From NCBI GenBank assembly GCA_002423485.1, contig DIWH01000081.1, forward strand, positions 11,612 through 75,611: DNA of 64,000 bases, in the 5' to 3' direction. Below the pieces are notes generated by a model. The model did no database searches and was not told where the DNA came from. It saw nothing but the letters and a program-made list of their open reading frames with translations. The translations under genes and the position numbers were made by a program. Source of the stretch: Candidatus Xenobium occultum (lineage in GTDB: Bacteria > Vulcanimicrobiota > Xenobia > Xenobiales > Xenobiaceae). Every line of letters begins with the position of its first letter. Within the stretch, counting starts at the first letter, position 1. This document shows, piece after piece, positions 1 through 64,000 of this stretch.

Positions 1-1
1 G

Positions 2-949
2 GAGGACTCCAATCTGAGCAAGGGTGAGATCGATCGGGTCCTGCTGGTTGGCGGCTCGACCCGCATGCCGCAGGTGTACGATTTCGTTCGGGAATTCTTC
101 GGCAAGGAACCCTCCAAGGACATCAACCCCGACGAGTGCGTGGGCCTGGGAGCCGCAGTCCAGGGGGCCGTGCTCTCCGGAGAGGTCAAGGACGTGGTCC
201 TGGTGGACGTCACTCCGCTGTCGCTTGGGGTCGAGACCCTGGGTGGAGTGATGACCCGGCTGATCGAGCGGAACACGGCCATCCCGACCAAGAAGAGCGA
301 GACCTTCACCACCGCCGCGGATATGCAGACCCAGGTGGAGATCCACGTGCTGCAAGGTGAGCGCGAGTTCGCCCGGGACAACAAGTCCCTGGGGCAGTTC
401 AAACTGACCGATATCCCACCCGCCCCGCGCGGTGTGCCCCAGGTCGAAGTCACCTTCGAGATCGACTCCAACGGCATCCTGAACGTGGCTGCCACCGACA
501 AAGCCAGTGGCAAGAGCCAGAAGATCACGATCACCGCCTCGACCAACCTGTCCAAGGACGAGGTGGAGAAGATGGTGCGCGACGCTGACTCTCACGCCGG
601 CGAGGACAAGCGTCGCCGCGAGGAGATCGAACTGCGCAACCAGGCGGACAGTCTGGTCTACACCACCGAGAAGGCCCTGCGCGACGCGGGGGACAAGGTC
701 CCTGCAGACCTCAAGGCCAGGATCGAAGCTGGTCGGGACCGGGTAAAGAAGGTCCTGGAGGCCTCCACCCTGGACCGCAGCGAGCTGCAGTCCGCCATGG
801 AACAACTGGCCCAGGCGGCCCAGGGGATCGGCGAGCACCTCTATGGCCAGGCCGGAGGCGCCGGGACTCCGCCTGAAGGAGCCGGGACTCCGCCTCAGCA
901 GGGCCCGGTCGAGGGCGAAGTGGTGGACGCCGAATACGAGGTCAAGTAG
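2..949 (+). CDS. dnaK: Molecular chaperone DnaK (Hsp70), C-terminal part; 5' end outside window
   Basis: Translation shows Hsp70 substrate-binding and lid domain ([28 protein letters not shown]) with an acidic C-terminal tail. The frame is open to the window edge. Confidence 0.95.
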
Positions 950-1050
950 CCCCCGCAAGTCCGCGGGAAGTCTCAATAGAAGAGCCCCCGCAAGTCCGCG
1001 GGAAGTCTCAATAGAAGAGCCCCCGCAAGTCCGCGGGGGCTCTTCTTGTT
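950..1050. repeat. 35-bp direct tandem repeat (about 2.7 copies) after the dnaK stop; each unit carries a small GC hairpin
   Basis: Unit cccccgcaagtccgcgggaagtctcaatagaagag at 950-984 and 985-1019. A third, diverged copy from 1020 completes the hairpin. Confidence 0.85.
1013..1050 (+). terminator. Intrinsic terminator-like hairpin for dnaK
   Basis: 13-bp perfect stem gaagagcccccgc / gcgggggctcttc around the loop aagtcc, followed by ttgtt. Confidence 0.6.
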
Positions 1051-1054
1051 GGCT

Positions 1055-3589
1055 CTAGCGATCCGAGGCTTGTTCGAGAAGCCAGGCTTCAAGCTCGGGG
1101 TCGCGATTGGCCCGGGCCGTCTCGGCCATGAGGGGGGCCAGGTCCCGCTCGCGGGACTCCAGGCCGCTTCCTGCTGGCAGCAGGCCTCGGCGGTGCTGCA
1201 TCAGGGCTTTGCGAAGGCCCAGGTCCTGTTCGGACTGATAGAGGTTTCGGGGGGCGCGGTACTCCAGCAAGGGCAGGTCATCGGTATTGAGTCGGGCCCC
1301 GGCCCGCCAGGTCCGGAGGTCCTCCAGGTCACACACGTAGCGGCCGTAGAAGCCCAGGGGGGCGGAAACGCCCATGGCCTGCAGGTCCTCTCGGACTTCG
1401 GGATTCTCGCGCCAGACCGTTTCCAGGCGCTGCGGCATCCGGGAGGCGGGCCCCTCTCCCTTCCAACCCAGGAGCAGCAGATCCTTGGCGGCACCCATCC
1501 AGACCTGGCCGTGCGGAAAGACTTCGGCGAAGGTGGCGATCACCATCTGAAGATCCTCTTCCTGCAGGGCCCGCAGGTGGATCCACTGGCAGAGGATGCC
1601 GTCCGGAGTCAACCGTTCCTGGCAGACCTCGTAGAATTCCCGAGTGTAAAGGGAAGCGATTCCTGAGATCCAGGGGTTCGAGGGTTCGATGCTGAGGACG
1701 TCGTAGGGGGCGGACTCCATCAGGACGTTGCGCCCGTCGTTCAGCCGCAGGTGAACCTTGGGGTTCTTCAGGACCTCCCGGTTCCAGGGGGCGAAATATT
1801 CTGCCGCCTCGACCATGGCGGGTTCGATCTCGGCCACATCCAGATGTTCCAGGCCGGGATACAGGGTGAAGGCCCCACCCGTGATGCCGCTTCCCAGACC
1901 GATCACCAGGGCCCGTCGGGCCTGGGGGTGGGCCAGCATGGGCAGGTGTCCCAGCATGGACTGGGTGGCCATGTCCGTCTGCACGGTCGAGGCGTCGGTC
2001 TTCCCGTTCACGCGCAGATACAGGGTGTCGCCGGCCCGGTGGACGCTGACGGTGCTGTCGGAACCATCCCGGTAGAACAGCACGTCCCCGGGGGCCTCGG
2101 GGGCGGCGATTCCCGCCTTCTCCAAGAGCGACGCATAGATGGCGGGGCCGCTGACCATGACCTGCTCGCGCCAGGGGGGAATGGCCAGGGCCAGACCCAG
2201 GACCATCGCCAGTGCGCACGCCATGGCTTTGCGAATCAGGCCCGTGCTACCCGCCAGGCCCACTGCGGCGGTTAGGAGGTTGACCCCGATCGCCAGGCGG
2301 ATGCTGTTCTCCACGCCCATCCAAGGCAGCAGGACCAAACCCGTCCCGGCCGAGGCCACGATCGAGCCCACCGTGTTGGCGGCATAGATTTCGCCCAGAC
2401 GCTGGTAGCGGCGTTGGCTGTGGCTGGCTCCCAGTCGGACCAGCAGCGGCAGCGACAGACCCATCAGCAGGGCCGGCGCCAGCAGGGCCGAGCCGGCCAG
2501 GCTGAAGCCGGCGGCCAGGACCAACGGGAACGAATCGCGGACGGAGGGGAACACGGCCAGGTACAGTCGGGGCAGGATGGGGAAGTAGAGCAGCAGTCCA
2601 CTGACCGCCAGGGCCATCAGGCCCTGGCAGACCGAGAAGGCCAGGACAGGGCTGAGCCGGTTCGGCAGACGGCGAACCAGGAGGCTCCCCAGGCCGATCC
2701 CGCCCAGGAAGAGCGTCAGGACCAGGCTGAAACTGTAGACCGAAGAGCCCAGGACCAGGGCCAGGGCCCGGGTGAAGGTGATCTCGTGAGCCATTGCAGC
2801 CATCCCCGAGAGCGCGGCGGCGGCCAGCAACCAGGGGTGTGGCAGGCCGGGGCTGGAGTCCGCCGCGTGCGCGCCCTCTCCGGTCTCTCTATCGACCTCT
2901 CCAGAAGGGTCCTCGAGCAGGGCCGAGGGCCAGCGCACCGAGAGGGCTGCCCCCAGCAGGCCGACCAGCACGTTCCCCGCGGCAGCCAGGTAGAGGGTGG
3001 TCTGCAGGCCCAGGGTGGGCAGGGCCAGGAAGCCCGCCAGGCCGGCCCCGGTCATGGCTCCGACCGTGTTCAGGCCGTACAGCAATGGAAATGAGGCCGC
3101 CAGGCTGCGGTAGGACGCCGCCGCGCGGCACATCAAAGGCAGGGTGGCCCCCATCGCGACGGTGGGGGGCAGCAGGACGGGGACCACCATGGCCGCCTTC
3201 CAGCCCAGGGGAACCCCCTCCGCACCGGCCAGGCCGGCCAGGCCTTGATGCATCCGCTCGAAGAAGGTCGGGGTGAGGGCGGCGTACAGGCCCAGGCCGG
3301 CTTCCAGGACGGCATACCAGAGCAGGGCGCGAGCCGGTTGCAGTCGCTCGGCCAGGCGCCCGCCCAGCCCGCTTCCCAGCGCCAGGCCACCCATGAAGAC
3401 GGCGACCACCAGGCCGACCGCCGAGGTGGAGTTCCCCAGGATCAGGGTCAGGCTCCGGCTCCACAGGACCTGGTATACCAAGCTGAGGGCCCCTGACAGG
3501 AAGAAGAGGGCAAAGATCCAGAAGGCGGTGCCTCTTGGGGAGTGGACCCGGTTCGGTCCAGGCGGGGACGAAGGAAGATGGCTCAAGGG
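1055..3589 (-). CDS. Fused polytopic membrane protein with C-terminal spermidine-synthase (aminopropyltransferase) domain; start uncertain (no clean start codon near first TM helix)
   Basis: N-terminal about 500 aa with many TM helices. C-terminal VIGLGSGITGG...SIEPSNPW...DGILCQWIH is the spermidine synthase fold. The 938-aa ORF is N-terminally over-extended. Confidence 0.7.
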   Translation of the reverse strand, partial: PLSHLPSSPPGPNRVHSPRGTAFWIFALFFLSGALSLVYQVLWSRSLTLILGNSTSAVGLVVAVFMGGLALGSGLGGRLAERLQPARALLWYAVLEAGLGLYAALTPTFFERMHQGLAGLAGAEGVPLGWKAAMVVPVLLPPTVAMGATLPLMCRAAASYRSLAASFPLLYGLNTVGAMTGAGLAGFLALPTLGLQTTLYLAAAGNVLVGLLGAALSVRWPSALLEDPSGEVDRETGEGAHAADSSPGLPHPWLLAAAALSGMAAMAHEITFTRALALVLGSSVYSFSLVLTLFLGGIGLGSLLVRRLPNRLSPVLAFSVCQGLMALAVSGLLLYFPILPRLYLAVFPSVRDSFPLVLAAGFSLAGSALLAPALLMGLSLPLLVRLGASHSQRRYQRLGEIYAANTVGSIVASAGTGLVLLPWMGVENSIRLAIGVNLLTAAVGLAGSTGLIRKAMACALAMVLGLALAIPPWREQVMVSGPAIYASLLEKAGIAAPEAPGDVLFYRDGSDSTVSVHRAGDTLYLRVNGKTDASTVQTDMATQSMLGHLPMLAHPQARRALVIGLGSGITGGAFTLYPGLEHLDVAEIEPAMVEAAEYFAPWNREVLKNPKVHLRLNDGRNVLMESAPYDVLSIEPSNPWISGIASLYTREFYEVCQERLTPDGILCQWIHLRALQEEDLQMVIATFAEVFPHGQVWMGAAKDLLLLGWKGEGPASRMPQRLETVWRENPEVREDLQAMGVSAPLGFYGRYVCDLEDLRTWRAGARLNTDDLPLLEYRAPRNLYQSEQDLGLRKALMQHRRGLLPAGSGLESRERDLAPLMAETARANRDPELEAWLLEQASDR

Positions 3590-3751
3590 GCCTCCGGACT
3601 CTCGGCTGCCGGCGCGTCGGATGCGGGCGCCCGGACGTTCGCGGGGGAATTCCTGCCTCCTCCGCCCCGAGGGAAGATGACCCCCTCCGGGGAAGGGCGG
3701 TCCGGTCCGGGGGACAGGGATTCGGGGAATCGGATGGGGAATGGGCCGGGC

Positions 3752-6625
3752 ATGTCCTTGCAGTTGCCTCCAACCCCCCACGCCCTTCCTCCGGAGGAGT
3801 TGATCCGTTTTCTGGAGGTCGACCCGGAGGTTGGTCTGGACCTTCAGGAGGTGCAGCGCCGCCGAGAGCACTTCGGCCCCAACGAACTTTCGGCCGCCGA
3901 ACCCGTGTCGCCCTGGCGGATCCTGATCCGCCAGTTCCAGGACCTTATGGTGGCGATCCTGCTGGCCGCTGCGGCGGTTTCACTGGGGGCCTGGTTGCTG
4001 GAGGGGGCCGAGGCCCTTCCCGCCGACACCCTGGTGATCGCGGCCATCGTGGTGCTCAATGCAGGATTGGGTTTCGCCCAGGAGTTCCGTGCCGAGAAGA
4101 CGATCGACGAGTTGCGCCGCATGGCCTCGGTGCGCAGCCGCGTGCGTCGGGCGGGCCAGGAAACCAGCGTGTTGCGCGAAGAGCTGGTTCCCGGGGACGT
4201 GGTCATGCTGGAGGAAGGGGACCGGGTCCCGGCCGACCTGGTCCTGCTCTCAGCCCGGAGGCTGCGGGCCGATGAGAGCATGCTGACCGGAGAGTCGCTT
4301 CCCGTCAGCAAGCGTTCCGGCCCGGTGCCCGCCGAGTCTCCCGTGGACTCTCGGACATGCTGCGTGTTCGCGGGCAGCACCTTGACCGCGGGTCAAGGCC
4401 GGGGTGTGGTGGTGGGCACCGGAAGCGCGACCGAGCTGGGTGGGATTGCGACCAGTCTGGCCAGCACCACTCCGCCTCCCACCCCTCTTCAGCAACGCCT
4501 GGACCAGTTGGGTCGGCAGATCGGGCTGGGAGTCTTGATCCTGAGCGTCCTGATCGGCTTGACCCTTTTGGCCGTCGAGGGGCGAATGAGCATGGGCGTC
4601 CTGCTGCGGGTCCTGATGTTTGCCGTGGCCCTGGCCGTGGCCGCGGTTCCCGAGGGGCTGCCTGCCGTGCTGACCATCTCGCTGTCGGTGGGGGCGCGTC
4701 GCCTGGCCCGGCGCCGGGCCGTGGTGCGGCGGATGGCGGCCGTCGAAACCCTGGGCTCGGTGACCACCATCGTGACCGACAAGACCGGGACCCTGACCCA
4801 CAACCAGATGACCGTGCAGCGCGTGTGGTTCGACGGCCAGGAGTTGGAGGTGACCGGGCGTGGCTGCGAGGTGAGCGGAGAGGTCCTTGGGGCCCCTGTC
4901 CTGGAGGGTGGCTGGAAGGCCCTCCTGGCGGCCGGCTGCCTGGCCAGCACCGCGGATCTGCAAGAGACGCCGGGGCAGCCCCGCCGGGCCCTGGGAGACC
5001 CGACCGAAGCCGCCTTGTTGGTGCTGGCCGACAAGGCGGGCCTGGACTGGCGCGCCTTGCGTCAGGAGCAGCCGGAGCTGGCCCTGGCGCCCTTCAGCTC
5101 GGAACGGGCTCGGATGTCTTCGCTGAGGCAGGGCCCCGAGGGCGCGTGCCTCTACCTCAAGGGCAGCCCCGAGCAGGTCCTGGCCCGTTCGACCGCCATC
5201 TGGAGCGGTGGGCGCGCCGTCCCGTTGTCTCCCCTCGAGCGGGAGGCCTTGCTGGAGGCGGAGACCCGCCTGGCAGACCAGGGCCTGCGGACCCTGGCGT
5301 TGGCCTTCCGCAGGCTGGAGGTCTCCGAGGGGGGCAATCCGGCCGCCGAGGACTTCGAGCAGGACCTGGTCTTCCTGGGAATGGCGGCCATGCACGACCC
5401 CGCCCGCGAGGCCGTGCCCGCCGCCATGAAGCGTTGTCGGGGCGCGGGGATTCGGGTCTTGATGCTGACCGGAGACCACCCTCACACGGCCCTGACCATC
5501 GCCCGTTCGGTGGGCCTTTCCGAGGAGGATCCCAGCGCGCCCGCTCCCCAGGTCCTGACGGGGGCGGAGATCGCCGGGATGCAGGACGAGGAGCTCGACC
5601 AGGCGCTCACGTCCTGCCGCGTCTTCGCCCGGGTCTCGCCTCAGGCCAAGCTGCGCCTCGTCGAGCGCCTTCTGGCCCGGGGCGAGGTGGTGGCCATGAC
5701 CGGCGATGGGTTGAACGACGCGCCGGCCCTGAAGAAGGTGCACGTGGGCATGGCCATGGGATCCGGCACGGCCGTGGCCATCGAGGCCAGTGAGGTGGTC
5801 TTGCTGGACGACGACTTCGCCACCATCGTGACCGCCATCGAGGGAGGCCGGGGGGTCTTCACCAACGTCCAGAAATTCATCGCCTTCCTCTTCAGCGGGA
5901 ATCTCGGCGTCGTGCTGGCCATGTTCGCCGGGACGATCATGGCCGGGATCTACAGCCTGGTGGACCATCGGGGGATTCTGTTGCCCCTGACCGCGGGTCA
6001 GATCCTGTGGATGAACCTGGTCACCGACGGGGCCCCGGCCGTGGCCTTCTCGTTGAGCGGGACCCGCCCGGGGATGCTGGAGGAGCCGCCGCGCCGGCCC
6101 GATTCGCCCATCCTCTCACCCGATCTGTGGCGCTTCCTGGGGGTGACGGGGGTCTGGGTGGCCCTTTTGCTGCTGGTGGTCCTGGACGGCCTGTACTCCG
6201 GGGGGGTCCTGACCCTGCCCGGTTCTTGGGACCTGGCCGGTGCCGGCACCTGGGTGGACCCCGACCGGGCCCGCAGCGCGGCCTTCTACGTCGTGGTCAC
6301 GGCCCGGCTCTTCAACGCCATGAACTTCCAGGCCCTTCCCGGACCGCTCTTCTGCCGTGAGGCCTGGAAGGACCTGTACGTGCCGGCTGCCTGCCTGGTC
6401 TCGTGGGCACTGACCATGATGCTCCTGGCCTGGGAGCCCTTGCGGAGGCTCTTCTCCCTGGTTCCCCTGACGCTGGTCGAATTGGCCGTGTTGACCGGTC
6501 TGGCCTCCACCATCCTCCTGGTGGGGGAGGGGTGGAAGTGTGTGGTCGGGGTGCGCCTGGCAGCGGCGTCCGGGGAAACCTCCAGGGTGTTGACGAAGTC
6601 TGACACAGCAACGACCGAGGTCTGA
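3752..6625 (+). CDS. P-type cation-transporting ATPase (P2-type, Ca2+/Mg2+ class)
   Basis: DKTGTLT phosphorylation motif, PEGLP, MLTGDH and GDGLNDAPALKK motifs, about 10 TM segments. Start trimmed to ATG 3752 (conserved N-terminus ELIRFLEVDPEVGL). Confidence 0.9.
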   Translation: MSLQLPPTPHALPPEELIRFLEVDPEVGLDLQEVQRRREHFGPNELSAAEPVSPWRILIRQFQDLMVAILLAAAAVSLGAWLLEGAEALPADTLVIAAIVVLNAGLGFAQEFRAEKTIDELRRMASVRSRVRRAGQETSVLREELVPGDVVMLEEGDRVPADLVLLSARRLRADESMLTGESLPVSKRSGPVPAESPVDSRTCCVFAGSTLTAGQGRGVVVGTGSATELGGIATSLASTTPPPTPLQQRLDQLGRQIGLGVLILSVLIGLTLLAVEGRMSMGVLLRVLMFAVALAVAAVPEGLPAVLTISLSVGARRLARRRAVVRRMAAVETLGSVTTIVTDKTGTLTHNQMTVQRVWFDGQELEVTGRGCEVSGEVLGAPVLEGGWKALLAAGCLASTADLQETPGQPRRALGDPTEAALLVLADKAGLDWRALRQEQPELALAPFSSERARMSSLRQGPEGACLYLKGSPEQVLARSTAIWSGGRAVPLSPLEREALLEAETRLADQGLRTLALAFRRLEVSEGGNPAAEDFEQDLVFLGMAAMHDPAREAVPAAMKRCRGAGIRVLMLTGDHPHTALTIARSVGLSEEDPSAPAPQVLTGAEIAGMQDEELDQALTSCRVFARVSPQAKLRLVERLLARGEVVAMTGDGLNDAPALKKVHVGMAMGSGTAVAIEASEVVLLDDDFATIVTAIEGGRGVFTNVQKFIAFLFSGNLGVVLAMFAGTIMAGIYSLVDHRGILLPLTAGQILWMNLVTDGAPAVAFSLSGTRPGMLEEPPRRPDSPILSPDLWRFLGVTGVWVALLLLVVLDGLYSGGVLTLPGSWDLAGAGTWVDPDRARSAAFYVVVTARLFNAMNFQALPGPLFCREAWKDLYVPAACLVSWALTMMLLAWEPLRRLFSLVPLTLVELAVLTGLASTILLVGEGWKCVVGVRLAAASGETSRVLTKSDTATTEV

Positions 6626-6649
6626 CCCGGCCCTGGAGGATCCGCCAAG

Positions 6650-7435
6650 ATGCCCCTGCGATTTCGCCAAGCCGCTCTGTTGATGCTGCTGTTCCTGGTC
6701 TTCAGCGTGCCGGCCCTGGCCAGCCTGATCTCTCAGGACCAGGAGATCCAGATCGGCCGAGAAGGGTCGCGTCAGTTGGAGCAGCGCTATCGGGTGGTGA
6801 CCGACCTGCCCGTCCAGGAGCGCATCACCCGCATCGGGCAGGCCCTGGCCGGCCAGGGAACCCGAGGGATCCCCTATCAGTTCAAGGTGATCGACGTCCG
6901 CGATCTCAACGCCCTGGCATTCCCTGGGGGCTTCATCTACGCGACGCGGGGGTTGATGGACGCCATGCCCGACGGGCAACTGGCCTTCGTCCTGGGCCAC
7001 GAGGTGGCCCACGTCGAGAAGCGCCACTCGGTCCAGCAGATGGAGGCGCAGATCTACACCCAGGTCGGGGTCGGGGCCCTGATCTCGATCCTGGGAGGCG
7101 GGAAGAACGACCAGGGGACCCTCAATACGGTCCAGGTGGCCAACGCCATCGTCAGCAGCCGCTACAGTCAGGAGGCGGAGCGGGAGGCCGATCGCGAGGG
7201 GATGAGGCTGATGGGGCTGGCCGGTTTCGACCCTCAAGGCGCCGTGGCGGCCCTGGAGACGCTGAAGAGCCATGACGGAGGCCGGGAGGTTCCCGGGTTC
7301 CTCAACTCGCTGCTGGGATCCCACCCGTTGACCTCCGAGCGGATTCAGGCGGCCCGGGAACTGGCTCCCCAGATCCCCTTCAACCGCTCCCAGGCCCCGA
7401 GCCAGCCGGCCCCCTTGTTCACGCCCGTCCCCTGA
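6650..7435 (+). CDS. M48-family zinc metallopeptidase (secreted/periplasmic)
   Basis: Signal peptide, HEVAHVEKRH (HExxH) motif, M48 fold. Confidence 0.8.
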   Translation: MPLRFRQAALLMLLFLVFSVPALASLISQDQEIQIGREGSRQLEQRYRVVTDLPVQERITRIGQALAGQGTRGIPYQFKVIDVRDLNALAFPGGFIYATRGLMDAMPDGQLAFVLGHEVAHVEKRHSVQQMEAQIYTQVGVGALISILGGGKNDQGTLNTVQVANAIVSSRYSQEAEREADREGMRLMGLAGFDPQGAVAALETLKSHDGGREVPGFLNSLLGSHPLTSERIQAARELAPQIPFNRSQAPSQPAPLFTPVP

Positions 7436-7445
7436 GGCGGGGCTC

Positions 7446-8477
7446 TCAGGACGAGGAGGGGGGCGTGCGGACCAGCCCGGTTGCGTTGGGGCCTTTGAGG
7501 ATCAGGACCGGACGGTCCGCCCGGCGCACCACCACCCGGGCCGTGCTTCCCAGCGGGATGCCCACCACCGTGCGGCGGCCCCGGCTGCCCATGACCACCA
7601 GGTCTGCGTTCTGGCGTTCCGCCTGTTCGACGATGACCGTCGCGGCCGGCCCCCCATCCACCAGGCATTTACAGGGCACGGGAATCAGGCGCTCGCGCAG
7701 GGCCTCGATCTTGGCCCGGGCCGCTTCCAGGCGGAGGGCTTCCCGCTCGGGGCGTCCCCTGCCGCCCGAATTTTCCTCCATGACGTGCAGCAGGATCATC
7801 CGCGCTCCGTAGTGGCGTGCCAGCGCCACACCCACCACCACGGCTTCCTCCGCTCCGCGCGAGAAGTCCACGGGAACCAGCACCGAGCGCAATTCGACGA
7901 TGTGGGTCTGCCGCCCGTGCCGGGCCTCCTGCTTCTTCTTCGCGGCGGCACGGGAGGCGGCCACCAGCTTGCGGTCCAGCTTCTCGAAGAAGAAATCGTC
8001 GGGGCTCTTGGGGACTTGTCGCAGTTCCAGGCCTCGGACCTCGGCCATGTTGGGGGGTTCCACGTGGGGCTGCTCGAGCTCCCGGATCAGCGTCCGCTGG
8101 CTCTTGATGGTCATGATGGCGCAAGGGATGCGGCTGATGACCCGTTCGGTCACGCTGCCCAGAAGCTGGCGGTCGAGGCCGCGCCAGGCATGAGTGGTCA
8201 CGATCATCAGGGCCTGGTCCAGACTGGCAGCCACGTCGTACAGGAAGCCCACGGGCGAGGCCACTGCAATCCTGGTGCGATAGGGCAACGGAGCCAGCCT
8301 CTGGCCGATCTCCTCCAGCTTTCGACGGGCGACATCCAGGTCGCAGTCGTAGGTGCAGGCGTGAGCCAGGACGATTTCGGCTCCGTGCTCCCGGGCCAGT
8401 TCCCAGGCCACCGGGATGGCCTGTAACGAGAAGTCGGAGAAGTCCGTGGGCACCAGGATGGTCTTCAGTTCGAGCAT
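7446..8477 (-). CDS. Universal stress protein, tandem UspA domains
   Basis: Two UspA domains (ILVPTDFSDFS..., LVPVDFSRGAEEA..., GSRGR). Start trimmed to ATG 8477; the 558-aa ORF is over-extended. Confidence 0.85.
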   Translation of the reverse strand: MLELKTILVPTDFSDFSLQAIPVAWELAREHGAEIVLAHACTYDCDLDVARRKLEEIGQRLAPLPYRTRIAVASPVGFLYDVAASLDQALMIVTTHAWRGLDRQLLGSVTERVISRIPCAIMTIKSQRTLIRELEQPHVEPPNMAEVRGLELRQVPKSPDDFFFEKLDRKLVAASRAAAKKKQEARHGRQTHIVELRSVLVPVDFSRGAEEAVVVGVALARHYGARMILLHVMEENSGGRGRPEREALRLEAARAKIEALRERLIPVPCKCLVDGGPAATVIVEQAERQNADLVVMGSRGRRTVVGIPLGSTARVVVRRADRPVLILKGPNATGLVRTPPSSS

Positions 8478-8548
8478 GGCCGCCTGCTCCTCGTGGGGTT
8501 CCCAGGTGATTCGGAAGGGTCTGGCCTGGACCCTTCGCCGTCTTGCCT

Positions 8549-9724
8549 CTACCCCCCCCTGTCGGGGGGCTCGCAAGAGAGCGAGTCCAGAGGGTCGACG
8601 ATTCCTGCGGGCTGGGCCAGGAGCCGGTACAGGGTGTCCCGACGAGCTGGCAACCGACCCGCATCGCGGATCAACCGGTTGAGCTCCCGAGGAGGCTGGA
8701 ACTCGCCATGTTTCGAGCCAGCGGCCGTCGAGATGTTCTCGGCCAGCAAGGTTCCGCCCAGGTCGTTGGCTCCACAGTCCAGCAGGATCTGGGCCAGTCG
8801 AGGGCCCTCCTTGACCCAGGAGGCCTGGATGTTGCGGAAGGTCTGGCCCAGGACCACCCGCGCCAGGGCATGGACGACCAGGACCTCGCACCCGGTGGCC
8901 CCTGCCCGCAGTTCGGGGATCCTCGAGTCCAGCCAGGCCGGGGCCTGATGGTGGACAAAGCTCAGAGGCACGAACTCGGTGAAGCCGCCGGTCTGCTCCT
9001 GGATGGTTCGCAGCCTCAGCAGGTGGCGGGCCAGGTGAGACGGCTCCTCCAGGAAGCCATACATGACCGTCGAGGTCGTGGTGAGGCCCAGGCGGTGCGC
9101 CGTGGTGATCACTTCGACCCACTCCTCGACCCGGATCCGGCGGGGTGAGATCCGGTCCCGGAGGCCCTGGTCCAGGATCTCCGCCGAGGTTCCCGGCAGG
9201 CTGCCCAGCCCCGCGTCCTTGAGGGCGCGCAGCAGGTCCTCCACGCTCCGTCCGCTGGCTCGGGCCCCGTGCAGGATCTCCTGGGGCGAGAAGGCGTGCA
9301 GGTGCATCCGGGGGTGGCGCTCCTTGAGGGCGCGGGTCAGACGCACGTAGTCCTCCCCGTCCAGGTCGGGGGCCAACCCGGCCTGCAAGCAGACCTCGCT
9401 CACCCCCAGGGCGGCAGCCTGGTCGACCCGGGACTGCATCTGCTCCAGCGAGATCCGCCAGGCGTCCGGGGCTCCCGGAGGGCGCGAGAAGGCGCAGAAT
9501 CCGCAGCGCGCCGTGCAGATGTTGGTGTAGTTCAGGTTGAGGTTGGCCACCCAGGTGACCCGCTCGCCCACCTGGAGTCGGCGCAACTCGTCCGCCGCGC
9601 CGGTGAGCGCCTTCAACTCCGTGCCTCGGACCGAGGCCAGCAGGGTGGCCTCCTCCAGGGTGGTGGGATGGCCCTCCAGGGCCCGGTTCAAGGCCCGACG
9701 GACTTCGGCGCGGATGATGGTCAT
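8549..9724 (-). CDS. cofH: Radical SAM FO synthase subunit 2 (7,8-didemethyl-8-hydroxy-5-deazariboflavin synthase CofH)
   Basis: NLNYTNICTARCGFCAF (CxxxCxFCAF) radical SAM motif. ATGA overlap with upstream cofG-like gene. MqnC is the alternative family. Confidence 0.65.
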   Translation of the reverse strand: MTIIRAEVRRALNRALEGHPTTLEEATLLASVRGTELKALTGAADELRRLQVGERVTWVANLNLNYTNICTARCGFCAFSRPPGAPDAWRISLEQMQSRVDQAAALGVSEVCLQAGLAPDLDGEDYVRLTRALKERHPRMHLHAFSPQEILHGARASGRSVEDLLRALKDAGLGSLPGTSAEILDQGLRDRISPRRIRVEEWVEVITTAHRLGLTTTSTVMYGFLEEPSHLARHLLRLRTIQEQTGGFTEFVPLSFVHHQAPAWLDSRIPELRAGATGCEVLVVHALARVVLGQTFRNIQASWVKEGPRLAQILLDCGANDLGGTLLAENISTAAGSKHGEFQPPRELNRLIRDAGRLPARRDTLYRLLAQPAGIVDPLDSLSCEPPDRGG

Positions 9725-10908
9725 GGTTTTACTCCCAGTTCTCTGGACCTTTCGCGCACGGTGTTCAGCAGGCCCCCGTCCAGGTAACCCGGCTCTTCCA
9801 CGAACTCCGGGTAGATGGCCAGCCGCTCGGCCAGGACGTAACCCTCCTCGGCGCAGGTTTGGGCCAGGGCCTCGGCGTGGGGCCAGGGGGCCTGGGGGTT
9901 GATGTAGTCCCGGGTCAAGGGGGACAGGCCTCCCCAGTCGTTGATCCCCGCCCGGAGCAGCAGGCGATGTCCGCCGGGGTTGAGGTTGGGCGGGGCCTGC
10001 AGGTTCACCTCCGGGCCCAGCAGCAACCGGGCCACGGCGACGGTGCGGGCCACCTCCTCCGCGTCTGGTTCGGCGTCCCCTGGAATGAGCAGGCCGGGCT
10101 GGTGGCGGAAGTTCTGGACGATCACCTCCTGGAGGTGCAGGTCACGCAGCAGGACCAGGGCCTCCACCCGCTCGCGCGGCGTCTCGCCGATGCCCAGCAG
10201 GATCCCGCTGGTGAAGGGGATGCGCAGGTCGACGGCGTCCCGCAGGACTCGCAGGCGCACCCCGGGGGCCTTGTCGGGCGAGGCTTCGTGGGGCATCCCC
10301 TTCCCGGCCAGGCGAGGGCTGGCGCTCTCCAGCATCAGGCCCATGCTGACGTTGCAGCGCTTGAGGAGGGTCAACTCCTCCCGGGTCAGGGCGCCGGCGT
10401 TGGTGTGGGGAAGCAGTCCCTCCTCCAGGGCGATCCGGCAGGCCACGGCCACCTGTTCCGCCGTGCAGTCCACCCCCAGTTGGCGCAGGGTCTCCTGGTG
10501 GGAAGGCCAGAGCGACTCGGGCCGGTCCCCCAGGCAGAAGAGGGCCTCGGTGCAGCCGGCCCGGAAAGCCCGACGACACTCGTGGCGGACCTCCTCGAAG
10601 GTCATGGTGTGCTGGCCCGGCTGGTCGGGTTCCCGGCGAAAGCTGCAATAGGCGCAGCGGTTGCGGCACAGGTTGGTCAGGGGCAGGAAGACGTTTCGCG
10701 AGAAGCTCACCCGCCGACCGTGTCCCCGGTCGCGCATCTCTTCGGCGGCCTCCAGCAGGGCGGGCAGTTCTTCAGGGGGGCCTTCCGCCAGACGGGTTCC
10801 CTCTTCGGTCGAGAGGGGCTGCCCGCCCAGGGTCCGTTCCAGGATTCCAGTCAGGTCCAGCCTGGCCCCGGCGGTTCCCCCGACTCCCTGCTGCGCGTCC
10901 TGAGCCAT
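9721..10908 (-). CDS. cofG: Radical SAM FO synthase subunit 1 (CofG)
   Basis: RNVFLPLTNLCRNRCAYCSF (CxxxCxYCxF) is typical of CofG. Start trimmed to ATG 10908. Confidence 0.65.
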   Translation of the reverse strand: MAQDAQQGVGGTAGARLDLTGILERTLGGQPLSTEEGTRLAEGPPEELPALLEAAEEMRDRGHGRRVSFSRNVFLPLTNLCRNRCAYCSFRREPDQPGQHTMTFEEVRHECRRAFRAGCTEALFCLGDRPESLWPSHQETLRQLGVDCTAEQVAVACRIALEEGLLPHTNAGALTREELTLLKRCNVSMGLMLESASPRLAGKGMPHEASPDKAPGVRLRVLRDAVDLRIPFTSGILLGIGETPRERVEALVLLRDLHLQEVIVQNFRHQPGLLIPGDAEPDAEEVARTVAVARLLLGPEVNLQAPPNLNPGGHRLLLRAGINDWGGLSPLTRDYINPQAPWPHAEALAQTCAEEGYVLAERLAIYPEFVEEPGYLDGGLLNTVRERSRELGVKP

Positions 10909-11078
10909 GCTCGTTCCTCCCGGTCGTTCGTCGAGGGTCTTCCAGTCGAAGATCTGTCCACCTCTTCCAGAGGCCTGAAGGACTCCTGGCCCTGCCGGAC
11001 CGCGCTGATGTCGTTTGCCCGGAGGGTTGAGGCGCCCGGGCGGAGGGGCGGAGCAGGGCGGACCCCGGTTTCCGTGAA

Positions 11079-12593
11079 TTGGTCCAACGATCGCTGATGG
11101 GAGGGCCGGGAGCAGATGGGGCAGGAACACGCTGCTTTTCAGGGGGCCAGGGAACCCGGTCCCAGAATCATCCAGGACCGGGTCGGGTAGCCTGGCTGAT
11201 CGCCCTGGTCTGCGCCGGGGCCTTCATCGCGAACCTGGACGCCACCATCGTCAACATCGTCCTGCCGACCATGGCAGCGGAGTTCCAGGCCAGTCCCAGC
11301 AGGATCGCCTGGGTCTGTCTGGCCTACCTCCTGTGTGAGACCGGGTTCTTGCTCCCCTTCGGCAAGCTCGCCGACATGAAGGGCGGCAAGCCGGTGTACC
11401 TGGCGGGTCTTCTGGTCTTCCTGGTGGGGTCGGCCCTTTGCGCTTCTGCAAACAAGGTCAACGAGTTGATCCTCTTTCGGGCCCTCCAGGGGGTTGGCGG
11501 AGCCCTGCTCTACACGGTGATGCTTTCGTTTATCGCCTTGCACCTGCCGCCTGAGCGGAGGGTGGGAGCCACGGGGCTGGTCACCACCGCGGCTGCGGCG
11601 GGTTTCGGCCTGGGCCCTCCTCTTGGTGGGTGGATCGAGACCCAGGTCGGGTGGCGTTGGATCTTCCTGGTGAACATTCCCTTCTGCGCGGTCGCCTCGC
11701 TGGCTGCGGTCCGCTACCTCCCGGCAGCGCCCTATCGCCGCCTCGGGGCGCGTTTCGACCTTCCCGGAGCCGTCTTCTCCATCGTGGTCCTGGTCTGCTT
11801 CCTCTTCGGGGTCAACCAGGGGGTGGGCCGGGGTTGGACCTCTCCGATCATCCTGACCAGCCTGGCGCTGGCTGCGGTGTTCACGGTCGCCTTCGCCTTC
11901 AGCCAGTTGCGAGCTCCCGACCCGTTGCTGGATGTCCGTCTCTTTCGGGATCGCACCCTGGCCTTGATCCTGGCCTCCTTGGCAGCCAGTTTCTCGACCG
12001 TCGGTGGGGTCGTCTTCCTGTTCCCCTTCTACCTGGTCGACTACAGCCACCTGAAGCCGGATGTGGCTGGAATGCTGATGACCACGCTGAGTGTGGGGCA
12101 GTTCGCAGGCCCCTTCACGGGCCGACTTTCCCAGCGCTTCGGAGCCTATCGTCTGTGTCTTGCTGCCCTGGGCCTGTCCGTCGCGTCGTTCCTCTTCTTC
12201 CTGAGCTTGACCCTCACCAGCACGGTCCCCGTCTTGATCCTGGCCATGGGCCTCTTCGGACTGGCTCAGGGTTTTGGCAAGGCGCCGAATACCGCTCTGG
12301 CCATGGATCGCGCGCCGGCCAGCAAAGCTCACCAGGTGTCCAGTATCCTGGGCCTCGTGCGCAGTCTGCCCATGGCCTTGGGTGTCTTGTTCTTCGCGAC
12401 CCTCTTCTCCCAGGGGATTCCCAGGCACGTGTCGCTCCAGGACACGCACCTGGGCGCGCTTCCAGACCCTTCCGTTCTGGCGCCGGGATTCCACCACGCC
12501 CTGACCTTCGGACTCGTGGTCAGCGTGGCGGCCATGGTCGCCATGATCTGGGCTTGGCGGGAGTCAGCCCCTCCAGTCGTCCCGGACGCCTGA
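11079..12593 (+). CDS. MFS transporter, DHA2 (EmrB/QacA-like) family, 14 TMS
   Basis: FIANLDATIVNIVLP and ALQGVGGALLY motifs. 504 aa with 14 predicted TM segments. Exact start uncertain. Confidence 0.8.
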   Translation: MVQRSLMGGPGADGAGTRCFSGGQGTRSQNHPGPGRVAWLIALVCAGAFIANLDATIVNIVLPTMAAEFQASPSRIAWVCLAYLLCETGFLLPFGKLADMKGGKPVYLAGLLVFLVGSALCASANKVNELILFRALQGVGGALLYTVMLSFIALHLPPERRVGATGLVTTAAAAGFGLGPPLGGWIETQVGWRWIFLVNIPFCAVASLAAVRYLPAAPYRRLGARFDLPGAVFSIVVLVCFLFGVNQGVGRGWTSPIILTSLALAAVFTVAFAFSQLRAPDPLLDVRLFRDRTLALILASLAASFSTVGGVVFLFPFYLVDYSHLKPDVAGMLMTTLSVGQFAGPFTGRLSQRFGAYRLCLAALGLSVASFLFFLSLTLTSTVPVLILAMGLFGLAQGFGKAPNTALAMDRAPASKAHQVSSILGLVRSLPMALGVLFFATLFSQGIPRHVSLQDTHLGALPDPSVLAPGFHHALTFGLVVSVAAMVAMIWAWRESAPPVVPDA

Positions 12594-12749
12594 AGCGCGT
12601 TCCCCGACCCGAAGAGGGCGGCCAGCGAAAGACAGCCGGATTTTTTTGGGGGTCTCACCGCCCCGGAGGCCCGTCCATGTCCCCCTGACAGTTTCATGTG
12701 GTGGATTCTGGGCCCCTGCCTGTGGCGCGACAAGGCGGCCCCGAGCGGC

Positions 12750-12755
12750 TATAAT
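12750..12755 (+). promoter_or_regulatory. Perfect TATAAT -10-like hexamer 9 nt upstream of ATG 12765
   Basis: ctataatggggcgaccATG. No SD-like purine run between the box and the ATG. Possible leaderless or short-leader transcript. Confidence 0.35.
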
Positions 12756-12764
12756 GGGGCGACC

Positions 12765-13271
12765 ATGACCCGCCTGGCCCCCGTGTTGCTTGCAGCCCTC
12801 CTCCTGTTCGGAGCCGCTTCCCTTTCAGCCGCCCCGGCCCTGGCGCCGCCGCGCCTGGTGGATATCCGGGTGTGGTCCTACGCCTCTGGCAGCCAGGACC
12901 GCGCCCAGACGGTCCTGTGGTGGCTGCCTGAGGGCATCCAGGCCGCGCGTCCCGACACCTTTACCCACGGTGGCCTGCTGCGCGTGCGGGTCCTGGTCGC
13001 TGGCGGTCTGGACGAGGATCGCGATGGCACTTTGAACTGGTTGAGCGTGGTCTTCCACGACGCGGCTGGAGCGGAGTTCGAGCTTCCCCTCGAGCGCCGT
13101 GAGACCCGGGCCGGCGTCAAGGACGTCTGTTGGAGGATTCCCCTGGAGTGTGCTCCGGGGCCGCTGCACCTGGAGGTCCTGGCTTGGGGCGAACGCCCCC
13201 AGGGGCCCGCGCGCACCATGTCCCCGGCCGACGGCTCGGGGAAGCTCGAGTTGGGCCGTGTGGCGGACTGA
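12765..13271 (+). CDS. Hypothetical secreted protein (signal peptide), unknown function
   Basis: MTRLAPVLLAALLLFGAASLSAAPALA signal peptide. Ends 14 nt inside the ribD start. Confidence 0.55.
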   Translation: MTRLAPVLLAALLLFGAASLSAAPALAPPRLVDIRVWSYASGSQDRAQTVLWWLPEGIQAARPDTFTHGGLLRVRVLVAGGLDEDRDGTLNWLSVVFHDAAGAEFELPLERRETRAGVKDVCWRIPLECAPGPLHLEVLAWGERPQGPARTMSPADGSGKLELGRVAD

Positions 13272-14373
13272 AGTCGACCTGCCCCACCTGGAGAGGGCGC
13301 TGGAGCTGGCCGAGCGAGGTCGGTTGAGCTGCGAGCCCAATCCGATGGTCGGGTGCGTCCTGACCTCCGGTGGGCAGGTGGTGGGCGAAGGATTCCATGA
13401 GGTGGCCGGTTCACCTCACGCCGAGGTCCAGGCCCTGCGCCTGGCCGGGGAGGCAGCTCGGGGGGGGACGGCCTACGTGACACTGGAGCCGTGCACCCAC
13501 TTCGGTCGAACTCCACCTTGCGTGGGAGCCTTGCTTCAGGCCGGGATCGCTCGGGTCGTGGTGGGGCTGGAGGACCCCTTTCCCCAGGTCTGCGGGGAAG
13601 GGGTGCGCCAGTTGCGCCAGGCGGGCGTGGAGGTCGATCTGGCCCCGCGGGCCTTCCAGGAACGTTGTGCCCGCCAGAACTGCCGCTTCCTGCACCGGGT
13701 TCGTCGGGGCGGGGCCTTCGTGACGATGAAGTTCGCCATGACCCTGGACGGCAAGATCGCTACCTCCACCGGCCACGCCCGCTGGATTTCCAGTCCGGCC
13801 AGTCGGGCCCGCGCTCAGTTCGAACGCGCCGCGCATCGGGCGATCCTGGTGGGAGTGGGCACGGTCCTGGCCGACGACCCGCGCCTGGACTGCCGGATGT
13901 CGGGCGGGCGGGACCCCGTGCCGGTGGTGCTGGACAGCACCCTGCGGACGCCGGTCGACTCCAGGCTCCTGCGGGGGGGGCGGGCTCTGGTGGCCTGTCG
14001 GGAGGACGCTGATCCCGAGCGGGCCGGACTCTTGGAGCAGGCGGGGGCCGAGATCCTGCGGCTTCCCGGGCGGGGCCGGGTGGACCTCGCCGCCTTGTTG
14101 GAGATCCTGGCCGGGCGGGGCCTGGACAGCGTGTTGCTGGAGGGCGGCGGCCAGGTGCACGCCTCGGCCCTGGCCTCGGGGGCGGTGCATCGGGTCCTGG
14201 GCTTCGTGGCCCCCCTGATGGTGGGTGGCAGCCAGGCTCCCACGCCCGTGGAGGGCCCCGGAGTGGCCCGCATGGATCAGGCCTGGCAGGTCCGCCACCT
14301 GGCCTGGGAGGTCCTGGGGCCCGACCTGGTCTGCGAGGGCTTCCTCTGGGATTGGAGCGATCTGCTTCGATGA
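13258..14373 (+). CDS. ribD: Bifunctional riboflavin biosynthesis deaminase/reductase RibD
   Basis: CEPNPMVGCV...HAEVQAL...TLEPCTHFGRTPPC deaminase zinc motif, then reductase domain. GTG 13258 start gives the typical 371 aa. Confidence 0.85.
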   Translation: MWRTEVDLPHLERALELAERGRLSCEPNPMVGCVLTSGGQVVGEGFHEVAGSPHAEVQALRLAGEAARGGTAYVTLEPCTHFGRTPPCVGALLQAGIARVVVGLEDPFPQVCGEGVRQLRQAGVEVDLAPRAFQERCARQNCRFLHRVRRGGAFVTMKFAMTLDGKIATSTGHARWISSPASRARAQFERAAHRAILVGVGTVLADDPRLDCRMSGGRDPVPVVLDSTLRTPVDSRLLRGGRALVACREDADPERAGLLEQAGAEILRLPGRGRVDLAALLEILAGRGLDSVLLEGGGQVHASALASGAVHRVLGFVAPLMVGGSQAPTPVEGPGVARMDQAWQVRHLAWEVLGPDLVCEGFLWDWSDLLR

Positions 14374-14981
14374 AGTCGAACCCTCAGAGACTGCGCGTGT
14401 CCCGAGGGGCCGAGGCCTGGTTGCCGACCTTGGCCGGGGAGTTCCGGATGCTGGTCTTCCTGGGGGAGGAGGATTCCCGCGAGCAGGTGGCCCTGGTGTC
14501 CGGCTCGCTGGAGGGCGACGCTCCCGTCCTGGTGCGCATGCACTCCGAGTGCCTGACCGGGGACGTCTTCGGATCCCAGCGCTGCGACTGCGGGGCGCAG
14601 TTGGACCTGGCCCTGGCGGAGGTGGGGCGCAGCGGCCGGGGCGTGTTGCTGTACCTGCGGCAGGAGGGCCGGGGGATCGGCCTTCTGAACAAGACGCGGG
14701 CCTATCGACTGCAGGAGTTGGGCCGGGACACCGTGGAGGCCAACCTGGCCCTGGGGTTCGGGATGGACCTGCGGGACTACCGATTGGCGGCGGCCATCCT
14801 GGAGGACCTCGGGGTTCGCCGGGTCGAGCTTCTGACCAACAACCCGGCCAAGGTTCGGGCCCTGGAGTCTTGCGGCCTGGAGGTCTCCCGGCGGCCCCTG
14901 GAGATTCCGCCGACCCCGGCCAGTCAGGCCTATCTGCGGACCAAACGTGAGAAGATGGGGCACGACCTGCGTCTGGTCTGA
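14370..14981 (+). CDS. ribA: GTP cyclohydrolase II
   Basis: RMHSECLTGDVFGSQRCDCG...EGRGIGLLNK motifs. ATGA overlap with ribD stop. No DHBP-synthase domain. Confidence 0.85.
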   Translation: MKSNPQRLRVSRGAEAWLPTLAGEFRMLVFLGEEDSREQVALVSGSLEGDAPVLVRMHSECLTGDVFGSQRCDCGAQLDLALAEVGRSGRGVLLYLRQEGRGIGLLNKTRAYRLQELGRDTVEANLALGFGMDLRDYRLAAAILEDLGVRRVELLTNNPAKVRALESCGLEVSRRPLEIPPTPASQAYLRTKREKMGHDLRLV

Positions 14982-14987
14982 ACCTTC

Positions 14988-15791
14988 TCAGACTTCACGA
15001 CTTCCCGTCGGCACCAGGAAGAGTCGGGGGCGCTGGCCCGGTCCCGGCTGCACCTCCACCTGCACCCCGAAAACCTGCAGCAGCAGGGCCGGTTCGAGCA
15101 CCTCGGCGGGAGGGCCGTCCCGCAGCACGTGGCCCTGGCGCAGGGCGATCAGCCGGTCGCAGTACAGCGAAGCCAGGTTCAGGTCATGCAGGGCCGCCAG
15201 GATCGTCAGGCCGTGGGTTCGATTCAGCCGCGAAAGCAGGTCCATGACCTCCACCTGGAAGCTGATGTCCAGATGGGAGGTCGGTTCGTCCAGGACCAGG
15301 ATTCGAGCCTCCTGGGCCAGGGCCTGGGCGATCCGGACGCGCTGGGCCTCACCTCCCGAGACCTCGGTGATCCGACGCTCGGCCAGGTCCAACACGCCCG
15401 TGTCGGCCATGCAGCGACGCACCACCTCGTCGTGCCCCGAATCCAGCAGGCCCAGGCCGGATCGGTGGACGTAGCGGCCCATGGCCACTACTTCGCGGCA
15501 GGTGAAGGGCAACCAGACGTGCACGTCCTGGGGCACGAAGGCCAGGGTGGAGGCCAGGCGTCCCCGGGGGATCCGGGTCAGGTCCTCTCCGCCCAGGTCC
15601 ACGTGGCCCTGGGTCGGGCGCAGGACCCCCGCCAGCAGCTTGAGAAGCGTGGACTTGCCCGAGCCGTTCGGGCCCAGAAGACCGACGAAAGTTCCCGGCT
15701 CCAGCTCCAGGTCCAGGGGGTCCAACACCTGGGGGGAATCGGGAGTATAGGAGAAGGTCAGGCCCAGGGCCTGAAGGCGGGGAGGCGTCAC
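14988..15791 (-). CDS. ABC transporter ATP-binding protein (FecE/BtuD-type importer ATPase)
   Basis: Walker A GPNGSGKST, signature SGGEAQR, Walker B ILVLDEPTSHLD. GTG start 15791 in GTGA overlap with permease stop. The 611-aa ORF is over-extended. Confidence 0.85.
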   Translation of the reverse strand: MTPPRLQALGLTFSYTPDSPQVLDPLDLELEPGTFVGLLGPNGSGKSTLLKLLAGVLRPTQGHVDLGGEDLTRIPRGRLASTLAFVPQDVHVWLPFTCREVVAMGRYVHRSGLGLLDSGHDEVVRRCMADTGVLDLAERRITEVSGGEAQRVRIAQALAQEARILVLDEPTSHLDISFQVEVMDLLSRLNRTHGLTILAALHDLNLASLYCDRLIALRQGHVLRDGPPAEVLEPALLLQVFGVQVEVQPGPGQRPRLFLVPTGSREV

Positions 15792-16807
15792 GACAGGCCC
15801 TTCCTGCGATGCAGCAGCCAGAAGAAGAAGGGGGCTCCTACCATGGCCGTGACGACCCCCACGGGGATTTCCTGCGGAGCCCCCACGGTTCGTGCCACCG
15901 TGTCGGCCAGGACCAGGAAGGCCGCTCCCCCCAGGGCCGAGGCCGGCATCAGGACCCGGTGGTCCGGCCCCACCAGCATGCGCGTCAGGTGCGGGACGAG
16001 CAGGCCCAGGAAGCCGATCAGTCCCGAGGCCGAGACGGCCGCCGCCGTGACCAGCGAGCCCGCCAGGATGACCTGGATTTTCAGGCGCTCGACGTCGACA
16101 CCCAGGCTCCAGGCTGCCTCGTCCCCCATGCTGGCCACATTCAGGGCCGGGGAGAGCAGATACAGGGCCACCCCTCCGATCAGCAGGTAGGGGGCGACCA
16201 GGGCCACCCGCGAGGCGTCGGCCTGTCCCAGCGAGCCCATCAACCAGAAGACGACCCGGGGCAGGTCCTCGTGCGCCAAGGTCATCAGGAAGCTGACCAT
16301 GGCGCCTGCGAACGAGCCCACCACGACGCCCGCCAGCAGGAAGGTCTCCACCGGCAGGGTGTTGCCGATCCGGGCCAGGCGATAGACGGCCAGCATGGCG
16401 CCCAGGGCTCCCAGGAAGGCCAGGGCGGGAACCGGCGAGAGCCAGGGAAGGGGGGAGGGGAGGTGCAGGACGATCGCCAGGGAGGCGCCCAGGGCTGCCC
16501 CGGCGGAGGTGCCGACGATATAGGGATCCGCCAGGGGGTTGCGCAGGATCCCCTGGAAACCGCTGCCCGCAAGGGCCAGGGAGGCACCGACCAGCATCCC
16601 CAGCAGGACCCGGGGCAGCCGCAGGTCCAGCAGGATGGTGGCCGTGGCCGGGTCCAACCGGGCCGGGTCGGTCCAGGCCAGCCAGAGGTCGCCCGGGGTG
16701 ATGGGGACCGAGCCGACCAGCATCCCAACCAGGCCTGCCACGGCCAGCAGGGCGGCGCCCCCCGTGCAGGCCAGAGCCAGTCGAACGGCGAGGGAGGCCC
16801 GTCTCAT
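15788..16807 (-). CDS. ABC transporter permease, FecCD/BtuC family
   Basis: FecCD motifs (LLDLRLPRVLLGMLVGASLALAGSGFQGILRNPLADPYIVGTSAGAALGA). ATGA overlap with SBP gene. Confidence 0.85.
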   Translation of the reverse strand: MRRASLAVRLALACTGGAALLAVAGLVGMLVGSVPITPGDLWLAWTDPARLDPATATILLDLRLPRVLLGMLVGASLALAGSGFQGILRNPLADPYIVGTSAGAALGASLAIVLHLPSPLPWLSPVPALAFLGALGAMLAVYRLARIGNTLPVETFLLAGVVVGSFAGAMVSFLMTLAHEDLPRVVFWLMGSLGQADASRVALVAPYLLIGGVALYLLSPALNVASMGDEAAWSLGVDVERLKIQVILAGSLVTAAAVSASGLIGFLGLLVPHLTRMLVGPDHRVLMPASALGGAAFLVLADTVARTVGAPQEIPVGVVTAMVGAPFFFWLLHRRKGLS

Positions 16808-17658
16808 CGGCCCGGCTCTCCAAAAACCTGGACCAGGTTCCGCAATCCCTCCAGGCTGCGCATGGTCGGCCGGACCACCAGATCCGGTTCCAGCTTCCGG
16901 ACCCGACCTTCCCGCACGGCCGTCAGCCGCTCCCAACCTGCCCGATGCGGAAGATCCGCCGGTTCCAGGGTGGTCAGCAGCAGGATTTCAGGATCCCGGC
17001 GGACCAGGTCCTCCAACGAGATCGTGGGGTAGGTCTCGGAGAGGTCTCCGTAGACGTTGTTCCCCCCCGAGCGTTCGATCATCTCGTGGACCAGGCTGGT
17101 GCTCCCTGCCGTCATGAGGGGCTCTCCCCAGATCTCCACGAAGACTCGTGGAGCGTGGGGCAGGCTGCGGGCGGCCCGTTCCACCTCCTGCAGCCCGGCC
17201 TGGAAGGCTGCCAGCGCCTCAGAGGCCTTTTCTTCGGCACCCAGGGCCCGACCTAGGACTGGAAGGTTGGCCTGGAGGTCCGCCAGGGTCCTGGTCTTCA
17301 AAGCCAGGACGGGCAGGCCCAGCCCCTCCAATCGGGCACGGATCTCTTGTCCCTGCAGGTTGTCGTCCAACAGGATCAGGTCCGGGTGGAGGGCCAGGAT
17401 CCGCTCGTAGTCCGGCTGCATCCCGCCCACCCGGGGCAGGCTCTCGACCTGGGGAGGATGGTGATCGTTGTCGGTCACCGCCACCACCCGGTCTCCAAGT
17501 CCCAAAGCGAAGAGGGTCTCGGTCAGGTTTGGGGCCAGGCAGAGCAGGCGCCGGGCCTGGTCGGACCGGGCCGGCGCCGAAACTGGTGGGCGCTCGGTGC
17601 AGCCGCCCACCAGGAGCAGGACCACCAGGGCGGCCAACAGGGAACTTCTCGGTCTCAC
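16804..17658 (-). CDS. ABC transporter substrate-binding lipoprotein, BtuF/FhuD (cobalamin/iron-siderophore) class
   Basis: Lipoprotein signal LLLVGGC. Class III SBP fold hallmarks. GTG start in GTGA overlap with upstream small gene. Confidence 0.8.
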   Translation of the reverse strand: MRPRSSLLAALVVLLLVGGCTERPPVSAPARSDQARRLLCLAPNLTETLFALGLGDRVVAVTDNDHHPPQVESLPRVGGMQPDYERILALHPDLILLDDNLQGQEIRARLEGLGLPVLALKTRTLADLQANLPVLGRALGAEEKASEALAAFQAGLQEVERAARSLPHAPRVFVEIWGEPLMTAGSTSLVHEMIERSGGNNVYGDLSETYPTISLEDLVRRDPEILLLTTLEPADLPHRAGWERLTAVREGRVRKLEPDLVVRPTMRSLEGLRNLVQVFGEPGR

Positions 17659-18050
17659 TCCTCGCGAGGCTCCGGGGTCTGGGCAGGGTTCTGCTCCGAG
17701 GAGGGAAAGGCCAGGGCCACCACCTCGTCCTGGGCTTCCGGCATCCGGCGGGTCTCCAACTCGACCTCTTCAGGGGCATAGGCCGAGACAACCCGGATCT
17801 GTTCCCCGTCGGGGGTCTGGAGGCACTCGTAGCGGGTGTCATCCTGAGGGTCGCGCAGGATGAAGCTGGCCCGGGGTTCCAGCCAGCGGACCAGTTGCCG
17901 GGCTTCCAGGAAACGCCCGTGGTCCACATGGTCGCGGTACTCGCGCAGGAGGCCTTCCAGGCGGGGGGCCAGGTCCGCAGACACCTCGCCCGCTTCCTGT
18001 TCGCGGCGATAATCCAGATATTCGTCGCACCAGTCGATCTCGATCTTCAA
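17655..18050 (-). CDS. Hypothetical small acidic protein (about 132 aa) leading the btuFCD-like operon
   Basis: TTG start 18050 preceded by GGAGG at 6-nt spacing. Acidic, no recognised domain. Its stop overlaps the SBP start. Confidence 0.5.
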   Translation of the reverse strand: MKIEIDWCDEYLDYRREQEAGEVSADLAPRLEGLLREYRDHVDHGRFLEARQLVRWLEPRASFILRDPQDDTRYECLQTPDGEQIRVVSAYAPEEVELETRRMPEAQDEVVALAFPSSEQNPAQTPEPREE

Positions 18051-18167
18051 GAAAGGCCTCCCCGGGGAGCAGAGCACCCCTGACGCAATTCCCTTCGTTC
18101 CCGGTGCTCCATTCCCTGGAAGCGATGGCAGGAGGCAGCGGCGAGGCCGCGAAAGTCCGGCCTTCCC

Positions 18168-19025
18168 GTGCCCAGGACCTCCACCCGGGCCAGCAAGAGG
18201 GCCTCCGCCCCCGGGCCCGTGTTGAAGTGGGCCGGCGGCAAGAGCCAGTTGCTGGTCCAGTACGACCGCTGGTTTCCCCGCCGCTTCGCTGCCTACTTCG
18301 AGCCTTTCGTGGGCGGCGCAGCCGTGTTCTTTCACCTGTTGCCCGCCACCACCCGGCATCGGGTCCGCCTGTCGGACCTCAACGGGGACCTGATCGAGGT
18401 CTATCGGACGCTGCAGGGCGACCTGGAGGGTTTGATCCACCGTCTGGCAGAGCACGCCGGGCAGCACTCGGAGGAGCACTTCTACCGGGTCCGCTCCTGG
18501 ACGCCCGAGGATTTGGAGCCGGTGGAGCGGGCCGCTCGGACCATCTACCTGAACAAGACCTGCTACAACGGACTGTATCGGGTCAACTCCTCGGGGCAGT
18601 TCAACGTCCCCTTCGGTCGCTACAAGAATCCCAGCATCCTGGCCGAACCTCGGCTGCGTGCGGCGGCGCGTGCCTTGGAGGGCGTGGAACTGGCAGTCGA
18701 GGGGTTCGAGTCGGTCCTGGAGCACGCCCGGAAGGGAGACCTGGTCTACTTCGACCCTCCCTATCAGCCGCTGAGTGCCACCTCCAGCTTCACCGCCTAC
18801 ACGCGCTGGAATTTCGGTGCGGCCGAGCAGGTCCGCCTGGCCGAGGTCTTTCGCGAGCTGGCCTCGCGCCAGGTCAAGGTCCTCCTGTCCAACTCGGACA
18901 GCCCTCTGATTCACGAACTCTACCAGGGCTACCCGACCCACCTCGTCCGGGCCAACCGCTTCATCAACTCCAAGGGCGATTCCCGGCAGGCCATCCACGA
19001 GGTGCTGGTCTGCAGCTTCCGGTGA
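18168..19025 (+). CDS. DNA adenine (N6) methyltransferase, Dam/D12 class
   Basis: LKWAGGKSQLL N-terminus, FxGxG (FEPFVGGAAVF) SAM motif, DPPY catalytic motif. Confidence 0.85.
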   Translation: MPRTSTRASKRASAPGPVLKWAGGKSQLLVQYDRWFPRRFAAYFEPFVGGAAVFFHLLPATTRHRVRLSDLNGDLIEVYRTLQGDLEGLIHRLAEHAGQHSEEHFYRVRSWTPEDLEPVERAARTIYLNKTCYNGLYRVNSSGQFNVPFGRYKNPSILAEPRLRAAARALEGVELAVEGFESVLEHARKGDLVYFDPPYQPLSATSSFTAYTRWNFGAAEQVRLAEVFRELASRQVKVLLSNSDSPLIHELYQGYPTHLVRANRFINSKGDSRQAIHEVLVCSFR

Positions 19026-20296
19026 ACCTGGCCGAGGCCTGGGAGCTTCTGCTGAGGGACCTGCCCGAGGGCAGGCCGATCCGCGTGCTGGCGGCCGAGA
19101 TCAAGGCCCGAACGGGTCTGGAACCGCGGCTGATGGCCAAGTTCGACCATCGTCACCAGGTCCCGGAGGCCCTGCGACGGCGCAATCTGTTTGTGCTGCC
19201 GATCCGCAACGGGGAGTATGCCCTTCTTCCGGGCGAGGGCTACCACACCCTGGAGCCTTGTCCTGCCCCTGGCGACTTCCCGTCTCGGGCCGAGTTCACC
19301 TTGCGAACCCTCGAGCAGGGGCTCTCGGAGTCGCAGTACCTGGACCTGGCCTACCACTCGGGTCTTCTGTCGCACTTCACCGGGGTGGCCACGCTGTTCC
19401 CCACCATCCGCGGTCGCAAGAGGGCTCCGCGTTTCAGCTTCCGGGTGGGCGGGGCCGACCTGGATGTCGAGGGAGTCCAGGTTGAGGTGGATGCCGGCTA
19501 CGAGGGGCCCCAGGAGGTGCTGATCCTGGAGGCCAAGATCGGCGACCCGGCGGACTTCCACCTGCGTCAACTCTACTACCCCTTCCGCTTCTGGAGCCAG
19601 TTGACCCCCAAGCGGGTCCGTCCGATCTTCTTCACCTTCTCGCCCCAGGACGGAGTGATCCGGCTTCGGGAGTATCAATTTGAACCACCCGATTGTTACC
19701 GCGCCCCGCGGCTGGTCCGCGCAGCCGCCTATCGGCTCCGCCCCCGTCGGGGACGTCTGCCGGTCTGGCGGTGCGCCCCAAGCCAGGTCCTGAGCGTCCC
19801 TCAGGCCGACGATCTGGAGAAGGTGGCCCGGCTCCCCTTCCTCGTCTTTCAGGGGCTGGACCGACCCGGCCGCGTGGCCGAGGGGTTGGGTTTCAGCCCC
19901 CGACAGGGAGGCTACTACACCGAGGCCTGCCAGATGCTGGGCCTGGTCGGGATCGTCCAGGGGCGTCTGCACCTGACCGCGGCCGGGCGGGACTACGTCG
20001 AGATGGAGGTGGAGCCTCGCCACGAGTTCCTGGCGCGCCTGGTCCTGGAGCTGCCGATCATGCGGCGGGCGCTGGTGGAGATGCTTCTGTCTCCCTCCCG
20101 CCGACTCGAGCACTCAGCTCTGGTGGACCTGGTGGTCCGTGAGTCGGGGCTGGCGGGCAGCACCGCCTCGCGCCGGGCGGGAACCCTGCGCAGGTGGTTC
20201 GCCTGGCTGGGGCGGGCCCTGGGTCTGGTCCGGGTCGGCAAGGGCTCCATCGAACTGGTGGCGCCCGCTCGGGTTGAGGAACTCCGTCTTTTCTGA
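19022..20296 (+). CDS. Putative restriction endonuclease partner of the Dam-like MTase (424 aa, candidate PD-(D/E)xK motif)
   Basis: GTG start overlaps MTase stop (GTGA). Candidate nuclease motif VDAGYEGPQEVLILEAKIG (D...E-x-K). No other recognisable domain. Confidence 0.45.
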   Translation: MNLAEAWELLLRDLPEGRPIRVLAAEIKARTGLEPRLMAKFDHRHQVPEALRRRNLFVLPIRNGEYALLPGEGYHTLEPCPAPGDFPSRAEFTLRTLEQGLSESQYLDLAYHSGLLSHFTGVATLFPTIRGRKRAPRFSFRVGGADLDVEGVQVEVDAGYEGPQEVLILEAKIGDPADFHLRQLYYPFRFWSQLTPKRVRPIFFTFSPQDGVIRLREYQFEPPDCYRAPRLVRAAAYRLRPRRGRLPVWRCAPSQVLSVPQADDLEKVARLPFLVFQGLDRPGRVAEGLGFSPRQGGYYTEACQMLGLVGIVQGRLHLTAAGRDYVEMEVEPRHEFLARLVLELPIMRRALVEMLLSPSRRLEHSALVDLVVRESGLAGSTASRRAGTLRRWFAWLGRALGLVRVGKGSIELVAPARVEELRLF

Positions 20297-20312
20297 AAGG
20301 CCGATTCGAAAA

Positions 20313-20350
20313 GCAGCAAGCCTGACCGCTTGCACGGCCAGGCTTGCTGC
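20313..20350. terminator. Bidirectional terminator hairpin between convergent genes
   Basis: 12-bp perfect stem gcagcaagcctg / caggcttgctgc with 14-nt loop. Confidence 0.55.
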
Positions 20351-20378
20351 GCGGGAAGGTCGGGGGGAACTCTTGGGA

Positions 20379-21830
20379 TCAGGAGCGCTGACGCACCTGG
20401 TCCAAAGCCTCCTGGGCGTCCACGAAGCCCTTGCCCTGGTCATTGGCGCTGAACCCCGGCATGGGGTCCGCGGTGTTTCGCAGGATCTCCTTGAGCGTCC
20501 GCGGGTCCAGGTCGTTGGCCTGTTCCAGGCCGGCGACGATGCCCGCCACCAGGGGGGCGGAAAACGAGGTCCCGGGGGCGGCCACCAGGCCATCTTCGGG
20601 GATGTAGACCGGGGGCAACCCCGACTTGACGGCCTTCTCGACCTCTTCCGGGCTGCGCCGGAGGATGTCCCGCGGCAGGCCCAGGCCCTTGATCAATTGG
20701 GGCTTGTCGGTCAGCAGGGCCTTGAGCTTCTGACCGCTCATGCTGCGCAGGGTCTGAACGGTCTTGCCCGTCTGCTCCATCTCCGAACCGGGCACGCTCC
20801 AAGAGACGATGAACTCGCCCGGAGCCAGGATGTCGGGCTTGGTCAGCCCGTCGTCGGTGGGTCCACGGGAGGAGAAGTCGCTGACCTTCTGGAGATCCAG
20901 GGCGGCGCCTACGGTCAGGGCCGAGGCGGAGTCCGCGGGAGAACCCAGGGTCCTGGCATCCGGGCCGCTGTTGCCCCCCGCCGCCACGACCGTGATCCCG
21001 AGTTTGGTGGCCAGTTCGACCGCCCGGTTGATGGGGTCTTCCCGGTCAGGTCGACCATCCGGACCGGCACCCAGGGACATGTTGATGACCTCGATGCCAT
21101 ACTTCTCCTTGTTCTGGATCGCCCACTGCAGGCCCCGGATGATGTCGGAGGGCCGGCCCTGGCCGTTCTCGTCCATGACCCGGACGGCCACGATCTTGGC
21201 ATCCGGGGCGGTGGCCAGCACGTCTCCCGCCACGTGGGTGCCGTGTCCCACCGGGTCGATGGGCCGCGGAGAACCGTCGACCACGTCCTGCCAGGCCAGC
21301 AGGTTGAACTGCGGGTGGTCGAAGCCCGAGTCCAGGACGGCCACCACCTGGCCCTTGCCGGTGATCCCCTGCTGGTGCAGGCTGTCCGCCTGGGTCAGGG
21401 CCACCGGGTCCACCAGGGGCATGGAATAGTCGCCAGAGTCCAGGTTCATCTGCACCTTGGGCAGGCCCGGCCACAGGTCACGCGGGCGGTTGTCGAAGAC
21501 CAGATAGCCTTCCTTCTCGAGCTTCTCGGCGGTCTTCTGGTCCACCCTGGCGGTGACGCCCACCGTGTCCAACTGCTCCTGGACTTCCACGCCCTTCTCG
21601 GCAAGCTGCTGATTCATCTTGCGAGGATCCACGCTCTGGGTCAGGCTTCCGTCGCCCGGTGCACGCATGATGATGACGTCCTGAGGGCCATCCAGGCTGG
21701 CTGGAACCGCCTTGAAGGGGCTCTCGGCCTCGCCACGCATCGCCGCGTTGATCCGGCTGAGCTGGGTGGGTGTGAAGTACTGGCTGCTGGAGCCGCCGAT
21801 CGGTGTGCTCATTGGGTCGCCTCCCGACAT
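20379..21830 (-). CDS. Subtilisin-like serine peptidase (S8 family)
   Basis: Asp/His/Ser triad context: VAVLDSGFD, HGTHVAG, GTSFSAPLVAG. No obvious N-terminal signal peptide. An alternative ATG at 21812 has a better RBS. Confidence 0.85.
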   Translation of the reverse strand: MSGGDPMSTPIGGSSSQYFTPTQLSRINAAMRGEAESPFKAVPASLDGPQDVIIMRAPGDGSLTQSVDPRKMNQQLAEKGVEVQEQLDTVGVTARVDQKTAEKLEKEGYLVFDNRPRDLWPGLPKVQMNLDSGDYSMPLVDPVALTQADSLHQQGITGKGQVVAVLDSGFDHPQFNLLAWQDVVDGSPRPIDPVGHGTHVAGDVLATAPDAKIVAVRVMDENGQGRPSDIIRGLQWAIQNKEKYGIEVINMSLGAGPDGRPDREDPINRAVELATKLGITVVAAGGNSGPDARTLGSPADSASALTVGAALDLQKVSDFSSRGPTDDGLTKPDILAPGEFIVSWSVPGSEMEQTGKTVQTLRSMSGQKLKALLTDKPQLIKGLGLPRDILRRSPEEVEKAVKSGLPPVYIPEDGLVAAPGTSFSAPLVAGIVAGLEQANDLDPRTLKEILRNTADPMPGFSANDQGKGFVDAQEALDQVRQRS

Positions 21831-21951
21831 GGGTCCGGAACATCTTTGCTCCAGTCTCCATGATGATTCCCCGAACGCGGGGCTGTGTTGCAGAAATGTG
21901 AATGTTGTGTGGATGCAGGCCGAGTGATGGGGGAAACTTCCGGCAATGCCC

Positions 21952-23651
21952 TCAAGACGGGGACTCGCTCTGGGCGCTGCGCAGCAAGGCGCGCATTTCC
22001 AGGGCGCTGGCGCAGGCCAGCAGCAGGCGCCGGAGCTTGGGGTCCAGGAAGGTGCGGGCGAGGTCGGTCAGGATCTCGATCTGTTCGACCTCCTTGTCCT
22101 GGGGCGTGAGGACCACCACGACCGCGCGAACCTTTTCGGGGACTCCGGTTGACCTGAAGCCCTCCGGGCACAGGGCCAGGCCGACCAGCGGGGCCGGAAT
22201 CCCCGGAAGACGGCCGTGGGCCAGGCGGACGCCCGGAGCCAGATCGTCTCCGGTCAACCTTTCGCGCCGGCGGATCGCCTCCAGCAGGATTTCTGGAGGG
22301 GAACCAATGGCGGTGCACAGGCCGCCGACGACGGTTTCAACGGCCTGGACCGGGTCATTGTCGGAGTCCAGCACGAAGAAGCCGCGGTCGCGGAGGAAGC
22401 GGACGAAGCGGGCGGGCTTGCGGCGGGCCAGCATCCGCTCCATCATGGGCCCGCTCAGCATGGAGGTCACCAGGGCCATGACCACCAGGGCCACCAGCAT
22501 CCGCTCCATCATGGGCCCGCTCAGCATGGAGGTCACCAGGGCCATGACCACCAGGGCCACCAGCATCCGGTCATCGATCAGGCCAGCCTCGCGGGCCAGC
22601 AGGCCCAGGATGATCTCCATGGCTCCGCGGGCGTTCATCCCGAAGCCCAGGGCCCAGGCATCCCGGCCAGGATGGCGCCGCCCCCGCACCCCAGGATCTT
22701 GCCGACGCAGGCGATGGCCAGCACCACCAGGCACAGGGTCGGGTCGAAGGATTCGACGAAGTTCACCCGCAGGCCGATGGAGGCGAAGAAGAGCGGAGCA
22801 AGGAGCGCTGCGACGAAGTGGTGCAGGATCAGCCGGGTCCGCTCGGTGATGTGCGCCGAATCCCCCAGGGCCACCCCGACCAGGAAGGCTCCGAAGATGG
22901 CGTGGACCCCGATCCACTCGGCGAAGGCCCCGCACAGGAGGGCCAGGGAGACGCACAAGGCCAGAACGCCGGCGGGCCAGGCGGTGTGGGCCTGCACCCG
23001 GACGATGATCTGGTTGAGCGCAACCCGACCCACCGTCAGCATTCCCGCCGCGAAGGCCAGCGTGGCCATCACGGTGGTCCGGATGTCGAAGCTGCCCTCC
23101 TCCAGATGCCGCCCCGGGATCAGGCCCAGGACCAGGGCGAAGAGGAGCCAGCCGATGAAGTCGTTGACGATGGCCGCCGCCAGGATGATCATCCCCAGGT
23201 CGGTGCGGAAGAGGTGCAGGTCCATCAGGATCTTGGCGATCACCGGCAGGGCAGAGATGGACAAGGCGGTGGCCAGGAAGAGGGCATACAGGAAAGTGCC
23301 GGATTCAGGGGGCTTGCCCAGCAGGTCGGGGGCGGCGTAGACCACGGCGAAGCCCAGCGCGAAGGGGAAGACCATCCCGGCGGCGCTGACGACCGTGGCC
23401 ATCCGGCCCTGGCGCTTGATCCGGGACAGGTCGACCTCCAGGCCCGCCACCAGCAGGAAGAGGACCACCGCCACCTGGGTCATCGCCTGCAGGCCGAAGG
23501 CCGCCGGCCCGGTCTCCGGGAAGAGGCGGGCGGTGGCCTCGGGCCACAGGGTGCCCAGGATGGTGGGGCCCAGGAGGACCCCGGCCAGGATCTCCCCCAG
23601 GACGGCGGGCTGACGAAGGGCTGAGGCCAACTCGCCCAGGGCCCGGGCCAC
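21952..23651 (-). pseudogene. Cation:proton antiporter (CPA2/KefB-NhaP type) with C-terminal PTS-EIIA-like domain; frameshifted
   Basis: TM domain in one frame (22635..23651). GFGMNARGAMEII helix and EIIA-like domain continue in another frame (21952..22700). Frame switch near 22650-22670. TM1 is encoded upstream of the only start codon. Confidence 0.6.
22432..22563. repeat. Perfect 66-bp direct tandem duplication (2 copies) inside the antiporter gene
   Basis: catccgctccatcatgggcccgctcagcatggaggtcaccagggccatgaccaccagggccaccag occurs twice consecutively. It encodes duplicated MLVALVVMALVTSMLSGPMMER. Confidence 0.9.
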
Positions 23652-24550
23652 CCCGACCAGGAGCCCCAGCGCCAGGAACAGCGAGACCAGGTCTGAGTGG
23701 CTCGTGGGGTCCGCCGCGGCCGCCAGGCCAGAAGGGCACAGGGCAGGTTCAGCAGCGTCAGGTCGGTGCCGTGGGGGAAGAGGCGCTCGAGAACCGAGGC
23801 CTGTTCCTGTTGGGGGGTCGGGACGACCAGCAGGTCGGCCGAATTCTCCCGGGAGTAGCGGATCGCCTCCAGCCCTTCTCTTCCCGCCAGGCTCTCCACC
23901 CGGACGGGCAACTGGTCGGCCTGGCAGTCTTCCAGCATATTGGCCAGTCGGTGCCGGGCAGCCAGGGCCGTCACCCGGCGCTCATCCTCGGTCTGGTCCA
24001 GGTTGGCGCCTTCCTCCAATGCCAGGTTGAGGGCGGGCAGCTCCAGCTCCTGGACCACGTGCAGGGCTTCCACGTTCTCGGCGCGGGCCAGTTCCAGGAC
24101 GTCTCGCAGCATCTCCGGGGAGGGTGTGGAGGGGTCCATCACGGCCACGATGCGTCGGAAGGGCGAGGGATTCGGGTCGGGAGAGGGCAAGAGCAGGGTC
24201 GGGCAGGGGGCGGTGCGGGCGATCCGGCGGGCCACCGAGCTGAAGAAGGCGCCCAGGGGACCCTCCTGCTCGAGGGCTCCCAGGACCACCAGGTCGCTAC
24301 TTCGGGCCTCTTCGGCCACCACGTCCTCGATGCGCCCTGTCCGGAAGGTCACGTCCCCGTGTGGCTCGGCAAGACTCCGGTCCAATAAAGCCTGCAACCG
24401 GCTCTGGGTGGCAGGGGTCTTGGCACCGACGTGCAGGAAGCGCATCCGCAGACCCAGGGAACGGCTCAGTCTGGAGGCCTCTCGGGCCACCGACTCGGCC
24501 GTGGGCGAGAGGGCGATCAGGACCAGCATCTCGCCGGGCGGTCGGCTCAC
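23480..24550 (-). CDS. Universal stress protein, tandem UspA domains; 3' end uncertain (runs into the antiporter N-terminus in another frame)
   Basis: Two UspA domains ending about aa 278 (VLERLFPHGTDLTLLNLPCALLAW). No stop for another roughly 80 codons, overlapping CPA TM1 coding in a different frame. Confidence 0.6.
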   Translation of the reverse strand: MSRPPGEMLVLIALSPTAESVAREASRLSRSLGLRMRFLHVGAKTPATQSRLQALLDRSLAEPHGDVTFRTGRIEDVVAEEARSSDLVVLGALEQEGPLGAFFSSVARRIARTAPCPTLLLPSPDPNPSPFRRIVAVMDPSTPSPEMLRDVLELARAENVEALHVVQELELPALNLALEEGANLDQTEDERRVTALAARHRLANMLEDCQADQLPVRVESLAGREGLEAIRYSRENSADLLVVPTPQQEQASVLERLFPHGTDLTLLNLPCALLAWRPRRTPRATQTWSRCSWRWGSWSGWPGPWASWPQPFVSPPSWGRSWPGSSWAPPSWAPCGPRPPPASSRRPGRRPSACRR

Positions 24551-24674
24551 CGCACCGGGTCTTTTCGGGATTCCAAGACGGGTATGAGGTTCCCCCTGGC
24601 GGGTCCAGGCACAGCCCTGAATACACGGTCTGCGTCAGGCATTTCCTGGCGACGGCAGGCGATTCCTGCGGGGT

Positions 24675-25850
24675 TCAGGAGGTGGTGAGGAGCTTCTCGA
24701 CCTCGACCAGCTCTGGAGTGCCCCGGATTCCCGCCAGGATGGCCCCGAATTCCTTGCGGAACAGGACCCGCCCCCGTCCGTCTGCCAGGAGGATCCCGTC
24801 CCGGGCCTGGATTCGGATTCCCGCACGCCCCAGAGCGTCGAGCAGGCCGGGAAGATCCCGGTACCAGGCGTGACAGATGGCCCCATAGTCCTGGTTGATT
24901 TCCCGGAAGGCCCGCCGCAGGTTCGGGTGGGCGAGCAGGTTGGTGAAGAGTTGGGGGTCCTGCCGTCTGACCCAGGCCATCCAGGCCAGGATGTAGCCTC
25001 GGAACTCGGGCCAGGCCACCACCGTGGCGTCGGCATCGGCCAGGCGGGTCACCCAATCGCAGCCGCTTCCGGAGGGGCGATGGACCAGGTCCCGCACCAG
25101 GTCCAGTCCGGTGCGGGTTCCCGCGTGGTAGGCCGCGAACTCGTCCAGCAACCCGAAGATTCCGAATTTCTGGGTCGTCATGTTGGGATCCGGAGAGTCG
25201 ATGTAGGTCGCAAAGCGTTGAGCGTTCTTCAGGAAGGAGGGAAACGAGTCCGCCGCCTGGCGGGAGGAGGGGGTGGGCCGACCGCGGAGGACGAGGGTGT
25301 GACCTGGACGGAGGATGAGTCCGATGCTGCCAGGGTGGGCCAAAGCCTCGGGGTCGTTCCGGGTGGCCAGGACCCGGGTCAGGAAGTGGCAGGATTCGTG
25401 GACCATCACCGAGGCCGCGCTGACCAGTCGGCTCTTGGGCTGGTTGCGCACGAAGGCCCCGGCGTCCCAGGGCCCGAATCGGACCTCCCCGATGGACTGC
25501 GGAATGACGCCGGCATCGGCCAGCGCCTGGGCCATGACCCAGACACCCAAGGGGCTGGCCCTCTGGAGGTGCGTCAGGACTTCCTCCAGCGAGAGGTTGG
25601 CTTCCCGGGCCGCCACCGGGACCGCCAGTGACAGGCCGAAGGCTCCCAATACCCCCAGAAGGCGGCGGCGGGTCAGCAAGAGGGACGAATCCGGTCGGGC
25701 CAAGGCCAGCACCTCCTCTGCTCTCGATTCACCGGGCAGGAGGCGGCTCCTTTGCCCCTCGGGGGGCTTCGAGGGATCCCGCCGTCGAAAGCGAAGCGAT
25801 CCTGCCAGTGACCCGAATCGAGACCAGGGACCAGGGCGACCTGACGCCAC
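24675..25850 (-). CDS. Hypothetical Tat-secreted protein with HExxH motif
   Basis: Twin-arginine-like TRRRLLGVLGAFGLSLAVPVAA. VMVHESCHFLT HExxH motif. No confident family assignment. Confidence 0.5.
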   Translation of the reverse strand: MASGRPGPWSRFGSLAGSLRFRRRDPSKPPEGQRSRLLPGESRAEEVLALARPDSSLLLTRRRLLGVLGAFGLSLAVPVAAREANLSLEEVLTHLQRASPLGVWVMAQALADAGVIPQSIGEVRFGPWDAGAFVRNQPKSRLVSAASVMVHESCHFLTRVLATRNDPEALAHPGSIGLILRPGHTLVLRGRPTPSSRQAADSFPSFLKNAQRFATYIDSPDPNMTTQKFGIFGLLDEFAAYHAGTRTGLDLVRDLVHRPSGSGCDWVTRLADADATVVAWPEFRGYILAWMAWVRRQDPQLFTNLLAHPNLRRAFREINQDYGAICHAWYRDLPGLLDALGRAGIRIQARDGILLADGRGRVLFRKEFGAILAGIRGTPELVEVEKLLTTS

Positions 25851-25983
25851 AGCCTGGTCCGCCCCGCGCCTTGGCGGTGGCGGAAGCCATCGTCGGTCAA
25901 CTCTACCTCGTCTCGGTGGTGGCCGTTGCCGTCAGCCGCCTGGGCGAGGAGTCTCCTCGGACCTGAACCGGCGGGGCGAGGGC

Positions 25984-27054
25984 TCAGAACAAGAGCAGGT
26001 GGTTGGTGGCCAGGCCCAGCAGCAGGAGCAGGACTCCCAACCCCAGGCAGACCAGGAAGAGTCCCGCCACCATCGTCTCGGTGTCGGCTCGGGCTCGCCG
26101 ACGCAGGTCGCCTGCCGTCTGGGCCAACAGGTCCGGAAGCCGGCCCTCGTCCTCGCCCTGCCCGATCTGCTCGAGGATTTCTTCCGGGAAGAAGTCGACC
26201 GAGCCCAGGACATCCAGGACCGAGGCGCCCCAGCCGAGTTGGCTGGCGGACTGGAGCAGGTGTGACTCGTAGTGCAGGCTTCCCGTGCATCGGGCGGCCA
26301 GTTGGGCCGCCTGGGGCAGGGAGAGGCCGGAGGCCAGAAGCGAACTCAGCACCTCCAGGAAGCGGACGCCCACCTGCAGGCGCAGCGCCCGCCCGAACGT
26401 GCTGGTCCGGGCCAGCAGCCCCTCCAGCAGCGAACGCAGGGGGCGCCAGGAATACAGGACCCGCAGCGCAAGTCCCAGCACCACGAGCAGGCCCAACGCA
26501 GCCGCCAATGTTCCCAGGACGGCGATCAGCCACTTCTGAAGACCCTGGCGAAAAATCAGCGGAACCAGGGCCAGCATGACCACTCCACCCGACCAGATCA
26601 AGGGCCAGCGGAGTTGGTGCTGCAGGGCCTGGCGAAGGGCCAAGGTCTCCTTCAATGAGTCCGCCAGGACTCGCAACTGGCTGTCCAGGGTGCCTGATTC
26701 CTCGCCGGCCCGGACCATGCTGGTTTCATACGCTCCGAAGGTTCCCGGGAATCGCGTCATCGATTCGGACAGGCTCTGCCCGGAGACGATTCCTTGCGCC
26801 AGCCCCGGCGCCTGTCGAGGAAGGGTCTCCCGCCCGGCCTCCTCGACGGCGGTGGCGATCGATTCACCTGTCTCCAGACGGGTCCGCAGGGCCTCCAGGA
26901 AGGCGATTCGGGCGGGGAGAGGAGACTCGAAGAGGAAGTCCCGAAGGCGCTCGGCCCAGGAGGCTGAGGTCGCCGGGCAGGCTCCGGTCGGCGTGGCCGT
27001 GGGGTCGGGGACTTCCACGTCGGCCGCCCTCCAGCGCTCCTCTTCTTCGGCCAT
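25984..27054 (-). CDS. Type II secretion / type IV pilus platform protein, GspF/PilC family (short, 356 aa)
   Basis: Two T2SSF-like cytoplasmic domains (SGQSLSESMTRFPGTF...VRAGEESGTL) separated by TM helices, plus a C-terminal TM. Confidence 0.7.
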   Translation of the reverse strand: MAEEEERWRAADVEVPDPTATPTGACPATSASWAERLRDFLFESPLPARIAFLEALRTRLETGESIATAVEEAGRETLPRQAPGLAQGIVSGQSLSESMTRFPGTFGAYETSMVRAGEESGTLDSQLRVLADSLKETLALRQALQHQLRWPLIWSGGVVMLALVPLIFRQGLQKWLIAVLGTLAAALGLLVVLGLALRVLYSWRPLRSLLEGLLARTSTFGRALRLQVGVRFLEVLSSLLASGLSLPQAAQLAARCTGSLHYESHLLQSASQLGWGASVLDVLGSVDFFPEEILEQIGQGEDEGRLPDLLAQTAGDLRRRARADTETMVAGLFLVCLGLGVLLLLLGLATNHLLLF

Positions 27055-27069
27055 GATCTCCAGGGGAAC

Positions 27070-27354
27070 TCAGCGCAGGTACACCTCGCCGCCCAGGATG
27101 ATCAGGTCACGAGGTCCCAGGGAGGCCCCCTGAGGGATGGACTGGCCGTTGACCAGGGTGGTGCTGTTCACCGTCAGGCTCTGCAGGACCGGGACCCGGC
27201 CGATCCAGTGCAGGCTGGCATGCAGGCGCGAGACGGCCGTGCTCTCCAGGACGATGTCGCAGTGGGCGGCGCGACCGATCAGGGTGCGCTTCCCGGTCAC
27301 CTGATAGCGGGCCGCCGGCCGGCCATCTCCCAGCAGTTCCAGAATTCCCATCAC
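27070..27354 (-). CDS. FHA domain protein (94 aa)
   Basis: FHA signature RTLIGRAAHCDIVLESTAVSRLHASL...NGQSI. Confidence 0.75.
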   Translation of the reverse strand: MMGILELLGDGRPAARYQVTGKRTLIGRAAHCDIVLESTAVSRLHASLHWIGRVPVLQSLTVNSTTLVNGQSIPQGASLGPRDLIILGGEVYLR

Positions 27355-27698
27355 ATTGAAGTCTGCCGGCCGGCCTGTTGGTCGGGTTCAAGCCGACGGT
27401 ATTCGGCCAACAGGCTTCCCCTCTGGATTCGGGCACCCGGGGACAGGCGGGTCCGACCGCTGGCCGGCACGCCGTCCACCCGCACCGGGTTGGTGAAGGA
27501 ACGGTTGGAGATTTCGAAGGCTCCAGCCTCTTCGCACCAGTCCAGGACGGCGTGCACGCGCGAAACCGAGGGGTCCTCGAACTCCAGGGTGTTCTCCAGG
27601 CCTGAGCCCGGGCGCCCCAGAACCACCTGAGGACCTTGCAGGGGATGGACCTGCCCGGTATCCCGCCCCTCCAGGATGACCAGTTGGTGTGTGCTCAT
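27351..27698 (-). CDS. FHA domain protein (115 aa)
   Basis: FHA signature VVLGRPGSG...DPSVSRVHAVL...NPVRVDG. ATGA overlap with downstream FHA gene. Confidence 0.75.
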   Translation of the reverse strand: MSTHQLVILEGRDTGQVHPLQGPQVVLGRPGSGLENTLEFEDPSVSRVHAVLDWCEEAGAFEISNRSFTNPVRVDGVPASGRTRLSPGARIQRGSLLAEYRRLEPDQQAGRQTSM

Positions 27699-27763
27699 CT
27701 GTCGGGCAGGTTCGGCGCGTCGATTCGGGCCCCTTCAGCGCGGTGGCCGGACCGGTTCAGGGG

Positions 27764-29257
27764 TCAGTGGGTGTCGGTGAAGCCGGCCGGAGCCTCCTCG
27801 ACAATGGTTTCATGGATGCGGCTGTGGCGTATGCCGTACAGCAGGTAGATCCCCAACCCCAGAATCAGCCAGATCCCGAAACGGACCCAGGTCACCAGGG
27901 GCATGGCCGCCATCAGGTAGCTGCAAGAGAGGATTCCCAGGATCGGGACCCAGGGAACCAGGGGAGTCCGGAAGGGGCGGGGTGCCGCAGGGCGGGTGTG
28001 GCGCAGGACGATCACTCCGGCGCAGACCAGGATGAAGGCGAAGAGCGTGCCGATGTTGCACAGCTCGACCACGGCGTTGATGTCCATGAAGCCCGCGGCG
28101 GTGGCCACCGCGACGCCGGTCAGGATGGTGGTCACGTGGGGCGTGCGGTACTTCGGGTGCACCCGCCCGAAGAAGCGGGGCAGCAGGCCATCCCGGGCCA
28201 TCGAGAAGAAGATTCGGGGCTGGCCCATCTGGAAGACCAGCAGCACGGCGGTCATCGAGATCAGGGCCCCGAAGGCGATGATCCCCGAGGCCCAGTGCAG
28301 GCCCAGCTTCTCGAAGGCCGTGGCCATCGGCTCGGCGGTGCCCAACTCGGTGTAGGGGACCAGGCCGGTCAGGACGGAGGCCACCAGCACGTAGAGGATG
28401 GTGCAGATCACCAGCGAGCCGATCATCCCGATCGGCAGGTTGCGCCCCGGATCTTCGGTCTCCTCGGCGGCGGTGGAGACCGCGTCGAAGCCGATGTAGG
28501 CGAAGAAGATCAGGGCGGCGCCGGCCTTGATTCCGGCCCAGCCGTTGGGGGCGAAGGGGTGCCAGTTGGCGGGGTCCACGTAGAACGCCCCCAGGCCGAT
28601 GACGAAGAACACCACCAACAGCTTGATCAGGACGATTCCATTGTTCACGTGGGCCGACTCGCGGATGCCCCGGACCAGCAGCCAGGTCAGGGCGGCCACG
28701 ATCAGGATGGCGGGCAGGTTGAAGACGATCGGGACCCCCAGCACGTGGGGGGCGTTGTGCATGATCTCGGCGGGGGCGCTCTGGGTCGCGGTCAGGAGCC
28801 AGTCCGGAATGGGGATCCCCAGACCTCGGATCAGCGAGCCGAAGTATCCCGACCAGGAGATGGCCACGGCCACGTTGCCGACGGCATACTCCAGGATCAG
28901 GTCCCAGCCGATGATCCAGGCCACCAGCTCGCCCAGGGTGGCGTAGGCATAGGTGTAGGCGCTGCCCGCGATGGAAATCATCGAGGCGAACTCGGCATAG
29001 CACAGGGCACAGAAAGCGCAGGTGATGGCCACCAGCGCGTAGCACAGGATGACCGCCGGGCCCGCGCCGAGGTGGTTCTCTCCTCCGGCGGCTGCCGTCC
29101 CGGTGGTGGCGAAGATGCCAGCACCGATGATGGCTCCGATGCCCAGGGCGACCAGGTCTCGGGCCTTCAATGAGCGCTTCAGTCCGTGTTTGGCGCTGTG
29201 GGCGGATTCTTCGGCGATCCGCTCCAGGCTCTTGGTCCGGAAGAACTGCTCGAACAT
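27764..29257 (-). CDS. Amino acid permease (APC superfamily, cationic amino acid transporter-like)
   Basis: LVALGIGAIIGAGIFATTG N-terminal motif and 12-14 TM segments. Start trimmed to ATG 29257 (MFEQFFRTKSL). Confidence 0.85.
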   Translation of the reverse strand: MFEQFFRTKSLERIAEESAHSAKHGLKRSLKARDLVALGIGAIIGAGIFATTGTAAAGGENHLGAGPAVILCYALVAITCAFCALCYAEFASMISIAGSAYTYAYATLGELVAWIIGWDLILEYAVGNVAVAISWSGYFGSLIRGLGIPIPDWLLTATQSAPAEIMHNAPHVLGVPIVFNLPAILIVAALTWLLVRGIRESAHVNNGIVLIKLLVVFFVIGLGAFYVDPANWHPFAPNGWAGIKAGAALIFFAYIGFDAVSTAAEETEDPGRNLPIGMIGSLVICTILYVLVASVLTGLVPYTELGTAEPMATAFEKLGLHWASGIIAFGALISMTAVLLVFQMGQPRIFFSMARDGLLPRFFGRVHPKYRTPHVTTILTGVAVATAAGFMDINAVVELCNIGTLFAFILVCAGVIVLRHTRPAAPRPFRTPLVPWVPILGILSCSYLMAAMPLVTWVRFGIWLILGLGIYLLYGIRHSRIHETIVEEAPAGFTDTH

Positions 29258-29390
29258 GCGCTGACCTCTGCAGAAAGGGTGGGGAAGGTCCTGGCCTGAT
29301 TGGGTTTGGCGCGACTTCGGGGCCCGTCCCCCGCAGCCCTGCGCGATCCGCCCAGGAAGCTCGGGAAGAGCAGGCGAAAGCCGGGCCCGG

Positions 29391-30407
29391 ATGCCTGCTT
29401 CCCCCCCTGCGAGTTCGCCGAGGACCTGGCCAGGCCCGGGCCTGGGACGCTGCCTGCGGGTCCTGACCAGCCTGGGTCTGTTGGCGTTGCTGGTCCGGGC
29501 CATGGATCCCGTCCGGGTTCTGGCCCTCTTCCAGGGCCTGGAGGTCGGCTGGCTGGCGATCTCGTTTCTCCTGGCCCTGCTTCAGGTCCCCCTCGCCAGC
29601 ATCCGGCTGGGCGTCCTGCTCGACTCCTCCGGCTGGAGGGTTCGTCCCTCCGACCTTCTGAGGATGACTTTCGTCTCGGCCTTCCTGGGCACTTTTCTGC
29701 CCTCTGGAGTGGGCGGGGATCTGATCCGGCTGGGGGCCCTGGCGGCCAGTCGGGTGCCGGCTCGGGTCGGAATGGCCGCCGTGGCGGTCGATCGGCTCTG
29801 TGGGGGCGTGGGGTTGGCGCTGGCTGCCCTGCTGGTCTCCTGTTCGGCTCTTCTGCGTCAGGGGAGCCTTCGCGAACTGGCCTGGTCCGGGCTTCCGGTG
29901 CTGGCAGTCCTGAGCCTGGCCGCGCTGGCCTGGAATCGTCGGGCCTGGAGGCTGGCCCTGCTCCTGTACCGTCGGATGTCGCGATTGCCAGGTCGGGATT
30001 TCCTCCGGCGTCTGCACCATCAGGTGGCGGCCTGGAGGCGCCAGCCCCGGGTCCTGATTCGGGTCATGGGACTGGGCCTGCTGACCCAGTTGCTGCGGGT
30101 CCTCTCGTTTTGGGCTGGAGCCTGGGCCATGGGACTTTCGCCAGGTCTGCTGCCCTGCGCCGAGGCAGTGCTGCCCGCAACGCTGGTCTCGATGGTCCCC
30201 GTGTCGGTGGGAGGCTGGGGGGTCCGGGAGGGGCTCCTGGTGCTGCTCTTGCCCCTTCCCCCGGACGAGGCCCTGGGCGTTGCCCTGCTGAACCGGTTGG
30301 TCATGACGGCCTCCAACCTGCCCGGAGCCTGGTGGTTCGGCGGGCGGGGTCTGGCCCTGGAGGTCCGGAAGGGGAGGCCGGAGGAACCGGGGAACCCTGG
30401 CAGATGA
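29391..30407 (+). CDS. UPF0104 / lysylphosphatidylglycerol-synthase-TM-domain-like flippase-like membrane protein
   Basis: Multi-TM protein with the family motif PVSVGGWGVREG. Confidence 0.6.
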   Translation: MPASPPASSPRTWPGPGLGRCLRVLTSLGLLALLVRAMDPVRVLALFQGLEVGWLAISFLLALLQVPLASIRLGVLLDSSGWRVRPSDLLRMTFVSAFLGTFLPSGVGGDLIRLGALAASRVPARVGMAAVAVDRLCGGVGLALAALLVSCSALLRQGSLRELAWSGLPVLAVLSLAALAWNRRAWRLALLLYRRMSRLPGRDFLRRLHHQVAAWRRQPRVLIRVMGLGLLTQLLRVLSFWAGAWAMGLSPGLLPCAEAVLPATLVSMVPVSVGGWGVREGLLVLLLPLPPDEALGVALLNRLVMTASNLPGAWWFGGRGLALEVRKGRPEEPGNPGR

Positions 30408-32728
30408 AGATCTCAGCATTGGTTCCGACCTTGTTCCTGCTCCTTCTGGCCCTTCCCGCCTGGGCTTCCCCCGGCTCACCCGCCGTCGAAGCCCGAATCG
30501 AGGCCCTGCTGGCCCGGATGACCCTGGAGGAGAAGCTGGGCCAGCTTCAGATGCTGGGGGGCGACGCCCAGGGGACCTGCCCCGAAGAACTCTTCGAGCA
30601 GGCACGGGCCGGGAGGTTGGGGTCGACCCTGAACGTGCGCGGCGCGGCTCGGGTCAACGCCCTGCAGAGGGTCGCCGTGCGCGAGTCGCGGTTGGGGATC
30701 CCCATCCTCTTCGCCTTCGACACGATCCACGGTCACCGGACGATCTTCCCGATTCCCCTGGGGGAGGCTGCGGCCTGGGATCCGGAGGTGGCTCGGCAGG
30801 CCTCCGAGATCGCCGCTCGGGAAGCGGCCTCGACGGGATTGAAGTGGACCTTCGCCCCCATGGTCGACATCGCCCGGGACGCCCGCTGGGGGCGGGTGGC
30901 CGAGGGCGCCGGAGAGGATCCCTTCCTGGGCTCGGCGCTGGCCCGGGCCCGGGTGCGGGGCTTCCAGGGCGAGGACCCCGCGCATTCCGACCGGGTCCTG
31001 GCCTGTGCCAAGCACTGGGTGGCCTATGGAGCCGCCGAGGCTGGCCGCGACTACAACGGAGTCGACCTTTCGGAGCGCACCCTGCGGGCGGTCCACTTCC
31101 CGCCCTTCCAGGCAGCCCTCCAATCCGGGGCCGGCTCGGTCATGAGCGCCTTCAACGACCTCAACGGGCTCGCCACTTCGGGTAACCACTGGACCCTGAC
31201 CGAGGTGCTGCGCCGGGAATGGGGCTTCGACGGCGTCGTGGTCAGTGACTACGAGTCGGTCCGCGAACTCCTCTGCCACCGTCAGGCCGCCGACGAGGCC
31301 GAGGCCGCCCGTCTGGGTCTGGGCTCGGGCGTGGACGTCGAGATGGTCAGCCGCCTGTATGGCCGGCACCTGCCCGGAGAGATTGCCGCCGGGCGCTTCT
31401 CGGAGGCGGGACTGGATGAGGCGGTCCGGCGAGTGCTGCGCACCAAGTTCCGTCTGGGCCTCTTCGAGAACCCCGACGTCGACGAATCCCGCGAGGCCCG
31501 GACCCTGCTGGCCCCGGCGCATCTTCAGGCTGCGCGGCGCCTGGCAGCGCGCAGTCTGGTCCTGCTGAAGAATCAGGGCGGAGTGCTCCCCCTCTCAGAA
31601 GACCTCCGGACGCTGGCCGTGGTCGGCCCCCTGGCGGACGACCCCAAGGCGGTCCTGGGGTCCTGGTCGGGCGACGGTCGTGCCCAGGACGCCGTCTCCT
31701 TGCTGGAGGGGATCCGCGCGCGGGTGGGCGCGAAGGTGCGCGTGCTGCACGAGAAGGGCGTGGACCTGGATGTCCCGGGTGCCACCGGCAACTTCCACTC
31801 GCGTCCTGCGGACGCCACCCTGGCTGGGGGGACCAACGTGGTCGGAGCGGAGGGGATCGACCCGGCTCGTCTGGCCACGACCCCGGTCGCTCCCGAAGCC
31901 CTGGAACGGGCCATGGCTGCGGCTCGGCAGGCCGAGGTGGTCCTGGTCGTGGTGGGTGAGACGGCCGAGATGTCCGGCGAGGCGGCCAGCCGCACCAGCC
32001 TGGATCTGCCCGGCCGGCAGTTGGAACTGGTCCAGGCCATCCACCAGACGGGGAAGCCCTACGTCGTGGTGCTGATGAACGGCCGCCCCCTGAGCCTCCC
32101 CTGGATTGCCGAGAACTCGCCGGCCTTGCTGGAGACCTGGTTCGCCGGGACCCAGGCGGGCCACGCCATCGCGGACGTCCTCTTCGGCGACGTGAACCCC
32201 GGGGGGAAACTGCCGATCACCTTCCCCCGCAACGTCGGTCAATGCCCGATCTACTACGCGCAGAAGTCCACCGGCCGCCCGCCCACGGCGGAGAAGTACA
32301 CTTCGAAATACCTCGATGTCGAGGTGACCCCGCTCTTCCCCTTCGGACACGGCTTGAGCTACAGCCGCTTCGAATTGTCCGACCTGGCCCTCGCTTCGGC
32401 AAGCCAGGGGCCCGATGAAAGCCAGACGGTCTCCGTCACGGTGCGCAACCTCGGTCCCCGAGCCGGAGACGAGGTGGTGCAGATCTACGTGCAGGACGTG
32501 GCCTCCAGCGTGACCCGTCCGGTCAAGGAACTGCGTGGGTTCCAACGGGTGACCCTGCGGCCCGGGCAGGAGAAGCGCCTGTCCTTCACCCTGGGCCCTC
32601 GCGACCTGGGCTTCCTGGACCGCCAGATGCGCTTCGTCGTGGAACCCGGCCTCTTCAAAGTCTGGGCGGCCACCAGCTCGGAGGGAGGCCTGGAAGCTCG
32701 GTTCGAGGTTGTGGCCCCCAGGCCCTGA
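30404..32728 (+). CDS. Periplasmic beta-glucosidase, glycoside hydrolase family 3 (BglX-like)
   Basis: Signal peptide MKISALVPTLFLLLLALPAWA. GH3 N- and C-domains (KHWVAYGAAEAGRDYN, SDYESV, fibronectin-like C-terminus). ATGA overlap with the upstream gene. The 1142-aa ORF is a read-through artefact. Confidence 0.85.
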   Translation: MKISALVPTLFLLLLALPAWASPGSPAVEARIEALLARMTLEEKLGQLQMLGGDAQGTCPEELFEQARAGRLGSTLNVRGAARVNALQRVAVRESRLGIPILFAFDTIHGHRTIFPIPLGEAAAWDPEVARQASEIAAREAASTGLKWTFAPMVDIARDARWGRVAEGAGEDPFLGSALARARVRGFQGEDPAHSDRVLACAKHWVAYGAAEAGRDYNGVDLSERTLRAVHFPPFQAALQSGAGSVMSAFNDLNGLATSGNHWTLTEVLRREWGFDGVVVSDYESVRELLCHRQAADEAEAARLGLGSGVDVEMVSRLYGRHLPGEIAAGRFSEAGLDEAVRRVLRTKFRLGLFENPDVDESREARTLLAPAHLQAARRLAARSLVLLKNQGGVLPLSEDLRTLAVVGPLADDPKAVLGSWSGDGRAQDAVSLLEGIRARVGAKVRVLHEKGVDLDVPGATGNFHSRPADATLAGGTNVVGAEGIDPARLATTPVAPEALERAMAAARQAEVVLVVVGETAEMSGEAASRTSLDLPGRQLELVQAIHQTGKPYVVVLMNGRPLSLPWIAENSPALLETWFAGTQAGHAIADVLFGDVNPGGKLPITFPRNVGQCPIYYAQKSTGRPPTAEKYTSKYLDVEVTPLFPFGHGLSYSRFELSDLALASASQGPDESQTVSVTVRNLGPRAGDEVVQIYVQDVASSVTRPVKELRGFQRVTLRPGQEKRLSFTLGPRDLGFLDRQMRFVVEPGLFKVWAATSSEGGLEARFEVVAPRP

Positions 32729-32767
32729 ACCGCACGTCAGGGCCCGGGGCCGTGGGTCGGGTGAGTC

Positions 32768-33922
32768 TCAGGCCTCCGGACGCTCCAGGAGGACGATGCC
32801 CAGGGAGTAACCGGTTCCGAAACCCACCATCAGGAGACGGCGAGCCTGGTCCAGGCCCGCTTCCAACTGCTGGTCAAGCAGGATCGGCACCGATCCGCTG
32901 GTGGTGTTGCCGTAGCGGTCGATGTTGCAGCGCATCGCGCCGGGCGGGATGCGAAGCCTCTTGGCGATGGCCTCCAGCATCCGCATGTTGGCCTGGTGGA
33001 AGAGCCAGCAGTCGACGTCCTCGGGAGCCAGGCCCTGGGCCTCCAGGTGCCCCTGGACCCGTTCCGGGACCAGGTTCACCATATCCTTGTAGACGGCCCG
33101 TCCCTGCATCAGGACCCGGTCCCGGTTGAACTCGTCCAGGAAGAGGTCGGGCCTGCCATCCCGAACGGTGAAGCGCCAGACCGGACCGGGGGTCTCGGGG
33201 GTCGGCCGGATTTCGATGGCCTCGCCGCGGCTGCCCATGGTGAAGGTCTCGGTGGAGCGGACCCGCCAGGAGGGGTCCTGGGACCCCGAGGGCAGGCGCC
33301 CCAGCAGCACGGCTCCGGCACCGTCGCCAAAGATGGTGCAGGTGCCGCGGTCCGAGGCGTCGATCACGCGCGTCATCGCGTCCGAGCCCACCACCAGGGC
33401 CTTGGAGCCCGTCGGGTAGCTTCCCAGCATGCGGGCCGCCGTCTCCAGGGCCACCACGAAGCCGCTGCAGCCCACGCACAGGTCCAGGCCCTGGATGTGG
33501 TTGGACAGGCCCAACTCCGATTGCAGGGTGGAGGCCATGCTCGGCACCACCCGGTCGGTGGTGACGGTCGAGACGACGACGATGCGGATCGAGTCCAGGT
33601 CGGTCCGGCCCTGCAGGACCCTGCGCCCGGCGGCGATGGCCATGTCCCGGGCGTTGAGGTCGTAATCCAGGATCTGCCGGGACAGGATGCCCACCCGTTC
33701 TTCGGGGAAGGTCGGCGAGCTCAACTCGATGTGCCTGGGTTCCGGATCCTGGGCCAGGCGCGCCTGGAGGACGGCCATCAGTTCGCTCAATTCGGCGTTG
33801 GACATGGCCGCACCGGGAAGGTCTTCTCCGGGAATGGCGCGGGCCGTGCCGCAGACGGCGATGTCCGAGAGGCGGGGGATCAGGTCCTGCTCCCCGGGGG
33901 TCGATTGCTTCAGAGTGGTCAT
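32768..33922 (-). CDS. 3-oxoacyl-ACP synthase III (FabH)-like condensing enzyme
   Basis: Cys-His-Asn triad contexts LCVGCSGFVVAL, WLFHQANMRM, YGNTTSGSVP. Confidence 0.75.
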   Translation of the reverse strand: MTTLKQSTPGEQDLIPRLSDIAVCGTARAIPGEDLPGAAMSNAELSELMAVLQARLAQDPEPRHIELSSPTFPEERVGILSRQILDYDLNARDMAIAAGRRVLQGRTDLDSIRIVVVSTVTTDRVVPSMASTLQSELGLSNHIQGLDLCVGCSGFVVALETAARMLGSYPTGSKALVVGSDAMTRVIDASDRGTCTIFGDGAGAVLLGRLPSGSQDPSWRVRSTETFTMGSRGEAIEIRPTPETPGPVWRFTVRDGRPDLFLDEFNRDRVLMQGRAVYKDMVNLVPERVQGHLEAQGLAPEDVDCWLFHQANMRMLEAIAKRLRIPPGAMRCNIDRYGNTTSGSVPILLDQQLEAGLDQARRLLMVGFGTGYSLGIVLLERPEA

Positions 33923-34005
33923 GGGTCCGGTAGGTTATGGGTCGGCCGGGAAAGTCCTCCAGGTGGCTCCCACCTGGCATCGGCAGGGGGGGGCGGGGTG
34001 AGCCC

Positions 34006-34779
34006 TCAGGTGCGCAGGCCGACCCCTCTGGCCAGCAGGAGCAGGTTCAGCGCCACCAGGGCTCCGGCCAGGCCCATCAGCGTGACCAGGCCGATCCAGG
34101 TGGGGATGTCCGAGGCCCCCAGGAAGCCGAAGCGGAAGCCGTTGACCATGTAGAGGATCGGGTTGAGGCGGGAAAGGGCGCGCCAGATCGGGGGCAGCAG
34201 GCTGATCGAGTAGAAGACGCCCCCGAAGTAGGTCAGGGGGGTCAGGATGAAGGTCGGAACGATCGAGATGTCGTCGAAGCGTCGGGCGATGAGCGCGTTG
34301 CTGAATCCGGCCAGGGCGAAGACCAGGGAGGTCAGGACCAGGAAGGCCATCACGATGGCCAGGTTGTGGAACCGGACGGGGTGGAAGGCCAGCGAGACCA
34401 GCAGGACCAGGAAACCCACCAGGATCCCGCGCAGCATACCCCCGCCGACGTAGCCGGCCACCATGATCCAGTCGGGGACCGGGGCCACCTGCAACTCCTC
34501 GACGCTGCGCTGGAAGCGGGCGTTGAAGAAGGACGAGGCCACGTTCGAGAAGGAGTTGGTGATCACCGACATCATCACCAGTCCGGGGACGATGAACTCG
34601 ATGTAGCTGAAGCCGTCGATCCGCTGGATTCGCGGGCCCAGAAGGCTTCCAAAGACCACGAAGTAGATGCCCATGGTGATGACCGGGGGCAGCAGGGTCT
34701 GCATCCAGATCCTCAGGAAGCGCCCCACCTCCCGGTGCAGGAGGGTGGCCAGGGCGATCCACAGTCTTCGGGCGTTCAC
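34006..34779 (-). CDS. ABC-2 type transporter permease
   Basis: Six TM, ABC-2 family features. ATGA overlap with ATPase. Confidence 0.75.
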   Translation of the reverse strand: MNARRLWIALATLLHREVGRFLRIWMQTLLPPVITMGIYFVVFGSLLGPRIQRIDGFSYIEFIVPGLVMMSVITNSFSNVASSFFNARFQRSVEELQVAPVPDWIMVAGYVGGGMLRGILVGFLVLLVSLAFHPVRFHNLAIVMAFLVLTSLVFALAGFSNALIARRFDDISIVPTFILTPLTYFGGVFYSISLLPPIWRALSRLNPILYMVNGFRFGFLGASDIPTWIGLVTLMGLAGALVALNLLLLARGVGLRT

Positions 34780-35696
34780 AGGCGGCCTCGGCCGACCAGG
34801 TGCAGGAAGAGCTCCTCCAGGCGGTTGGACTTGTTCCTCAGGCTGATCACCTCCACGCCACGGGCCTCCAGGGCTGCGAAGACCTGGTTCAGCGTCAGCC
34901 CCTCGGGCACGTCGATCTCCAGGCGGTTGGGGTCGATCTGGCGGATCTGGAAACCCGAGGGCAGTTGCTCGAGCGTCGTGGCTGCGGCCAGATCCAGGAC
35001 GAAGGTCTGCACCTCCAGGCGGCGGACCAGGTCCTGGATGGGGCCCTGTTCGAGGATCTTCCCGTGGTCGATGATGGCCAGGTTCCGACAGAGTTTTTCG
35101 GCTTCTTCAAGATAGTGCGTGGTCAGGATGATGGTGGTGCCCTTCTGGTTGAGCTCCGTCAGGATCTCCCACAGGCCCCGCCGCAGTTCGATGTCCACCC
35201 CCGCAGTGGGTTCATCGAGGATCAACAACCGAGGAGAGTTGACCAGGGCGCGGGCCACCATCAGACGGCGCTTCATCCCCCCGGACAGGTGTTGGGCGAT
35301 CTGGTTCATCGGGTCGCCCAGGCCCAGGCGCTCCAGCAACTCCTGGGCCCGGGGCAGGGCTTCGGTGCGGGGGATGCCGTACAGGCCTGCCTGGAAGACC
35401 AGGATCTCCAAGGTCTTTTCGAACACGTTGAAGTTGAATTCCTGAGGCACCACGCCCATCAGAGCCCTTGCCCTCTCGGGGTGGGCTCGGGCATCCACCC
35501 CGAAGACGTGGATCTCTCCTGCGGTGGGGCGGACCAGGTTGGTCAGGATTCCGATCAGGGTCGATTTCCCGGCGCCGTTCGGACCCAGAAGGGCATAGAA
35601 GTCCCCCTCCTCCACGTCCAGGTCGACCCCACGAAGGGCTTCGAGCCCGCCAGAGTAGGTCTTGGAGAGGTTGCGGATGGAAAGTGCTGTGTTCAT
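34776..35696 (-). CDS. ABC transporter ATP-binding protein (ABC-2 / DrrA-NodI-type)
   Basis: Walker A GPNGAGKST, signature LSGGMKRR, Walker B ILDEPTAGVD. Start trimmed to ATG 35696. Confidence 0.85.
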   Translation of the reverse strand: MNTALSIRNLSKTYSGGLEALRGVDLDVEEGDFYALLGPNGAGKSTLIGILTNLVRPTAGEIHVFGVDARAHPERARALMGVVPQEFNFNVFEKTLEILVFQAGLYGIPRTEALPRAQELLERLGLGDPMNQIAQHLSGGMKRRLMVARALVNSPRLLILDEPTAGVDIELRRGLWEILTELNQKGTTIILTTHYLEEAEKLCRNLAIIDHGKILEQGPIQDLVRRLEVQTFVLDLAAATTLEQLPSGFQIRQIDPNRLEIDVPEGLTLNQVFAALEARGVEVISLRNKSNRLEELFLHLVGRGRL

Positions 35697-35736
35697 CGGG
35701 CAGCCACGGCGGTTTGCCGTGGGCCGCCTGGTTCCT

Positions 35737-37542
35737 TCAGGAGACGGGGACCGGTTCGTCTTCGGCGGCCAGTGGGGAGGAGGTGCCCAGGGCATCCCCC
35801 AGGGCGTGCAGGTCGTGCCCCTTCAGGCTTTCGACCTCCACGGTCACGACGCGCAGGACCTCCTCGAGGGTGGTCCAACCCATGCTGATCTTCTCCAGTC
35901 CGTCGTCCAGCAGGGTGCGGATCCCCTCCGACGCGGCAGCACGGGAGATCCGGCGCTGGGAGGACTTGCGGAGGATCTGCTGTTTGATCCGGCCGGTCAT
36001 CGGCAGGACCTCGTACAGGCCCAGCCTTCCCGAGAATCCGGTCATTCCGCACTTCTGGCAGCCCTTGCCACGGAAGTAGGAGGTGGGCAGGGGGTGGTCG
36101 GAGGCCAGGCGCAAAAACTCCAGGCGTTCCTTGGCTGGAGTGGTCTCCTCGCGACAGTGTTCGCAGATTCTCCGGACCAGCCGCTGGGCCACCACCGCCA
36201 GAAGGGAAGAGGCCACCAGATAGGGGACGATCCCCATGTGCCGGAGGCGCGTCAGGGTGGCCGGGGCCGAGTTCGTGTGCACGGTGGACAGCACGAAGTG
36301 ACCGGTCTGGGCAGCCTGGAAGGCGATTTCAGCCGTCTCCAGGTCGCGGATCTCGCCGACCATGACGATGTCGGGGTCCTGGCGCAGGATCGAGCGCAGG
36401 GCCGAGGCAAAGGTCACCCCGGCCTTGTGGTTGACCTGGAGCTGGTTGACCCCGGGCAACTGGAATTCGATCGGGTCCTCGACGGTGACGATGTTGTCCG
36501 AGACCCGGTTGCGGACGTTCAGGGTGGCGTACAGGGTGGTCGTCTTGCCGGAACCGGTCGGACCGGTGATCAGGATCATGCCCTGGGGGTTCTCGACCAG
36601 GTTCTGGTAGAGGACCAGATGGTCGGGCAGCATGCCCAGCCCCGCAAGCTGCAGCAGTCCCACGTTCTTGTCCAGGATGCGCAGGACCGCCTTCTCTCCG
36701 TAATAGGTGGGCAGGGTGCTGACCCGCAGGTCCACCCAGCGTTGGCTGAGCCGAACCCGGCTGCGGCCATCCTGGGGACGCCGCCGCTCTGAGATGTCCA
36801 TCCCGGAAGCCAGCTTGATTCGCGAGATGACCGCGTTCTGGATGGCCTTGGGCAATTCGGCCATGGTGCGGAGCACCCCGTCCACCCGGTAGCGGACCCG
36901 CAGGTTGTTCTCGGTGGGCTCGACGTGGATGTCCGAGGCCTTGATCTCGATGGCCTCGACGATCAAGGCGTTGACCAGTTGGATGATCGGGGCGTCGTGT
37001 TCTCCGAGGGTTCCTTCCTTGGGGGCCTCTTCGGTCTCTTCGTCGGGCATGACGAAAAGCTCGACCTCGGCCCCGGATCGGGTCGTCCCGAAGCGGTCCA
37101 GGGCCTCGGTCATCGCGGCGGCGCGGCCCTTGATGGCCTCCTGGATGTCGCCTCGGGGGGCCACCACCCTCTCGATGGGCCGCGAGGTGTGCATGCTGAC
37201 CACGTCTTCGGCCGTGACGTCGAAGGGATCGGCCATGGCCAGGCGCAGCCTGCCATCCGGGGTCTCGCCCAGGGGGACCACGCAGAAGTTGCTGGCCACC
37301 TCGGTGGGCAGCATGGCCAGGGCCTCGGGCCGGACGTCTCCAGGGCGGATTCGCAGGAAGGGGACGCGATAGAGGTCCGCCATGAAGGCGGCCAGGGTGA
37401 TCTCATCGATCAGTCCGCCCTCCACCAGGGCCTGCGCGATGGACATGCGCGAGTAGCGCGGGTCCTGCAGCACGGCTCGGATGGCCTCGGGTCGCACCAG
37501 GCCGGCCTCGAACAGGCTGGCCAGGAGATCCTTGCGCTCCAT
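35737..37542 (-). CDS. Type IV pilus assembly ATPase PilB / GspE family
   Basis: N-terminal GspE_N domain, Walker A GPTGSGKTTT, Asp/His boxes, tetracysteine CEHC...CQKCGMTG. ATG 37542 with GGGAGG RBS. Confidence 0.85.
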   Translation of the reverse strand: MERKDLLASLFEAGLVRPEAIRAVLQDPRYSRMSIAQALVEGGLIDEITLAAFMADLYRVPFLRIRPGDVRPEALAMLPTEVASNFCVVPLGETPDGRLRLAMADPFDVTAEDVVSMHTSRPIERVVAPRGDIQEAIKGRAAAMTEALDRFGTTRSGAEVELFVMPDEETEEAPKEGTLGEHDAPIIQLVNALIVEAIEIKASDIHVEPTENNLRVRYRVDGVLRTMAELPKAIQNAVISRIKLASGMDISERRRPQDGRSRVRLSQRWVDLRVSTLPTYYGEKAVLRILDKNVGLLQLAGLGMLPDHLVLYQNLVENPQGMILITGPTGSGKTTTLYATLNVRNRVSDNIVTVEDPIEFQLPGVNQLQVNHKAGVTFASALRSILRQDPDIVMVGEIRDLETAEIAFQAAQTGHFVLSTVHTNSAPATLTRLRHMGIVPYLVASSLLAVVAQRLVRRICEHCREETTPAKERLEFLRLASDHPLPTSYFRGKGCQKCGMTGFSGRLGLYEVLPMTGRIKQQILRKSSQRRISRAAASEGIRTLLDDGLEKISMGWTTLEEVLRVVTVEVESLKGHDLHALGDALGTSSPLAAEDEPVPVS

Positions 37543-37543
37543 T

Positions 37544-39313
37544 CTACCTCCCTGCGGCAGGCCGGGTTGGATGCCCACCGACCGGCACGACGACCAGATT
37601 CTCCGAGCCCGCCGCGACCGGCATGGTGGCCAGGACCTCGCCTCGCGAGGGGTCGAGGACCAGGACGCAGGAAGGGAACCCGCCCAGGGCCCAGATCAGT
37701 GGGCTTCGGGGTCCGCTGGCCACTGCCTTCCAGGTCTGCAAAGGAAGCTGCATGTTGGCCGAACGGGTGTCGACGGCTTCGATTCGGGCCTGGGCATCGA
37801 CAGCCCACAGGGTGTTCCCGGCGCGCAGGAGGCGCACGGCGGGATGCCTCAGGGGCCAGGTCTCGATTTTCTGGAGGGTCAGCGCGTCCCGGATCTCCAC
37901 CTCGGGCCGGGTCCGGTGGGCGACGTACAGCCTTCGGCCCCCCGGCGAGACGGCCAAGGCACCCGCTTCCGGCGCGGCGGCCCGGGCCACCAATCGCGTG
38001 GGCCGCAACCCCATCACCGTGAGGTTCCCGGCACTGGCCAGGTACAGGACCGGGGTGCTCTTGTCCCCGTTTCGGTGTCGACCGAAGGCGATCTCCACGG
38101 GAGAGGCGTCGAAGGCCACCAGGGCTTCGGAGCGGGCCGGCAGTCGGCCGGGGAGCAACCTGCGGGGTTGCAGGTCGACCACCGTCAGGATCGAGCGCTG
38201 GGGGTGGACCACGAAGAGCATGTCCCCCTCGGGGGTGATCTCCAGTTCCCGAGGGTCCGAATCCAGGACCATCTGCCCCCGGATTCGGCCCTGGCGGACG
38301 TCCAGCAGCACCAGTCGACCGGCCTGGGGTTGGGTGGCGTAGAGCAGGTCGCCGTCCGGAGAAACTGCCAGGTCTCCGGCAGGCTCTTCCAGGGGCATCC
38401 GGGACAAGGTCTGTCCGGTCGCAAGCGCGTGGAACTCGACGCCGCGGCCTTGTCCCAGGGCCACGGCCGCCTCCAGCACCGGGCGGGGGGCCGGGCGGGT
38501 TGCCCACCAGGTCAGGCCCGCCAGCACGCTCAGCACGAGCATCAAGCCCAGCACCGCGGGCCATCGGGAAGGCCGGGCGGGAGGCGAGGACACGGGTGGC
38601 AGGCTGGAAGAGGCCCGTCGGTCCCGGACGACGTGGGCGGGCTTGTCGCTGATCGGTCGCTCCAGGGCTTCCGCCATCTCGCTGAAGCTGCGGTAGGACC
38701 TGGCGGGGTCGGCGCCCTGGCAGCGGGCGGCCAGCCACAGGAATTCCCCCGCGGCGGCGTCCGGCGAGAGTTGACCCAGGGTGAAGACGAGATCTCTCAT
38801 GGCCTCGGCCATGCGGGTGCCCTCGTCGGCGTTGGCTTCGGCCTGGCGGCTCAGGCCCAGGGCGCGCAGGCGCAGGTTCCCCTCGGGGGTGAGCCACAGG
38901 TCCGCCGGGTCCAGACGGATCGGAAGCCGCCCGCCCGAGTCCCGGTGCAGCAGGTCCAGGCCGTGGCACAACCGCGAGAGGACCCGGGCCACCCGGGCCA
39001 CCGACCAGGGTGTCCAGGAAGGACCCAGGGCCTGGGACAGGGGATGCCCCGGGCCGGGGTGCTGGGCCACCAGATAGCGCCCTTCCAGGAGGGTGGCCTC
39101 CAGCAGGATCGGCAAGCCGGGGTGGGAGGAGCGGGCCAGGCGGTGCAACTGGTCCTTCAGGCTGGGGACTTCGGCGACCACCTCGACCACACAGGGTTGC
39201 CCCTGCCCATCGACTGCGTCCAGGAGGGCCGGACCGGTTTCGGGGAGTGGTTCTCGGAGCCGGATCCGGCCCTCGCACAGGGTCAGAAGCGGGTGGACGG
39301 TGACCTGGGTCAT
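37544..39313 (-). CDS. Membrane-anchored Ser/Thr protein kinase-like pseudokinase with extracytoplasmic YVTN-type beta-propeller
   Basis: Hanks-kinase-like N-domain retaining HRD (LLHRDSGG) but lacking the Gly-loop and VAIK lysine (VVEVV); DFG replaced by ALG. One TM (WPAVLGLMLVLSVLAGLTWW). C-terminal repeats SPDGDLLYAT / SPGGRRLYVA. Confidence 0.6.
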   Translation of the reverse strand: MTQVTVHPLLTLCEGRIRLREPLPETGPALLDAVDGQGQPCVVEVVAEVPSLKDQLHRLARSSHPGLPILLEATLLEGRYLVAQHPGPGHPLSQALGPSWTPWSVARVARVLSRLCHGLDLLHRDSGGRLPIRLDPADLWLTPEGNLRLRALGLSRQAEANADEGTRMAEAMRDLVFTLGQLSPDAAAGEFLWLAARCQGADPARSYRSFSEMAEALERPISDKPAHVVRDRRASSSLPPVSSPPARPSRWPAVLGLMLVLSVLAGLTWWATRPAPRPVLEAAVALGQGRGVEFHALATGQTLSRMPLEEPAGDLAVSPDGDLLYATQPQAGRLVLLDVRQGRIRGQMVLDSDPRELEITPEGDMLFVVHPQRSILTVVDLQPRRLLPGRLPARSEALVAFDASPVEIAFGRHRNGDKSTPVLYLASAGNLTVMGLRPTRLVARAAAPEAGALAVSPGGRRLYVAHRTRPEVEIRDALTLQKIETWPLRHPAVRLLRAGNTLWAVDAQARIEAVDTRSANMQLPLQTWKAVASGPRSPLIWALGGFPSCVLVLDPSRGEVLATMPVAAGSENLVVVPVGGHPTRPAAGR

Positions 39314-39320
39314 GGTCTCG

Positions 39321-40571
39321 CTAGATCCGCTGCCAGGAGGCGACGTTCAGGGCCCCTCCCCCGGCGCCTCCGCCGAAGAAGGCCTCGAAGCCGGGCACGG
39401 GCTCCTGCTGCAGGGTGCTGGTGATGCGGGCTCCGCTGTGCACGAACTCGCCATCGCCGTAGGCGATCACCCGACCCACCAGGGTGAAGGCCGCGTTGGA
39501 GTAGATGCTGCCCTGGCAGAAGATCAGCCCTTCCAGGGTGGTGGACCGGTTGAACTCGACCCGGCCGCCTCCCACGGTGCCGTTCTGTCCGTCCAGGACC
39601 ACGATATCCAGTTTGTGGTTCAGGGGGGTGTTGAAGATGGCCGAGTTGGCGTTGCCCACCACGATGGTGCCCGTCCCGACCGGCGAGGTCTTGAAGGTGA
39701 CGCCGTTGGGGTAGTAGTGGACCTTCCCGTCCAGGTCGGTGCCGTCGTAGAGGGTCTCGTTGTGGGTCACCGCGCCGGCCAGCAGGGTGGCGGGGTCGGG
39801 GTTGGGCATGACTTCTCGTCCCGCCGGGGGATCATTGGTCAGCCTGCCGTCCGCGATGAAGGGCTCGGTGGCCGCCGAGGTGTCGTTGGGCACGATCTGG
39901 GCGGCATCCTGGATCTTGTCCTGGCCGGTGATGCTGCCCCGGGCCCGAACTTCCTGGCCCGGGCCCATGTTCAGTTGGGCCTGGACGGTGAGGTTGCCGG
40001 AGGTCAAGAGGTGCCCTTCGCCGCCGATCGGCTCGACCGAGACCCGGGCGCTCAGGACCAGGTCCCCGTTGCTCTTGACGGTGCCGTAGACCACCCCGGC
40101 GGCCCCCAGGTCGACGGTTCCGCCGGAGGAGATCGTGTAGTTGTATCCGGCCGGCTGGCCTTCCAGGAAGACCGCGACCTGACGAGAGAAGCTTCCGTTC
40201 TGGCTGGTGCCGGTGGAGAGCAGGTAGATCATGCCGGGAGGGACGCTGACCCCTCCTGGTCCGTTGAGGGCGGTGGCTCCCCCCGAGTTGTTGGTGACCT
40301 GGACGGAGTATTTCTGGTCCTGCTCGCCTCCCAGGGCCACATCGGTGAACCCCGCGCTCCAGCCGGTGTCGGCCGCAACCTGGTTCAGGGCCGCATGGAT
40401 GCCGGCCTCGGCCGACTGGACGGCCGCCACCGAAGCGAGGTTGGCCTGGATCATCCTGGAGTGGCGGGCGCCGATGGCCACCACGGCCACCAGGAAGACC
40501 AGCAGCAGGGCCAGGACCAGAAGCAGGATGGCGAGGGCGGAACCTCGAGCCGGGCGAAGCTTGATCAACAT
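39321..40571 (-). CDS. Type IV pilus assembly protein PilX-like minor pseudopilin
   Basis: PilX_N-like N-terminus (RGSALAILLLVLALLLVFLVAVVAIGARHSRMIQANLASVAAVQSAEAG). ATG 40571 with GAGGAGG RBS. Large Gly/Thr/Asn-rich C-domain. Confidence 0.6.
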   Translation of the reverse strand: MLIKLRPARGSALAILLLVLALLLVFLVAVVAIGARHSRMIQANLASVAAVQSAEAGIHAALNQVAADTGWSAGFTDVALGGEQDQKYSVQVTNNSGGATALNGPGGVSVPPGMIYLLSTGTSQNGSFSRQVAVFLEGQPAGYNYTISSGGTVDLGAAGVVYGTVKSNGDLVLSARVSVEPIGGEGHLLTSGNLTVQAQLNMGPGQEVRARGSITGQDKIQDAAQIVPNDTSAATEPFIADGRLTNDPPAGREVMPNPDPATLLAGAVTHNETLYDGTDLDGKVHYYPNGVTFKTSPVGTGTIVVGNANSAIFNTPLNHKLDIVVLDGQNGTVGGGRVEFNRSTTLEGLIFCQGSIYSNAAFTLVGRVIAYGDGEFVHSGARITSTLQQEPVPGFEAFFGGGAGGGALNVASWQRI

Positions 40572-40614
40572 CTGAAACGACCTCCTCGTTGGGGCATGGG
40601 CTCCCAATGCCTGG

Positions 40615-41190
40615 TCACTTGCGGAACCAGACGCGGTCGGTCACCTGCACCGAGGTCCGTCCCCACAGGTCGTTGGCGGCCACCAGCGCCACATCGGTGG
40701 TGGAGGTTCCCGAAAGGAAGCCCAGGGACTCGATGTGCGTGGCCACCAGCTTGTGGGTCGCGTTGCTGTCGGCTCGGACCTGGCTCGAGGTCGGGATCGG
40801 GGCCGGCAGCTCGGCGGTCTCCGAGAAGGCCTGTCGGCTGCGCATCAACCCCTGATCCGTCAGGTGGAAGGCCACCCAGGCTTGCCACAGGGCCCGCCCG
40901 CTGTCGTCGTAGCGGACCGTCCCGGAGACGTCCCGGGCCGAGGGGAGGACCACGGCGTTGGTCTCGAAGCGCACGCCGGCCCGCGGGGCGCTGGCCAACT
41001 CTTCGGTGACCTCGCGCAGGCCGGTCATGGCCTGGTGCTGCACCGTGGCGAAGTTCTCGGTCCTCCGGTAGGCGTCCAGGCCCATGGCCAGGCTGGCGTA
41101 GATGGTCCCCAGGATGAAGAGGAAGAGGGTCCCCCCGATCAGGACCTCGATCAGGGTGGCTCCCTGGCGTTCAGCGGAGACGCGCCACAT
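40615..41190 (-). CDS. Prepilin-type N-terminal cleavage/methylation domain protein (minor pilin/pseudopilin)
   Basis: Class III signal: leader ending in G, then ATLIEVLIGGTLF with Glu at +5. Confidence 0.7.
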   Translation of the reverse strand: MWRVSAERQGATLIEVLIGGTLFLFILGTIYASLAMGLDAYRRTENFATVQHQAMTGLREVTEELASAPRAGVRFETNAVVLPSARDVSGTVRYDDSGRALWQAWVAFHLTDQGLMRSRQAFSETAELPAPIPTSSQVRADSNATHKLVATHIESLGFLSGTSTTDVALVAANDLWGRTSVQVTDRVWFRK

Positions 41191-41563
41191 CGGTCAACAC
41201 CTCCACGTGTCGAGCCCGTTCGCCGGCCCAGGAGACCAGGACTCGGACCCGCTTGAGATCGGTCTGGGGTTCACTGACCTGGGTCTGGACCGAGAAGTCC
41301 AGGGTCGACTCGATGCCCTGGTTGGTGGTCGAGACCTGGACGGTGTGGAGGTCGTCCTCCACGTCTTCGAAGTCCTGGCTTCGCACTTCTTCCAGGCGGC
41401 GTTCAGCCAGGAAGGTCGCACTCATGTAATCCTGGCCTTGCCGGACCGCGCGAGCCGCGGTGGGGAAGGCGGTCAAGAGCATGACGAAGGCGACGGCGAA
41501 AACCCCGACTGCGATGAGCAGTTCCAGCAAGGACATGCCTGAAGAGCTGGTTTGGGATCGCAT
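41171..41563 (-). CDS. Prepilin-type N-terminal cleavage/methylation domain protein (pilin-like, 130 aa)
   Basis: MRSQTSSSG | MSLLELLIAVGVFAVAF gives the canonical G/MxLLE prepilin motif. Start trimmed to ATG 41563. The 262-aa ORF is over-extended. Confidence 0.7.
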   Translation of the reverse strand: MRSQTSSSGMSLLELLIAVGVFAVAFVMLLTAFPTAARAVRQGQDYMSATFLAERRLEEVRSQDFEDVEDDLHTVQVSTTNQGIESTLDFSVQTQVSEPQTDLKRVRVLVSWAGERARHVEVLTDVARLR

Positions 41564-41601
41564 GATCGCGCGGGACGGTCCCGCTTGCCCCCTTTCAACC
41601 C

Positions 41602-41656
41602 CTGTGTGTCCACAGTATTCCCCAACCTGGTCGGTTTCAATGATCTGGGTTGAACC
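41602..41656. promoter_or_regulatory. Inverted repeats in the divergent pilin/pilT promoter region (candidate operator sites)
   Basis: CTGTG-tgtc-CACAG at 41602-41615 and GGTTTCAA-n8-TTGAACC at 41633-41656, in a 250-bp lower-GC intergenic region. Confidence 0.3.
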
Positions 41657-41814
41657 GATCTCGCCTTGCAGTCGAATCCATCGTGAATACCCGTGTCGAC
41701 AGGGGGCTTCGGCTGCTCTTCGCGGGCGCTTATGACCTTCATCATTGTTCGTCGGGCTGTCCCTGAAGGATGCTGGAGTGGTCTTCAGCGCATGAGTCGG
41801 GAGGGAGGGCACCC

Positions 41815-42897
41815 ATGTCAGAAGATTTGACCCCGCCGGACCTGTTGGAACTGCTCCGCACGGCACTGGATCACGAGGCCTCGGACCTGCATCTGGTGCG
41901 CGGGGCCCCGCCGAGCCTTCGGGTGGATGGCCGGATCCAGCGATTGCCAGGGCCCCCATTGCGGGCCTCCGACATCGAGACCCTGGTGGCCCCGGTTCTG
42001 AACGAGCGTCTGGCCCGCCGCCTGGAGCGAGCCCGGGACGTCGATTTCTCCTTCGAAGAGCCGGGCCTGGGCCGCTTCCGGACCAGCCTCTTCTACGAAC
42101 GCGGATCCCTGGCCGCCGCCTTCCGGGTGGTCCCCTGGAGCGTCCGCTCGGTGGAGGAGTTGGGGCTGCCCAGCGTGGTGAACGACCTGGTCATGCGGAA
42201 TGCCGGCCTGGTCCTGATCACGGGGGCGGTGGGGATGGGCAAGACCACCACCCTGAACACCATGATCGACCTGATCAACTCCGAGCGGCCCGTCCGGATC
42301 CTCACCATCGAGGATCCCATCGAGTTCATCCACACCCACAAGACAGGTCTGGTCTTGCAGCGGGAGATCCGGGGAGACGCCCGGAGCTTCCACCGCGCCC
42401 TGGTCGCGACGCTGCGTCAGGACCCCAACGTGATCTGCATCGGCGAGATGCGGGACTGGAGGACGGTGGCCACGGCCCTGACCGCCGCCGAGACGGGGCA
42501 CCTGGTGATCAGCACCTTGCATACCCAGGACACCGTCCACACCCTGGAGCGCATCGTCGACGTCTTCCCTCCCCATCAGCAGGGGCAGATTCGCTATCAG
42601 TTGGCCTCCGTGCTGCAGGCGGTCCTGTGCCAGAAGCTGCTGTTGAGGGTTTCAGGCAGGGGGCGGGTCCTGGCTTACGAGGTCATGATCGGCACCCTGG
42701 CCATGCGCCGGTTGATCCGCGAGAACAAGACCGACCAGATCCCGACGCTTCTGCAGACCGGGCGCGAGACCGGCATGATCTCGATGGACCAGTGCATCAA
42801 GAACCTCTACCTCGCCCGCAGCATCGGGTACGACGTGGCCCGAGCCGCCTTCAGCGACCCCGAGCACTTCAAAGAGCCTCAGTGGGAGCTGACTTGA
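41815..42897 (+). CDS. pilT: Type IV pilus retraction ATPase PilT
   Basis: ITGAVGMGKTTT Walker A, ILTIEDPIEF, IGEMRD, AHxxxTGHLVISTLHT PilT hallmarks. ATG 41815 with GGGAGGGAGGG RBS. Confidence 0.9.
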   Translation: MSEDLTPPDLLELLRTALDHEASDLHLVRGAPPSLRVDGRIQRLPGPPLRASDIETLVAPVLNERLARRLERARDVDFSFEEPGLGRFRTSLFYERGSLAAAFRVVPWSVRSVEELGLPSVVNDLVMRNAGLVLITGAVGMGKTTTLNTMIDLINSERPVRILTIEDPIEFIHTHKTGLVLQREIRGDARSFHRALVATLRQDPNVICIGEMRDWRTVATALTAAETGHLVISTLHTQDTVHTLERIVDVFPPHQQGQIRYQLASVLQAVLCQKLLLRVSGRGRVLAYEVMIGTLAMRRLIRENKTDQIPTLLQTGRETGMISMDQCIKNLYLARSIGYDVARAAFSDPEHFKEPQWELT

Positions 42898-43595
42898 GAA
42901 TTGCGGAACTGTTCCAGCCACTCGGTGGCGTCGGTCTGGGTCAGGGCCTGGAGGACCTGCAGGTCGGGTAGGGTCATGGTCCCATCGGCGCTCTCGATCA
43001 GATAGCCTTTGCGCCGGAATCGGCTGAAGATCCGGATGGCGGTCTCGGTGGTGGTTCCGATCATCTCGGCGAAGCCTTGTCGGTCCAGGGGGAGGCGCAG
43101 ACGCAGGCCACAAGGGTGCATCTGGCCCAGTCGGGCGGCCAGGTTCAGAAGGGCCCGGGCCGCCCGCTGGTCGGCGCTCTCCACGGCCAGGCCGACCGCC
43201 ATTTCTCGTTGCAGTTGCATCTTCTCGCGGCAGACGGCCGTGGCCTTGAGCAACAGTCCGGGGTGGCGCAGGGCCGCCTCGTGGAACCGCGCCCGCTGGA
43301 CGAACCCCGCTTCGACCTCCTCCAGGCAGACGGCGCTCAGGCTGTAGGGGGTGCACTCCGCGGTGCACAGGGCCCCACAGAAATCGCCCGGGAAGAGCAG
43401 CTCCATGATGACATCCCGACCGTGACAACTGGATTGGACCAGCTTCAGCGACCCGGTCACGATCAGGAAGAGACCCTCGGGGAGGTCTCCCTGCCGGAAC
43501 AGGGCGGCGCCGCGAGGGACACGCCGGGTCGTCAACAGGCCCTGCAGGGAATCCCTCTCTTCGGCAGTCAGTTGCGAGTAGAATCCGACTTTCAT
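42879..43595 (-). CDS. Crp/Fnr family transcriptional regulator
   Basis: cNMP-binding domain (FRQGDLPEGLFLIVTGSLKL) and C-terminal HTH (RQGFAEMIGTTTETAIRIFSRFRRKGYL). Start trimmed to ATG 43595. Confidence 0.8.
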   Translation of the reverse strand: MKVGFYSQLTAEERDSLQGLLTTRRVPRGAALFRQGDLPEGLFLIVTGSLKLVQSSCHGRDVIMELLFPGDFCGALCTAECTPYSLSAVCLEEVEAGFVQRARFHEAALRHPGLLLKATAVCREKMQLQREMAVGLAVESADQRAARALLNLAARLGQMHPCGLRLRLPLDRQGFAEMIGTTTETAIRIFSRFRRKGYLIESADGTMTLPDLQVLQALTQTDATEWLEQFRNSQVSSH

Positions 43596-43798
43596 CAAGT
43601 CCCCGGGGTTCCAGGGCCCCCTGGCTGAAGAGTCGGAGCCTTCCGTCGGGCGCCCCCCGCAGGGGGCCCTCGGGGCAGCGCCGCAGGGCAGTCTTCTCCG
43701 CCCGGCGGGGTCCATTCCTGTCACGCGAGACCCAGGCTCCTGGCCGCGGCCTCCCTGGGACCGTCCGAGCATGGGAAGGCGGACCAGGTTCTTGAAGG

Positions 43799-44260
43799 TC
43801 AGGTCCCCTCGCGCTTCGACTGGCCCCGGATCAACAGCAACGGGCAGAGGATCCGGCGCATGACCTTGGAGGCCACGCTGCCGTGCACCCAGCGGTCAAA
43901 GCCACCACGGCCGTGGGTGCACATGACCACCAGGTCGGCCTCGTCGATCTCGGCCTGGTCGACGATGGCGCTGGCCGCATCGTCCAGGCGGTGGATGGCC
44001 TTGCAGGTGACTCCGTCGGCCTCCAGGCGCTGCTTCCAGTCCTCGAGGTACTGCCGGATCGTCTCCTGCTCGGTCTCACGGTAGCGCTCCATGTAGGCGG
44101 CAGCGGTCAGATCCGGGAGGGCGTAGACCCTGTCCGGCAAGGCCGTCGCGCGCAGGAGCGTGATCTCGGCCCCATACTTCTTGGCCAGGTCCAGGGCGTG
44201 GGGAACGGCCCGCTCGGAGAGTTCCGACCCGTCCAGGGGAACCAGGATCCTGGAATACAT
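43799..44260 (-). CDS. Universal stress protein (single UspA domain)
   Basis: ILVPLDGSELSERA...VMCTHGRGG...GSVASKV. ATG 44260 with GGAGGTGAG RBS. The 689-aa ORF is an artefact. Confidence 0.85.
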   Translation of the reverse strand: MYSRILVPLDGSELSERAVPHALDLAKKYGAEITLLRATALPDRVYALPDLTAAAYMERYRETEQETIRQYLEDWKQRLEADGVTCKAIHRLDDAASAIVDQAEIDEADLVVMCTHGRGGFDRWVHGSVASKVMRRILCPLLLIRGQSKREGT

Positions 44261-44353
44261 GCGGCTCACCTCCAGATCCAGTCTTCCCGGCCCCGGGAGG
44301 GGCCGCATGGTCAGTATACCCGCTCCCGCCAGGAACAGAAATGACTGTCCGGG

Positions 44354-44443
44354 GACGCCCGAGGACCCCCTTGATCCTGGAGGATCCTCGGGCGTCTCCG
44401 GAGAACTGCCGGATGCTTCCCAGTGATTCAAGATTCTTGATTG
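44354..44443. promoter_or_regulatory. 12-bp-arm inverted repeat and an AT-rich near-palindrome in the divergent uspA / ftsA-like promoter region
   Basis: gacgcccgagga...tcctcgggcgtc (44354-44396) and GATTCAAGATTCTTGATTG (44425-44443), 50-70 nt upstream of the ftsA-like start. Confidence 0.35.
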
Positions 44444-44494
44444 TGGCGACGGCTTTGGGAGGGGGTTCCCTCCCTGGCGGATCGGAGTTCCCGG

Positions 44495-45748
44495 ATGGCC
44501 AGACTTGAAACCCTTACCGCGCTGGATGTCGGGACCAGCAAGGTCGTTTGCCTCATCGCCGAGCTGGATCGGAAGGGAGACCTCGAGGTGGTCGCCCGTG
44601 GCGTCCAGCCTTGCTGTGGTCTGCGTCGCGGGGCCCTGGTGGACGCTGAGGAGACGGTTCGGGCCATCGAGGCCGCCGTGTCGGAGGCTGAGAAGGAGGC
44701 CGGCTATCCCGTGGGGCCGGCCCTGGTCAACCTGAGCAGCGAGTTCTTGACCTCGCGGCCCAGTCACGGCGTCTGGCCCGTGGGCAACACCGAAGGAGAG
44801 ATCACCCCGGACGACGTTCGTCGGGTGGTCGAGGCCGCCCGCCAGGTCGGCATCCCTTCGGATCGGGAGATCGTGCACGCGATTCCGCGCGGCTTCACCG
44901 TGGACGGGCAAAGGGAGATTTGCAACCCGGTCGGCCTCTCGGGTCTGCGCCTGGAGGCGGACGCCCATGTGATCGCCGGCTCCTCCGCCTTCCTGCAGAA
45001 CATCCGCAAGGTCGTGCAGAGGGCGGGAGTCGAGATCCACCCGGAGGGCATGGTCGCCTCCTCGATCGCCTCGTCGTTGGCCGTCCTGACCGATGAGGAA
45101 CGCGACCTGGGCACCGCCCTGCTGGACATGGGCCTGGGGACCGTCGACTTCTCGGTCTACTGCGGAGGGGAGATCGGTCACTCGGCCGTCCTTCCGATCG
45201 GGGGCGAGTACCTGGTGCAGGACGTCTCCCGTTTCTTCCGGATTCCTCCCATGGAGGTCGAGCGGTTGATCCTGGAGGCCGGGATCGCTTCCCCCGAATT
45301 CCTCGAGGAGGCCGAAGGAGAAGAGCAGATGCTGGAGGCTCCGCCGGTCTCGGGGGACGGGGTCGTCCAGATCTCGCGGCGCGAGCTCTCGGAGGTTCTT
45401 GAAGCCCGCATCCAGGACATCTTTGAGTGGGTGGGCGACCAGATTCAGTTCGCGCGCCGCAAGCTGGGCCTGACGGTCACCAGCCTGGTCCTGACGGGAG
45501 GCGTCTCGCAGTTGCCGGGCATGGCCCTGGTGGCCCACCGGGAGGTGGAACTCCCCACCCGCGTCGCGGCCCCTTGCTACCCTCCCGGACTGCCCTTGAA
45601 CCTGGCCTCGCCGGTCTACGCGACAGCCGTCGGGCTGGTCCTGTACGGGGCCACCCGGATCCACCGCCAGGAGGGCACGGCGCCCCACGTCTCGCCGGTC
45701 CGCGCCTTCTTCGAGCGGGTCCACCGCATCCTGATCCAGGTCTTCTGA
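44495..45748 (+). CDS. ftsA: FtsA-like actin-family ATPase (cell division protein FtsA homolog; not next to ftsZ)
   Basis: ALDVGTSKVVCLIAEL phosphate-1 motif, FtsA/SHS2 organisation, amphipathic C-terminus. Next gene is nrdR, not ftsZ. Confidence 0.7.
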   Translation: MARLETLTALDVGTSKVVCLIAELDRKGDLEVVARGVQPCCGLRRGALVDAEETVRAIEAAVSEAEKEAGYPVGPALVNLSSEFLTSRPSHGVWPVGNTEGEITPDDVRRVVEAARQVGIPSDREIVHAIPRGFTVDGQREICNPVGLSGLRLEADAHVIAGSSAFLQNIRKVVQRAGVEIHPEGMVASSIASSLAVLTDEERDLGTALLDMGLGTVDFSVYCGGEIGHSAVLPIGGEYLVQDVSRFFRIPPMEVERLILEAGIASPEFLEEAEGEEQMLEAPPVSGDGVVQISRRELSEVLEARIQDIFEWVGDQIQFARRKLGLTVTSLVLTGGVSQLPGMALVAHREVELPTRVAAPCYPPGLPLNLASPVYATAVGLVLYGATRIHRQEGTAPHVSPVRAFFERVHRILIQVF

Positions 45749-45752
45749 GGCC

Positions 45753-46235
45753 GTGAACTGCCCGTTCTGCGAGCACGCCGACACTCGGGTCATGGATTCG
45801 CGCGTCACCGAGGATGGCCGCTCCATCCGACGTCGCCGGCGGTGCATGCATTGCTCGAGCCGCTTCACGACCTACGAGCGCTACGAGGAAACGCCCTTGC
45901 TTGTGCTCAAGAAGGACGGGCGGCGAGAGCACTTCGAACGGCGCAAGGTGCTCGATGGTCTGCTGAGAGCCTGTGAGAAGAGACCGGTTTCCAGTCAAGC
46001 CATCCAGGAGATGGCCGCGAGGATCGAGCAGGAGCTTCGCAACTTGGGGAAAACCGAAGTGTCGGCCGGGGAGATCGGCGAACTGGTGATGGAGAGCCTC
46101 CTGCACCTGGACGAGGTCGCCTATGTTCGATTCGCCTCGGTCTACAAAGAATTCAAGGACGTGAACCGCTTCGCTGAGGAGCTCCAGGTCTTGGAGGGGC
46201 TTCGGAAGCGGACCCGAGCCGAGGAGGAGACTTGA
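45753..46235 (+). CDS. nrdR: Transcriptional repressor NrdR
   Basis: MNCPFCEHADTRVMDSR...CMHCSSRFTTYE zinc ribbon plus ATP-cone. GTG start. Confidence 0.9.
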   Translation: MNCPFCEHADTRVMDSRVTEDGRSIRRRRRCMHCSSRFTTYERYEETPLLVLKKDGRREHFERRKVLDGLLRACEKRPVSSQAIQEMAARIEQELRNLGKTEVSAGEIGELVMESLLHLDEVAYVRFASVYKEFKDVNRFAEELQVLEGLRKRTRAEEET

Positions 46236-47059
46236 ACCCATCCCCATCCTCAATCGTCGCCCAGGCTGTCGCCGCGGTCCGCCGGGAGACGGACCTGGTC
46301 CCTGAGATCGCCCTGGTTCTGGGCTCTGGCCTGGGAGGCCTGGCTGACGAGGTCGAAGACCCCGTGGTCATCCCCTTCTCGAAGATTCCTGGCTTTGCCA
46401 CTTCCACGGTACACGGTCACGTGGGCGCCCTGGTCCTGGGCCACCTGGAGGGGCGACCTGTCGGCGTCCTGAAGGGGCGGGTCCACTACTACGAAGGTCA
46501 CAGCATGGCGCAGATCGTGCTGCCCGTGCGGGTGCTGCGGGCCCTGGGGGCGGGGACCCTGCTGGTGACCAATGCCTGTGGAGGCATCAGCGAAGACCTG
46601 AAGGTGGGCGACCTGATGCTGATTCGGGACCATCTCAACCTCATGGGAGACAATCCCTTGCGGGGGCCCAATGACGACAGTCTGGGGCCCAGGTTCCCGG
46701 CCATGTCGCGAGCCTACGATGCCGACCTTCTGGCACTGGCCCGGAAGGTGGCCGCAAAGGTTGGTTTTGAACCGGCCGAAGGGGTCTATTGTGCCCTGGC
46801 CGGCCCTTCCTACGAGACGCCAGCCGAAATCCGCATGCTCAGCCGATTGGGAGCCGACGCCGTGGGCATGTCCACGGCTCCGGAGACGATCGCGGCCGTG
46901 CACGCCGGGATGCGGGTTCTGGGGATCTCGTGTGTGACCAACATACTTCACCAGGGACCTTCCCAGGACACCCATGAGGATGTCCTGCGGGCGGCAGCCG
47001 AGGCCCGACCCCGCTTCGTCTCCCTGGTTCGCGGGGTCGTCAGGGAGGTTTCCGGATGA
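46232..47059 (+). CDS. punA: Purine nucleoside phosphorylase (PNP/MTAP family, PunA-type)
   Basis: LVLGSGLGGLAD, HYYEGH, TNACGGI motifs. TTG start overlapping nrdR stop. Confidence 0.85.
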   Translation: MNPSPSSIVAQAVAAVRRETDLVPEIALVLGSGLGGLADEVEDPVVIPFSKIPGFATSTVHGHVGALVLGHLEGRPVGVLKGRVHYYEGHSMAQIVLPVRVLRALGAGTLLVTNACGGISEDLKVGDLMLIRDHLNLMGDNPLRGPNDDSLGPRFPAMSRAYDADLLALARKVAAKVGFEPAEGVYCALAGPSYETPAEIRMLSRLGADAVGMSTAPETIAAVHAGMRVLGISCVTNILHQGPSQDTHEDVLRAAAEARPRFVSLVRGVVREVSG

Positions 47060-48366
47060 ATCCATATCAGTTGATTCTCAAGAAGCGCAACGGAGCAGAA
47101 CACACACCCGAGGAGATCCGCGAGCTGATCCTGGGCTTCGCCAACGACCAGGGCATCGAGACCTATCAGATGGCCGCCTGGCTGATGGCCGTCTGGTTCA
47201 AGGGCATGACGGTGCCGGAACTTTCGGCCCTCACCCAGGCCATGGTGGACTCGGGCGACCAGATCGATCTGTCCAGCCTGCCCGGGGTGAAGGTGGACAA
47301 GCACTCCACGGGCGGTGTGGGAGATACCACGACCCTGATCCTGGCACCCCTGGCCGCCGCCGCCGGAGCCACCGTGGCCAAGATGTCTGGCCGAGGACTG
47401 GGACATACCGGGGGGACCCTGGACAAGTTGGAGTCGGTCCCCGGTCTGCGCACCGATTTGACCTCCCAGCAGTTCCTGGATCAGGTCCGCCGGATTGGGG
47501 TGGCCGTCATCAGCCAGACGGGGAATCTGGTTCCCGCCGACGGGAAGATGTACTCCCTTCGGGATGTCACCGCCACGGTCGATTCCATCCCCCTGATCGC
47601 CTCCTCGGTCATGAGCAAGAAGATCGCCTGCGGAGCCGAGGTGATCCTCCTGGACGTGAAGTATGGCCGCGGGGCCTTCATGGAGAACCTGCCGGATGCC
47701 CGCGAGCTGGCCCGGCGCATGGTGGACCTGGGAAAGGCCCTGGGTCGAAGGGTTCGGGCCGTGATCTCCGACATGGACCAGCCCTTGGGGACCATGATCG
47801 GCAACGCCCTGGAGGTCCAGGAAGCCATCGAGATCCTGCGCAACGAGCGCCCCGGTTCGGCCCTGGAGGTCGTCTCGGTGGAACTGGCCGCGCACCTGCT
47901 GGAGATGGCTGGGGTTTCGGAGAACCTGGAACGGGCCCGCATCCGAGTCCGCGAGTTGATTCAGAACGGCGAGGGCCTGCGCAAGCTGGGCGAGATGTTC
48001 CAGGCCCAGGGGGGTGACCCGCGGGTGGTCGAAGACACCTCGCTTCTGCCCCAGGCTCCGATCATCGAGCCTGTTCCTGCGCCCTCGTCGGGTTTCGTGA
48101 CGGGGATTCACGCCCAGCAGATCGGTTTTGCGGGCACGGCCTTGGGCGCCGGGCGCAAGCGCAAAGGAGATCCCATCGATCCGGCGGTCGGGATCATCAT
48201 GGAACACCGGGTGGGCGATGCGGTGGAGGCCGGTCAGCCCCTGGCCGTGGTCCACGCCCGGGATCGCCAGACCCTTGCCGAGGCTCGGCAGATCCTGTTG
48301 GATTCCATCGCCATCGGGCCGGATCGGCCGGCACCGCGCAAGCTGATCGAGGAGATCGTCGAGTAG
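47056..48366 (+). CDS. deoA: Pyrimidine-nucleoside (thymidine) phosphorylase
   Basis: KHSTGGVGDTTTL, SGRGLGHTGGTLDKLES motifs. ATGA overlap with punA. Confidence 0.9.
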   Translation: MNPYQLILKKRNGAEHTPEEIRELILGFANDQGIETYQMAAWLMAVWFKGMTVPELSALTQAMVDSGDQIDLSSLPGVKVDKHSTGGVGDTTTLILAPLAAAAGATVAKMSGRGLGHTGGTLDKLESVPGLRTDLTSQQFLDQVRRIGVAVISQTGNLVPADGKMYSLRDVTATVDSIPLIASSVMSKKIACGAEVILLDVKYGRGAFMENLPDARELARRMVDLGKALGRRVRAVISDMDQPLGTMIGNALEVQEAIEILRNERPGSALEVVSVELAAHLLEMAGVSENLERARIRVRELIQNGEGLRKLGEMFQAQGGDPRVVEDTSLLPQAPIIEPVPAPSSGFVTGIHAQQIGFAGTALGAGRKRKGDPIDPAVGIIMEHRVGDAVEAGQPLAVVHARDRQTLAEARQILLDSIAIGPDRPAPRKLIEEIVE

Positions 48367-48379
48367 TCGCTTCTCGGTG

Positions 48380-48418
48380 CCTGCAGGACCCGACCCCCCT
48401 CGGGTCGGGTCCTGCAGG
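48380..48418 (+). terminator. Intrinsic terminator-like hairpin after deoA
   Basis: 17-bp perfect stem cctgcaggacccgaccc / gggtcgggtcctgcagg with loop ccct. Confidence 0.55.
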
Positions 48419-48878
48419 ATTCCCCGAAAGTCTGTGCGAAATCACTTGCGTTCGCGTTCCCGGAGCGGCGTTCCCTCAAAATCCATCCCGAGTGGCCCAT
48501 GGCAGGCCCTCGCGTGTGGAGTCTGGGGGCGCCCCGGATGGACGCTGGCGGCTTGTGCGAGGAGCGGAAGCGCTCGTCAAGCAGGTGCCCCGGACGGCCC
48601 GGGTCGGCCGTCTCCCCGCGTGGAGACGTGGCCCGCCCGATAGACCCGGCCTCTCCTGGGGAGGGGCGCCGGGTCGGCAGGTCCGGGACTCGGTCCCCTT
48701 GACCGGGGACAGGCCGTAGACACGCAGCGGCAGGTGGGTCCTTCTCGACAGGTGCCCTGCAGGCTGCGCGCGGCCGACCTTGGATTTTTTGGAACCGGCC
48801 GACTTCGAGCCTGCCTGCTCCAGGGCTGTTTCGGCCTTGGACCCTCGGACCTCCGGTTCCTGGAGGATTTTTCGACCC

Positions 48879-50999
48879 ATGCCGATCCGATGCGCGCGGG
48901 GGACGAAGGATGTCCTGCCCGCCGAGATTTCTACATGGCATTTCCTGGAAGACCTGGCCCGAGATCTGGCCGAAGACTATGGCTACCGCGAGATCCGCAC
49001 TCCGATGTTCGAGTATGCTGAGATCTTCCTCAAGGGGATGGGAGCCACGGCCGGACTGGTGGAGCGCGAGTTGTGGACCTTCCACGACAAGCATGGTCGC
49101 AAGTTGGCCCTCCGGGCCGACATGACGGCCCCCACCATGCGGGCCTGTCAGGACCATGCCCTGGTTCAACCTGAGCTCGGACCGACCCGTCTGTACTACC
49201 TGGGGTCGGTCTTCATGCACGGCCGGGAACGCGAGGTGGAGAGCCGTCAACTTCACCAGTTCGGGATGGAGGCCCTGGGCACCCGGGACCCTGCCCTGGA
49301 TGCCGAGGTCCTGGTGATGGTCTCGGACCTGTGCACGGCGTTGGGCCTTCCCCAGGTCGAGGTTCAGTTGAACACCCTGGGCTGCAAGAAATGCCGGCCG
49401 GCCTACCACCAGGTCCTGAAGGACTACTTCGGGGGGCGCCAGGACGAGCTGTGCAAGACCTGCAGGCGACGTTACCGTACCCACCCGACCTGGACTCTGG
49501 CCTGCCAGGCTGAGCCCTGTCTGGAACTCTCGCGGGTGGCTCCCTCGATCTACGGGACCCTGTGCCCGGACTGTCGCGAACATTTCTCGGCTTTGAAGAC
49601 CTACCTCAAAGAGCTCAAGGTCGACTATCAGTTGAATCCCCTGGTGGTTCGTGACCTGGAGTATTACGATCGGACCATCTTCCAGGTGACCTGCGCCGGA
49701 CGCCCGGTGGCCTTCGGGGGGCGCTATGACGAGCTCTCGACGGTGTTGGGAGGCCCACCCACTCCGGCGGTCGGCTGCTCGGTGGACCTCGAGCCGCTCC
49801 TGGAGGCGATGCGCGAGGCCGGCCTGGAGGCTCCCGGGCCCGAGCCACCCCGGGTTTGCCTGGCAGGCAACGGGCAGGAGGCGGTGGCCTTGCTTCTGCC
49901 GATCGTCTATGCCTTGCGTCGGGCGGGGGTCGGGGCCGACCTGGTCTACCCCTCCAAGCCTGAGGAGACCGCCGTTCAGGCCGCGGACCGGGCCACCTCG
50001 CCCTGGTTGGTCCTGCTGGAGGAGGAGGACGTGCGTCGTCGCGTCGTGACCCTGGTGGAGGTCGACAAACAGCGTCGGCAGCAGGTGCGCCTGGAAGAAG
50101 CCGTCTCGCGAATCGGTCGGGAACTGGGCCTGGAGGGACTCAAGGACGAGCTGCGTCCCGTCGAGGTCCGCCGGCTCTCCATCGGCCGGCGCCGTCGACC
50201 CGTGCGCAGTCGGGCCATGTACGGAGCGGATATCCCCCGGCTTTCGCGGACGTCGTCCTCTCGAGCCGAATCGGCCGAGGAGGCCGAACGCACCCGCCGC
50301 CGTCGTCGCCGCCGCTCGGGGAAGGGCGAAGAGGCCGAGACGCCCAGGCAGGGTTCCGCCGAAGAGCCGACCCGGCGCAACCGCAAACGCCGCCGTTCGC
50401 GGCGCGCCACCGAGACCACCCCGGCTGAAGTGGAGTCGGCTGCCGGGAGCCTGGATGCGGCCGCCCCGCAGGAGGGCTCCCGCCCAGAGACCTCCGAGAG
50501 GCCCCGTCGCTCTCGAAGGCGTCGCCACGAGTCAGAGGATTCGCTGGAGGCAGCCGCGGTTTCGGATGTGCCCTTGGAGACCTCGGCGGCCGGAGCCTCG
50601 GAGGAGTCCCCCAGACGCTCGGGTCGGGGCCGTCGGCGTCGCTCCGCTCCACCTGCGGGAGACCCGGTGGAGCCCTCCGCAGCGGAGAGCGCGGCCGAGG
50701 AAGTCTCCGGGACGGGTTCGGACGAGGAGTCCACGGGGACCCGTCGCCGTCGGGGCAGCCGTCGGCGCTCACGCCGGGGTGGTTCCCGGGGATCGGGAGC
50801 CGCCGAGGAGGCCCCTCGGAGTTCGGATTCGGAGGCTGGCTCCCAGAGGGAGGGGCCAGCGCCTGCACCCAACGGAGAGCGACCCTCCCCGGCGGCGGGA
50901 GATGCTCCTGAAGTCAAGCCCGCCAGGTCCCGGCGTCGCCGGGCTCCCAGAACCAAGGCGCAGGGTGGGGAATCGACCCCGTCCGGGGAGGATTCGTGA
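48879..50999 (+). CDS. hisS: Histidine--tRNA ligase with roughly 275-aa Arg/Ser/Glu-rich low-complexity C-terminal extension
   Basis: HisRS class II motifs (ARGTKD, ALRADMTAPTMRA, GGRYDEL) and anticodon-binding domain ending near aa 430. The same frame continues 275 aa (RRRRRRRSGKGEE...). Its stop overlaps the accB GTG (GTGA). Confidence 0.75.
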   Translation: MPIRCARGTKDVLPAEISTWHFLEDLARDLAEDYGYREIRTPMFEYAEIFLKGMGATAGLVERELWTFHDKHGRKLALRADMTAPTMRACQDHALVQPELGPTRLYYLGSVFMHGREREVESRQLHQFGMEALGTRDPALDAEVLVMVSDLCTALGLPQVEVQLNTLGCKKCRPAYHQVLKDYFGGRQDELCKTCRRRYRTHPTWTLACQAEPCLELSRVAPSIYGTLCPDCREHFSALKTYLKELKVDYQLNPLVVRDLEYYDRTIFQVTCAGRPVAFGGRYDELSTVLGGPPTPAVGCSVDLEPLLEAMREAGLEAPGPEPPRVCLAGNGQEAVALLLPIVYALRRAGVGADLVYPSKPEETAVQAADRATSPWLVLLEEEDVRRRVVTLVEVDKQRRQQVRLEEAVSRIGRELGLEGLKDELRPVEVRRLSIGRRRRPVRSRAMYGADIPRLSRTSSSRAESAEEAERTRRRRRRRSGKGEEAETPRQGSAEEPTRRNRKRRRSRRATETTPAEVESAAGSLDAAAPQEGSRPETSERPRRSRRRRHESEDSLEAAAVSDVPLETSAAGASEESPRRSGRGRRRRSAPPAGDPVEPSAAESAAEEVSGTGSDEESTGTRRRRGSRRRSRRGGSRGSGAAEEAPRSSDSEAGSQREGPAPAPNGERPSPAAGDAPEVKPARSRRRRAPRTKAQGGESTPSGEDS

Positions 51000-51424
51000 A
51001 GGACAAGTTGGAGATGGTGCGCTCTCTGGCCCGGGTGCTGCGGGAAGAGGGCCTGACCGAGCTGGAGTATGAGAACGAGGATCTGAAGGTGCGCCTGTCG
51101 GCAGAGCGGGAGGCCTCGACGGCAGCCCCACTGCCCATGGCCACGGTCCGGCCCGTTTCGCCCGCGGCCGAAGCCGAAGCTCCCGGCACCTCCATCCCCT
51201 CGCTTCTGGCCGGGGTCTTCTACCGGGCTCCCTCACCGGGGGCGGCTCCCTTCGTCCAGGAGGGGGACACCGTGGCTTGCGGGCAGACGGTCTGCATCGT
51301 CGAAGCCATGAAACAGATGAACGAGATCAAGGCCGAGGATGCCTGTCGGATCCTGAAGGTTCTGGTTGACGACTCCCAGGTGGTGCAGGCCGGCCAGCCT
51401 CTCTTCCGGATCGAGGCGCTCTGA
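50996..51424 (+). CDS. accB: Biotin carboxyl carrier protein (BCCP, AccB-like); no accC downstream
   Basis: Biotinyl-lysine motif CIVEAMKQMNEIKAE, Pro/Ala-rich linker. Confidence 0.8.
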   Translation: MKDKLEMVRSLARVLREEGLTELEYENEDLKVRLSAEREASTAAPLPMATVRPVSPAAEAEAPGTSIPSLLAGVFYRAPSPGAAPFVQEGDTVACGQTVCIVEAMKQMNEIKAEDACRILKVLVDDSQVVQAGQPLFRIEAL

Positions 51425-51451
51425 GCGTTGTCCTGCGGGCTGCGGGGCCGG

Positions 51452-52666
51452 TCAGGGGCGCTCGACCACCATCGAGAAGCCCGGGTCGTAGGGAAGCCGG
51501 GTGTTTGTGACCAGCCGGAAGCCCGCCTCGGAAAGGACCCGGAGGATCTTCTCCTGGTCGGTGTCGGCCCGGAATCCTTCATGGATGGCCAGGCGACCTT
51601 TCGGGTTCAGTGAGTGCACCAGGTTGGGCAGCATCTTCTGGCGGAACCAGCCGAGGGTGCGGTTGCACACCAGGTGGACATCTTGCATGACCATCACGTC
51701 GATCTCGGGGACTCCGGGATTGTCGGGCGCGAGGGCCATCCGGAATTCCAGGCGGGGGGCCAGCGCCCGGAATTCCGGGCGCGTCCTGGTGTACTCGACG
51801 AAATCCCCCAGGCTGGAGTCGATTTCCACCACGTAGACCTTGCCGGTGGGGCCGACCCTCCGGGCGGCCTGCCAGGCCAGAAGGCCCAGCCCCCCTCCCA
51901 CTTCCACGACCCTCTTGCCTTCCAGGTTGCCCAGGCGATCCAGCAGCGCTTCGTTGGGCGGAACGTTCTTCGCCGAGAATCGAGTGCCCAGACCTCCGCC
52001 GAGCTGGGGGAAGATTTCCCGTCTGGCCCCGAGTTCTTGGCGCTGGCGGATGAACTCCGCGGCGGATTGCCGGGGATTGGCGAAGATGAAGTCGTAGCAG
52101 ACCGTCTCGTAGGGGTCCAGGTCCTTCTTGCGATGCTCGCCCTCACCCAGTTCCTCGGTCAGGTAGGTCAGGTAGAGAACGCTCTGGAAGCGGATGCCCC
52201 TGCCGCTCCCGGGATGGGGAATTCCGGGATTGGGGATCTTCAGAAGATCTCGCGCCTCCTCCATGCGGCCCCGCAGGGCCGCCCGGTCTTCCGGTCGGGA
52301 TTTCAGGTATTCCAGGAGGATGTTCTCGGCGGCCGTTTCCGAGGGCAGCGAACCCAGGGCAAAATTCTCGGTGGACGGACCGGGGGGCGAGGTGGACATG
52401 GCCGAGGCTCCCTGAGCGAACGGGCCGGGAGGTTCCGCTGGCGAAGGAGAGGGCGCCAGGGCCTGCAGGGTCTGGTGGATGGCCACCCCAAGCAGGAGCG
52501 CCAGCATGAGGCCCCGCCAGACATTGTTGAGGCTGGACGCCCTCGGAGACCTGGACGCACGTCCTGGCTGCCGGTGGGAGCCGGAATTCGGGCTGGTCGC
52601 CCCGGGTTCCGTCCCGAGGGAGACCGGGGAGGGCCCCTGGGAACAGGAATCCGGGTCAGCTTTCAT
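51452..52666 (-). CDS. Class I SAM-dependent methyltransferase with roughly 220-aa N-terminal extension and signal/TM segment
   Basis: VVEVGGGLGLLA (GxGxG SAM motif) in the C-domain. N-terminal LMLALLLGVAIHQTLQALA hydrophobic segment. Start ATG 52666; the 718-aa ORF is over-extended. Confidence 0.7.
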   Translation of the reverse strand: MKADPDSCSQGPSPVSLGTEPGATSPNSGSHRQPGRASRSPRASSLNNVWRGLMLALLLGVAIHQTLQALAPSPSPAEPPGPFAQGASAMSTSPPGPSTENFALGSLPSETAAENILLEYLKSRPEDRAALRGRMEEARDLLKIPNPGIPHPGSGRGIRFQSVLYLTYLTEELGEGEHRKKDLDPYETVCYDFIFANPRQSAAEFIRQRQELGARREIFPQLGGGLGTRFSAKNVPPNEALLDRLGNLEGKRVVEVGGGLGLLAWQAARRVGPTGKVYVVEIDSSLGDFVEYTRTRPEFRALAPRLEFRMALAPDNPGVPEIDVMVMQDVHLVCNRTLGWFRQKMLPNLVHSLNPKGRLAIHEGFRADTDQEKILRVLSEAGFRLVTNTRLPYDPGFSMVVERP

Positions 52667-52707
52667 CGCAGTCCCCTTCCTTTTCATTGCCTTCTGGTCT
52701 GGAAGCC

Positions 52708-54876
52708 TCAGGTTCGCCTTCCGTCCAACATCAGATCCAGGTCGCGCGGTCGGGGGACGGCCGGCTCGCGGGCGTCCCAGTTGATCCACAGGTAGAGGGT
52801 GGCCGGCAGTGTCAGGGTGGTGAAATAGCGAAGGCGCGAGGTGGGCTGAAGTCCGCGGCCCTCGCTCCAGTGCCATCCTCCGAAGGGTCGCATCTGGCCG
52901 CGGGCATGGTTGTAGCGGAAGCGGGTGGGGAAGATCGGGTTGATCCGGGCGTGGAGGCGTTTGCCCCGGACCAGGCATCCCATGTCTCCCCGCATCAGGA
53001 TGTCCATGTGGGGAGCCAGCAGGAGGTTCGTCTCCACCATGGCCTCGCCCTGGCCCTCGAAGCGATCCCGCACGATGACGGTCTTGGCGTTGGGCCGGAA
53101 GAGGACGTCGCGGTGCAGAGGCCAGGCCTGGTCGGGCCCTGACCAGATGGCTCGGGTGGCGGAGAACAAGACTCCGCCTTCGCGCTCCTGCATGCGCACT
53201 TCCCGACAGGCCGGGTGCCCCTCGGGGAGTGCTCGGCAGACCAGCGGCTCGGGCTCGCCCTGAAGGCGCGGGGCAGAGTGGTAGCCGACGCGTGACAACA
53301 AGTGGCTTGCAGGGCTCTGGAGAGGGGGAAGCCCGGGCTCGATCAGGAAGGGCTCGCCATCCAGGACCAGGCAAAGGCTCAGCGCGTCGTCGTGGTGGGA
53401 AGGGTTCTCGCGTTCGGGGGGTGGCAGCACCCGGCCGTCGTGGAAGCCACCTGGGGCGGGGGCCCCCCGCAGCAGACACCAGGATGCCTTGCCCTCCCAG
53501 TGGTCGCGAGCGCAGGTCAGCCCCACCTCGCTGAAGAGCCTGCGATTGGTCCCCGGATCCTGGTTGTGCAGGCCGTTGTACTGCTCGGCGGCCCCTGGAC
53601 CGCACCACCAGTACAGTTCACCCGGCATCTCCCGATTCGGTGCCCGGAACTCTCCGCGGCGCAGGGTCAGGGCGCCGAGGGCCAGCAGTCGGCGGCCGTG
53701 CTCGGAAGACCCACAGTTCCATCCCAGGAATCCCGGCGAGGCGCTCTGGCCCAGGTCGGGCACCAGACCGGCCGGGGGGCGCAGGTGGTTGAGGGCGTCC
53801 AGGGAGGCGGTGGCAGCCTCGGTCAGTCCCGCCGGCGGAGCCGTGCGGTTCAGGAAGTGCAGGGTCAGCGGCAGGAGCAGCCACTCGGCGGCCAGGCGGT
53901 GTCGGGCCACCGAGCCGGACCGGTGCAGTCCGTCGCGTCCCAGTTCCCAGGCGGCCGATCGGGCCAGGGCGGATCCGGCCAGGTCCAGCCAGCGACGCGA
54001 CAGCAGCATCTCGGGCATGCTCAAAGCCAGGATGTACAGACCCGAGGCGGCGGCCAGGGGGGCTTGCTCCGAGTTCCGGACGAACCAGGCCAGGACGGCC
54101 CCGTGCAGGACCAGGCAGGACACGATGCGTGCCAGCAGGTCGGGGGTCAACTGCTCGGAACCCAGGAACATGTGCAGGGCCAGAAGCCAGTTGGTGCAGC
54201 GAGCGGCCACGGTCTCGGGGTCCAGCCAGTTGACGCCCTCCAGGGGGCGGTTGCGTTCGCTCCAGTCCACGACCTGGACGATGAACTCGCTGGCGAAACG
54301 CTCGTATCCGGTCAGCCAGTAGGCCCTTCCCATCTGGACGAAGTGCGAGTGGCGATTGAACTCCCAGGTCACCGCGATGGGGCCCATCTCCACCGTGGGC
54401 ATCGGCTGGCGGCCGGCAAACTGCTCGCGCAGGTCCAGCAGGTGGGCGCGCCCCCAACTGTGATCCCGGAAGTCCGAGAACCAGTCGATGGTGCCGCCAA
54501 AGGACTGCGGCTCCACCCCCAGGGGAGAGAAGCGGTGGGCCAGCAGGTCTTCGGTCCCCTGCAGGATGGCCCGGCAGTCGGTGGGATGCTGTTCGAGCCG
54601 GGGGCGAAGCAGATGGGGCTCGGAGTAGTGCAGGAAGAAGATCGGCCGGATCCGGTCGTGGAAATGCTCCAGGAACGCTTCCGCGGCCAGATCCAGCCGG
54701 CCTCGTCGGGCCTGCCCCCGGGCCTCGTCGGTGCCCGGGGTGCCGGCGAACTGGGCATAGAGATCCTCACCCTCCAGACGAAGCGAGGCTCGCTCCTCCA
54801 GACAGCGGGCCAACCGCTGCTCGAGGTCGAGGGGATTGGGACGCCTGCCCAGGCGCCGGCGCAGCCACCCGAACAT
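52708..54876 (-). CDS. Heparinase II/III-like (alginate-lyase fold) protein
   Basis: Size and N-terminal alpha/alpha-toroid then C-terminal beta-sandwich pattern of the Hepar_II_III family. Call is by overall similarity, not a single motif. Confidence 0.55.
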   Translation of the reverse strand: MFGWLRRRLGRRPNPLDLEQRLARCLEERASLRLEGEDLYAQFAGTPGTDEARGQARRGRLDLAAEAFLEHFHDRIRPIFFLHYSEPHLLRPRLEQHPTDCRAILQGTEDLLAHRFSPLGVEPQSFGGTIDWFSDFRDHSWGRAHLLDLREQFAGRQPMPTVEMGPIAVTWEFNRHSHFVQMGRAYWLTGYERFASEFIVQVVDWSERNRPLEGVNWLDPETVAARCTNWLLALHMFLGSEQLTPDLLARIVSCLVLHGAVLAWFVRNSEQAPLAAASGLYILALSMPEMLLSRRWLDLAGSALARSAAWELGRDGLHRSGSVARHRLAAEWLLLPLTLHFLNRTAPPAGLTEAATASLDALNHLRPPAGLVPDLGQSASPGFLGWNCGSSEHGRRLLALGALTLRRGEFRAPNREMPGELYWWCGPGAAEQYNGLHNQDPGTNRRLFSEVGLTCARDHWEGKASWCLLRGAPAPGGFHDGRVLPPPERENPSHHDDALSLCLVLDGEPFLIEPGLPPLQSPASHLLSRVGYHSAPRLQGEPEPLVCRALPEGHPACREVRMQEREGGVLFSATRAIWSGPDQAWPLHRDVLFRPNAKTVIVRDRFEGQGEAMVETNLLLAPHMDILMRGDMGCLVRGKRLHARINPIFPTRFRYNHARGQMRPFGGWHWSEGRGLQPTSRLRYFTTLTLPATLYLWINWDAREPAVPRPRDLDLMLDGRRT

Positions 54877-54877
54877 G

Positions 54878-55993
54878 CTATCCCACCGGGGCGGGCGCGG
54901 GTGAGAACGCCTTCAGGGCCCCCAGGACGGTCTCGATCTGCTGCTCGGTGAGTTCGGGGAACATCGGCAGCGAGAGGACCTCCGCCTGGGCCTTCTCGCT
55001 GACCGGCAGCGAGCCGGTCGACAGCCCTTGGTGGGAGAAGGCCTTCTGCATGTGCAGGCACACCGGGTAGTAGATCACCGCGCCGACGCCCGAGGCCTGC
55101 ATGTGCTTCTGCAGGGCATCCCGGTCCGGGGCACGCAGGGTGTACTGGTGGTACACGTGTTCGCAGCCTTCCTTCTCGGTGGGCGGCGTGGCGTAGGTTC
55201 CCCGCAGACCGGCCGTGTAGGTCGCGGCAATCTCTCGGCGTCGGAGGTTCCAGGCCTCCAGGTGGCGCAGCTTGACCCGCAGGACGGCGGCCTGGATCTC
55301 GTCCAGTCGGCTGTTGGTTCCCACCATGTCGTGGTAGTAACGGACCTTCGAGCCGTGTCCGCGCAGCATCCGCACCTTTTCAGCCAAATCGGGATTGCTG
55401 GTCAGGACCATCCCGCCGTCGCCGATCCCGCCCAGGTTCTTGCTGGGGAAGAACGAGAAGCAGCCCAGGTCTCCCAGGCTGCCCGCGCGGCGGCCCTTCA
55501 GGGTGGCTCCGGTGGACTGGGCGCAGTCCTCGACCAGGCCCAGGCCGTGGCGCCGGGCGATGGCCTGCAGCTCTTCCATGGGAGCGGGGTGCCCATACAG
55601 GTGGACCGCCACGATGGCTCGGGTGCGGGGCGTGATGGCCGCCTCGACGCTGGCCGGATCAAGAGTGTAGGTCTCGGGATCGATGTCGGCAAAGACCGGA
55701 GTCGCTCCCGTCAGGGCCGCCGCGCCGGCCGTGGCCACGAAGGTGAAGGAGGGGCAGATGACTTCGTCACCTGCTCCCACGCCCAGGGCCCGCAGGGCCA
55801 GGTGCAGGGCGTCGGTCCCGTTGCCGACACCGGTGCCGAACTCGGCCCCGTTCCAGGCTGCGAATTCGGCCTCGAAGGCCTCGACCTCGGGTCCCAGGAT
55901 GTAGTGGGTGGATCGCAGGGCGCGCAGGGCGGCTTCCTCGACCTCGGTCTTGATCTGGGCGTATTGGGTGGACAGTTCCAGGATGGGGATCAT
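54878..55993 (-). CDS. DegT/DnrJ/EryC1/StrS family sugar aminotransferase (WbpE/WlbC-like)
   Basis: PLP-dependent fold with FSFFPSKNLGGIGDGGMV (Lys in SKN). Confidence 0.85.
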   Translation of the reverse strand: MIPILELSTQYAQIKTEVEEAALRALRSTHYILGPEVEAFEAEFAAWNGAEFGTGVGNGTDALHLALRALGVGAGDEVICPSFTFVATAGAAALTGATPVFADIDPETYTLDPASVEAAITPRTRAIVAVHLYGHPAPMEELQAIARRHGLGLVEDCAQSTGATLKGRRAGSLGDLGCFSFFPSKNLGGIGDGGMVLTSNPDLAEKVRMLRGHGSKVRYYHDMVGTNSRLDEIQAAVLRVKLRHLEAWNLRRREIAATYTAGLRGTYATPPTEKEGCEHVYHQYTLRAPDRDALQKHMQASGVGAVIYYPVCLHMQKAFSHQGLSTGSLPVSEKAQAEVLSLPMFPELTEQQIETVLGALKAFSPAPAPVG

Positions 55994-56057
55994 CGTCTTG
56001 GCTACCTTCTATCTGGGCTCCAGAGAGCGGCTGAGCCGCTTCTCGGCCCCCCCGGTT

Positions 56058-56909
56058 TCAGGACTTCTTCTGGGCGCTGAGCAGTTGTTCGGGTGGTGTG
56101 GGGCGCACCACCCGGGCGGGCACCCCGTAGGCCACCTTCATGGCCGGAACGGCCCGGGTCACCACCGACCCGGCTCCCACGACGGCCTCCTCGCCGACCT
56201 CGACGCCGGGAAGCAGCACCGCGCCTCCTCCGATCCGGCACCCCGAGCGCAGCACGCATCCTTTGCGGTGCTTGAAGCGCTCTTCGGTGCGGGCCAGGTA
56301 GTTGTCGTTGGTGGTGGCCACCGCCGGGGCCACGAAGATGTGGTCCTCCAGGGTGGACAGGGCCGTGATGTAGACCTCGGCCTGAAGTTTGGTGGATTCG
56401 CCGATGGTCACGTCGTTCTCGACGGTGGCCCCGCGGCCCACGATCACGCGCCGGTCCAATCGGCAGCGCTCGCGGATCGAGGCCAGGTCGGCGACGAAGA
56501 CCTCTTCGGCCAGGACCGTCCCGGCGTAGATCACCGACAGGGCCCCCACTGTGCACCCGGGCCCCATCGTCAGGGGAGGCAGTTCACCGGCGGCCTTCAG
56601 CGTGCTGGTGGAAGCCGTGGTGGGCAGTTTGCCGAGGATCGTGTGGTCTCCCACCAGGCTTCGGGCGCCCACCCGGGTGCGGGGGTGGATCACCACGTGG
56701 GAACCCAACCGGACTCCGTCCTCCAGGACGGCCCCCTCGCCGATCACCACATGGGAGCCGATCTCAACTTCGGCGCCCAACCGGACGCCGCGATGAAGAT
56801 GACAGAAGGGGCCGAGGCGGCAGCCCGGCTCGATCCGGACGTCGGCCTCCACCACCGTGAAGGCGGGAAGTTCAAGGTCTGCAGGCAGTTGTGCTGAGGC
56901 GTCGATCAA
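56058..56909 (-). CDS. Left-handed beta-helix (hexapeptide) sugar N-acetyltransferase (WbpD/WlbB-like)
   Basis: Multiple hexapeptide repeats (IGEGAVLEDGVRLGSHVVIHP...). Confidence 0.8.
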   Translation of the reverse strand: MIDASAQLPADLELPAFTVVEADVRIEPGCRLGPFCHLHRGVRLGAEVEIGSHVVIGEGAVLEDGVRLGSHVVIHPRTRVGARSLVGDHTILGKLPTTASTSTLKAAGELPPLTMGPGCTVGALSVIYAGTVLAEEVFVADLASIRERCRLDRRVIVGRGATVENDVTIGESTKLQAEVYITALSTLEDHIFVAPAVATTNDNYLARTEERFKHRKGCVLRSGCRIGGGAVLLPGVEVGEEAVVGAGSVVTRAVPAMKVAYGVPARVVRPTPPEQLLSAQKKS

Positions 56910-57906
56910 GGTTGTTCTCCTCCAGGACCTTCCAGGTTCCCCCGTCGTGCAGTGACTTCGTCGCGGCCTCCAGGACCTGCACCACCTGGTGGCCCAGGGT
57001 GCCCCCGCTGCGGGGGCGCTTGCCCGCGCGCACGCAGTGCAGGAAGTGGCGGCATTCCCGAGCCAGGGGCTGCTCGGAGGCCAGTTGTGGAAAGCGGTCG
57101 GTTCCCGAGACCATGAGACCCTTCACCGGGTCGAAGCGCCGGTCGGTGACTCGCAGGCGGTTGTGGGGATTCAACTCGTCCACCACGGCCATGCCTTTGC
57201 GCCCCACCACCGTCAACCGGCGCTCCATGCCGGGATCCAGCCATGAGAACTGCGCCGCGGCGATCCGGTTCCCGGGAAAACGCAGTTCCAGGAAGACCAG
57301 GTCCTCGATGCCCGGCTGAAGCCAGGCCTGCCCGAAGCAGTGCACCTCGGTGGGCATCTCGCCCAGCAGGAACAGGAAGACGGCCACGTCGTGCGGGGCC
57401 AGGCTCCACAGCACGTTCTCGTGCTTGCGCACCCGGCCCAGATTCACCCGGCGGGCCTGCAGGTAGAGGATCTCGCCCAGGGTGCGGGCCTTCAGGACGG
57501 CCTTGAGCTCTTCGATGGCCGGCATGAACAGGGGGAGATGGCCCACCATCAGCGTCCGCCCCCGACGCCGGGACAACTCGACCAGGTGCTGGGACTCCTC
57601 GCTGGACAGGGCCATGGGTTTTTCCAGGAAGACCGGGAAGCCGGCCTCCAGGGCGCGGCGGGCCAACGGGTAGTGGGTCACCGCCGGGGTGGCGATGGCC
57701 ACGGCTTCGAAGGCGCCCTCGGCCAGGGCCTGGTCCAGCGACTCCCAGACGGGGACCTCGGGATAGGTGCCCCGCGCCTCGGCCAGCAGGTTGGGATTGA
57801 TCTCGCAGATCCCGCTCAGGGCTTCGAGGTCGTGGAAGTTGCGGATCAGGTTGCGGCCCCAGTCCCCGGCTCCCAGGACCAGGACTCCTGCACCGGGCTG
57901 TTTCAT
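56872..57906 (-). CDS. Gfo/Idh/MocA family oxidoreductase (WbpB/WlbA-like UDP-GlcNAcA 3-dehydrogenase)
   Basis: Rossmann GAGDWG and EKPMALS motifs. Start ATG 57906 in ATGA overlap with the upstream gene. Confidence 0.8.
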   Translation of the reverse strand: MKQPGAGVLVLGAGDWGRNLIRNFHDLEALSGICEINPNLLAEARGTYPEVPVWESLDQALAEGAFEAVAIATPAVTHYPLARRALEAGFPVFLEKPMALSSEESQHLVELSRRRGRTLMVGHLPLFMPAIEELKAVLKARTLGEILYLQARRVNLGRVRKHENVLWSLAPHDVAVFLFLLGEMPTEVHCFGQAWLQPGIEDLVFLELRFPGNRIAAAQFSWLDPGMERRLTVVGRKGMAVVDELNPHNRLRVTDRRFDPVKGLMVSGTDRFPQLASEQPLARECRHFLHCVRAGKRPRSGGTLGHQVVQVLEAATKSLHDGGTWKVLEENNLDRRLSTTACRP

Positions 57907-59258
57907 CGCGCCTTCCCATCCTGGTTCGGAGCGCCCAGTCGGGTGATTCCCTTGAGGCTCTCCAGGCCCCGGGTGACGCCGCGGGTGTCCACCAGGCGTC
58001 GGCTGCGCGCGGCGATCTCCGCCAGATCGTAGGTCGAGTGGTCGGTGGCCAGGACCACGCAGTCGTAGTCCTCCAGGTTCGCGAGGTCGACCGATTGCAT
58101 CTCGGTGCCCGAATGGCAGCGGAAGGTCGGGATCAAGGGGTCGTGGTAGTCCACCCGGGCACCCCGGTTCCGGAGAATTTCCAGGACCCGCAGGGAGGGC
58201 GACTCGCGAGGGTCGGCCACGTCCTTCTTGTAGGCCACCCCCAGCACCAGCACCCGGGCCCCCTTCAGGCCCTTCTCGCCCAGGGCCTCGACCACCAGGC
58301 TGACCACGTGGTAGGGCATGCGGGTGTTGATCTCCCCGGCCAGTTCGATGAACCGGGTCTGGTGGTCGAACTCGCGGGCCTTCCAGGTCAGGTAGAAGGG
58401 GTCCAGGGGGATGCAGTGCCCGCCGATCCCGGGGCCGGGATGGAAGGGCATGAAACCGTAGGGTTTGGTGGAGGCCAGCTCGATGATCTCCCAGACATCC
58501 AGGCCCATCTCGCGGCACAGGATGGCCAGCTCGTTGACCAGGGCGATGTTCACGCTGCGGAAGATGTTCTCGAAGAGCTTCTCCATCTCGGCGGCCCGGG
58601 TGGAGGTGGCCCGCTTGACCAGGTCGGGACGGTCCAGCATGCGCGAGTAGAGCAGAGCCGTCAGATCCCCGCAGGTGGGGGTCAGCCCGCCCACCACCTT
58701 GATGGTGTTGTAGGTATTGTAGTTCGGGTTCCCGGGGTCCACCCGTTCGGGCGAGAAGGCCAGGAAGTAGTCCTCGCCGGCCTGCCGGACCCGTCCTGCG
58801 GCTTCCAGGGCGGGGCGGACCACCTCCTCGGTGGTTCCCGGGTAGGTGGTGCTCTCCAGGACCACCAGGGTGCCCGGGCGGATATGCTGACCGATGCGCT
58901 GGCTGACGTCCTGGACGTAGCTGATGTCCGGCTCGCGGTTCCGGGTCAGGGGCGTGGGCACGCAGATGATGATGGCGTCGCAGGTCTCCAGGACCGAGAA
59001 GTCCCGACCGGCGTGCAGGCGCTCGGCTACCAGGGGCTTGAGTTCGTCATGGTGGCCGTCGATATAGTCGAAGCCTTCCGACAGCAGGCGAACCTTTTCG
59101 GCGTTGTCCTCCAGCCCTTCCACGGCGAATCCCCGACGGGCGAAGCCCATCGCCAGGGGAAGCCCCACGTATCCCAGGCCGATCACGGCCACCCGGGCGG
59201 TCCCCTCCTGGATCTTGCGCCGCAGGGCCCCCGCCAGGTTCTGCTCCAGGTCAATCAT
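57903..59258 (-). CDS. UDP-N-acetyl-D-glucosamine 6-dehydrogenase (WbpA/WecC family)
   Basis: VAVIGLGYVGLP NAD motif and catalytic Cys context GGHCIPLDP. Confidence 0.85.
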   Translation of the reverse strand: MIDLEQNLAGALRRKIQEGTARVAVIGLGYVGLPLAMGFARRGFAVEGLEDNAEKVRLLSEGFDYIDGHHDELKPLVAERLHAGRDFSVLETCDAIIICVPTPLTRNREPDISYVQDVSQRIGQHIRPGTLVVLESTTYPGTTEEVVRPALEAAGRVRQAGEDYFLAFSPERVDPGNPNYNTYNTIKVVGGLTPTCGDLTALLYSRMLDRPDLVKRATSTRAAEMEKLFENIFRSVNIALVNELAILCREMGLDVWEIIELASTKPYGFMPFHPGPGIGGHCIPLDPFYLTWKAREFDHQTRFIELAGEINTRMPYHVVSLVVEALGEKGLKGARVLVLGVAYKKDVADPRESPSLRVLEILRNRGARVDYHDPLIPTFRCHSGTEMQSVDLANLEDYDCVVLATDHSTYDLAEIAARSRRLVDTRGVTRGLESLKGITRLGAPNQDGKAR

Positions 59259-60303
59259 GTCGATACCCCTCTAGCACTTCCGCAATTCGCTCCGCAGCGT
59301 GCCCATCCCCGTACAGGGGCGGCCGGTCCTGAGGAGGCCTGAAGCCGTCAAGCCCCTCCAGGACCCGTTGCGGGTCCAGGCCGACCAGGCGATTCCAGCC
59401 GACCTGCACCGTCTCCACCCACTCGGTCTCTTCGCGCAGGGTCAGGCAGGGAGTGCCCAGGAAGTAGGCCTCCTTCTGCAGTCCCCCGCTATCGGTCAGG
59501 ACCAGCCGGGCATGTCGGGCCAGACCGAGCATGTCCTGGTGTCCCACCGGATCCATCAGACGGAGCGCACCATTTGTCAGACGGTCTTCCCACCCCTGCT
59601 GCCGGATCATCTTTCGGGTCCGAGGATGGCAGGGGAAGAGGATCGGTTCCCGGTGGGCCGCCAGGGCCTGAAGGAGTGGTTCCAGGCGGTCCCACGAGCG
59701 GGTGCTCTCCTCTCGATGCAGGGTCATCACCAGGTAGGGCTCCTGGGGCCTGGGGAAGGTGCTGCCGCGCTCCAGGGCCGCCCGGGTGGCGTCCAGCATC
59801 AAGTCCCCGACCTGGTGGACGCCTCGGGTGATCCCCTCGCGGGCCAGATGCTCGACGGCCACCTGACTGGGGGCGAAGAGCAGCGTCGAGAGGCGGTCGG
59901 TCAGGACCCGGTTGATCTCCTCGGGCATCGGCGCGAAGCTGCGCAGTCCGGCCTCGACGTGGGCTACGGGCAGGTGCAGTTTGGCGGCGGCCAGGGCGGC
60001 GGCCAGGGTGGAGTTGGTGTCCCCGAAGACCACGACCATCTCGGGAGGCTCGGCCAGCAGGACCTCTTCGATCTTCTCCAGCATCCGGCCGGTCATGGCC
60101 CCGTGGCTGGCGCTGCCCACGCCCAGGTGGTGGTCCGGGGCCGGCAACCGCAGCTCCTGGAAGAAGACCTCCGACATCTCCTGGTCGTAGTGCTGGCCGG
60201 TGTGGATCACGCGGGGCTGGCAGAAGCGCGGCAGCAGACGGGCCAACGGGGCCAGCTTCACGAACTGGGGTCGGGCTCCGACCACCAGCGTCAGGCGTCT
60301 CAT
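59251..60303 (-). CDS. UDP-N-acetylglucosamine 2-epimerase, non-hydrolysing (WecB/WbpI family)
   Basis: GARPQFVKLAP, HTGQHYD, DSGGLQKEA motifs. Confidence 0.85.
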   Translation of the reverse strand: MRRLTLVVGARPQFVKLAPLARLLPRFCQPRVIHTGQHYDQEMSEVFFQELRLPAPDHHLGVGSASHGAMTGRMLEKIEEVLLAEPPEMVVVFGDTNSTLAAALAAAKLHLPVAHVEAGLRSFAPMPEEINRVLTDRLSTLLFAPSQVAVEHLAREGITRGVHQVGDLMLDATRAALERGSTFPRPQEPYLVMTLHREESTRSWDRLEPLLQALAAHREPILFPCHPRTRKMIRQQGWEDRLTNGALRLMDPVGHQDMLGLARHARLVLTDSGGLQKEAYFLGTPCLTLREETEWVETVQVGWNRLVGLDPQRVLEGLDGFRPPQDRPPLYGDGHAAERIAEVLEGYRHD

Positions 60304-62096
60304 TCCGGAACCTCGGTTTCCGCTGACGTTCGCAGGGGCTCGCGCAACTGGGCTTCATAGAGCCGGCTGTAGATGCCGTGCCGGGCCATCAACTGATCGT
60401 GCCGACCCTCTTCGACGATCTGCCCGGCGTCCAGGACCAGGATCCGGTCGGCGTGGCGGATGGTGTTCAGCCGGTGGGCGATCACCAGACATGTCCGCCC
60501 CTCCATGGCCCGGGCGATGGCGTCGGCGATCAGGTTCTCGGATTCGGCGTCGATCCCCGAGGTGTACTCATCGAGGATCAGGATCCGGGGGTCCCGCAGC
60601 AGGGCCCGGGCGATGGCGATGCGCTGGCGCTGACCGCCCGAGAGGCGCAATCCCCTTTCGCCCACCTCGGTCTGGTAGCCGTCCGGCATCCGCACGATGA
60701 ACTCGTGGGCGTTGGCCAGCTTCGAGGCGCGCAGCACCTCCTCATCGGTGGCCGTGGGGCTGCCGCAGCGGATGTTGTCATCGATGGTACCCCCGAAGAG
60801 GACCGATTCCTGGATCACGGTGCCGATCTGGGTCCGCAGCGAGCGCAGCTTGACCTGCTTGAGGTCGTGCCCGTCCACCTTGACCGAGCCGGAGACCGGG
60901 TCGTAGAAGCGCGGGACCATGTTGACCAGCGTGGTCTTGCCCGCGCCGTTGGCCCCGACCACGGCCACCACCTCACCCGGCCGGATCGACAGGTTGATTC
61001 CCCTCAAGACCGGCTTTTCGGGGTCGTAGTGGAAGTGCACGGACTCGAAGTCGATGGCTCCCTGCAGGCGGGGCAGTTCCAGGGCTCCCTCGGGTTCGGC
61101 CACCTCGGGAGTCATGTCCATCAGCTCGAAGACCCGGCGCCCGGCGGCCGCTGCGCTGTTGGCGGTTCCGTAGAAGCCCGACAGGGCGCTGATGGGGTGG
61201 GAGGTCATCACCATCAGGGTCCAATACTCGGTCATCTGGGCGAAGGTCACCTGGCCCTGCATGACGCGCGTGGCCCCGAACCACACGATGGCCACGATGC
61301 CGAAAGCCCCCAGCAGCTCGACCACCGGGGACTGGATGGCCGAGACCTGCACCAGCTTCATCTGGGCGGCGAAGTTGTCCTCATTGCGGCAGGCGAAGCG
61401 GCGGACCTCAAAGTCCTCGCGGGTGTAGGCCTTCACCACCTTGATGGTGGAGATGTTCTCATACAGCAGGGCCGACAGGTCCGCCAGGCGGGCCTGGAGC
61501 TTCTCGGAGCGCTGGCCCATCCGCCGGCCGAAGTTGGCCACGGCCGTGCCCACCAGGGGGCTGATCAGCAAGACCACCAGGGTCATCTGCCAGTCGCGGT
61601 AGAACATCCAGCTCAGGCAGGCCACCACCACCAGCAGGTTCTTGACGAAGTCCGAGAGGGCCATGTAGACGCTGGTGGACAGCAGGATGTCGTTGGAGGC
61701 CCGCGAGTGGATCTCGCCCAGGCGCATCCGGTCGAAGAAGGCCATCGGCAGGCGCTGCAGGTGGGTGAAGACCTGGTCGCGGAAGTCCCGGACCGCCTGC
61801 TGGCCGCCCAGATCGATGGTGTAGCGCTGGAAGTAGGTCGAGGCCCCCATCACCGCCATCACGGCCAGGAAGGCCAGGCAGATCAGGTTCAGGCGCATGA
61901 AGGGGTCCTGGCCGTCCGAGTAGTTGAAGGACTCCTGGGACATCATGCCCATGATCAGGCCCACGAACTTGGCTTGGGACAGGCGCGCGGCGGTCACGAC
62001 GACGGTCAGCAGCAGGGCCCCCAGGACGATCTTCCAGTAGGGCCGGATGTAGCTCAAGAGGCGCCAGAGCACCTGCGCAAGCTGTCGAATCGACAA
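60300..62096 (-). CDS. ABC exporter, fused permease-ATPase (MsbA/lipid-flippase type)
   Basis: Six-TM ABC_membrane domain then Walker A GANGAGKTT, signature LSGGQRQR, Walker B ILILDEYTSGID. TTG start 62096 with GGAGG RBS. The 878-aa ORF is over-extended. Confidence 0.8.
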   Translation of the reverse strand: MSIRQLAQVLWRLLSYIRPYWKIVLGALLLTVVVTAARLSQAKFVGLIMGMMSQESFNYSDGQDPFMRLNLICLAFLAVMAVMGASTYFQRYTIDLGGQQAVRDFRDQVFTHLQRLPMAFFDRMRLGEIHSRASNDILLSTSVYMALSDFVKNLLVVVACLSWMFYRDWQMTLVVLLISPLVGTAVANFGRRMGQRSEKLQARLADLSALLYENISTIKVVKAYTREDFEVRRFACRNEDNFAAQMKLVQVSAIQSPVVELLGAFGIVAIVWFGATRVMQGQVTFAQMTEYWTLMVMTSHPISALSGFYGTANSAAAAGRRVFELMDMTPEVAEPEGALELPRLQGAIDFESVHFHYDPEKPVLRGINLSIRPGEVVAVVGANGAGKTTLVNMVPRFYDPVSGSVKVDGHDLKQVKLRSLRTQIGTVIQESVLFGGTIDDNIRCGSPTATDEEVLRASKLANAHEFIVRMPDGYQTEVGERGLRLSGGQRQRIAIARALLRDPRILILDEYTSGIDAESENLIADAIARAMEGRTCLVIAHRLNTIRHADRILVLDAGQIVEEGRHDQLMARHGIYSRLYEAQLREPLRTSAETEVPE

Positions 62097-62164
62097 GGCG
62101 TGACCTCCATCCTGGCCGTGGGCCCGAACTTCGAAACTCAAGTTTAGGGGGTTGAACCGCTTTG

Positions 62165-64000
62165 TCAAGGAGAGCCGAGGACAGGGGGCCGGGGGCTCGG
62201 GTCGGCGGGGGGCGGTCGCAGGCGGAAGAGCTCGGCCCCGAGACCCGGTTCGAAGAGCCAGGTTCCCAGCGGCTCGGCCTGAAGGTCGGGGCCCCCCGGG
62301 AACGCCTTGCGCCACGCGATCAGGGCCGCGGCGGGCCCCCGGGCGTTCACCTTCCGGCTCACCACCAGGAAGGCCGGCAGGGAGTCGCCGATTTCCGACG
62401 TGGGGATCCTCCAGCTCTGCAGTTCGCCCTGGTCCAGGGGGATGCGGGCCGGGATGCCTCGATAGTTCGCGAAGACCTTGAACCATGAGGGGTGGACCAC
62501 ATCGCCTTCGGCGCTCAGGACCCAGAGCAGGAACTCGCCTTGAGCCCGGGCGTGGGCGCACTCCAGAATCGGAGCCATCACCGGGGGCTGCAGGTGGGGA
62601 AGCTCGGCCAGCAATGGCAGGGGGCGGTTGGGAGCGTGGCTCACCGGAGCGATGCCGGCTCCGACGTAGTGTCGGAGGGGGGGCACGGGGCGCAGCGGCG
62701 CCGGGAGAGCCCAGCCCAGGACCGTGAAGACCCCCCACAGTCCCAACAAGACCGCCACAGCCCAGCGCGCCGGGCGGTTTGGAGAGGCCCATCCCGTGGC
62801 CAACAGGGCGGCGAAGCCCAGCACGTTGGCCAGGTAGATCTCGAACTTCCCCGAGACGGCGTTGATCAGGACGAAGGTCCAGACGAGCATTCCCAGGATG
62901 AAGCCCCGTCCCGGGTCGCGGTCCTCCCGGCGCCATCCGGCCAGCGCCAGGCCCACCCCCAACAGGGCCAGGTGCAGCCCGTTAAAGGATCGGTCCGCCA
63001 TGACATGCAGATAGTAGAGTGGGTCGAACCAGATCGTCCCGTGCAGCGTCCCCTCCAGGGCCGTCCGGACCCGCTCGTCCAGCATGGCGGACAGGTCCCG
63101 GACGCACAGGTAGGGCAGCAGGGTCAGCATCAGGGCGGTGCCGGCCAGAAGGGCGTTGCCGGCCCGACCGCCGGGAGGCCGGGAGCGGTTGGTCCAGGCC
63201 GCCAGGACTGCCAAGGCCAGCAGGGAGCCCAAGGCCACCAGGGGGAACGAGTCGGACCTCCCCAGGGCCAACAGGGGGCCCCGCAGCGCCAGCCAGGCGA
63301 AGGGCGCCGACAACCCGGCCAAGGCCAGGCCGAGAAGGGCCAGGGCCTTCCCGGCGCGCGACAGCGACCAGCGCAGGGGAATCCGGGCGATGAGGAAGGC
63401 CACCGGCAGGATCCACTGGGCCACGAACTCAGGCTTGGTCATGGCCCCCAGGGCCAGGGTCACGCCGAACCAGAACGAGGCCCCCCGCCGGCGCAGGAAG
63501 TCGCTGGCCACCAGCAGCGCCGCGCACAGCAGGGACAAAGCGTGGCTGCCGACCTCCAGGGGATACTCTTTGGTGATGCTGGCGAAGAGCGGCAGGGTGA
63601 AGAGGTACAGGCAGGCCAGGAACCCCGCGCCCGGGCCATACAGGCGCCGCCCCAGGAAGAAGAGCGAGGCGGCGTAGACGGGCAGCCACAGGACCTGGGA
63701 GGCGTTGAGAAGCCCCAGGGCCGGCTGACGCAGGCTGAACAGGGCCGCGGCGGGCAGCAGGCCGACGGGGCCGTAGTGCGAGACCCTCAGCGCCCCGGCC
63801 AGATCCCCCGCGACCAGGTGCCTCCAGAAGTCCAGGGCGTCCCCGGCGTGAATCGGGAAGTCATAGCTGTAGCGGACCTGGCTGTGCGCCAGCCAGGACA
63901 GGTTGTTGAGTCCCAGGACCAGGACCAGCGCGACCGTGGCCGCGGGGGCCAGCCAGGAGGCCGGCGCGGATCCCGCGCGGGAACCGCCCCCCGGGCGCAG
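62165..64000 (-). CDS. Polytopic membrane glycosyltransferase, GT39/GT83 (PMT/ArnT)-like; 5' end beyond window
   Basis: Frame is open from the window edge to stop 62165 with more than 12 TM helices. Resembles dolichyl-phosphate-mannose / undecaprenyl-phosphate-sugar dependent transferases. Confidence 0.5.
   Translation of the reverse strand: MRPGGGSRAGSAPASWLAPAATVALVLVLGLNNLSWLAHSQVRYSYDFPIHAGDALDFWRHLVAGDLAGALRVSHYGPVGLLPAAALFSLRQPALGLLNASQVLWLPVYAASLFFLGRRLYGPGAGFLACLYLFTLPLFASITKEYPLEVGSHALSLLCAALLVASDFLRRRGASFWFGVTLALGAMTKPEFVAQWILPVAFLIARIPLRWSLSRAGKALALLGLALAGLSAPFAWLALRGPLLALGRSDSFPLVALGSLLALAVLAAWTNRSRPPGGRAGNALLAGTALMLTLLPYLCVRDLSAMLDERVRTALEGTLHGTIWFDPLYYLHVMADRSFNGLHLALLGVGLALAGWRREDRDPGRGFILGMLVWTFVLINAVSGKFEIYLANVLGFAALLATGWASPNRPARWAVAVLLGLWGVFTVLGWALPAPLRPVPPLRHYVGAGIAPVSHAPNRPLPLLAELPHLQPPVMAPILECAHARAQGEFLLWVLSAEGDVVHPSWFKVFANYRGIPARIPLDQGELQSWRIPTSEIGDSLPAFLVVSRKVNARGPAAALIAWRKAFPGGPDLQAEPLGTWLFEPGLGAELFRLRPPPADPSPRPPVLGSP

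Follow-up and report, generated by a model that had tools for sequence, protein, structure and literature searches.

A translationally coupled Dam-family methyltransferase and PD-(D/E)xK protein as a probable type II restriction-modification system with a nuclease of a catalogued family

The analyzed window (the whole stretch of DNA, 64 kb) contains two plus-strand open reading frames (ORFs) that overlap by four nucleotides, the first (18168-19025) encoding 285 aa and the second (19022-20296) encoding 424 aa, both from GTG starts. The genes and their immediate surroundings comprise:

18051..18167, no strand assigned, intergenic region of ~117 nt separating the methyltransferase (MTase) gene from a small divergent ORF (17655-18050, minus strand)
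18168..19025, plus strand, Dam-family N6-adenine DNA methyltransferase, 285 aa (Pfam, NCBIfam, PADLOC, solved relatives)
19022..19025, plus strand, GTGA shared by the end of the MTase gene and the start of the nuclease gene (translational coupling)
19022..20296, plus strand, predicted type II restriction endonuclease (REase), 424 aa, three domains (PADLOC, Pfam, AF2)
20313..20350, no strand assigned, strong hairpin between the convergent nuclease and S8 protease (20379-21830, minus strand) genes

The MTase stop codon TGA (19023-19025) and the nuclease GTG (19022-19024) share the letters GTGA, confirming the overlap pointed out in a preliminary description of this DNA. An identical 4-nt overlap was found in three other loci (L001, L002 and L004), and the GTG start of the MTase is kept in relatives. 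The same description had placed a divergent promoter region upstream of the pair. The ~117-nt gap was confirmed and contains two blocks conserved in an alignment of five syntenic genomes, CATTCCCTGG (18110-18119) and TGGCAGGAGG (18126-18135), but a sigma-70-like site or consensus was not found anywhere in 17400-20700, and the promoter is at most putative. Across the gap, the divergent ORF encodes 131 aa without a Pfam match. Its stop overlaps the start of a periplasmic-binding-protein gene, which assigns it to an ABC-transporter operon, and a role as controller (C) protein was rejected. Downstream of the pair, the hairpin consists of two 16-nt arms (20313-20328 and 20335-20350) with 94% complementarity and folds at -36.4 kcal/mol (z = -3.3; an equally good fold in 0 of 200 shuffles). 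It is as strong as had been claimed, but it was also said to terminate in both directions; with a T-tract confined to the minus strand, it has the classical form of an intrinsic terminator for the S8 protease gene and that of a bare hairpin for the two-gene pair.

Assignment of the upstream gene product to the D12 class of methyltransferases was borne out by Pfam (PF02086, E = 8.8e-60; 203 bits against a cut-off of 22), by the Dam-family model TIGR00571 (283.3 bits, cut-off 114.85) and by a DPPY motif at aa 196-199. Among the PADLOC profiles it matched MTase_II (PDLC03294, E = 9.8e-94), the oMTase profiles (E = 2e-86) and, weakly, PD-Lambda-5_B (E = 1.6e-14). The closest solved relative was M.DpnII-1 (DpnM; 2dpm, E = 1.7e-63), and E. 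coli Dam ranked second (2g1p, E = 1.8e-45). Because it reached 188.2 bits on the enterobacterial Dam equivalog model NF008152, below the cut-off of 441, the enzyme is, judging by its sequence, a member of the Dam family and not a Dam orthologue. The following elements were located within it:

18222..18242, plus strand, LKWAGGK motif, in which K20 aligns with E. coli Dam K9 (2g1p alignment)
18306..18320, plus strand, AdoMet-binding motif I, FVGGA, aa 47-51 (alignment)
18564..18623, plus strand, DNA-recognition beta-hairpin YNGLYRVNSSGQFNVPFGRY, aa 133-152 (alignment to Dam)
18753..18764, plus strand, catalytic motif IV, DPPY, aa 196-199 (sequence)

The counterpart of the FVGGA segment is FVGAG in E. 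coli Dam and FVGGG in DpnM; motif I, reported earlier as FxGxG, is present but has Ala in place of the last Gly. In E. coli Dam, GATC is read by K9, Y119, N120, L122, R124, P134 and Y138, with K9 recognizing the first base pair (PMC4417163). Every one of these residues is conserved in the MTase, as K20 in the LKWAGGK motif and as Y133, N134, L136, R138, P148 and Y152 in the beta-hairpin, where R151 likewise corresponds to Dam R137. Since the contact residues of Dam are conserved, the target of the MTase is predicted to be GATC, carrying N6-methyladenine (m6A). Of 80 MTases linked to the nuclease family, 78 showed the same contact pattern, even at ~35% overall identity. GATC itself occurred in the window 466 times against an expectation of 471 (ratio 0.99) and is thus not avoided, a result that is neutral for a protected host and uninformative about the system.

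For the 424-aa protein, the preliminary description had recognized no family. This view was superseded by three Pfam domains above the gathering score (PF22515, DUF6996, 52.3 bits; PF22518, DUF6997, 143 bits; PF23871, DUF7226, 50.3 bits; cut-off 27 each) and by a PADLOC match to REase_II (PDLC03513), which was the only PADLOC match of this protein and spanned profile positions 42-420 of 426 (E = 5.5e-32). Homologs scored 157-228 bits on the same profile. Relatives are ~420-440 aa long, carry the three Pfam domains in identical order and are named “type II restriction enzyme” in RefSeq and UniRef, with some mis-annotated as “translation elongation factor”. No NCBIfam model matched the nuclease or five relatives bearing the restriction enzyme name, which indicates that the name in RefSeq does not stem from an HMM; the papers on PADLOC refer to REBASE in general terms and do not state the seed of PDLC03513. 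In the Pfam scan, the nuclease matched neither the DpnII family nor any other named REase family (E ≤ 1), and it had no match to Cas4, PDDEXK, DpnI or MutH. Its domains and predicted active site are:

19037..19222, plus strand, N-terminal domain DUF6996, aa 6-67 (PF22515, E = 5.8e-14)
19307..19732, plus strand, central PD-(D/E)xK nuclease domain DUF6997, aa 96-237 (PF22518, E = 1.4e-41)
19475..19537, plus strand, predicted active site VQVEVD157AGYE ... ILE170AK172 (two adjacent strands, invariant residues)
19556..19594, plus strand, helix FHLRQLYYPFRFW with invariant R182 and Q183 (conservation and model)
19871..20209, plus strand, C-terminal helical, winged-helix-like domain DUF7226 / AAA_assoc_C, aa 284-396 (PF23871, E = 3e-13; PF09821, E = 1.8e-7)

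Searches against solved structures by sequence returned only noise for the nuclease alone and 0 matches for a profile of its nuclease domain. Structure prediction, put forward earlier as a check for a nuclease fold, did support one: AF2 modeling combined with Foldseek pointed to a PD-(D/E)xK fold of the central domain. The full-length model (pLDDT 89.8, pTM 0.66) returned nothing at E ≤ 0.001 and matched the DtxR, MntR and IclR winged helix-turn-helix (wHTH) regulators with a probability of ~0.9; a domain-only model (pLDDT 88.9, pTM 0.83) was needed to sharpen the PD-(D/E)xK signal. With this model, all six matches in the PDB with a probability of at least 0.99 were PD-(D/E)xK nucleases, as were most of the top matches, which included ACE1/Cas4 (9iab, E = 3.6e-4), Cas4 (4ic1), McrC, RecU, AddAB, HincII and Hjc. 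Because the TM-scores were low (0.30-0.39), only the core fold is common to the modeled domain and any solved structure.

Two adjacent strands of the model (153-161 and 165-173) carry D157, E170 and K172 in the spacing D157-x12-E170-x-K172, within the segments VQVEVDAGYE (aa 152-161) and ILEAK (aa 168-172). The PD-(D/E)xK signature proposed for this protein is therefore present, although the gap between EVDAGY and ILEAK is 7 residues and not 11. D157, E170 and K172 were invariant in 53 homologs, and E103, D157, E170, K172, R182 and Q183 in 88 loci, which makes the motif far more than a chance match. The helix FHLRQLYYPFRFW is similar to the one with a Q..Y motif that comes after the ExK strand in nucleases of the RecB/Cas4 type. 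Together, model and conservation support a PD-(D/E)xK fold with an intact, conserved active site, from which cleavage activity is predicted. Outside this domain, an EPRLMAKFD motif in DUF6996 (aa 34-42; 19121-19147) is almost invariant, and R294, Q295, Y298, Y299, R384 and R385 are invariant in the C-terminal domain, which, according to the model, is likely a DNA-binding module. The nuclease gene as a whole has a dN/dS of 0.14-0.21 against five syntenic relatives.

Of 185,579 species genomes, 490 encoded relatives of the nuclease, scattered over bacterial and archaeal phyla, and the family comprised 2,463 clusters (50% identity) at E ≤ 1e-10; together with the existing database entries, these counts contradict the suggestion that a new or rare REase family had been encountered. 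Twenty plasmids, nine of them conjugative, also encoded relatives, and the family rides on conjugative and small Firmicutes plasmids beside recombinase genes. A Dam-family MTase adjoined the nuclease in 72 of 80 genome loci and a beta-class N6_N4 MTase took its place in four (L034, L036, L051 and L080). Two further loci were cut at contig ends, leaving 78 informative ones, and the two of these that had no adjacent MTase were both thaumarchaeal. In all, 76 of the 78 informative loci in genomes, and each of the four plasmids that were inspected, had the two genes side by side. Gene order varied with linkage kept, the MTase lying downstream in one locus (L084) and divergently on a plasmid of M. 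sciuri, and MTase-nuclease fusions also occurred (P0030, P0038, P0042, P0123 and P0160). An enzyme that requires site protection predicts that the class of MTase can be swapped while the nuclease partner is retained, as was seen.

In the window, the neighbours of the pair are housekeeping-type genes and GC content is flat at ~0.67 without anomaly. Both genes are intact and syntenic within the lineage, evolve under purifying selection (dN/dS 0.14-0.35) and have been inherited vertically across six related genomes; no flanking repeats were detected at the pair beyond short matches at chance level. Recent insertion of a mobile island was rejected on the basis of the flat GC, the lack of flanking repeats and the conserved synteny. 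Housekeeping context, normal GC and vertical inheritance are less typical of selfish restriction-modification (R-M) modules.

The two genes probably form a type II R-M system, as originally proposed for an MTase with a PD-(D/E)xK nuclease partner, because the fold, the invariant catalytic residues, the linkage to two MTase classes, the fusions and the plasmid carriage all point in this direction. In such a system, the Dam-family MTase would add a methyl group to N6 of the adenine of GATC in host DNA, and the GTGA overlap would couple translation such that the nuclease is made only together with the MTase. The nuclease would act as a Mg2+-dependent PD-(D/E)xK endonuclease with D157, E170 and K172 as catalytic residues and E103 and Q183 nearby, and would cut DNA with unmethylated copies of the same site, for example that of incoming phages or plasmids. 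Its N-terminal domain and winged-helix-like C-terminal domain would flank the catalytic core, the latter probably adding DNA binding. This scheme builds on the observed family assignments, the fold, the conserved residues, the gene linkage and fusions, the carriage on plasmids and the purifying selection, whereas the GATC target, the protection of methylated sites from cutting, the chemistry of cleavage and the roles of the flanking domains are inferred.

Unlikely, and still the most serious competitor, is an R-M system in which the nuclease differs in target or mode, either by recognizing a longer site that contains GATC (e.g., a 6-mer) or by acting in a type IIS/IIE-like manner, where the C-terminal domain would recognize DNA and the PD-(D/E)xK domain would cut at a distance or after binding of two sites. 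At 424 aa and three domains, the nuclease far exceeds one-domain type IIP enzymes in size, and its pTM of 0.66 against a pLDDT of 89.8 suggests loosely coupled domains. The C-terminal domain moreover resembles wHTH DNA binders and has invariant Arg, Gln and Tyr residues, and the conserved Dam contacts speak for the specificity of the MTase and not for that of the nuclease. Against this, nearly all loci make do with one MTase, as fits a palindromic target that has an adenine on both strands, and the data contain no pointer to a longer site.

A role outside defence is very unlikely. Here, a housekeeping Dam would work with a MutH-like nuclease that reads the methylation state and, at hemimethylated GATC, nicks the strand without the methyl group during mismatch repair or replication control, and the housekeeping-type neighbours, the unremarkable GC content, the vertical inheritance in six related genomes and the purifying selection would all suit such a function. 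MutH is a PD-(D/E)xK enzyme tied to Dam, and the locus likewise combines a Dam-family GATC methylase, with every contact residue kept, and a PD-(D/E)xK enzyme. In contrast to E. coli Dam and MutH, however, the genes described here are adjacent and coupled, the module is mobile and the nuclease is unrelated to MutH: alignment of its nuclease domain to E. coli MutH with hhalign gave a probability of 0.2%, which, with the lack of a Pfam match, led us to reject membership in the MutH / Sau3AI family. Plasmid carriage near recombinases, patchy spread, fusions and pairing with unrelated MTase classes are instead hallmarks of R-M systems.

Another MTase-linked defence, allowed for in the preliminary description, is more improbable still. 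The nuclease could in this case be modification-dependent (type IIM/IV-like), or the pair could belong to a PD-lambda-5-like or BREX-like system. The MTase does match PD-Lambda-5_B, but the MTase_II profile is better by ~80 orders of magnitude, and the sole PADLOC match of the nuclease, REase_II, lends no support to this alternative. DpnI is a methyl-directed GmATC enzyme composed of a PD-(D/E)xK domain and a winged-helix domain, and the nuclease, with its PD-(D/E)xK and C-terminal winged-helix-like domains, follows a similar logic. It has no Pfam DpnI match, however, and a nuclease that cut Gm6ATC would be suicidal when coupled to a GATC methylase, as it is in 72 of 80 loci; the obligate linkage to a GATC methylase implies a methylation dependence opposite to that of DpnI. 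Equally hard to credit is a partner that no longer cuts DNA and has become a DNA-binding protein or regulator of what is in effect an orphan methylase, since the predicted catalytic residues are all intact here and invariant across the family and dN/dS is low (0.14-0.21) over the whole nuclease gene, even though orphan Dam-family MTases are common and the oMTase profiles match this one.

As a type II R-M system, the pair can be compared with several known ones. Catalogued members of the DUF6996-DUF6997-DUF7226 family include WP_103851908.1 of Lactiplantibacillus plantarum, WP_225990809.1 on the Enterococcus faecium plasmid pVB3378_p2 and WP_058474340.1 of Legionella quateirensis. They share with the nuclease its domains, length, residues E103, D157, E170, K172, R182 and Q183, and an adjacent adenine MTase, while identity to the plasmid-borne and Legionella members is 26-31%. 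The present gene also differs from them in lying on a chromosome, where it has been passed on vertically within an uncultured lineage of high GC content. GATC systems of the DpnII / MboI / LlaDCHI type are alike in their predicted protection by GATC m6A, and DpnM is the nearest solved relative of the MTase. DpnII uses both MTase classes, and some members of the nuclease family also pair with a beta-class N6_N4 MTase. Compared with DpnII-type enzymes, however, the nuclease is ~1.5 times larger, has three domains and lacks a Pfam DpnII match, and only one MTase gene is present. The best matches of the central domain, to Cas4 / ACE1 / RecB-like nucleases (9iab, 9iac and 4ic1; E = 3.6e-4 to 5e-3, probability 0.98-1.00), share D...ExK followed by a helix with a conserved Gln. 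With TM-scores of 0.3-0.38, 14-18% identity, no sequence-level match and different flanking domains and genomic context, this relation is one of fold superfamily and not of family.

No biochemical characterization of any member of the nuclease family was found, its DUF names and accessions being absent from the open-access literature, and the literature on the GATC methylome of L. plantarum held nothing on point. A type II GATC m6A motif without an assigned gene has been described in L. brevis (PMC6533708), for which no link to the nuclease family was found.

On the type II R-M reading, the locus is an ordinary two-gene system whose nuclease comes from a widespread, already database-listed family. 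For the window itself this carries little weight, as it merely adds another system of type II R-M to those known, here from an uncultured bacterium of high GC content that probably belongs to the UBP9 / Vulcanimicrobiota lineage. The family matters more widely: an REase family found in ~490 species genomes and 2,463 clusters, and on clinically relevant Firmicutes plasmids, is still represented by three DUFs in Pfam and has neither a solved structure nor a detectable solved relative. Its near-exclusive pairing with GATC-type methylases yields a testable prediction of specificity. Characterizing one member, such as the copy of L. plantarum or that on the E. faecium plasmid, would let the DUFs be renamed and could explain unassigned GATC methylomes and transformation barriers. 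More tentatively, and with somewhat more doubt than confidence, DUF6996-DUF6997-DUF7226 proteins may constitute a third independent lineage of Dam-sensitive, GATC-directed REases in addition to DpnII/MboI and the Sau3AI/MutH group. Cleavage would then fall to a Cas4/RecB-like domain directed by separate DNA-reading domains at the N and C termini, and solitary copies would have been taken up as cargo by further mobile elements, for instance at a casposon-like locus of Thaumarchaeota. If this is true, a structure or biochemistry of one member would define a new REase architecture without a solved relative.

Both genes of the pair, the MTase and the 424-aa partner, were found in the window sequence where the preliminary description had placed them, together with the GTGA in which the MTase stop overlaps the GTG start of the partner. 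In related genomes, the GTG start of the MTase and the 4-nt overlap both recur. The pair and its immediate surroundings in the window are laid out as follows.

Upstream of the pair, across a gap of ~117 nt: divergent 131-aa ORF, its stop overlapping the start of a periplasmic-binding-protein gene
18168-19025, plus strand: MTase ORF, 285 aa, co-directional with the partner
19022-20296, plus strand: partner ORF, 424 aa, GTG start
20313-20350: hairpin with 16-nt arms, 94% complementary
20379-21830, minus strand: S8 protease gene (PF00082), convergent with the pair

The hairpin, proposed earlier as a bidirectional terminator, is strong (folding energy -36.4 kcal/mol, z-score -3.3), but a T-tract is present on the minus strand only, making it a classical terminator for the S8 protease gene and a bare hairpin for the pair. 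The periplasmic-binding-protein gene that the divergent 131-aa ORF overlaps is part of an ABC-transporter operon. In the proposed divergent promoter region, a search for a sigma-70-like promoter upstream of the pair found none, although two short blocks are conserved there. These blocks (CATTCCCTGG and TGGCAGGAGG, window 18110-18135) are kept in five genomes while the intergenic surroundings diverge, and may represent a non-sigma-70 promoter or operator.

The MTase is clearly a Dam-family enzyme, with matches to PF02086 (E 8.8e-60), TIGR00571 (283 bits; cut-off 115) and PADLOC MTase_II (E 9.8e-94), although it misses the enterobacterial Dam equivalog cut-off (188 vs 441 bits). Of the D12-class motifs listed previously, the family assignment holds and the strict FxGxG does not, as motif I reads FVGGA. 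Its nearest solved relative is DpnM (2dpm, E 1.7e-63), the closely related methylase that modifies GATC in the DpnII restriction system, and E. coli Dam comes next (E 1.8e-45). The residues with which E. coli Dam reads GATC (K9, Y119, N120, L122, R124, P134, R137 and Y138; PMC4417163) are all kept in an alignment with the MTase (K20, Y133, N134, L136, R138, P148, R151 and Y152), and GATC is therefore its likely target.

The partner had been described as lacking a recognisable family, which proved incorrect: three Pfam domains scored above their gathering thresholds.

Partner aa 6-67: DUF6996
Partner aa 96-237: DUF6997
Partner aa 284-396: DUF7226, overlapping AAA_assoc_C

It also matched nearly the whole PADLOC profile REase_II PDLC03513 (E 5.5e-32), which gives 157-228 bits for homologs of L. 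plantarum, Legionella and a thaumarchaeon. Many family members are presently named "type II restriction enzyme" in RefSeq and UniRef; none of the NCBIfam models searched underlies the RefSeq name, and the seed of PDLC03513 was not traceable in the PADLOC papers. We found no paper on the DUF6996-DUF6997-DUF7226 family in the open-access literature, and neither biochemical work on a member nor an experimental structure of one. In older records, members are called "hypothetical protein" or, erroneously, "translation elongation factor". The latter is a propagating mis-annotation, carried in GenBank, RefSeq or UniProt by locus L087 (3965-5272) and relatives (Mammaliicoccus, Staphylococcus and Macrococcoides plasmids; Stanieria K9Y1S7). 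It probably arose from the likeness of the C-terminal winged-helix region to SelB, a fragment of which was among the Foldseek matches of the partner model.

An AlphaFold2 model of the full-length partner, built from 53 homologs, was confident, with a pLDDT of 89.8 and a pTM of 0.66, the latter consistent with three loosely packed domains, while aa 88-245 modeled alone gave 88.9 and 0.83. Foldseek searches of aa 88-245 against the PDB returned mostly PD-(D/E)xK nucleases as best matches, including the Argonaute-associated Cas4-family protein ACE1 (9iab, E 3.6e-4, probability 1.00), Cas4 SSO0001, McrC, a putative restriction endonuclease domain protein, RecU, the AddAB nuclease, SPARDA nucleases, HincII and Hjc. 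TM-scores were low (0.30-0.39) and a sequence-profile search of the PDB with the nuclease domain gave zero matches, so that the core fold is shared but none of the solved structures is closely related. In the model, strand 153-161 carries D157 and the next strand, 165-173, carries E170 and K172 (D157-x12-E170-x-K172), a predicted placement that is the canonical PD-(D/E)xK arrangement. E103, D157, E170, K172, R182 and Q183 are invariant in the 53 aligned homologs and in 88/88 loci examined. The structure prediction proposed as a check thus yielded a nuclease fold, and the signature noted before is upheld by fold and invariant residues, except that the quoted strings (EVDAGY and ILEAK) are separated by seven residues, not eleven. 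The N-terminal domain contains a nearly invariant EPRLMAKFD motif. In the full-length model, the C-terminal part looks like the winged-helix domains with which the DtxR, MntR and IclR regulators bind DNA; it has invariant Arg, Gln and Tyr residues and plausibly also binds DNA.

The family, suspected earlier to be new or rare, is neither: it occurs in 490 of 185,579 species-representative genomes across many bacterial phyla and several archaeal groups, in 2,463 clusters at 50% identity (E <= 1e-10), and on 20 plasmids, mostly of Firmicutes and nine of them conjugative. Among the best 80 genome loci, 72 have an adjacent Dam-family MTase, which in nearly all cases immediately precedes the nuclease gene on the same strand; in L084 it lies downstream, and in L028 it seems to be truncated. 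A beta-class N6_N4 MTase (PF01555) takes its place in four (L034, L036, L051, L080), two end at a contig boundary and are uninformative (L023, L058), and two are MTase-less (L024, L025). GATC-reading residues are retained in 78/80 linked Dam-family MTases, even at ~35% overall identity. A methylase also adjoins 3/3 homologs found by exact protein sequence (a set of four loci, two being near-identical copies of one context) and 4/4 plasmid regions inspected, divergently in one, and several proteins combine a Dam-family MTase and all three partner domains in one chain. Near-obligate linkage, a gene order that is free to vary, substitution of an unrelated MTase class with the partner retained, and fusions together form the classical mark of a restriction enzyme paired with the methylase that protects against it.

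Several individual loci differ in context. The solitary homolog of a Thaumarchaeota MAG (L024:2996-7367, JAGWFT010000001.1) retains its catalytic residues without an adjacent methylase and, flanked by genes for a protein-primed family-B DNA polymerase (PF03175) and Cas1 (PF01867), appears to be carried as cargo by a casposon-type element. A second (L025:3633-6263, Thaumarchaeota MAG JAGWFW010000007.1) immediately follows the gene for a DndB-like (DGQHR) protein. In a Candidatus Saccharimonas MAG (L034:1728-6579), a beta-class N6_N4 MTase, the nuclease homolog, a C5 cytosine MTase and a GHKL-ATPase (HATPase_c_3) form a compact defence cluster on one strand. In a Nitrososphaerales MAG (L028:4116-4673), the upstream Dam-family MTase aligns over its N-terminal part only and is followed by a long gap, and may be a disrupted methylase beside an intact nuclease gene. 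Thermus phage phiLo gave the sole match to a phage record, a hypothetical protein (MH673673.1:16072-16789) whose similarity is confined to the N-terminal and nuclease domains (aa 23-242, 30% identity, E 2e-6).

The nearest genomes are MAGs labelled UBP9_UBA1432 and "Burkholderiales bacterium", with Vulcanimicrobiota further out. Five related genomes (six loci) carry the pair in the same place, between rib genes with an iron/cobalamin-type ABC transporter operon and the S8 protease gene. Flat GC content, intact genes, a dN/dS of 0.14-0.35 for the two genes and a search for flanking repeats that found none rule out recent insertion and indicate an old module that is maintained here. The window shows no depletion of GATC (466 observed vs 471 expected), as expected of a protected host and otherwise uninformative. 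CAGCTG, the PvuII site, is absent from window 1-64000 (14.2 expected under a 5-mer Markov model), a hint that the lineage has, or once had, a restriction system specific for CAGCTG; CTAG (4 vs 42.5) and GTAC (46 vs 83) were also scarce. A 66-nt unit is perfectly duplicated in tandem at 22428-22569 (2.2 copies, 100% match). The duplication adds an in-frame 22-aa repeat (MLVALVVMALVTSMLSGPMMER) to a minus-strand cation/H+ antiporter-like ORF, and is either very recent or an assembly artefact.

Predicted fold, invariant residues, linkage and fusions best support the type II R-M reading put forward initially, and we consider it quite probable that the pair is such a system: the Dam-type MTase would place m6A on GATC and protect host DNA, and the translationally coupled PD-(D/E)xK partner would cut unmethylated sites. 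The main uncertainty within this model is the site and mode of the nuclease (plain type IIP, a longer site, or IIS/IIE-like use of the extra domains), which the sequence alone does not reveal. Against a MutH-like repair role speak the partner's lack of similarity to MutH, the mobility of the module and its patchy distribution, which includes plasmids. A methyl-dependent enzyme would be suicidal beside its own methylase, and an effector of another MTase-linked defence, the alternative raised at first, is countered by REase_II being the partner's sole defence-profile match. Predicted catalytic residues that are intact and invariant, together with purifying selection, contradict a loss of activity. 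The closest functional likeness of this R-M pair is to the DpnII/MboI GATC systems, with a partner outside the DpnII, MutH/Sau3AI and DpnI families. Plasmid-borne and Legionella members of the family share 26-31% identity with the window copy, which is a divergent new member of the already catalogued "type II restriction enzyme" family. What is mildly interesting is that the family is catalogued ahead of any biochemistry or structure we could find, and that its public records are still partly mis-annotated.

Follow-up and report, generated by a model that had tools for sequence, protein, structure and literature searches.

To our knowledge, the switching-on of type IV pilus and T2SS platforms is poorly understood, and most of the known inputs target the ATPase, in the form of c-di-GMP, FimX and the FHA domains of Tad ATPases. 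The FHA-fused Tad pilus ATPases, which include Myxococcus KilF and class III CpaF, carry an N-terminal FHA domain on a core component of the filament (PMC8460266; PMC12019362). They are the closest analogues of the FHA-fused platforms described here, both being type IV filament core components that are covalently fused to N-terminal FHA, and by analogy such a fusion suggests phospho-threonine-dependent control of assembly. In the Tad proteins the FHA domain is located on the cytoplasmic ATPase, whereas here two copies of it are carried by the membrane platform, and the PilB protein encoded at this locus has a MshEN N-terminus without an FHA domain. FHA-fold cytoplasmic domains are also found on, or recruited to, the membrane secretion machines of the T3SS (SctD/YscD) and the T6SS (Fha1/TagH). 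The FHA-like domain of YscD lacks the phospho-threonine-binding residues which the domains described here keep, and there is no T3SS or T6SS context at this locus. A precedent for FHA docking on a pseudokinase is the mycobacterial complex of the MviN pseudokinase with the FHA protein FhaA (PMC12599244). No description of an FHA-PilC/GspF fusion was found in the literature.

The window, the whole stretch of 64,000 nucleotides of Candidatus Xenobium occultum DNA that was analysed, contains a disrupted gene at positions 25984..27698 of the (-) strand which consists of three collinear fragments, each visible as an ORF. Fragment 1 is a 115 aa protein containing FHA1 (27351..27698, (-); Pfam FHA, 1.3e-8), fragment 2 is a 94 aa protein containing FHA2 (27070..27354, (-); Pfam FHA, 9e-12) and fragment 3 is a 356 aa GspF/PilC-like platform part (25984..27054, (-); Pfam T2SSF, 8.6e-25), which bears out the preliminary description in the size, position and domain content of the ORFs. 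Their GC3 of 0.77-0.86 is usual for local coding sequence. Protein and DNA alignments show that the three ORFs derive from a single ancestral gene for a protein of ~572 aa with the order FHA1-FHA2-linker-GspF/PilC-like platform, where the linker between FHA2 and the GspF part is acidic or Thr/Pro-rich. All three match fused proteins end to end. A fused FHA-FHA-GspF polypeptide of 559-613 aa is present in ~30 related protein clusters (38-93% identity); the nearest relatives (P0002-P0009) are single FHA-FHA-T2SSF proteins of 572-575 aa at 54-93% identity, and roughly 20 further clusters of 559-613 aa share this architecture. The alignment used in the profile scan of genome contigs was built from fused proteins only, and the metagenome scan gave at least five loci. 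The gene order from PilB through to an S8 protease is the same in the relatives L003, L006 and L007. The preliminary description had suggested that related genomes be checked for co-occurring FHA-FHA-PilC triplets; outside the near-clonal lineage of the window all relatives have one ORF. The functional link that it drew between the FHA domains and the platform is in turn stronger than proposed, as the two are part of one polypeptide in relatives (a Rosetta-stone fusion).

Two lesions separate the fragments, and DNA alignment confines both to the window lineage. The first removes 4 nt from the FHA1-FHA2 linker (27366..27375, (-)) and shifts the reading frame; at this site relatives have the sequence GCC(GCCC)2GG, a slippage-prone tandem repeat of 4 nt. 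Fragment 1 consequently comprises ancestral codons 1 to ~110 followed by ~4 out-of-frame codons and a TGA. The second is an in-frame TGA (27070..27072, (-)) in place of the TGG codon of Trp211, a residue which is located between FHA2 and the GspF part within a LRW.P motif and is invariant across all fused relatives. When 4 nt are added back where the deletion occurred, a frame of 572 codons with a single internal TGA is recovered, and the GspF ORF is in frame with the FHA2 ORF, from which it is separated by this TGA and five codons. The junction of the FHA1 and FHA2 ORFs reads ...TCA ATG TGA TGG GA... and does not contain the ATGA overlap previously described: with the GTG start (94 aa) the overlap is GTGA, and with the ATG start chosen by gene callers (93 aa) it is the single base in TGATG. 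In the fused orthologues the codons at this GTG/ATG 'start' are internal and encode Val-Met, and the ATG of the GspF fragment, which lies 15 nt past the TGA and has a GGAG 3 nt upstream, corresponds to the internal Met217. Judging from the alignment, the start codons and the apparent translational coupling are what remains of internal codons, and the translationally coupled single-FHA proteins of the preliminary description are a derived state, which in this one strain arose through a deletion that shifted the frame and through a nonsense mutation. Inspection of the sequence revealed nothing resembling a SD sequence before the FHA1 or the FHA2 ORF, and a scan for promoters and terminators between 25.7 and 28 kb detected nothing. 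Programmed recoding was considered and judged implausible from sequence, since the frameshift site is without a slippery heptamer and read-through of the TGA would be needed as well.

Both FHA fragments score well above the Pfam FHA (PF00498) cutoff of 20.7 bits, with 35.6 and 45.7 bits, and both are also matched by the Pfam Yop-YscD_cpl model. The motifs predicted to contact phospho-threonine are LGRPGSG, SVSRVHA and SNRS in FHA1 and IGRAAH, AVSRLHA and VNSTTLVNG in FHA2, all of which are invariant among orthologues, and none of the substitutions of the window lineage falls in a key FHA motif. Both domains retain the canonical GR / SxxH / N contact residues and are predicted binders of phospho-threonine. 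The AlphaFold2 (AF2) model of an orthologous FHA1 segment (pLDDT 85-94) matches the folds of GarA, OdhI and FhaA; in the model of a fused orthologue FHA2 and the linker have a pLDDT <50, and it gives no reading of domain packing.

The platform part scores 87.6 bits against Pfam T2SSF (PF00482; cutoff 25.2) in two matched stretches, and its significant matches in the PDB, by sequence and by fold, include PilC (3jc8) and EpsF. It stays far below the NCBIfam cutoffs for GspF (TIGR02120, 95.8 bits vs 424) and PilC (NF052606 and NF052607, 54.9 vs 700 and 40.9 vs 700), so that by sequence it is assigned to the superfamily and not as an orthologue of characterised GspF or PilC. Like the platforms M. 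xanthus PilC (3jc8) and V. cholerae EpsF (2vma/3c1q) it combines two helical cytoplasmic repeats of the T2SSF type with hydrophobic segments between and after them, and genes for a PilB-type ATPase, PilT and pilin-like proteins are located in its vicinity. By inspection, the hydrophobic stretches of the 356 aa ORF are residues ~150-170, 175-200 and 328-356, where the AF2 model of an orthologue has long helices. It differs from GspF/PilC in its shorter T2SSF part (~310 aa), in the two N-terminal FHA domains of the relatives' version and in its genomic setting: several paralogues are present per genome and the gene never adjoins its ATPase, neither the window nor the relatives having it next to a GspE/PilB ATPase in a pilus or T2SS operon. 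Tad platforms have one T2SSF stretch in each ~300 aa protein and are encoded by paired genes (TadB/TadC), whereas here two stretches are present in one protein, which does not classify as TadB/TadC; TadA/CpaF was not detected, the ATPase in the vicinity being of the PilB type. The preliminary description had allowed for the GspF-like protein to be part of a separate, complete T2SS or Tad locus, and the gene is instead an orphan in every context examined.

The PilB-type assembly ATPase (MshEN + T2SSE by profile matches; 35737..37578, (-)) is encoded without an adjacent platform gene on the same strand as the disrupted gene. The nearby pilB operon of the preliminary description is present, at a distance of ~8 kb. 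Genes for an ABC transporter, KAS III, GH3, an LPG-synthase-like protein and an amino-acid permease are located between PilB and the platform gene. The start of pilB is overlapped by the gene of a 589 aa protein (37544..39313, (-)) which has a single TM segment, a beta-propeller ectodomain and the juxtamembrane segment RRASSSLPPVSSPP. Upstream of it, two pilin-like genes were recognised by sequence inspection only (39321..41190, (-)), one of 191 aa with a prepilin-type N-terminus (G/ATLIEVLI) and one of 428 aa with a hydrophobic N-terminal anchor; neither has a Pfam match. A PilT-family retraction ATPase is identified by profile matches at 41770..42897 on the (+) strand.

The 589 aa protein has no Pfam kinase match even at E<=1, and a phmmer search of the PDB returned only RIPK3, MST4 and STK25 at E values of 0.4-0.9. 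Its identity became clear only with structure prediction and a Foldseek search: the AF2 model of the N-terminal 225 aa (pLDDT 77) has S. aureus PknB/Stk1 and M. tuberculosis PknI, PknA and PknE as its top matches (E 4e-10 to 2e-8, TM 0.6-0.72). The catalytic sites read VEV for VAIK, LDPAD for KPxN and (A/M/F)LG for DFG, and the Asp of HRD varies (D/E/H). The combination of a kinase fold with the loss of catalytic residues identifies the protein, at the level of the model, as a Hanks-fold pseudokinase, and the earlier proposal that the pilB operon contains a pseudokinase holds. Like MviN it would be a membrane protein with an inactive kinase fold and a plausible FHA dock once phosphorylated by another kinase, and the matches of FHA2 and FHA1 by sequence and by fold include FHA structures of FhaA. 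In contrast to MviN-FhaA, the interaction here is hypothetical, and the protein has a beta-propeller ectodomain and is encoded in a pilB operon rather than being a lipid II flippase.

It is proposed that the intact protein of the relatives, the product of an orphan gene, acts as the inner-membrane platform of the type IV filament machine whose pilin, PilB and PilT genes are located 8-15 kb away. The two cytoplasmic FHA modules would bind a phospho-threonine of a partner, for which the pilB-operon pseudokinase/beta-propeller receptor is the best candidate by analogy with the MviN pseudokinase-pThr-FhaA interaction, while PilB itself or the Thr-rich PTATPTG linker of the platform may serve as alternative partners. 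Engagement of platform and motor would then depend on a phosphorylation signal. Because the searches of the window revealed neither a catalytically competent Ser/Thr kinase nor a PP2C phosphatase, gating of the pilus or secretion machine by phosphorylation, as put forward in the preliminary description, is something that we infer; no phosphosite was identified. An intact paralogue (P0217) is located on a different contig of matching composition (TOLCLC_10013066) from the same metagenome and, going by composition and sample of origin only, may belong to the same genome as the window gene. One related assembly contains three paralogues. The paralogues have no pilus genes within 6-10 kb. The more distant ones lie among c-di-GMP and two-component genes; for this reason, a pilus role for the FHA-GspF family as a whole is not established.

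The local copy is rather likely to be a young pseudogene or crippled allele, and we infer that its lesions are recent. The adjacent K+ channel gene has suffered a 504-nt deletion and its remnant has a N/S of ~2, and in the Na+/H+ exchanger-EIIA gene the start codon is lost and a 13-nt deletion and a 66-nt duplication are present. A pseudogene is favoured over a working version in three pieces because of these two decayed neighbours and the intact paralogue in the same metagenome, and the loss is probably tolerated because the paralogous FHA-FHA-GspF genes are intact and the surrounding stretch of chromosome is decaying. Against a pseudogene, it can be noted that in every fragment the Pfam domain is complete and a start codon is available, that non-covalent assembly is possible and that the lineage-specific substitutions show no relaxed constraint (N/S 0.38). 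The pairwise omega of the disrupted gene is 0.14-0.19, and its N/S on the window branch is 0.36-0.38, which falls inside the range of the intact neighbours. dN/dS was rejected as a test of function, since the Na+/H+ exchanger gene, which is demonstrably dead, has an equal N/S (0.38), so that a low N/S is uninformative here.

It is possible, although we think it somewhat doubtful, that the gene has undergone functional fission into a three-cistron operon which is expressed by termination-reinitiation and whose products still form a working FHA-platform complex. The start codon of each downstream piece lies 0-15 nt from the upstream stop, the ATG of GspF is preceded by GGAG, and the single-FHA family members P0060, P0062 and P0207 begin exactly at the Met used by the FHA2 fragment, which argues that a protein starting there is viable; no separate FHA1 gene was found in a search upstream of P0060 and P0207. 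However, FHA1 and FHA2 have no preceding SD-like sequence, the invariant Trp211 and its LRW.P motif are destroyed, and the fusion is kept in every other sampled lineage, so that covalent linkage seems to matter. The window branch has no non-synonymous excess, but a value as low is reached by the dead exchanger gene. Both lesions lie outside the Pfam domain cores, which was considered as a sign of selection for a functional split; this is weakened by the tandem repeat at the deletion site and by the 14-16% of nonsense-capable sites that fall within linkers, with which the placement is not improbable by chance. Two independent lesions beside two other decayed genes are moreover the usual signature of a pseudogene. 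That the split is an artefact of sequencing or assembly and the gene really intact is very unlikely. Indel errors do occur in some data sets, as indicated by compensating frameshifts within the GspF part of the P0005 / L016 assembly, and L001 (100% identical to the window) and L002 (near-identical) may share culture or reads with it. Yet the identical split is found in the separate assemblies L001, L002 and L016, L002 being distinguished from the window by a 66-nt duplication difference elsewhere; the deletion and the TGA recur in JGI 3300002498, JGI 3300001567, ENA ERZ27315036 and the NCBI record P0001; and homopolymer errors do not typically take the form of a G->A substitution or a 4-nt deletion. 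The layout of the ORFs also resembles a coupled operon, and could be taken for an ancestral arrangement of stand-alone FHA proteins coupled to a short PilC from which the fusion is derived. This order of events is barely credible, as the fused state extends family-wide down to 38% identity and over several paralogue groups, the split occurs only in a single near-clonal lineage that is surrounded by fused orthologues at 90-93% identity, and the stop is one transition from an invariant Trp codon.

In annotation, this copy is best marked as disrupted and not as an operon, and it illustrates that small single-domain ORFs with overlapping stop and start codons can be a broken fusion gene. We consider it unlikely, on present evidence, that the full extent of the following scenario applies: FHA-FHA-GspF would be an undescribed class of type IV filament platform which, in place of the ATPase, acts as the receiver of phospho-signals, its tandem FHA domains docking on the phosphorylated pseudokinase/beta-propeller receptor of the pilB operon so that an extracytoplasmic cue licenses assembly, with orphan paralogues plugging one PilB into different inputs (Ser/Thr phosphorylation, c-di-GMP and two-component) and the local split allele still functional. 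If true, this allele would show that FHA modules are able to work in trans. The FHA-platform is conserved across an uncultured anaerobic lineage (the UBP9 class of Eremiobacterota/WPS-2), and together with the pilB-operon pseudokinase it provides a concrete, testable pair of partners. A platform that is equipped with two putative readers of phospho-threonine and exists in several paralogous copies suggests that regulation acts on the platform itself.

The three reading frames of the FHA-FHA-PilC locus all lie on the reverse strand and comprise fragment 1 (27351-27698, 115 aa, FHA domain, Pfam E 1.3e-8), fragment 2 (27070-27354, 94 aa, FHA domain, Pfam E 9e-12) and fragment 3 (25984-27054, 356 aa, a T2SSF domain of the GspF/PilC family matched in two stretches, Pfam E 8.6e-25). 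A preliminary description had recorded these ORFs correctly, as coordinates and Pfam matches confirm, and their GC3 of 0.77-0.86 is usual for genes of this 68% GC window. The ATGA overlap assigned there to the two FHA ORFs is not borne out by inspection of the junction (...ACT TCA ATG TGA TGG GAA...), where the overlap is GTGA if a GTG start is used, or a single base within TGATG with the ATG picked by gene callers. Fragments 2 and 3 share one frame and are separated by a TGA and five codons (...CTG CGC TGA GTT CCC CTG GAG ATC ATG...). The closest homologues of the 356-aa protein are single proteins of 572-575 aa (54-93% identity) with the precomputed domains FHA, FHA and T2SSF, and the window ORFs placed end to end align collinearly with them. 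Two differences in DNA sequence set the window and its near-identical copies apart from the relatives: a 4-nt gap in the FHA1-FHA2 linker, and a TGA in place of the TGG present in all relatives. Adding four bases at the gap yields a 572-codon frame with that TGA as its sole interruption; the affected Trp211 lies within an LRW.P motif and is invariant even among relatives at 31-43% identity. The 'start' of fragment 2 corresponds to internal Val-Met codons of the fused protein and that of fragment 3 to internal Met217. The window locus is a disrupted member of an FHA-FHA-GspF family, and the picture originally proposed, a short PilC with a coupled pair of separate FHA proteins, is a product of two mutations in one strain.

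The fusion is the ancestral state. Loci L006 (90% identity), L007 (83%) and L003 (62%) share with the window the gene order pseudokinase, PilB, ABC, ABC-2, KAS III, GH3, LPG-synthase-like, amino-acid permease, FHA-FHA-GspF, K+ channel, 342-aa protein, Usp, Na+/H+ exchanger-EIIA and S8 protease, and the genes are therefore orthologous. A profile search over 1.84 billion cluster representatives together with a second, word-indexed search recovered about 25 more clusters of the two-FHA architecture (559-613 aa), a few one-FHA forms (448-483 aa), remoter FHA-T2SSF fusions and FHA-less GspF proteins of about 330 aa; neither search found a split gene outside the window's own lineage. One orthologue belongs to the MAG 'bacterium UBP9_UBA1432'; within Candidatus Eremiobacterota (WPS-2), the anaerobic class UBP9 is the basal one (PMC6664022). 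That frameshift and stop are sequencing or assembly artefacts is very improbable. Indel errors do exist in such data, since one assembly carries compensating frameshifts elsewhere in the gene, but the identical 4-nt deletion and the identical G->A substitution occur in all assemblies carrying the split. These include JGI contig TOLCLC_10005265 (100% identity to the window along 21 kb), a third JGI metagenome (3300001567), an NCBI record and an ENA assembly whose departures from the window are limited to a 66-nt duplication plus one additional mismatch and gap.

The split gene is rather likely to be a young pseudogene or a crippled allele, as is suggested by its two independent lesions with loss of an invariant Trp, by the lack of any Shine-Dalgarno-like sequence ahead of FHA1 or FHA2, by the retention of the covalent fusion in every other lineage and by the decay of its chromosomal surroundings. 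The convergent K+ channel gene (Ion_trans_2) directly downstream is reduced to a remnant (25790-25960, forward strand) by a deletion that removed 504 nt still present in L006, L007 and L003, with a junction at about 25825-25835, flanking short TCGCC-type microhomology and a residual 52-aa ORF. Over its 52-57 codons the remnant retains 67% identity to its orthologue, with a ratio of non-synonymous to synonymous substitutions (N/S) of about 2, consistent with neutral drift, and the gene has thus been dead for some time. Three kb beyond, the Na+/H+ exchanger-PTS EIIA fusion gene (21952-23705, reverse strand; 566 aa in relatives) is damaged at three points. T->C at about 23704 removes the ATGA that serves as joint Usp stop and exchanger start and so causes Usp read-through of about 55 codons; 13 nt are deleted near 22640-22650 within the transporter domain; and a perfect tandem duplication of 66 nt occupies 22428-22569, which the otherwise identical ENA assembly lacks. 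The remaining 13 compared genes are intact. It is less likely, though quite possible, that the three-piece version still works. Each fragment keeps a whole domain, the FHA1 stop is overlapped by the FHA2 start, the GspF ATG lies 15 nt past the TGA with GGAG upstream, and natural one-FHA members start at the same Met as fragment 2. The lineage-specific substitutions indicate purifying selection (13-16 non-synonymous versus 36-42 synonymous), but the clearly dead exchanger gene gives the same N/S of 0.38, and the ratio therefore tells only that the lesions are recent. At the site of the deletion the ancestral sequence has GCCC units in tandem, and the linkers take 14-16% of all possible nonsense substitutions, so that such 'clean' placement is not improbable by chance.

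Two further loci of the window were recorded. One, downstream of the split gene (24675-25850, reverse strand), encodes a conserved protein of 342-391 aa with no match in Pfam or NCBIfam and of no recognised family. Its twin-arginine-like signal (RRRLLGVLGAFGL) and HExxH-like motif (VHESCH) suggest that it may be a metalloprotease destined for secretion, and in both the window and the L006 lineage it has a high N/S, about 0.7. At 18168-20293 a D12-class N6-adenine methyltransferase adjoins a 424-aa DUF6996/DUF6997/DUF7226 protein, a pair which is kept in relatives and may serve restriction-modification or defence.

Loss of the window copy would be buffered by paralogues. An intact one of 569 aa (P0217; locus L027, 10001-11710, JGI 3300002498 TOLCLC_10013066) lies on a different contig of the same metagenome and agrees with the window in composition (GC 0.676, tetranucleotide profile r = 0.992), and one related assembly holds three. 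Each genome has several members of the FHA-GspF family, and every one of these paralogues is an orphan (loci L027; L018, L026; L022, L024). The genes beside the more distant ones are not pilus genes. In one group a RelA/SpoT-like gene and an ORF of 80-94 aa invariably precede the paralogue, and FIST, hybrid histidine kinase, ABC-F, GGDEF, MshEN-GAF and HD-GYP genes lie close by, a setting of c-di-GMP and two-component genes. In two other groups the FHA domain is single and degenerate.

The T2SSF part matches the Myxococcus pilus PilC and the EpsF/GspF cytoplasmic domain in sequence and fold, scoring far under the equivalog thresholds of GspF and PilC, and the FHA-FHA-GspF gene is never next to an ATPase gene. 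Type IV filament genes nearby are limited to PilT, divergently oriented at 41.8-42.9 kb, and to an operon at 35.7-41.2 kb whose products are two pilin-like proteins, one larger than the other, a membrane protein of 589 aa and PilB (MshEN + T2SSE). PilB has no platform gene alongside it, which makes FHA-FHA-GspF, located 8 kb downstream with its synteny conserved, the obvious candidate platform for this machine. The two pilin-like genes (39321-41190, reverse strand) lack Pfam matches; the N-terminus of the 191-aa product (G/ATLIEVLIGG) resembles a class III signal, and the 428-aa product combines a hydrophobic N-terminal anchor with a Gly/Thr-rich, beta-rich body. Prepilin peptidase, PilM/N/O and secretin are absent from the window ORFs scanned against Pfam. 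The 589-aa protein (37544-39313, reverse strand, overlapping the pilB start) has no Pfam kinase match in its N-terminal 225 residues, which are modelled as a Hanks kinase fold (pLDDT 77) with S. aureus PknB and M. tuberculosis PknI, PknA and PknE as top matches (E 4e-10, TM 0.64-0.72). Its beta3 lysine, HRD aspartate, K.xN motif and DFG aspartate are all substituted, making it a pseudokinase, as had been noted before; a Ser/Pro-rich segment, one TM helix and a beta-propeller follow. It recurs at 50-88% identity in about 10 clusters of the same lineage, and pilB operons do not appear to have been reported to encode a pseudokinase receptor. The window ORFs scanned include no active kinase or PP2C phosphatase.

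The link between FHA domains and platform drawn at the outset holds and is strengthened by their fusion in relatives. Both FHA domains keep the phospho-threonine-contact residues (Gly-Arg, Ser-x-x-His, Asn), and FHA1 is confidently modelled with a GarA/OdhI/FhaA-like fold. FHA-fold domains also occur in SctD of T3SS and Fha1/TagH of T6SS. Among type IV filament components, fusions to the domain are documented for the Tad ATPases KilF, from the Kil system of Myxococcus (PMC8460266), and CpaF of class III (PMC12019362), whereas here it is carried by the GspF/PilC platform. No description of such a platform was found in the literature searched, database names of members are generic ('type IV pilus assembly protein PilC', 'FHA protein'), and the intact family is an undescribed architecture. 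A close precedent for a pseudokinase receptor paired with an FHA platform is the MviN pseudokinase, to which FhaA binds through its FHA domain once PknB has phosphorylated it (PMC12599244); it suggests that the platform FHA domains may dock onto the phosphorylated pseudokinase receptor. Such docking would couple an extracytoplasmic signal to engagement of platform and motor; PilB or the Thr-rich linker of the platform itself are alternative candidates for the FHA target. Gating of the platform by phosphorylation is put forward as a hypothesis. The window locus itself is probably a young pseudogene, and it is the intact family that offers a concrete handle on regulation at the level of the platform.

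Follow-up and report, generated by a model that had tools for sequence, protein, structure and literature searches.

Type IV filament machines are thought to rely on a small set of conserved parts, and there is still debate on how such machines link the motor in the cytoplasm to the membrane pilins. In type II secretion systems the genes run in the order gspI-J-K-L, with gspL after the minor pseudopilin genes. GspL is a bitopic protein whose cytoplasmic domain binds the GspE ATPase (PMC3815138). GspL (EpsL/PulL), for which the PilM-PilN pair is the counterpart in type IVa pili, sits in the inner membrane with about 230 aa in the cytoplasm, one transmembrane (TM) helix and a periplasmic domain; its fold is actin-like inside, with a small ferredoxin-like domain outside. 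Among receptor kinases, PknD has a propeller of the six-bladed NHL type. This Mycobacterium tuberculosis receptor Ser/Thr kinase consists of a Hanks-type domain, a single TM helix and an extracytoplasmic beta-propeller (PMC1847690). It is catalytically active and is not encoded in a pilus locus. Another bacterial membrane protein, MviN, joins a lipid II flippase to a cytoplasmic pseudokinase, which controls cell-wall synthesis; Gee et al. reportedly showed in 2012 that this pseudokinase is a phospho-dependent scaffold read by the FHA protein FhaA. The structure of the MviN/MurJ (Rv3910) pseudokinase, with an attenuated activation loop, is cited in the bSTK atlas, which describes the pseudokinase families CP1, DYD, ActPs1-3, DLHK and GLW and whose main text contains no pilus or propeller terms (bioRxiv 10.1101/2025.01.12.632604). 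PilY1 is a beta-propeller protein encoded among the minor pilins beside pilX, and helps to prime assembly (PMC7541494, PMC5979040). It is exported by a signal peptide and rides the pilus tip, with a Neisseria_PilC-family propeller and neither a TM anchor nor a kinase-like domain.

Here we analyzed a 64-kb stretch of DNA (the window) from the uncultured bacterium Candidatus Xenobium occultum (class UBP9, Eremiobacterota/WPS-2). Its minus strand encodes, at 35737-41563, two prepilins, a PilX-like pseudopilin, a 589-aa protein that we call PsK, and PilB, all at the loci where the initial annotation had placed them:

41171-41563, minus strand: prepilin 1, 130 aa, leader MRSQTSSSG↓MSLLELL, a GspI/PilV-like minor pilin
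40615-41190, minus strand: prepilin 2, 191 aa, ERQG↓ATLIEVL
39321-40571, minus strand: PilX-like large pseudopilin, 416 aa (428 aa as the longest ORF, which reaches 40607)
37544-39313, minus strand: PsK, predicted pseudokinase-TM-propeller protein, 589 aa
35737-37542, minus strand: PilB extension ATPase with an N-terminal MshEN domain, 601 aa
41564-41814, no strand: intergenic region with presumed promoters, separating pilT from the divergent pil operon
41815-42897, plus strand: PilT retraction ATPase, 360 aa
42879-43724, minus strand: Crp/Fnr-family regulator, convergent with pilT

Neighboring genes of the operon are 1-43 nt apart or overlap, the two prepilin genes by 20 nt. The initial annotation had given spacings of 0-8 nt or overlap; 43 nt lie upstream of the called pilX start. 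The PsK ATG follows the pilX stop after 7 nt, the pilB ATG follows the PsK TAG after 1 nt, and the pilB Shine-Dalgarno sequence GGGAGG sits within the 3' end of the PsK gene; as read from the sequence, these junctions would fit co-translation. No terminator-like site was found on the minus strand within the operon, and the earlier reading of these genes as one operon holds. The initial annotation had also described pilT and the regulator as divergent, which is correct for pilT, but the Crp/Fnr gene (cNMP_binding E 7.7e-17, HTH_Crp_2 E 6.2e-14; synteny kept in relatives L001, L002 and L015) is on the minus strand and converges with pilT.

A motif scan found both of the canonical G↓xxLxE prepilins claimed before, and no others in the whole window. 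Prepilin 1 matches N_methyl (E 0.0034), TIGR01707 GspI (E 1.3e-6) and PilV (E 5.7e-5), all under the curated cut-offs; gene callers place its start at TTG 41530 and so lose the leader. Prepilin 2 has no Pfam or NCBIfam match, and its orthologues occupy the equivalent position in L001, L002, L003, L012, L016 and L018. The PilX-like protein has a hydrophobic N-terminus that lacks Glu5, and its L013 homologue matches DUF4900 (E 1.4e-6) and PilX_N (E 0.0017). PilB matches T2SSE (E 3.6e-136, 454 bits) and MshEN (E 6.8e-17) and scores 611 bits against TIGR02538, under the equivalog cut-off of 675, while PilT exceeds the TIGR01420 cut-off (416 against 319 bits). About 9 kb from the operon, on the same strand, lies a further set of pilus genes that the initial annotation had overlooked:

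25984-27698, minus strand: second pilus mini-cluster, FHA-FHA-PilC (Pfam/NCBIfam matches, gene calls)
27351-27698, minus strand: FHA gene (Pfam FHA)
27070-27351, minus strand: FHA gene (Pfam FHA)
25984-27054, minus strand: PilC/GspF-like platform protein (T2SSF, GspF TIGR02120)

Both FHA genes are single-domain (Pfam FHA E 1e-8 and 9e-12) and directly upstream of pilC, whose product matches T2SSF (E 8.6e-25) and GspF TIGR02120 (E 3e-27). The other gaps noted earlier stand: the tested ORFs of the window yielded neither PilM/N/O/P/Q nor PilD, and no major pilin was found in it. An FtsA-like gene (44441-45748) was ruled out as a disguised PilM, since it scores 323 bits against TIGR01174 FtsA and 23.8 bits against PilM. 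With its PilB-type ATPase, PilT, prepilin leaders and PilC platform protein, the locus belongs to a type IVa pilus system.

PsK itself divides into three predicted parts:

38648-39274, minus strand: cytoplasmic pseudokinase domain, aa 14-222 (hhalign, profile search, AF2, Foldseek)
38501-38569, minus strand: single TM helix, aa about 249-271, WPAVLGLMLVLSVLAGLTWWA (AF2, conserved hydrophobicity)
37574-38476, minus strand: extracytoplasmic seven-bladed YVTN/lactonase-type beta-propeller, aa about 280-580

The reading frame is real, with a GC3 of 0.86, full-length homologues and conserved synteny. Its kinase homology emerged only with a family profile, Pfam and NCBIfam giving propeller matches only: PsK does not reach the gathering threshold of Pfam PF00069, Pkinase was not matched by the whole protein at E<=0.01 or by residues 1-235 at E<=10, and precomputed Pfam entries across the family read "-" or the Lactonase family PF10282 alone. 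In hhalign, the domain matched a kinase alignment at 98.9 % (E 1.8e-17, 216 columns), and the significant homology spans both lobes. The N-terminal profile recovered 1069 proteins at E<=1e-3 out of 1.84 billion searched; real kinases were reached at E 2.5e-14 among these 1.84e9 proteins, and the best matches outside the family are genuine kinases, with Pkinase E values of 1e-34 to 1e-123. A PDB profile search also returned almost exclusively kinases, at E values of at least 0.017. The AF2 model of the N-terminal domain (pLDDT 87.8) has PknB, PknA and PknI as its top Foldseek matches, a confident kinase fold that is not independent evidence since the alignment included real kinases; the full-length model from 10 sequences, with pLDDT 28-62 in the N-terminal half, is insufficient alone for a kinase fold.

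The losses of motifs were mapped on three independent alignments, which confirm those already proposed. The Gly-loop GxGxxG is replaced by LPETGPA (23-29); the beta3 VAIK Lys is Val45, invariant in close homologues (A1/A2), with Lys at this position in no member; the catalytic-loop Asn position is Asp138; and DFG reads A151-L152-G153, the Asp being lost in all examined members but P0019. The HRD motif, by contrast, had been thought to be retained. In the alignments, the literal H123-R124-D125 falls on the "LH.." end of helix alphaE and lacks conservation (D125 varies D/E/H/A), and the catalytic loop HRDxKxxN reads P131-I132-R133-L-D135-P-A-D138, so that Pro-Ile-Arg takes the catalytic positions 131-133; across the family, the HRD-Asp position holds Arg, His, Gly, Pro or Ser, and Asp in no member. 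Since the HRD is lost as well, the pseudokinase call becomes stronger. The alphaC Glu position is Gln55 (E/A/Q in the family), about 27 residues of the activation loop/APE and about 30 around alphaG are deleted, and the decay of the N-lobe goes further in P0018, P0024 and L016. With kinase homology on one hand and loss of the VAIK Lys, HRD Asp and DFG Asp on the other, the cytoplasmic domain is, judged by its sequence, a descendant of Hanks-type Ser/Thr kinases that lacks every residue and loop for ATP binding and phosphotransfer. Nevertheless, it is better conserved than the propeller in every comparison (identities of 66 vs 54 %, 39 vs 33 %, 32 vs 27 % and 42 vs 32 %), and the C-lobe contains the invariant motifs LP.R., G.LRLR.LG and FLW..RC..DP.R.YRSF.EL..AL. 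From this conservation we infer that the dead domain is functional.

AF2 places the TM helix at 251-272, a stretch that is hydrophobic in all homologues. Since PsK has no N-terminal signal peptide, its topology is N-in, C-out. The C-terminal half exceeds the threshold of a YVTN/lactonase family HMM and is modeled with seven blades, and is thus predicted to be a seven-bladed YVTN-type propeller at the outer face of the cytoplasmic membrane. Its closest matches in sequence and structure are the YVTN/lactonase propellers of an archaeal S-layer protein (1l0q), YncE (3vgz) and 6-phosphogluconolactonases, which are soluble, secreted or S-layer proteins; unlike PsK, they have neither a fused pseudokinase nor any link to pili. 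Profiles, structure prediction and fold search of the 37544-39313 product thus support the architecture suggested in the initial annotation, a kinase homologue with its catalytic elements missing inside, one TM helix, and a YVTN/lactonase-type propeller outside.

Compared with the systems described above, PsK has the same domain order as PknD, and the FHA genes near pilC recall MviN. The bSTK atlas families, compared here by description only, are likewise Hanks-derived and lack the VAIK Lys, HRD Asp and DFG Asp, some with alphaG/activation-loop deletions; they were defined among Pfam-Pkinase homologues, whereas PsK has no Pkinase match at E<=10. The PsK gene comes after a PilX-like gene, in the GspK position, and beside the ATPase gene. 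PsK, which matches none of the GspL, PilM or PilN families in Pfam or NCBIfam, resembles GspL in its topology and the position of its gene but is built from unrelated folds, a kinase fold and a seven-bladed propeller. Membership of PilY1 was rejected, as PsK has no PilY1/Neisseria_PilC domain and no signal peptide, and its fold matches are YVTN/WD40. No comparable pseudokinase T4P component has a precedent in the literature searched, which, with a review of PilB cofactors, agrees with the earlier statement that PsK is not a standard T4P part.

The co-occurrence of the pseudokinase with PilX and PilB, which the initial annotation had left to a gene-neighborhood search, extends over six lineages: PsK adjoins a PilX-like gene, mostly directly before pilB, at identities down to 28 %. 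The order pilin-pilin-PilX-PsK-PilB, complete or to the contig limit, is present in the window clade (L003, L004, L015) and in L001/L002 (PsK identity 56-57 %), L014 (about 35 %), L012 (about 28 %) and L016/L018 (28-30 %). Close relatives share synteny region-wide, and their agreement on the position of PsK carries little weight; in L012, L014 and L016/L018, the PsK-PilX adjacency persists although other flanking genes differ. In the rearranged L013 the order is PsK, PilX/DUF4900, pilin, pilin, with no pilB alongside; PsK therefore travels with the pilin set. In L017, a PilX-like gene and two candidate pilin genes occur with no PsK within 19 kb, so PsK is not obligatory for that pilin set. PilB is more conserved than PsK (60-61 % vs 28-30 % in L016/L018; 87 % vs 57 % in L001). 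PsK thus evolves much faster than PilB, which is unexpected for a tight PilB partner and more in keeping with a partner in the periplasm or on the pilin side, or with a role in regulation. PsK belongs to a small family of about 15 cluster representatives, found among billions of proteins; all come from uncultured organisms known through metagenomes alone. Word-indexed searches returned only about 10 members and generic YVTN propellers; the distant members came from an exhaustive representative search and, indirectly, from the neighbors of PilX-like homologues. A metagenome scan with the PilX-like alignment, limited by the lack of any highly conserved stretch in it, found one near-identical locus only. 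In L016 and L018 the PsK operon has active Hanks kinases and a GGDEF protein as neighbors; descent of PsK from these kinases was rejected, as their scores against the PsK profile are no higher than those of unrelated kinases.

Based on our findings, we propose that PsK serves a retractile (PilB and PilT), lineage-specific type IV pilus system as a dedicated accessory subunit without catalytic activity, a reading to which we give a probability of about one half. A conserved dead kinase encoded between minor-pilin and motor genes suggests a T4P accessory part not described before, the synteny makes a dedicated pilus role much more likely, and PsK would most likely be a non-catalytic coupling or scaffold subunit. 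In such a scheme, the propeller would bind the priming complex of minor pilins embedded in the membrane, or some ligand offered to that complex, and the dead kinase domain, mainly its conserved C-lobe, would dock either on PilB or on the platform of PilC and FHA proteins; initiation of the pilus could thus be confined to the motor or gated by it. The absence of pilB beside PsK in L013, the absence of PsK in L017, the faster evolution of PsK than of PilB and the small family size speak against this proposal. More specifically, and much more tentatively, PsK may be a non-homologous replacement of the GspL/PilM-PilN subunit that couples ATPase to pilins, a kinase fold without catalysis that was recruited as a structural part, its C-lobe clamping PilB and, possibly in a phospho-dependent manner, the FHA/PilC platform, and its propeller holding a GspI/J/K-like priming complex. 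If this replacement is real, PsK would be the first known pseudokinase to be a core part of a bacterial filament-assembly nanomachine. For lineages in which neither PilM/N/O nor GspL/M is recognizable, PsK offers a concrete candidate for another kind of coupling or gating subunit. It supplies a clear functional context, which is rare for bacterial pseudokinases, and would widen the known receptor-kinase architectures in the poorly studied phylum Eremiobacterota/WPS-2, class UBP9.

Another possibility, which we consider rather unlikely, is that PsK is a signal receptor or regulator: the propeller would sense an extracellular or periplasmic ligand, the pseudokinase would be an allosteric switch or a phospho-dependent docking site, and PilB/PilC would be tuned. 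An active kinase would phosphorylate PsK and FHA proteins would read the mark, as in mycobacterial MviN, PknB and FhaA. MviN-FhaA serves as a precedent, the two FHA genes directly upstream of pilC could provide the readers, and the kinases and GGDEF protein of L016 and L018 are in agreement with this idea, as are the likeness to PknD-type sensors (PMC1847690) and the fast evolution, which suits a sensor. However, FHA genes were seen in the window clade alone (L004, L008), the distant contexts showing none or being too short for a judgment; no active kinase is present among the tested ORFs of the window; and no Thr that could be an FHA-binding phosphosite is conserved in the linker or domain across the family. 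The tight coupling to pilB and the constant PilX-side position also resemble a stoichiometric part of a machine.

It is less probable still that the propeller does the work and the kinase remnant is a mere cytoplasmic anchor, so that PsK would be a membrane-tethered PilY1 analogue (a partner or chaperone of the tip complex of minor pilins), or a periplasmic DNA or ligand receptor like YncE for adhesion or DNA uptake. While the gene adjoins a PilX-like gene as pilY1 adjoins pilX (PMC7541494, PMC5979040), and stays with the pilins in L013 without pilB, a domain conserved above the propeller is no relic, the top fold matches include no PilY1 structure and no Neisseria_PilC-type domain was detected, and PsK is permanently anchored, with neither a signal peptide nor a prepilin cleavage motif, and could reach the tip only if cleaved. 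That PsK is an unrelated passenger in the operon is very improbable: L017, with its related PilX-like gene and pair of candidate pilin genes, does lack it, and the agreement of close relatives says little given their shared synteny, but the PilX adjacency survives divergence to 28 % (L012, L014, L016/L018) and the L013 rearrangement, and the junctions measure 1 nt and 7 nt. An active atypical kinase with non-canonical residues, as in WNK or CASK, that phosphorylates pilus components is hardly credible, even with the invariant Asp138 at the catalytic-loop Asn position, several conserved Arg close by and other so-called pseudokinases that later proved active, since the Gly-loop, beta3 Lys and HRD Asp are lost together, the DFG Asp in all examined members but P0019, the activation loop/APE and alphaG are deleted, the alphaC Glu varies, N-lobe decay has gone further in P0018, P0024 and L016, and Pkinase stays unmatched at E<=10.

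In the intergenic region between the pil operon and pilT, a promoter scan found no sigma-70 consensus. The same region contains two inverted repeats, CTGTG-N4-CACAG at 41602-41615 and TTCAA-N9-TTGAA at 41636-41654.

Profile comparisons relate the N-terminal half of PsK, the 589-aa protein encoded between the PilX-like gene and pilB, to Hanks-type kinases. This half gave no match in family HMM libraries even at E<=10. A profile of eight family members retrieved kinases almost exclusively from the PDB, at weak scores (StkP, E 0.017; PknA; STK10), and 1069 of 1.84 billion representative proteins at E<=1e-3; the top non-family matches (E 2.5e-14 to 1e-9) bear strong Pfam Pkinase domains. When the PsK family was compared by hhalign with an alignment of ten such kinases, the two matched at 98.9 % (E 1.8e-17) over 216 columns across both lobes, which bears out the Hanks-kinase-like cytoplasmic domain proposed in the initial annotation. 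An AF2 model of residues 1-245 has canonical kinase topology (pLDDT 87.8, pTM 0.82), and Foldseek with this model returned S. aureus PknB and M. tuberculosis PknA and PknI; because the 41-sequence alignment used for it contained kinases, we take the model as corroboration rather than as an independent test.

Judged by its residues, this domain qualifies as a pseudokinase under every usual definition and is very unlikely to bind ATP. The catalytic positions were read from three agreeing alignments (HMMER, MAFFT and hhalign). The Gly-rich loop reads LPETGPA; the beta3 Lys position is Val45, invariant in close homologues and Lys in no member; the alphaC Glu is replaced by Gln55, at a variable position; the catalytic loop HRDxKPxN has become P131-I132-R133-L-D135-P-A-D138, and DFG has become A151-L152-G153. 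The initially described loss of the Gly-loop, the VAIK Lys, the catalytic-loop K/N and DFG thus holds, but the HRD motif was not kept as had been thought: the literal H123-R124-D125 aligns with "LH..." at the end of helix alphaE in related kinases (YLHxxxPPxIHRD) and its D125 is D/E/H/A among homologues, so we rejected it as the catalytic motif. Asp stands at the true HRD position in no family member, and at the DFG position only in the distant P0019. Deletions have also removed about 27 residues of activation loop with APE and about 30 around alphaG. In distant members the N-lobe is more decayed (P0018 begins at beta3, and the L016 N-lobe is barely recognisable); the C-lobe motifs LP.R., G.LRLR.LG and FLW..RC..DP.R.YRSF.EL..AL are retained.

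The C-terminal half matches Pfam Lactonase (PF10282) over threshold, and the best PDB sequence match is 1l0q, a YVTN-type propeller from an S-layer protein of archaeal origin (E 7e-12). The AF2 model is confident at residues 283-516 and 546-576, Foldseek again returned 1l0q (E 1.3e-14), and strand counting gave seven blades, the last two at lower confidence. One helix (251-272) lies ahead of the propeller. Since PsK has no N-terminal signal peptide, its N-terminal domain lies in the cytoplasm and its propeller on the outer side, in agreement with the extracytoplasmic YVTN/lactonase-type propeller on one TM helix that had been described.

The PsK gene belongs to a set of five minus-strand genes at 35737-41563.

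Pilus operon and pilT (slash, cleavage site)
41815-42897, plus strand: pilT, divergent from the operon (TIGR01420, 416 bits, over cut-off)
41171-41563, minus strand: prepilin 1, leader MRSQTSSSG/MSLLELL
40615-41190, minus strand: prepilin 2, leader ERQG/ATLIEVL
39321-40571, minus strand: PilX-like gene, PilX-type hydrophobic N-terminus without Glu5
37544-39313, minus strand: PsK, 589 aa, between the PilX-like gene and pilB
35737-37542, minus strand: PilB (T2SSE E 3.6e-136, MshEN domain, TIGR02538 611 bits)

From 5' to 3', prepilins 1 and 2 overlap by 20 nt, the gaps that follow measure 43, 7 and 1 nt, and the pilB Shine-Dalgarno GGGAGG sits within the final codons of the PsK gene. No terminator-like site was found on the coding strand within the operon. 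With these tight junctions the single operon of two prepilins, PilX-like protein, 589-aa protein and PilB stands as first annotated; the spacing of 0-8 nt or overlap given for it fits all junctions but the one of 43 nt. A six-frame scan found G/xxLxE prepilin motifs in the window only in prepilins 1 and 2. Prepilin 1 has weak GspI, XpsI and PilV matches, all under curated cut-offs. Public gene calls start it at TTG 41530, by which the leader peptide and the cleavage-site Gly are lost; ATG at 41563 gives back the canonical form (130 aa, with the same call in L001, the locus of GCA_037975375.1). The window PilX-like protein gave no match in a Pfam search, and its L013 homologue matches DUF4900 and PilX_N. 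In GCA_037975375.1 the PilX-like gene (L001 8743-9977) is broken into ORFs of 252 and 159 aa beside intact PsK and pilB genes, and this split reflects a frameshift or an assembly error, or else marks a pseudogene.

The close homologues of PsK (50-100 % identical) have the entire region in common and therefore add little. Distant members were found by exhaustive search (P0018, P0019, P0024) and among the neighbours of PilX-like homologues (L016 and L018, whose 543/544-aa proteins were confirmed by a full-length PsK profile, E 3e-38 and 3e-44).

Gene order at comparison loci
L012: pilin, pilin, PilX, PsK, PilB (cut)
L014: PilX (cut), PsK, PilB (cut)
L016 and L018: pilin, pilin, PilX, PsK, PilB; flanking genes differ
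L013: PsK, PilX/DUF4900, pilin, pilin; no adjoining pilB
L017, 9001-14326: related PilX-like gene, then two candidate pilin genes; GGDEF-EAL gene and PilC gene nearby

The order of pseudokinase, PilX and PilB is kept in L012, L014, L016 and L018. L017 has no PsK gene within 19 kb and offers a naturally occurring "minus-PsK" reference for the module; together with the L013 order, this locus indicates that PsK is an accessory travelling with this pilin set and not an obligatory partner.

We propose that PsK, which holds this conserved, tight position between the PilX-like gene and pilB, would be a non-catalytic accessory subunit that links an outer-face minor-pilin priming complex to the inner-face motor or platform. 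The gspL gene follows gspI-J-K. By analogy, the nearest functional counterpart of PsK would be GspL, which has the same topology and gene position, although the folds are unrelated. GspL is bitopic and binds the GspE ATPase through its cytoplasmic domain (PMC3815138); work in that paper's reference list describes the domain as an actin-like ATPase fold of an unusual kind and puts EpsL forward as the protein that couples ATPase and pseudopilins.

A possible, if rather unlikely, alternative is that PsK is a receptor or regulator, perhaps phospho-dependent. At 25984-27698 (minus strand) we found a pilus cluster overlooked initially. It consists of two small genes that each encode a single FHA domain (115 and 93 aa; overlap 1-4 nt, according to the start chosen), immediately followed by the gene for a divergent platform protein of PilC/GspF type; the presence of FHA genes in the pilC operon suggests phospho-threonine-dependent control of the pilus platform. 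The MviN-FhaA pair offers a precedent. In L016 (1790-4060, 14867-16858) and L018 (736-3024, 13887-15863), the two most divergent PsK operons, the genes close to pilB also include active Hanks kinases, one of about 760 aa that carries a Peripla_BP_6 sensor domain and one of 422 aa, together with a GGDEF protein; these kinases are not especially close to PsK. Against a regulatory role, a search of the PsK family found no conserved Thr, and the FHA linkage was observed only in the window clade.

Evolutionary rates bear on a propeller-centred role, PilY1-like or YncE-like. Between the window and L001, the pilins are 80 and 66 %, PilX 64 %, PsK 57 %, PilB 87 % and PilT 84 % identical; between the window and L016, PsK is 30 % and PilB 61 % identical. 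No gene of the operon evolves faster than PsK, whose overall rate is nearer the pilins' than the motor's. In every comparison conservation is higher in the dead kinase domain than in the propeller, so that the remnant is under selection for something besides catalysis; as PsK is also permanently anchored, we regard a propeller-centred role as improbable. That PsK is a passenger gene is very doubtful, since its adjacency is kept at 28 % identity and outlasts a rearrangement, and an atypical active kinase is scarcely credible with all motifs and loops lost simultaneously.

The building blocks are known: receptor-kinase architecture like that of PsK in PknD, a bacterial pseudokinase in MviN, and YVTN propellers. 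In open-access full text, searches brought up neither a pseudokinase nor any kinase-like part of type IV pili or T2SS, consistent with the earlier statement that a dead-kinase scaffold is not a standard T4P component. A 2024 review on the cofactors of PilB covers, by its section headings, second messengers (cAMP, c-di-GMP), PilZ/FimX, CpiA and phage peptides, and its text never uses "pseudokinase"; a 2025 atlas of bacterial Ser/Thr kinases lists seven pseudokinase families, with no pilus or propeller terms in its main text. The novelty therefore lies in a conserved new family and in its functional setting, which is new as well. Its known members are few, and all come from uncultured organisms; the MAGs with PsK include GCA_037975375.1, GCA_964595195.1, GCA_013328935.1, GCA_964637145.1 and UBA1432. 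The window DNA is high-GC (65-71 %) and identical to metagenome contigs JGI 3300002498 TOLCLC_10005265 and ENA ERZ27315036 k141_260953; PsK of the nearest named genome, "bacterium UBP9_UBA1432", is 87 % identical. UBP9 is regarded as an apparently anaerobic class at the base of Candidatus Eremiobacterota (WPS-2), a phylum for which a diderm envelope was inferred from genomes (PMC6664022).

The 251-bp region between operon and pilT (41564-41814) carries two inverted repeats, CTGTG-N4-CACAG (41602-41615) and TTCAA-N9-TTGAA (41636-41654). The Crp/Fnr-type regulator encoded nearby could bind at both; the spacing of each departs from the canonical CRP and FNR forms, and a scan of this region for a sigma-70 consensus gave nothing. 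Although pilT is divergent from the operon as annotated, the Crp/Fnr gene is not: it lies on the operon strand, convergent with pilT. The ORFs tested throughout the window included no PilM/N/O/P/Q and no PilD, as the initial annotation had it. An FtsA-like gene near the operon was considered as PilM and rejected, being a true FtsA (TIGR01174, 323 bits); in the interval 43799-45748 this ftsA stands alone, flanked by a Usp gene and nrdR and not adjoined by ftsZ, an arrangement kept in L001, L002 and L008. After pilC (cluster 24675-27698, minus strand) comes a gene whose 342-aa product bears a Tat-like leader, RRRLLG, and matches no family. An ABC-2 type ATPase and permease pair (34006-35696, minus strand) begins about 40 nt beyond the end of pilB, reads in the same direction and may share its transcript; it is found there only in the window clade and L001/L002, and not in L016/L018. 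At about 18249-20296 (plus strand), a Dam-like MethyltransfD12 gene adjoins that of a 424-aa protein with DUF6996, DUF6997, DUF7226 and AAA_assoc_C, and the pair may be a restriction-modification or defence module.
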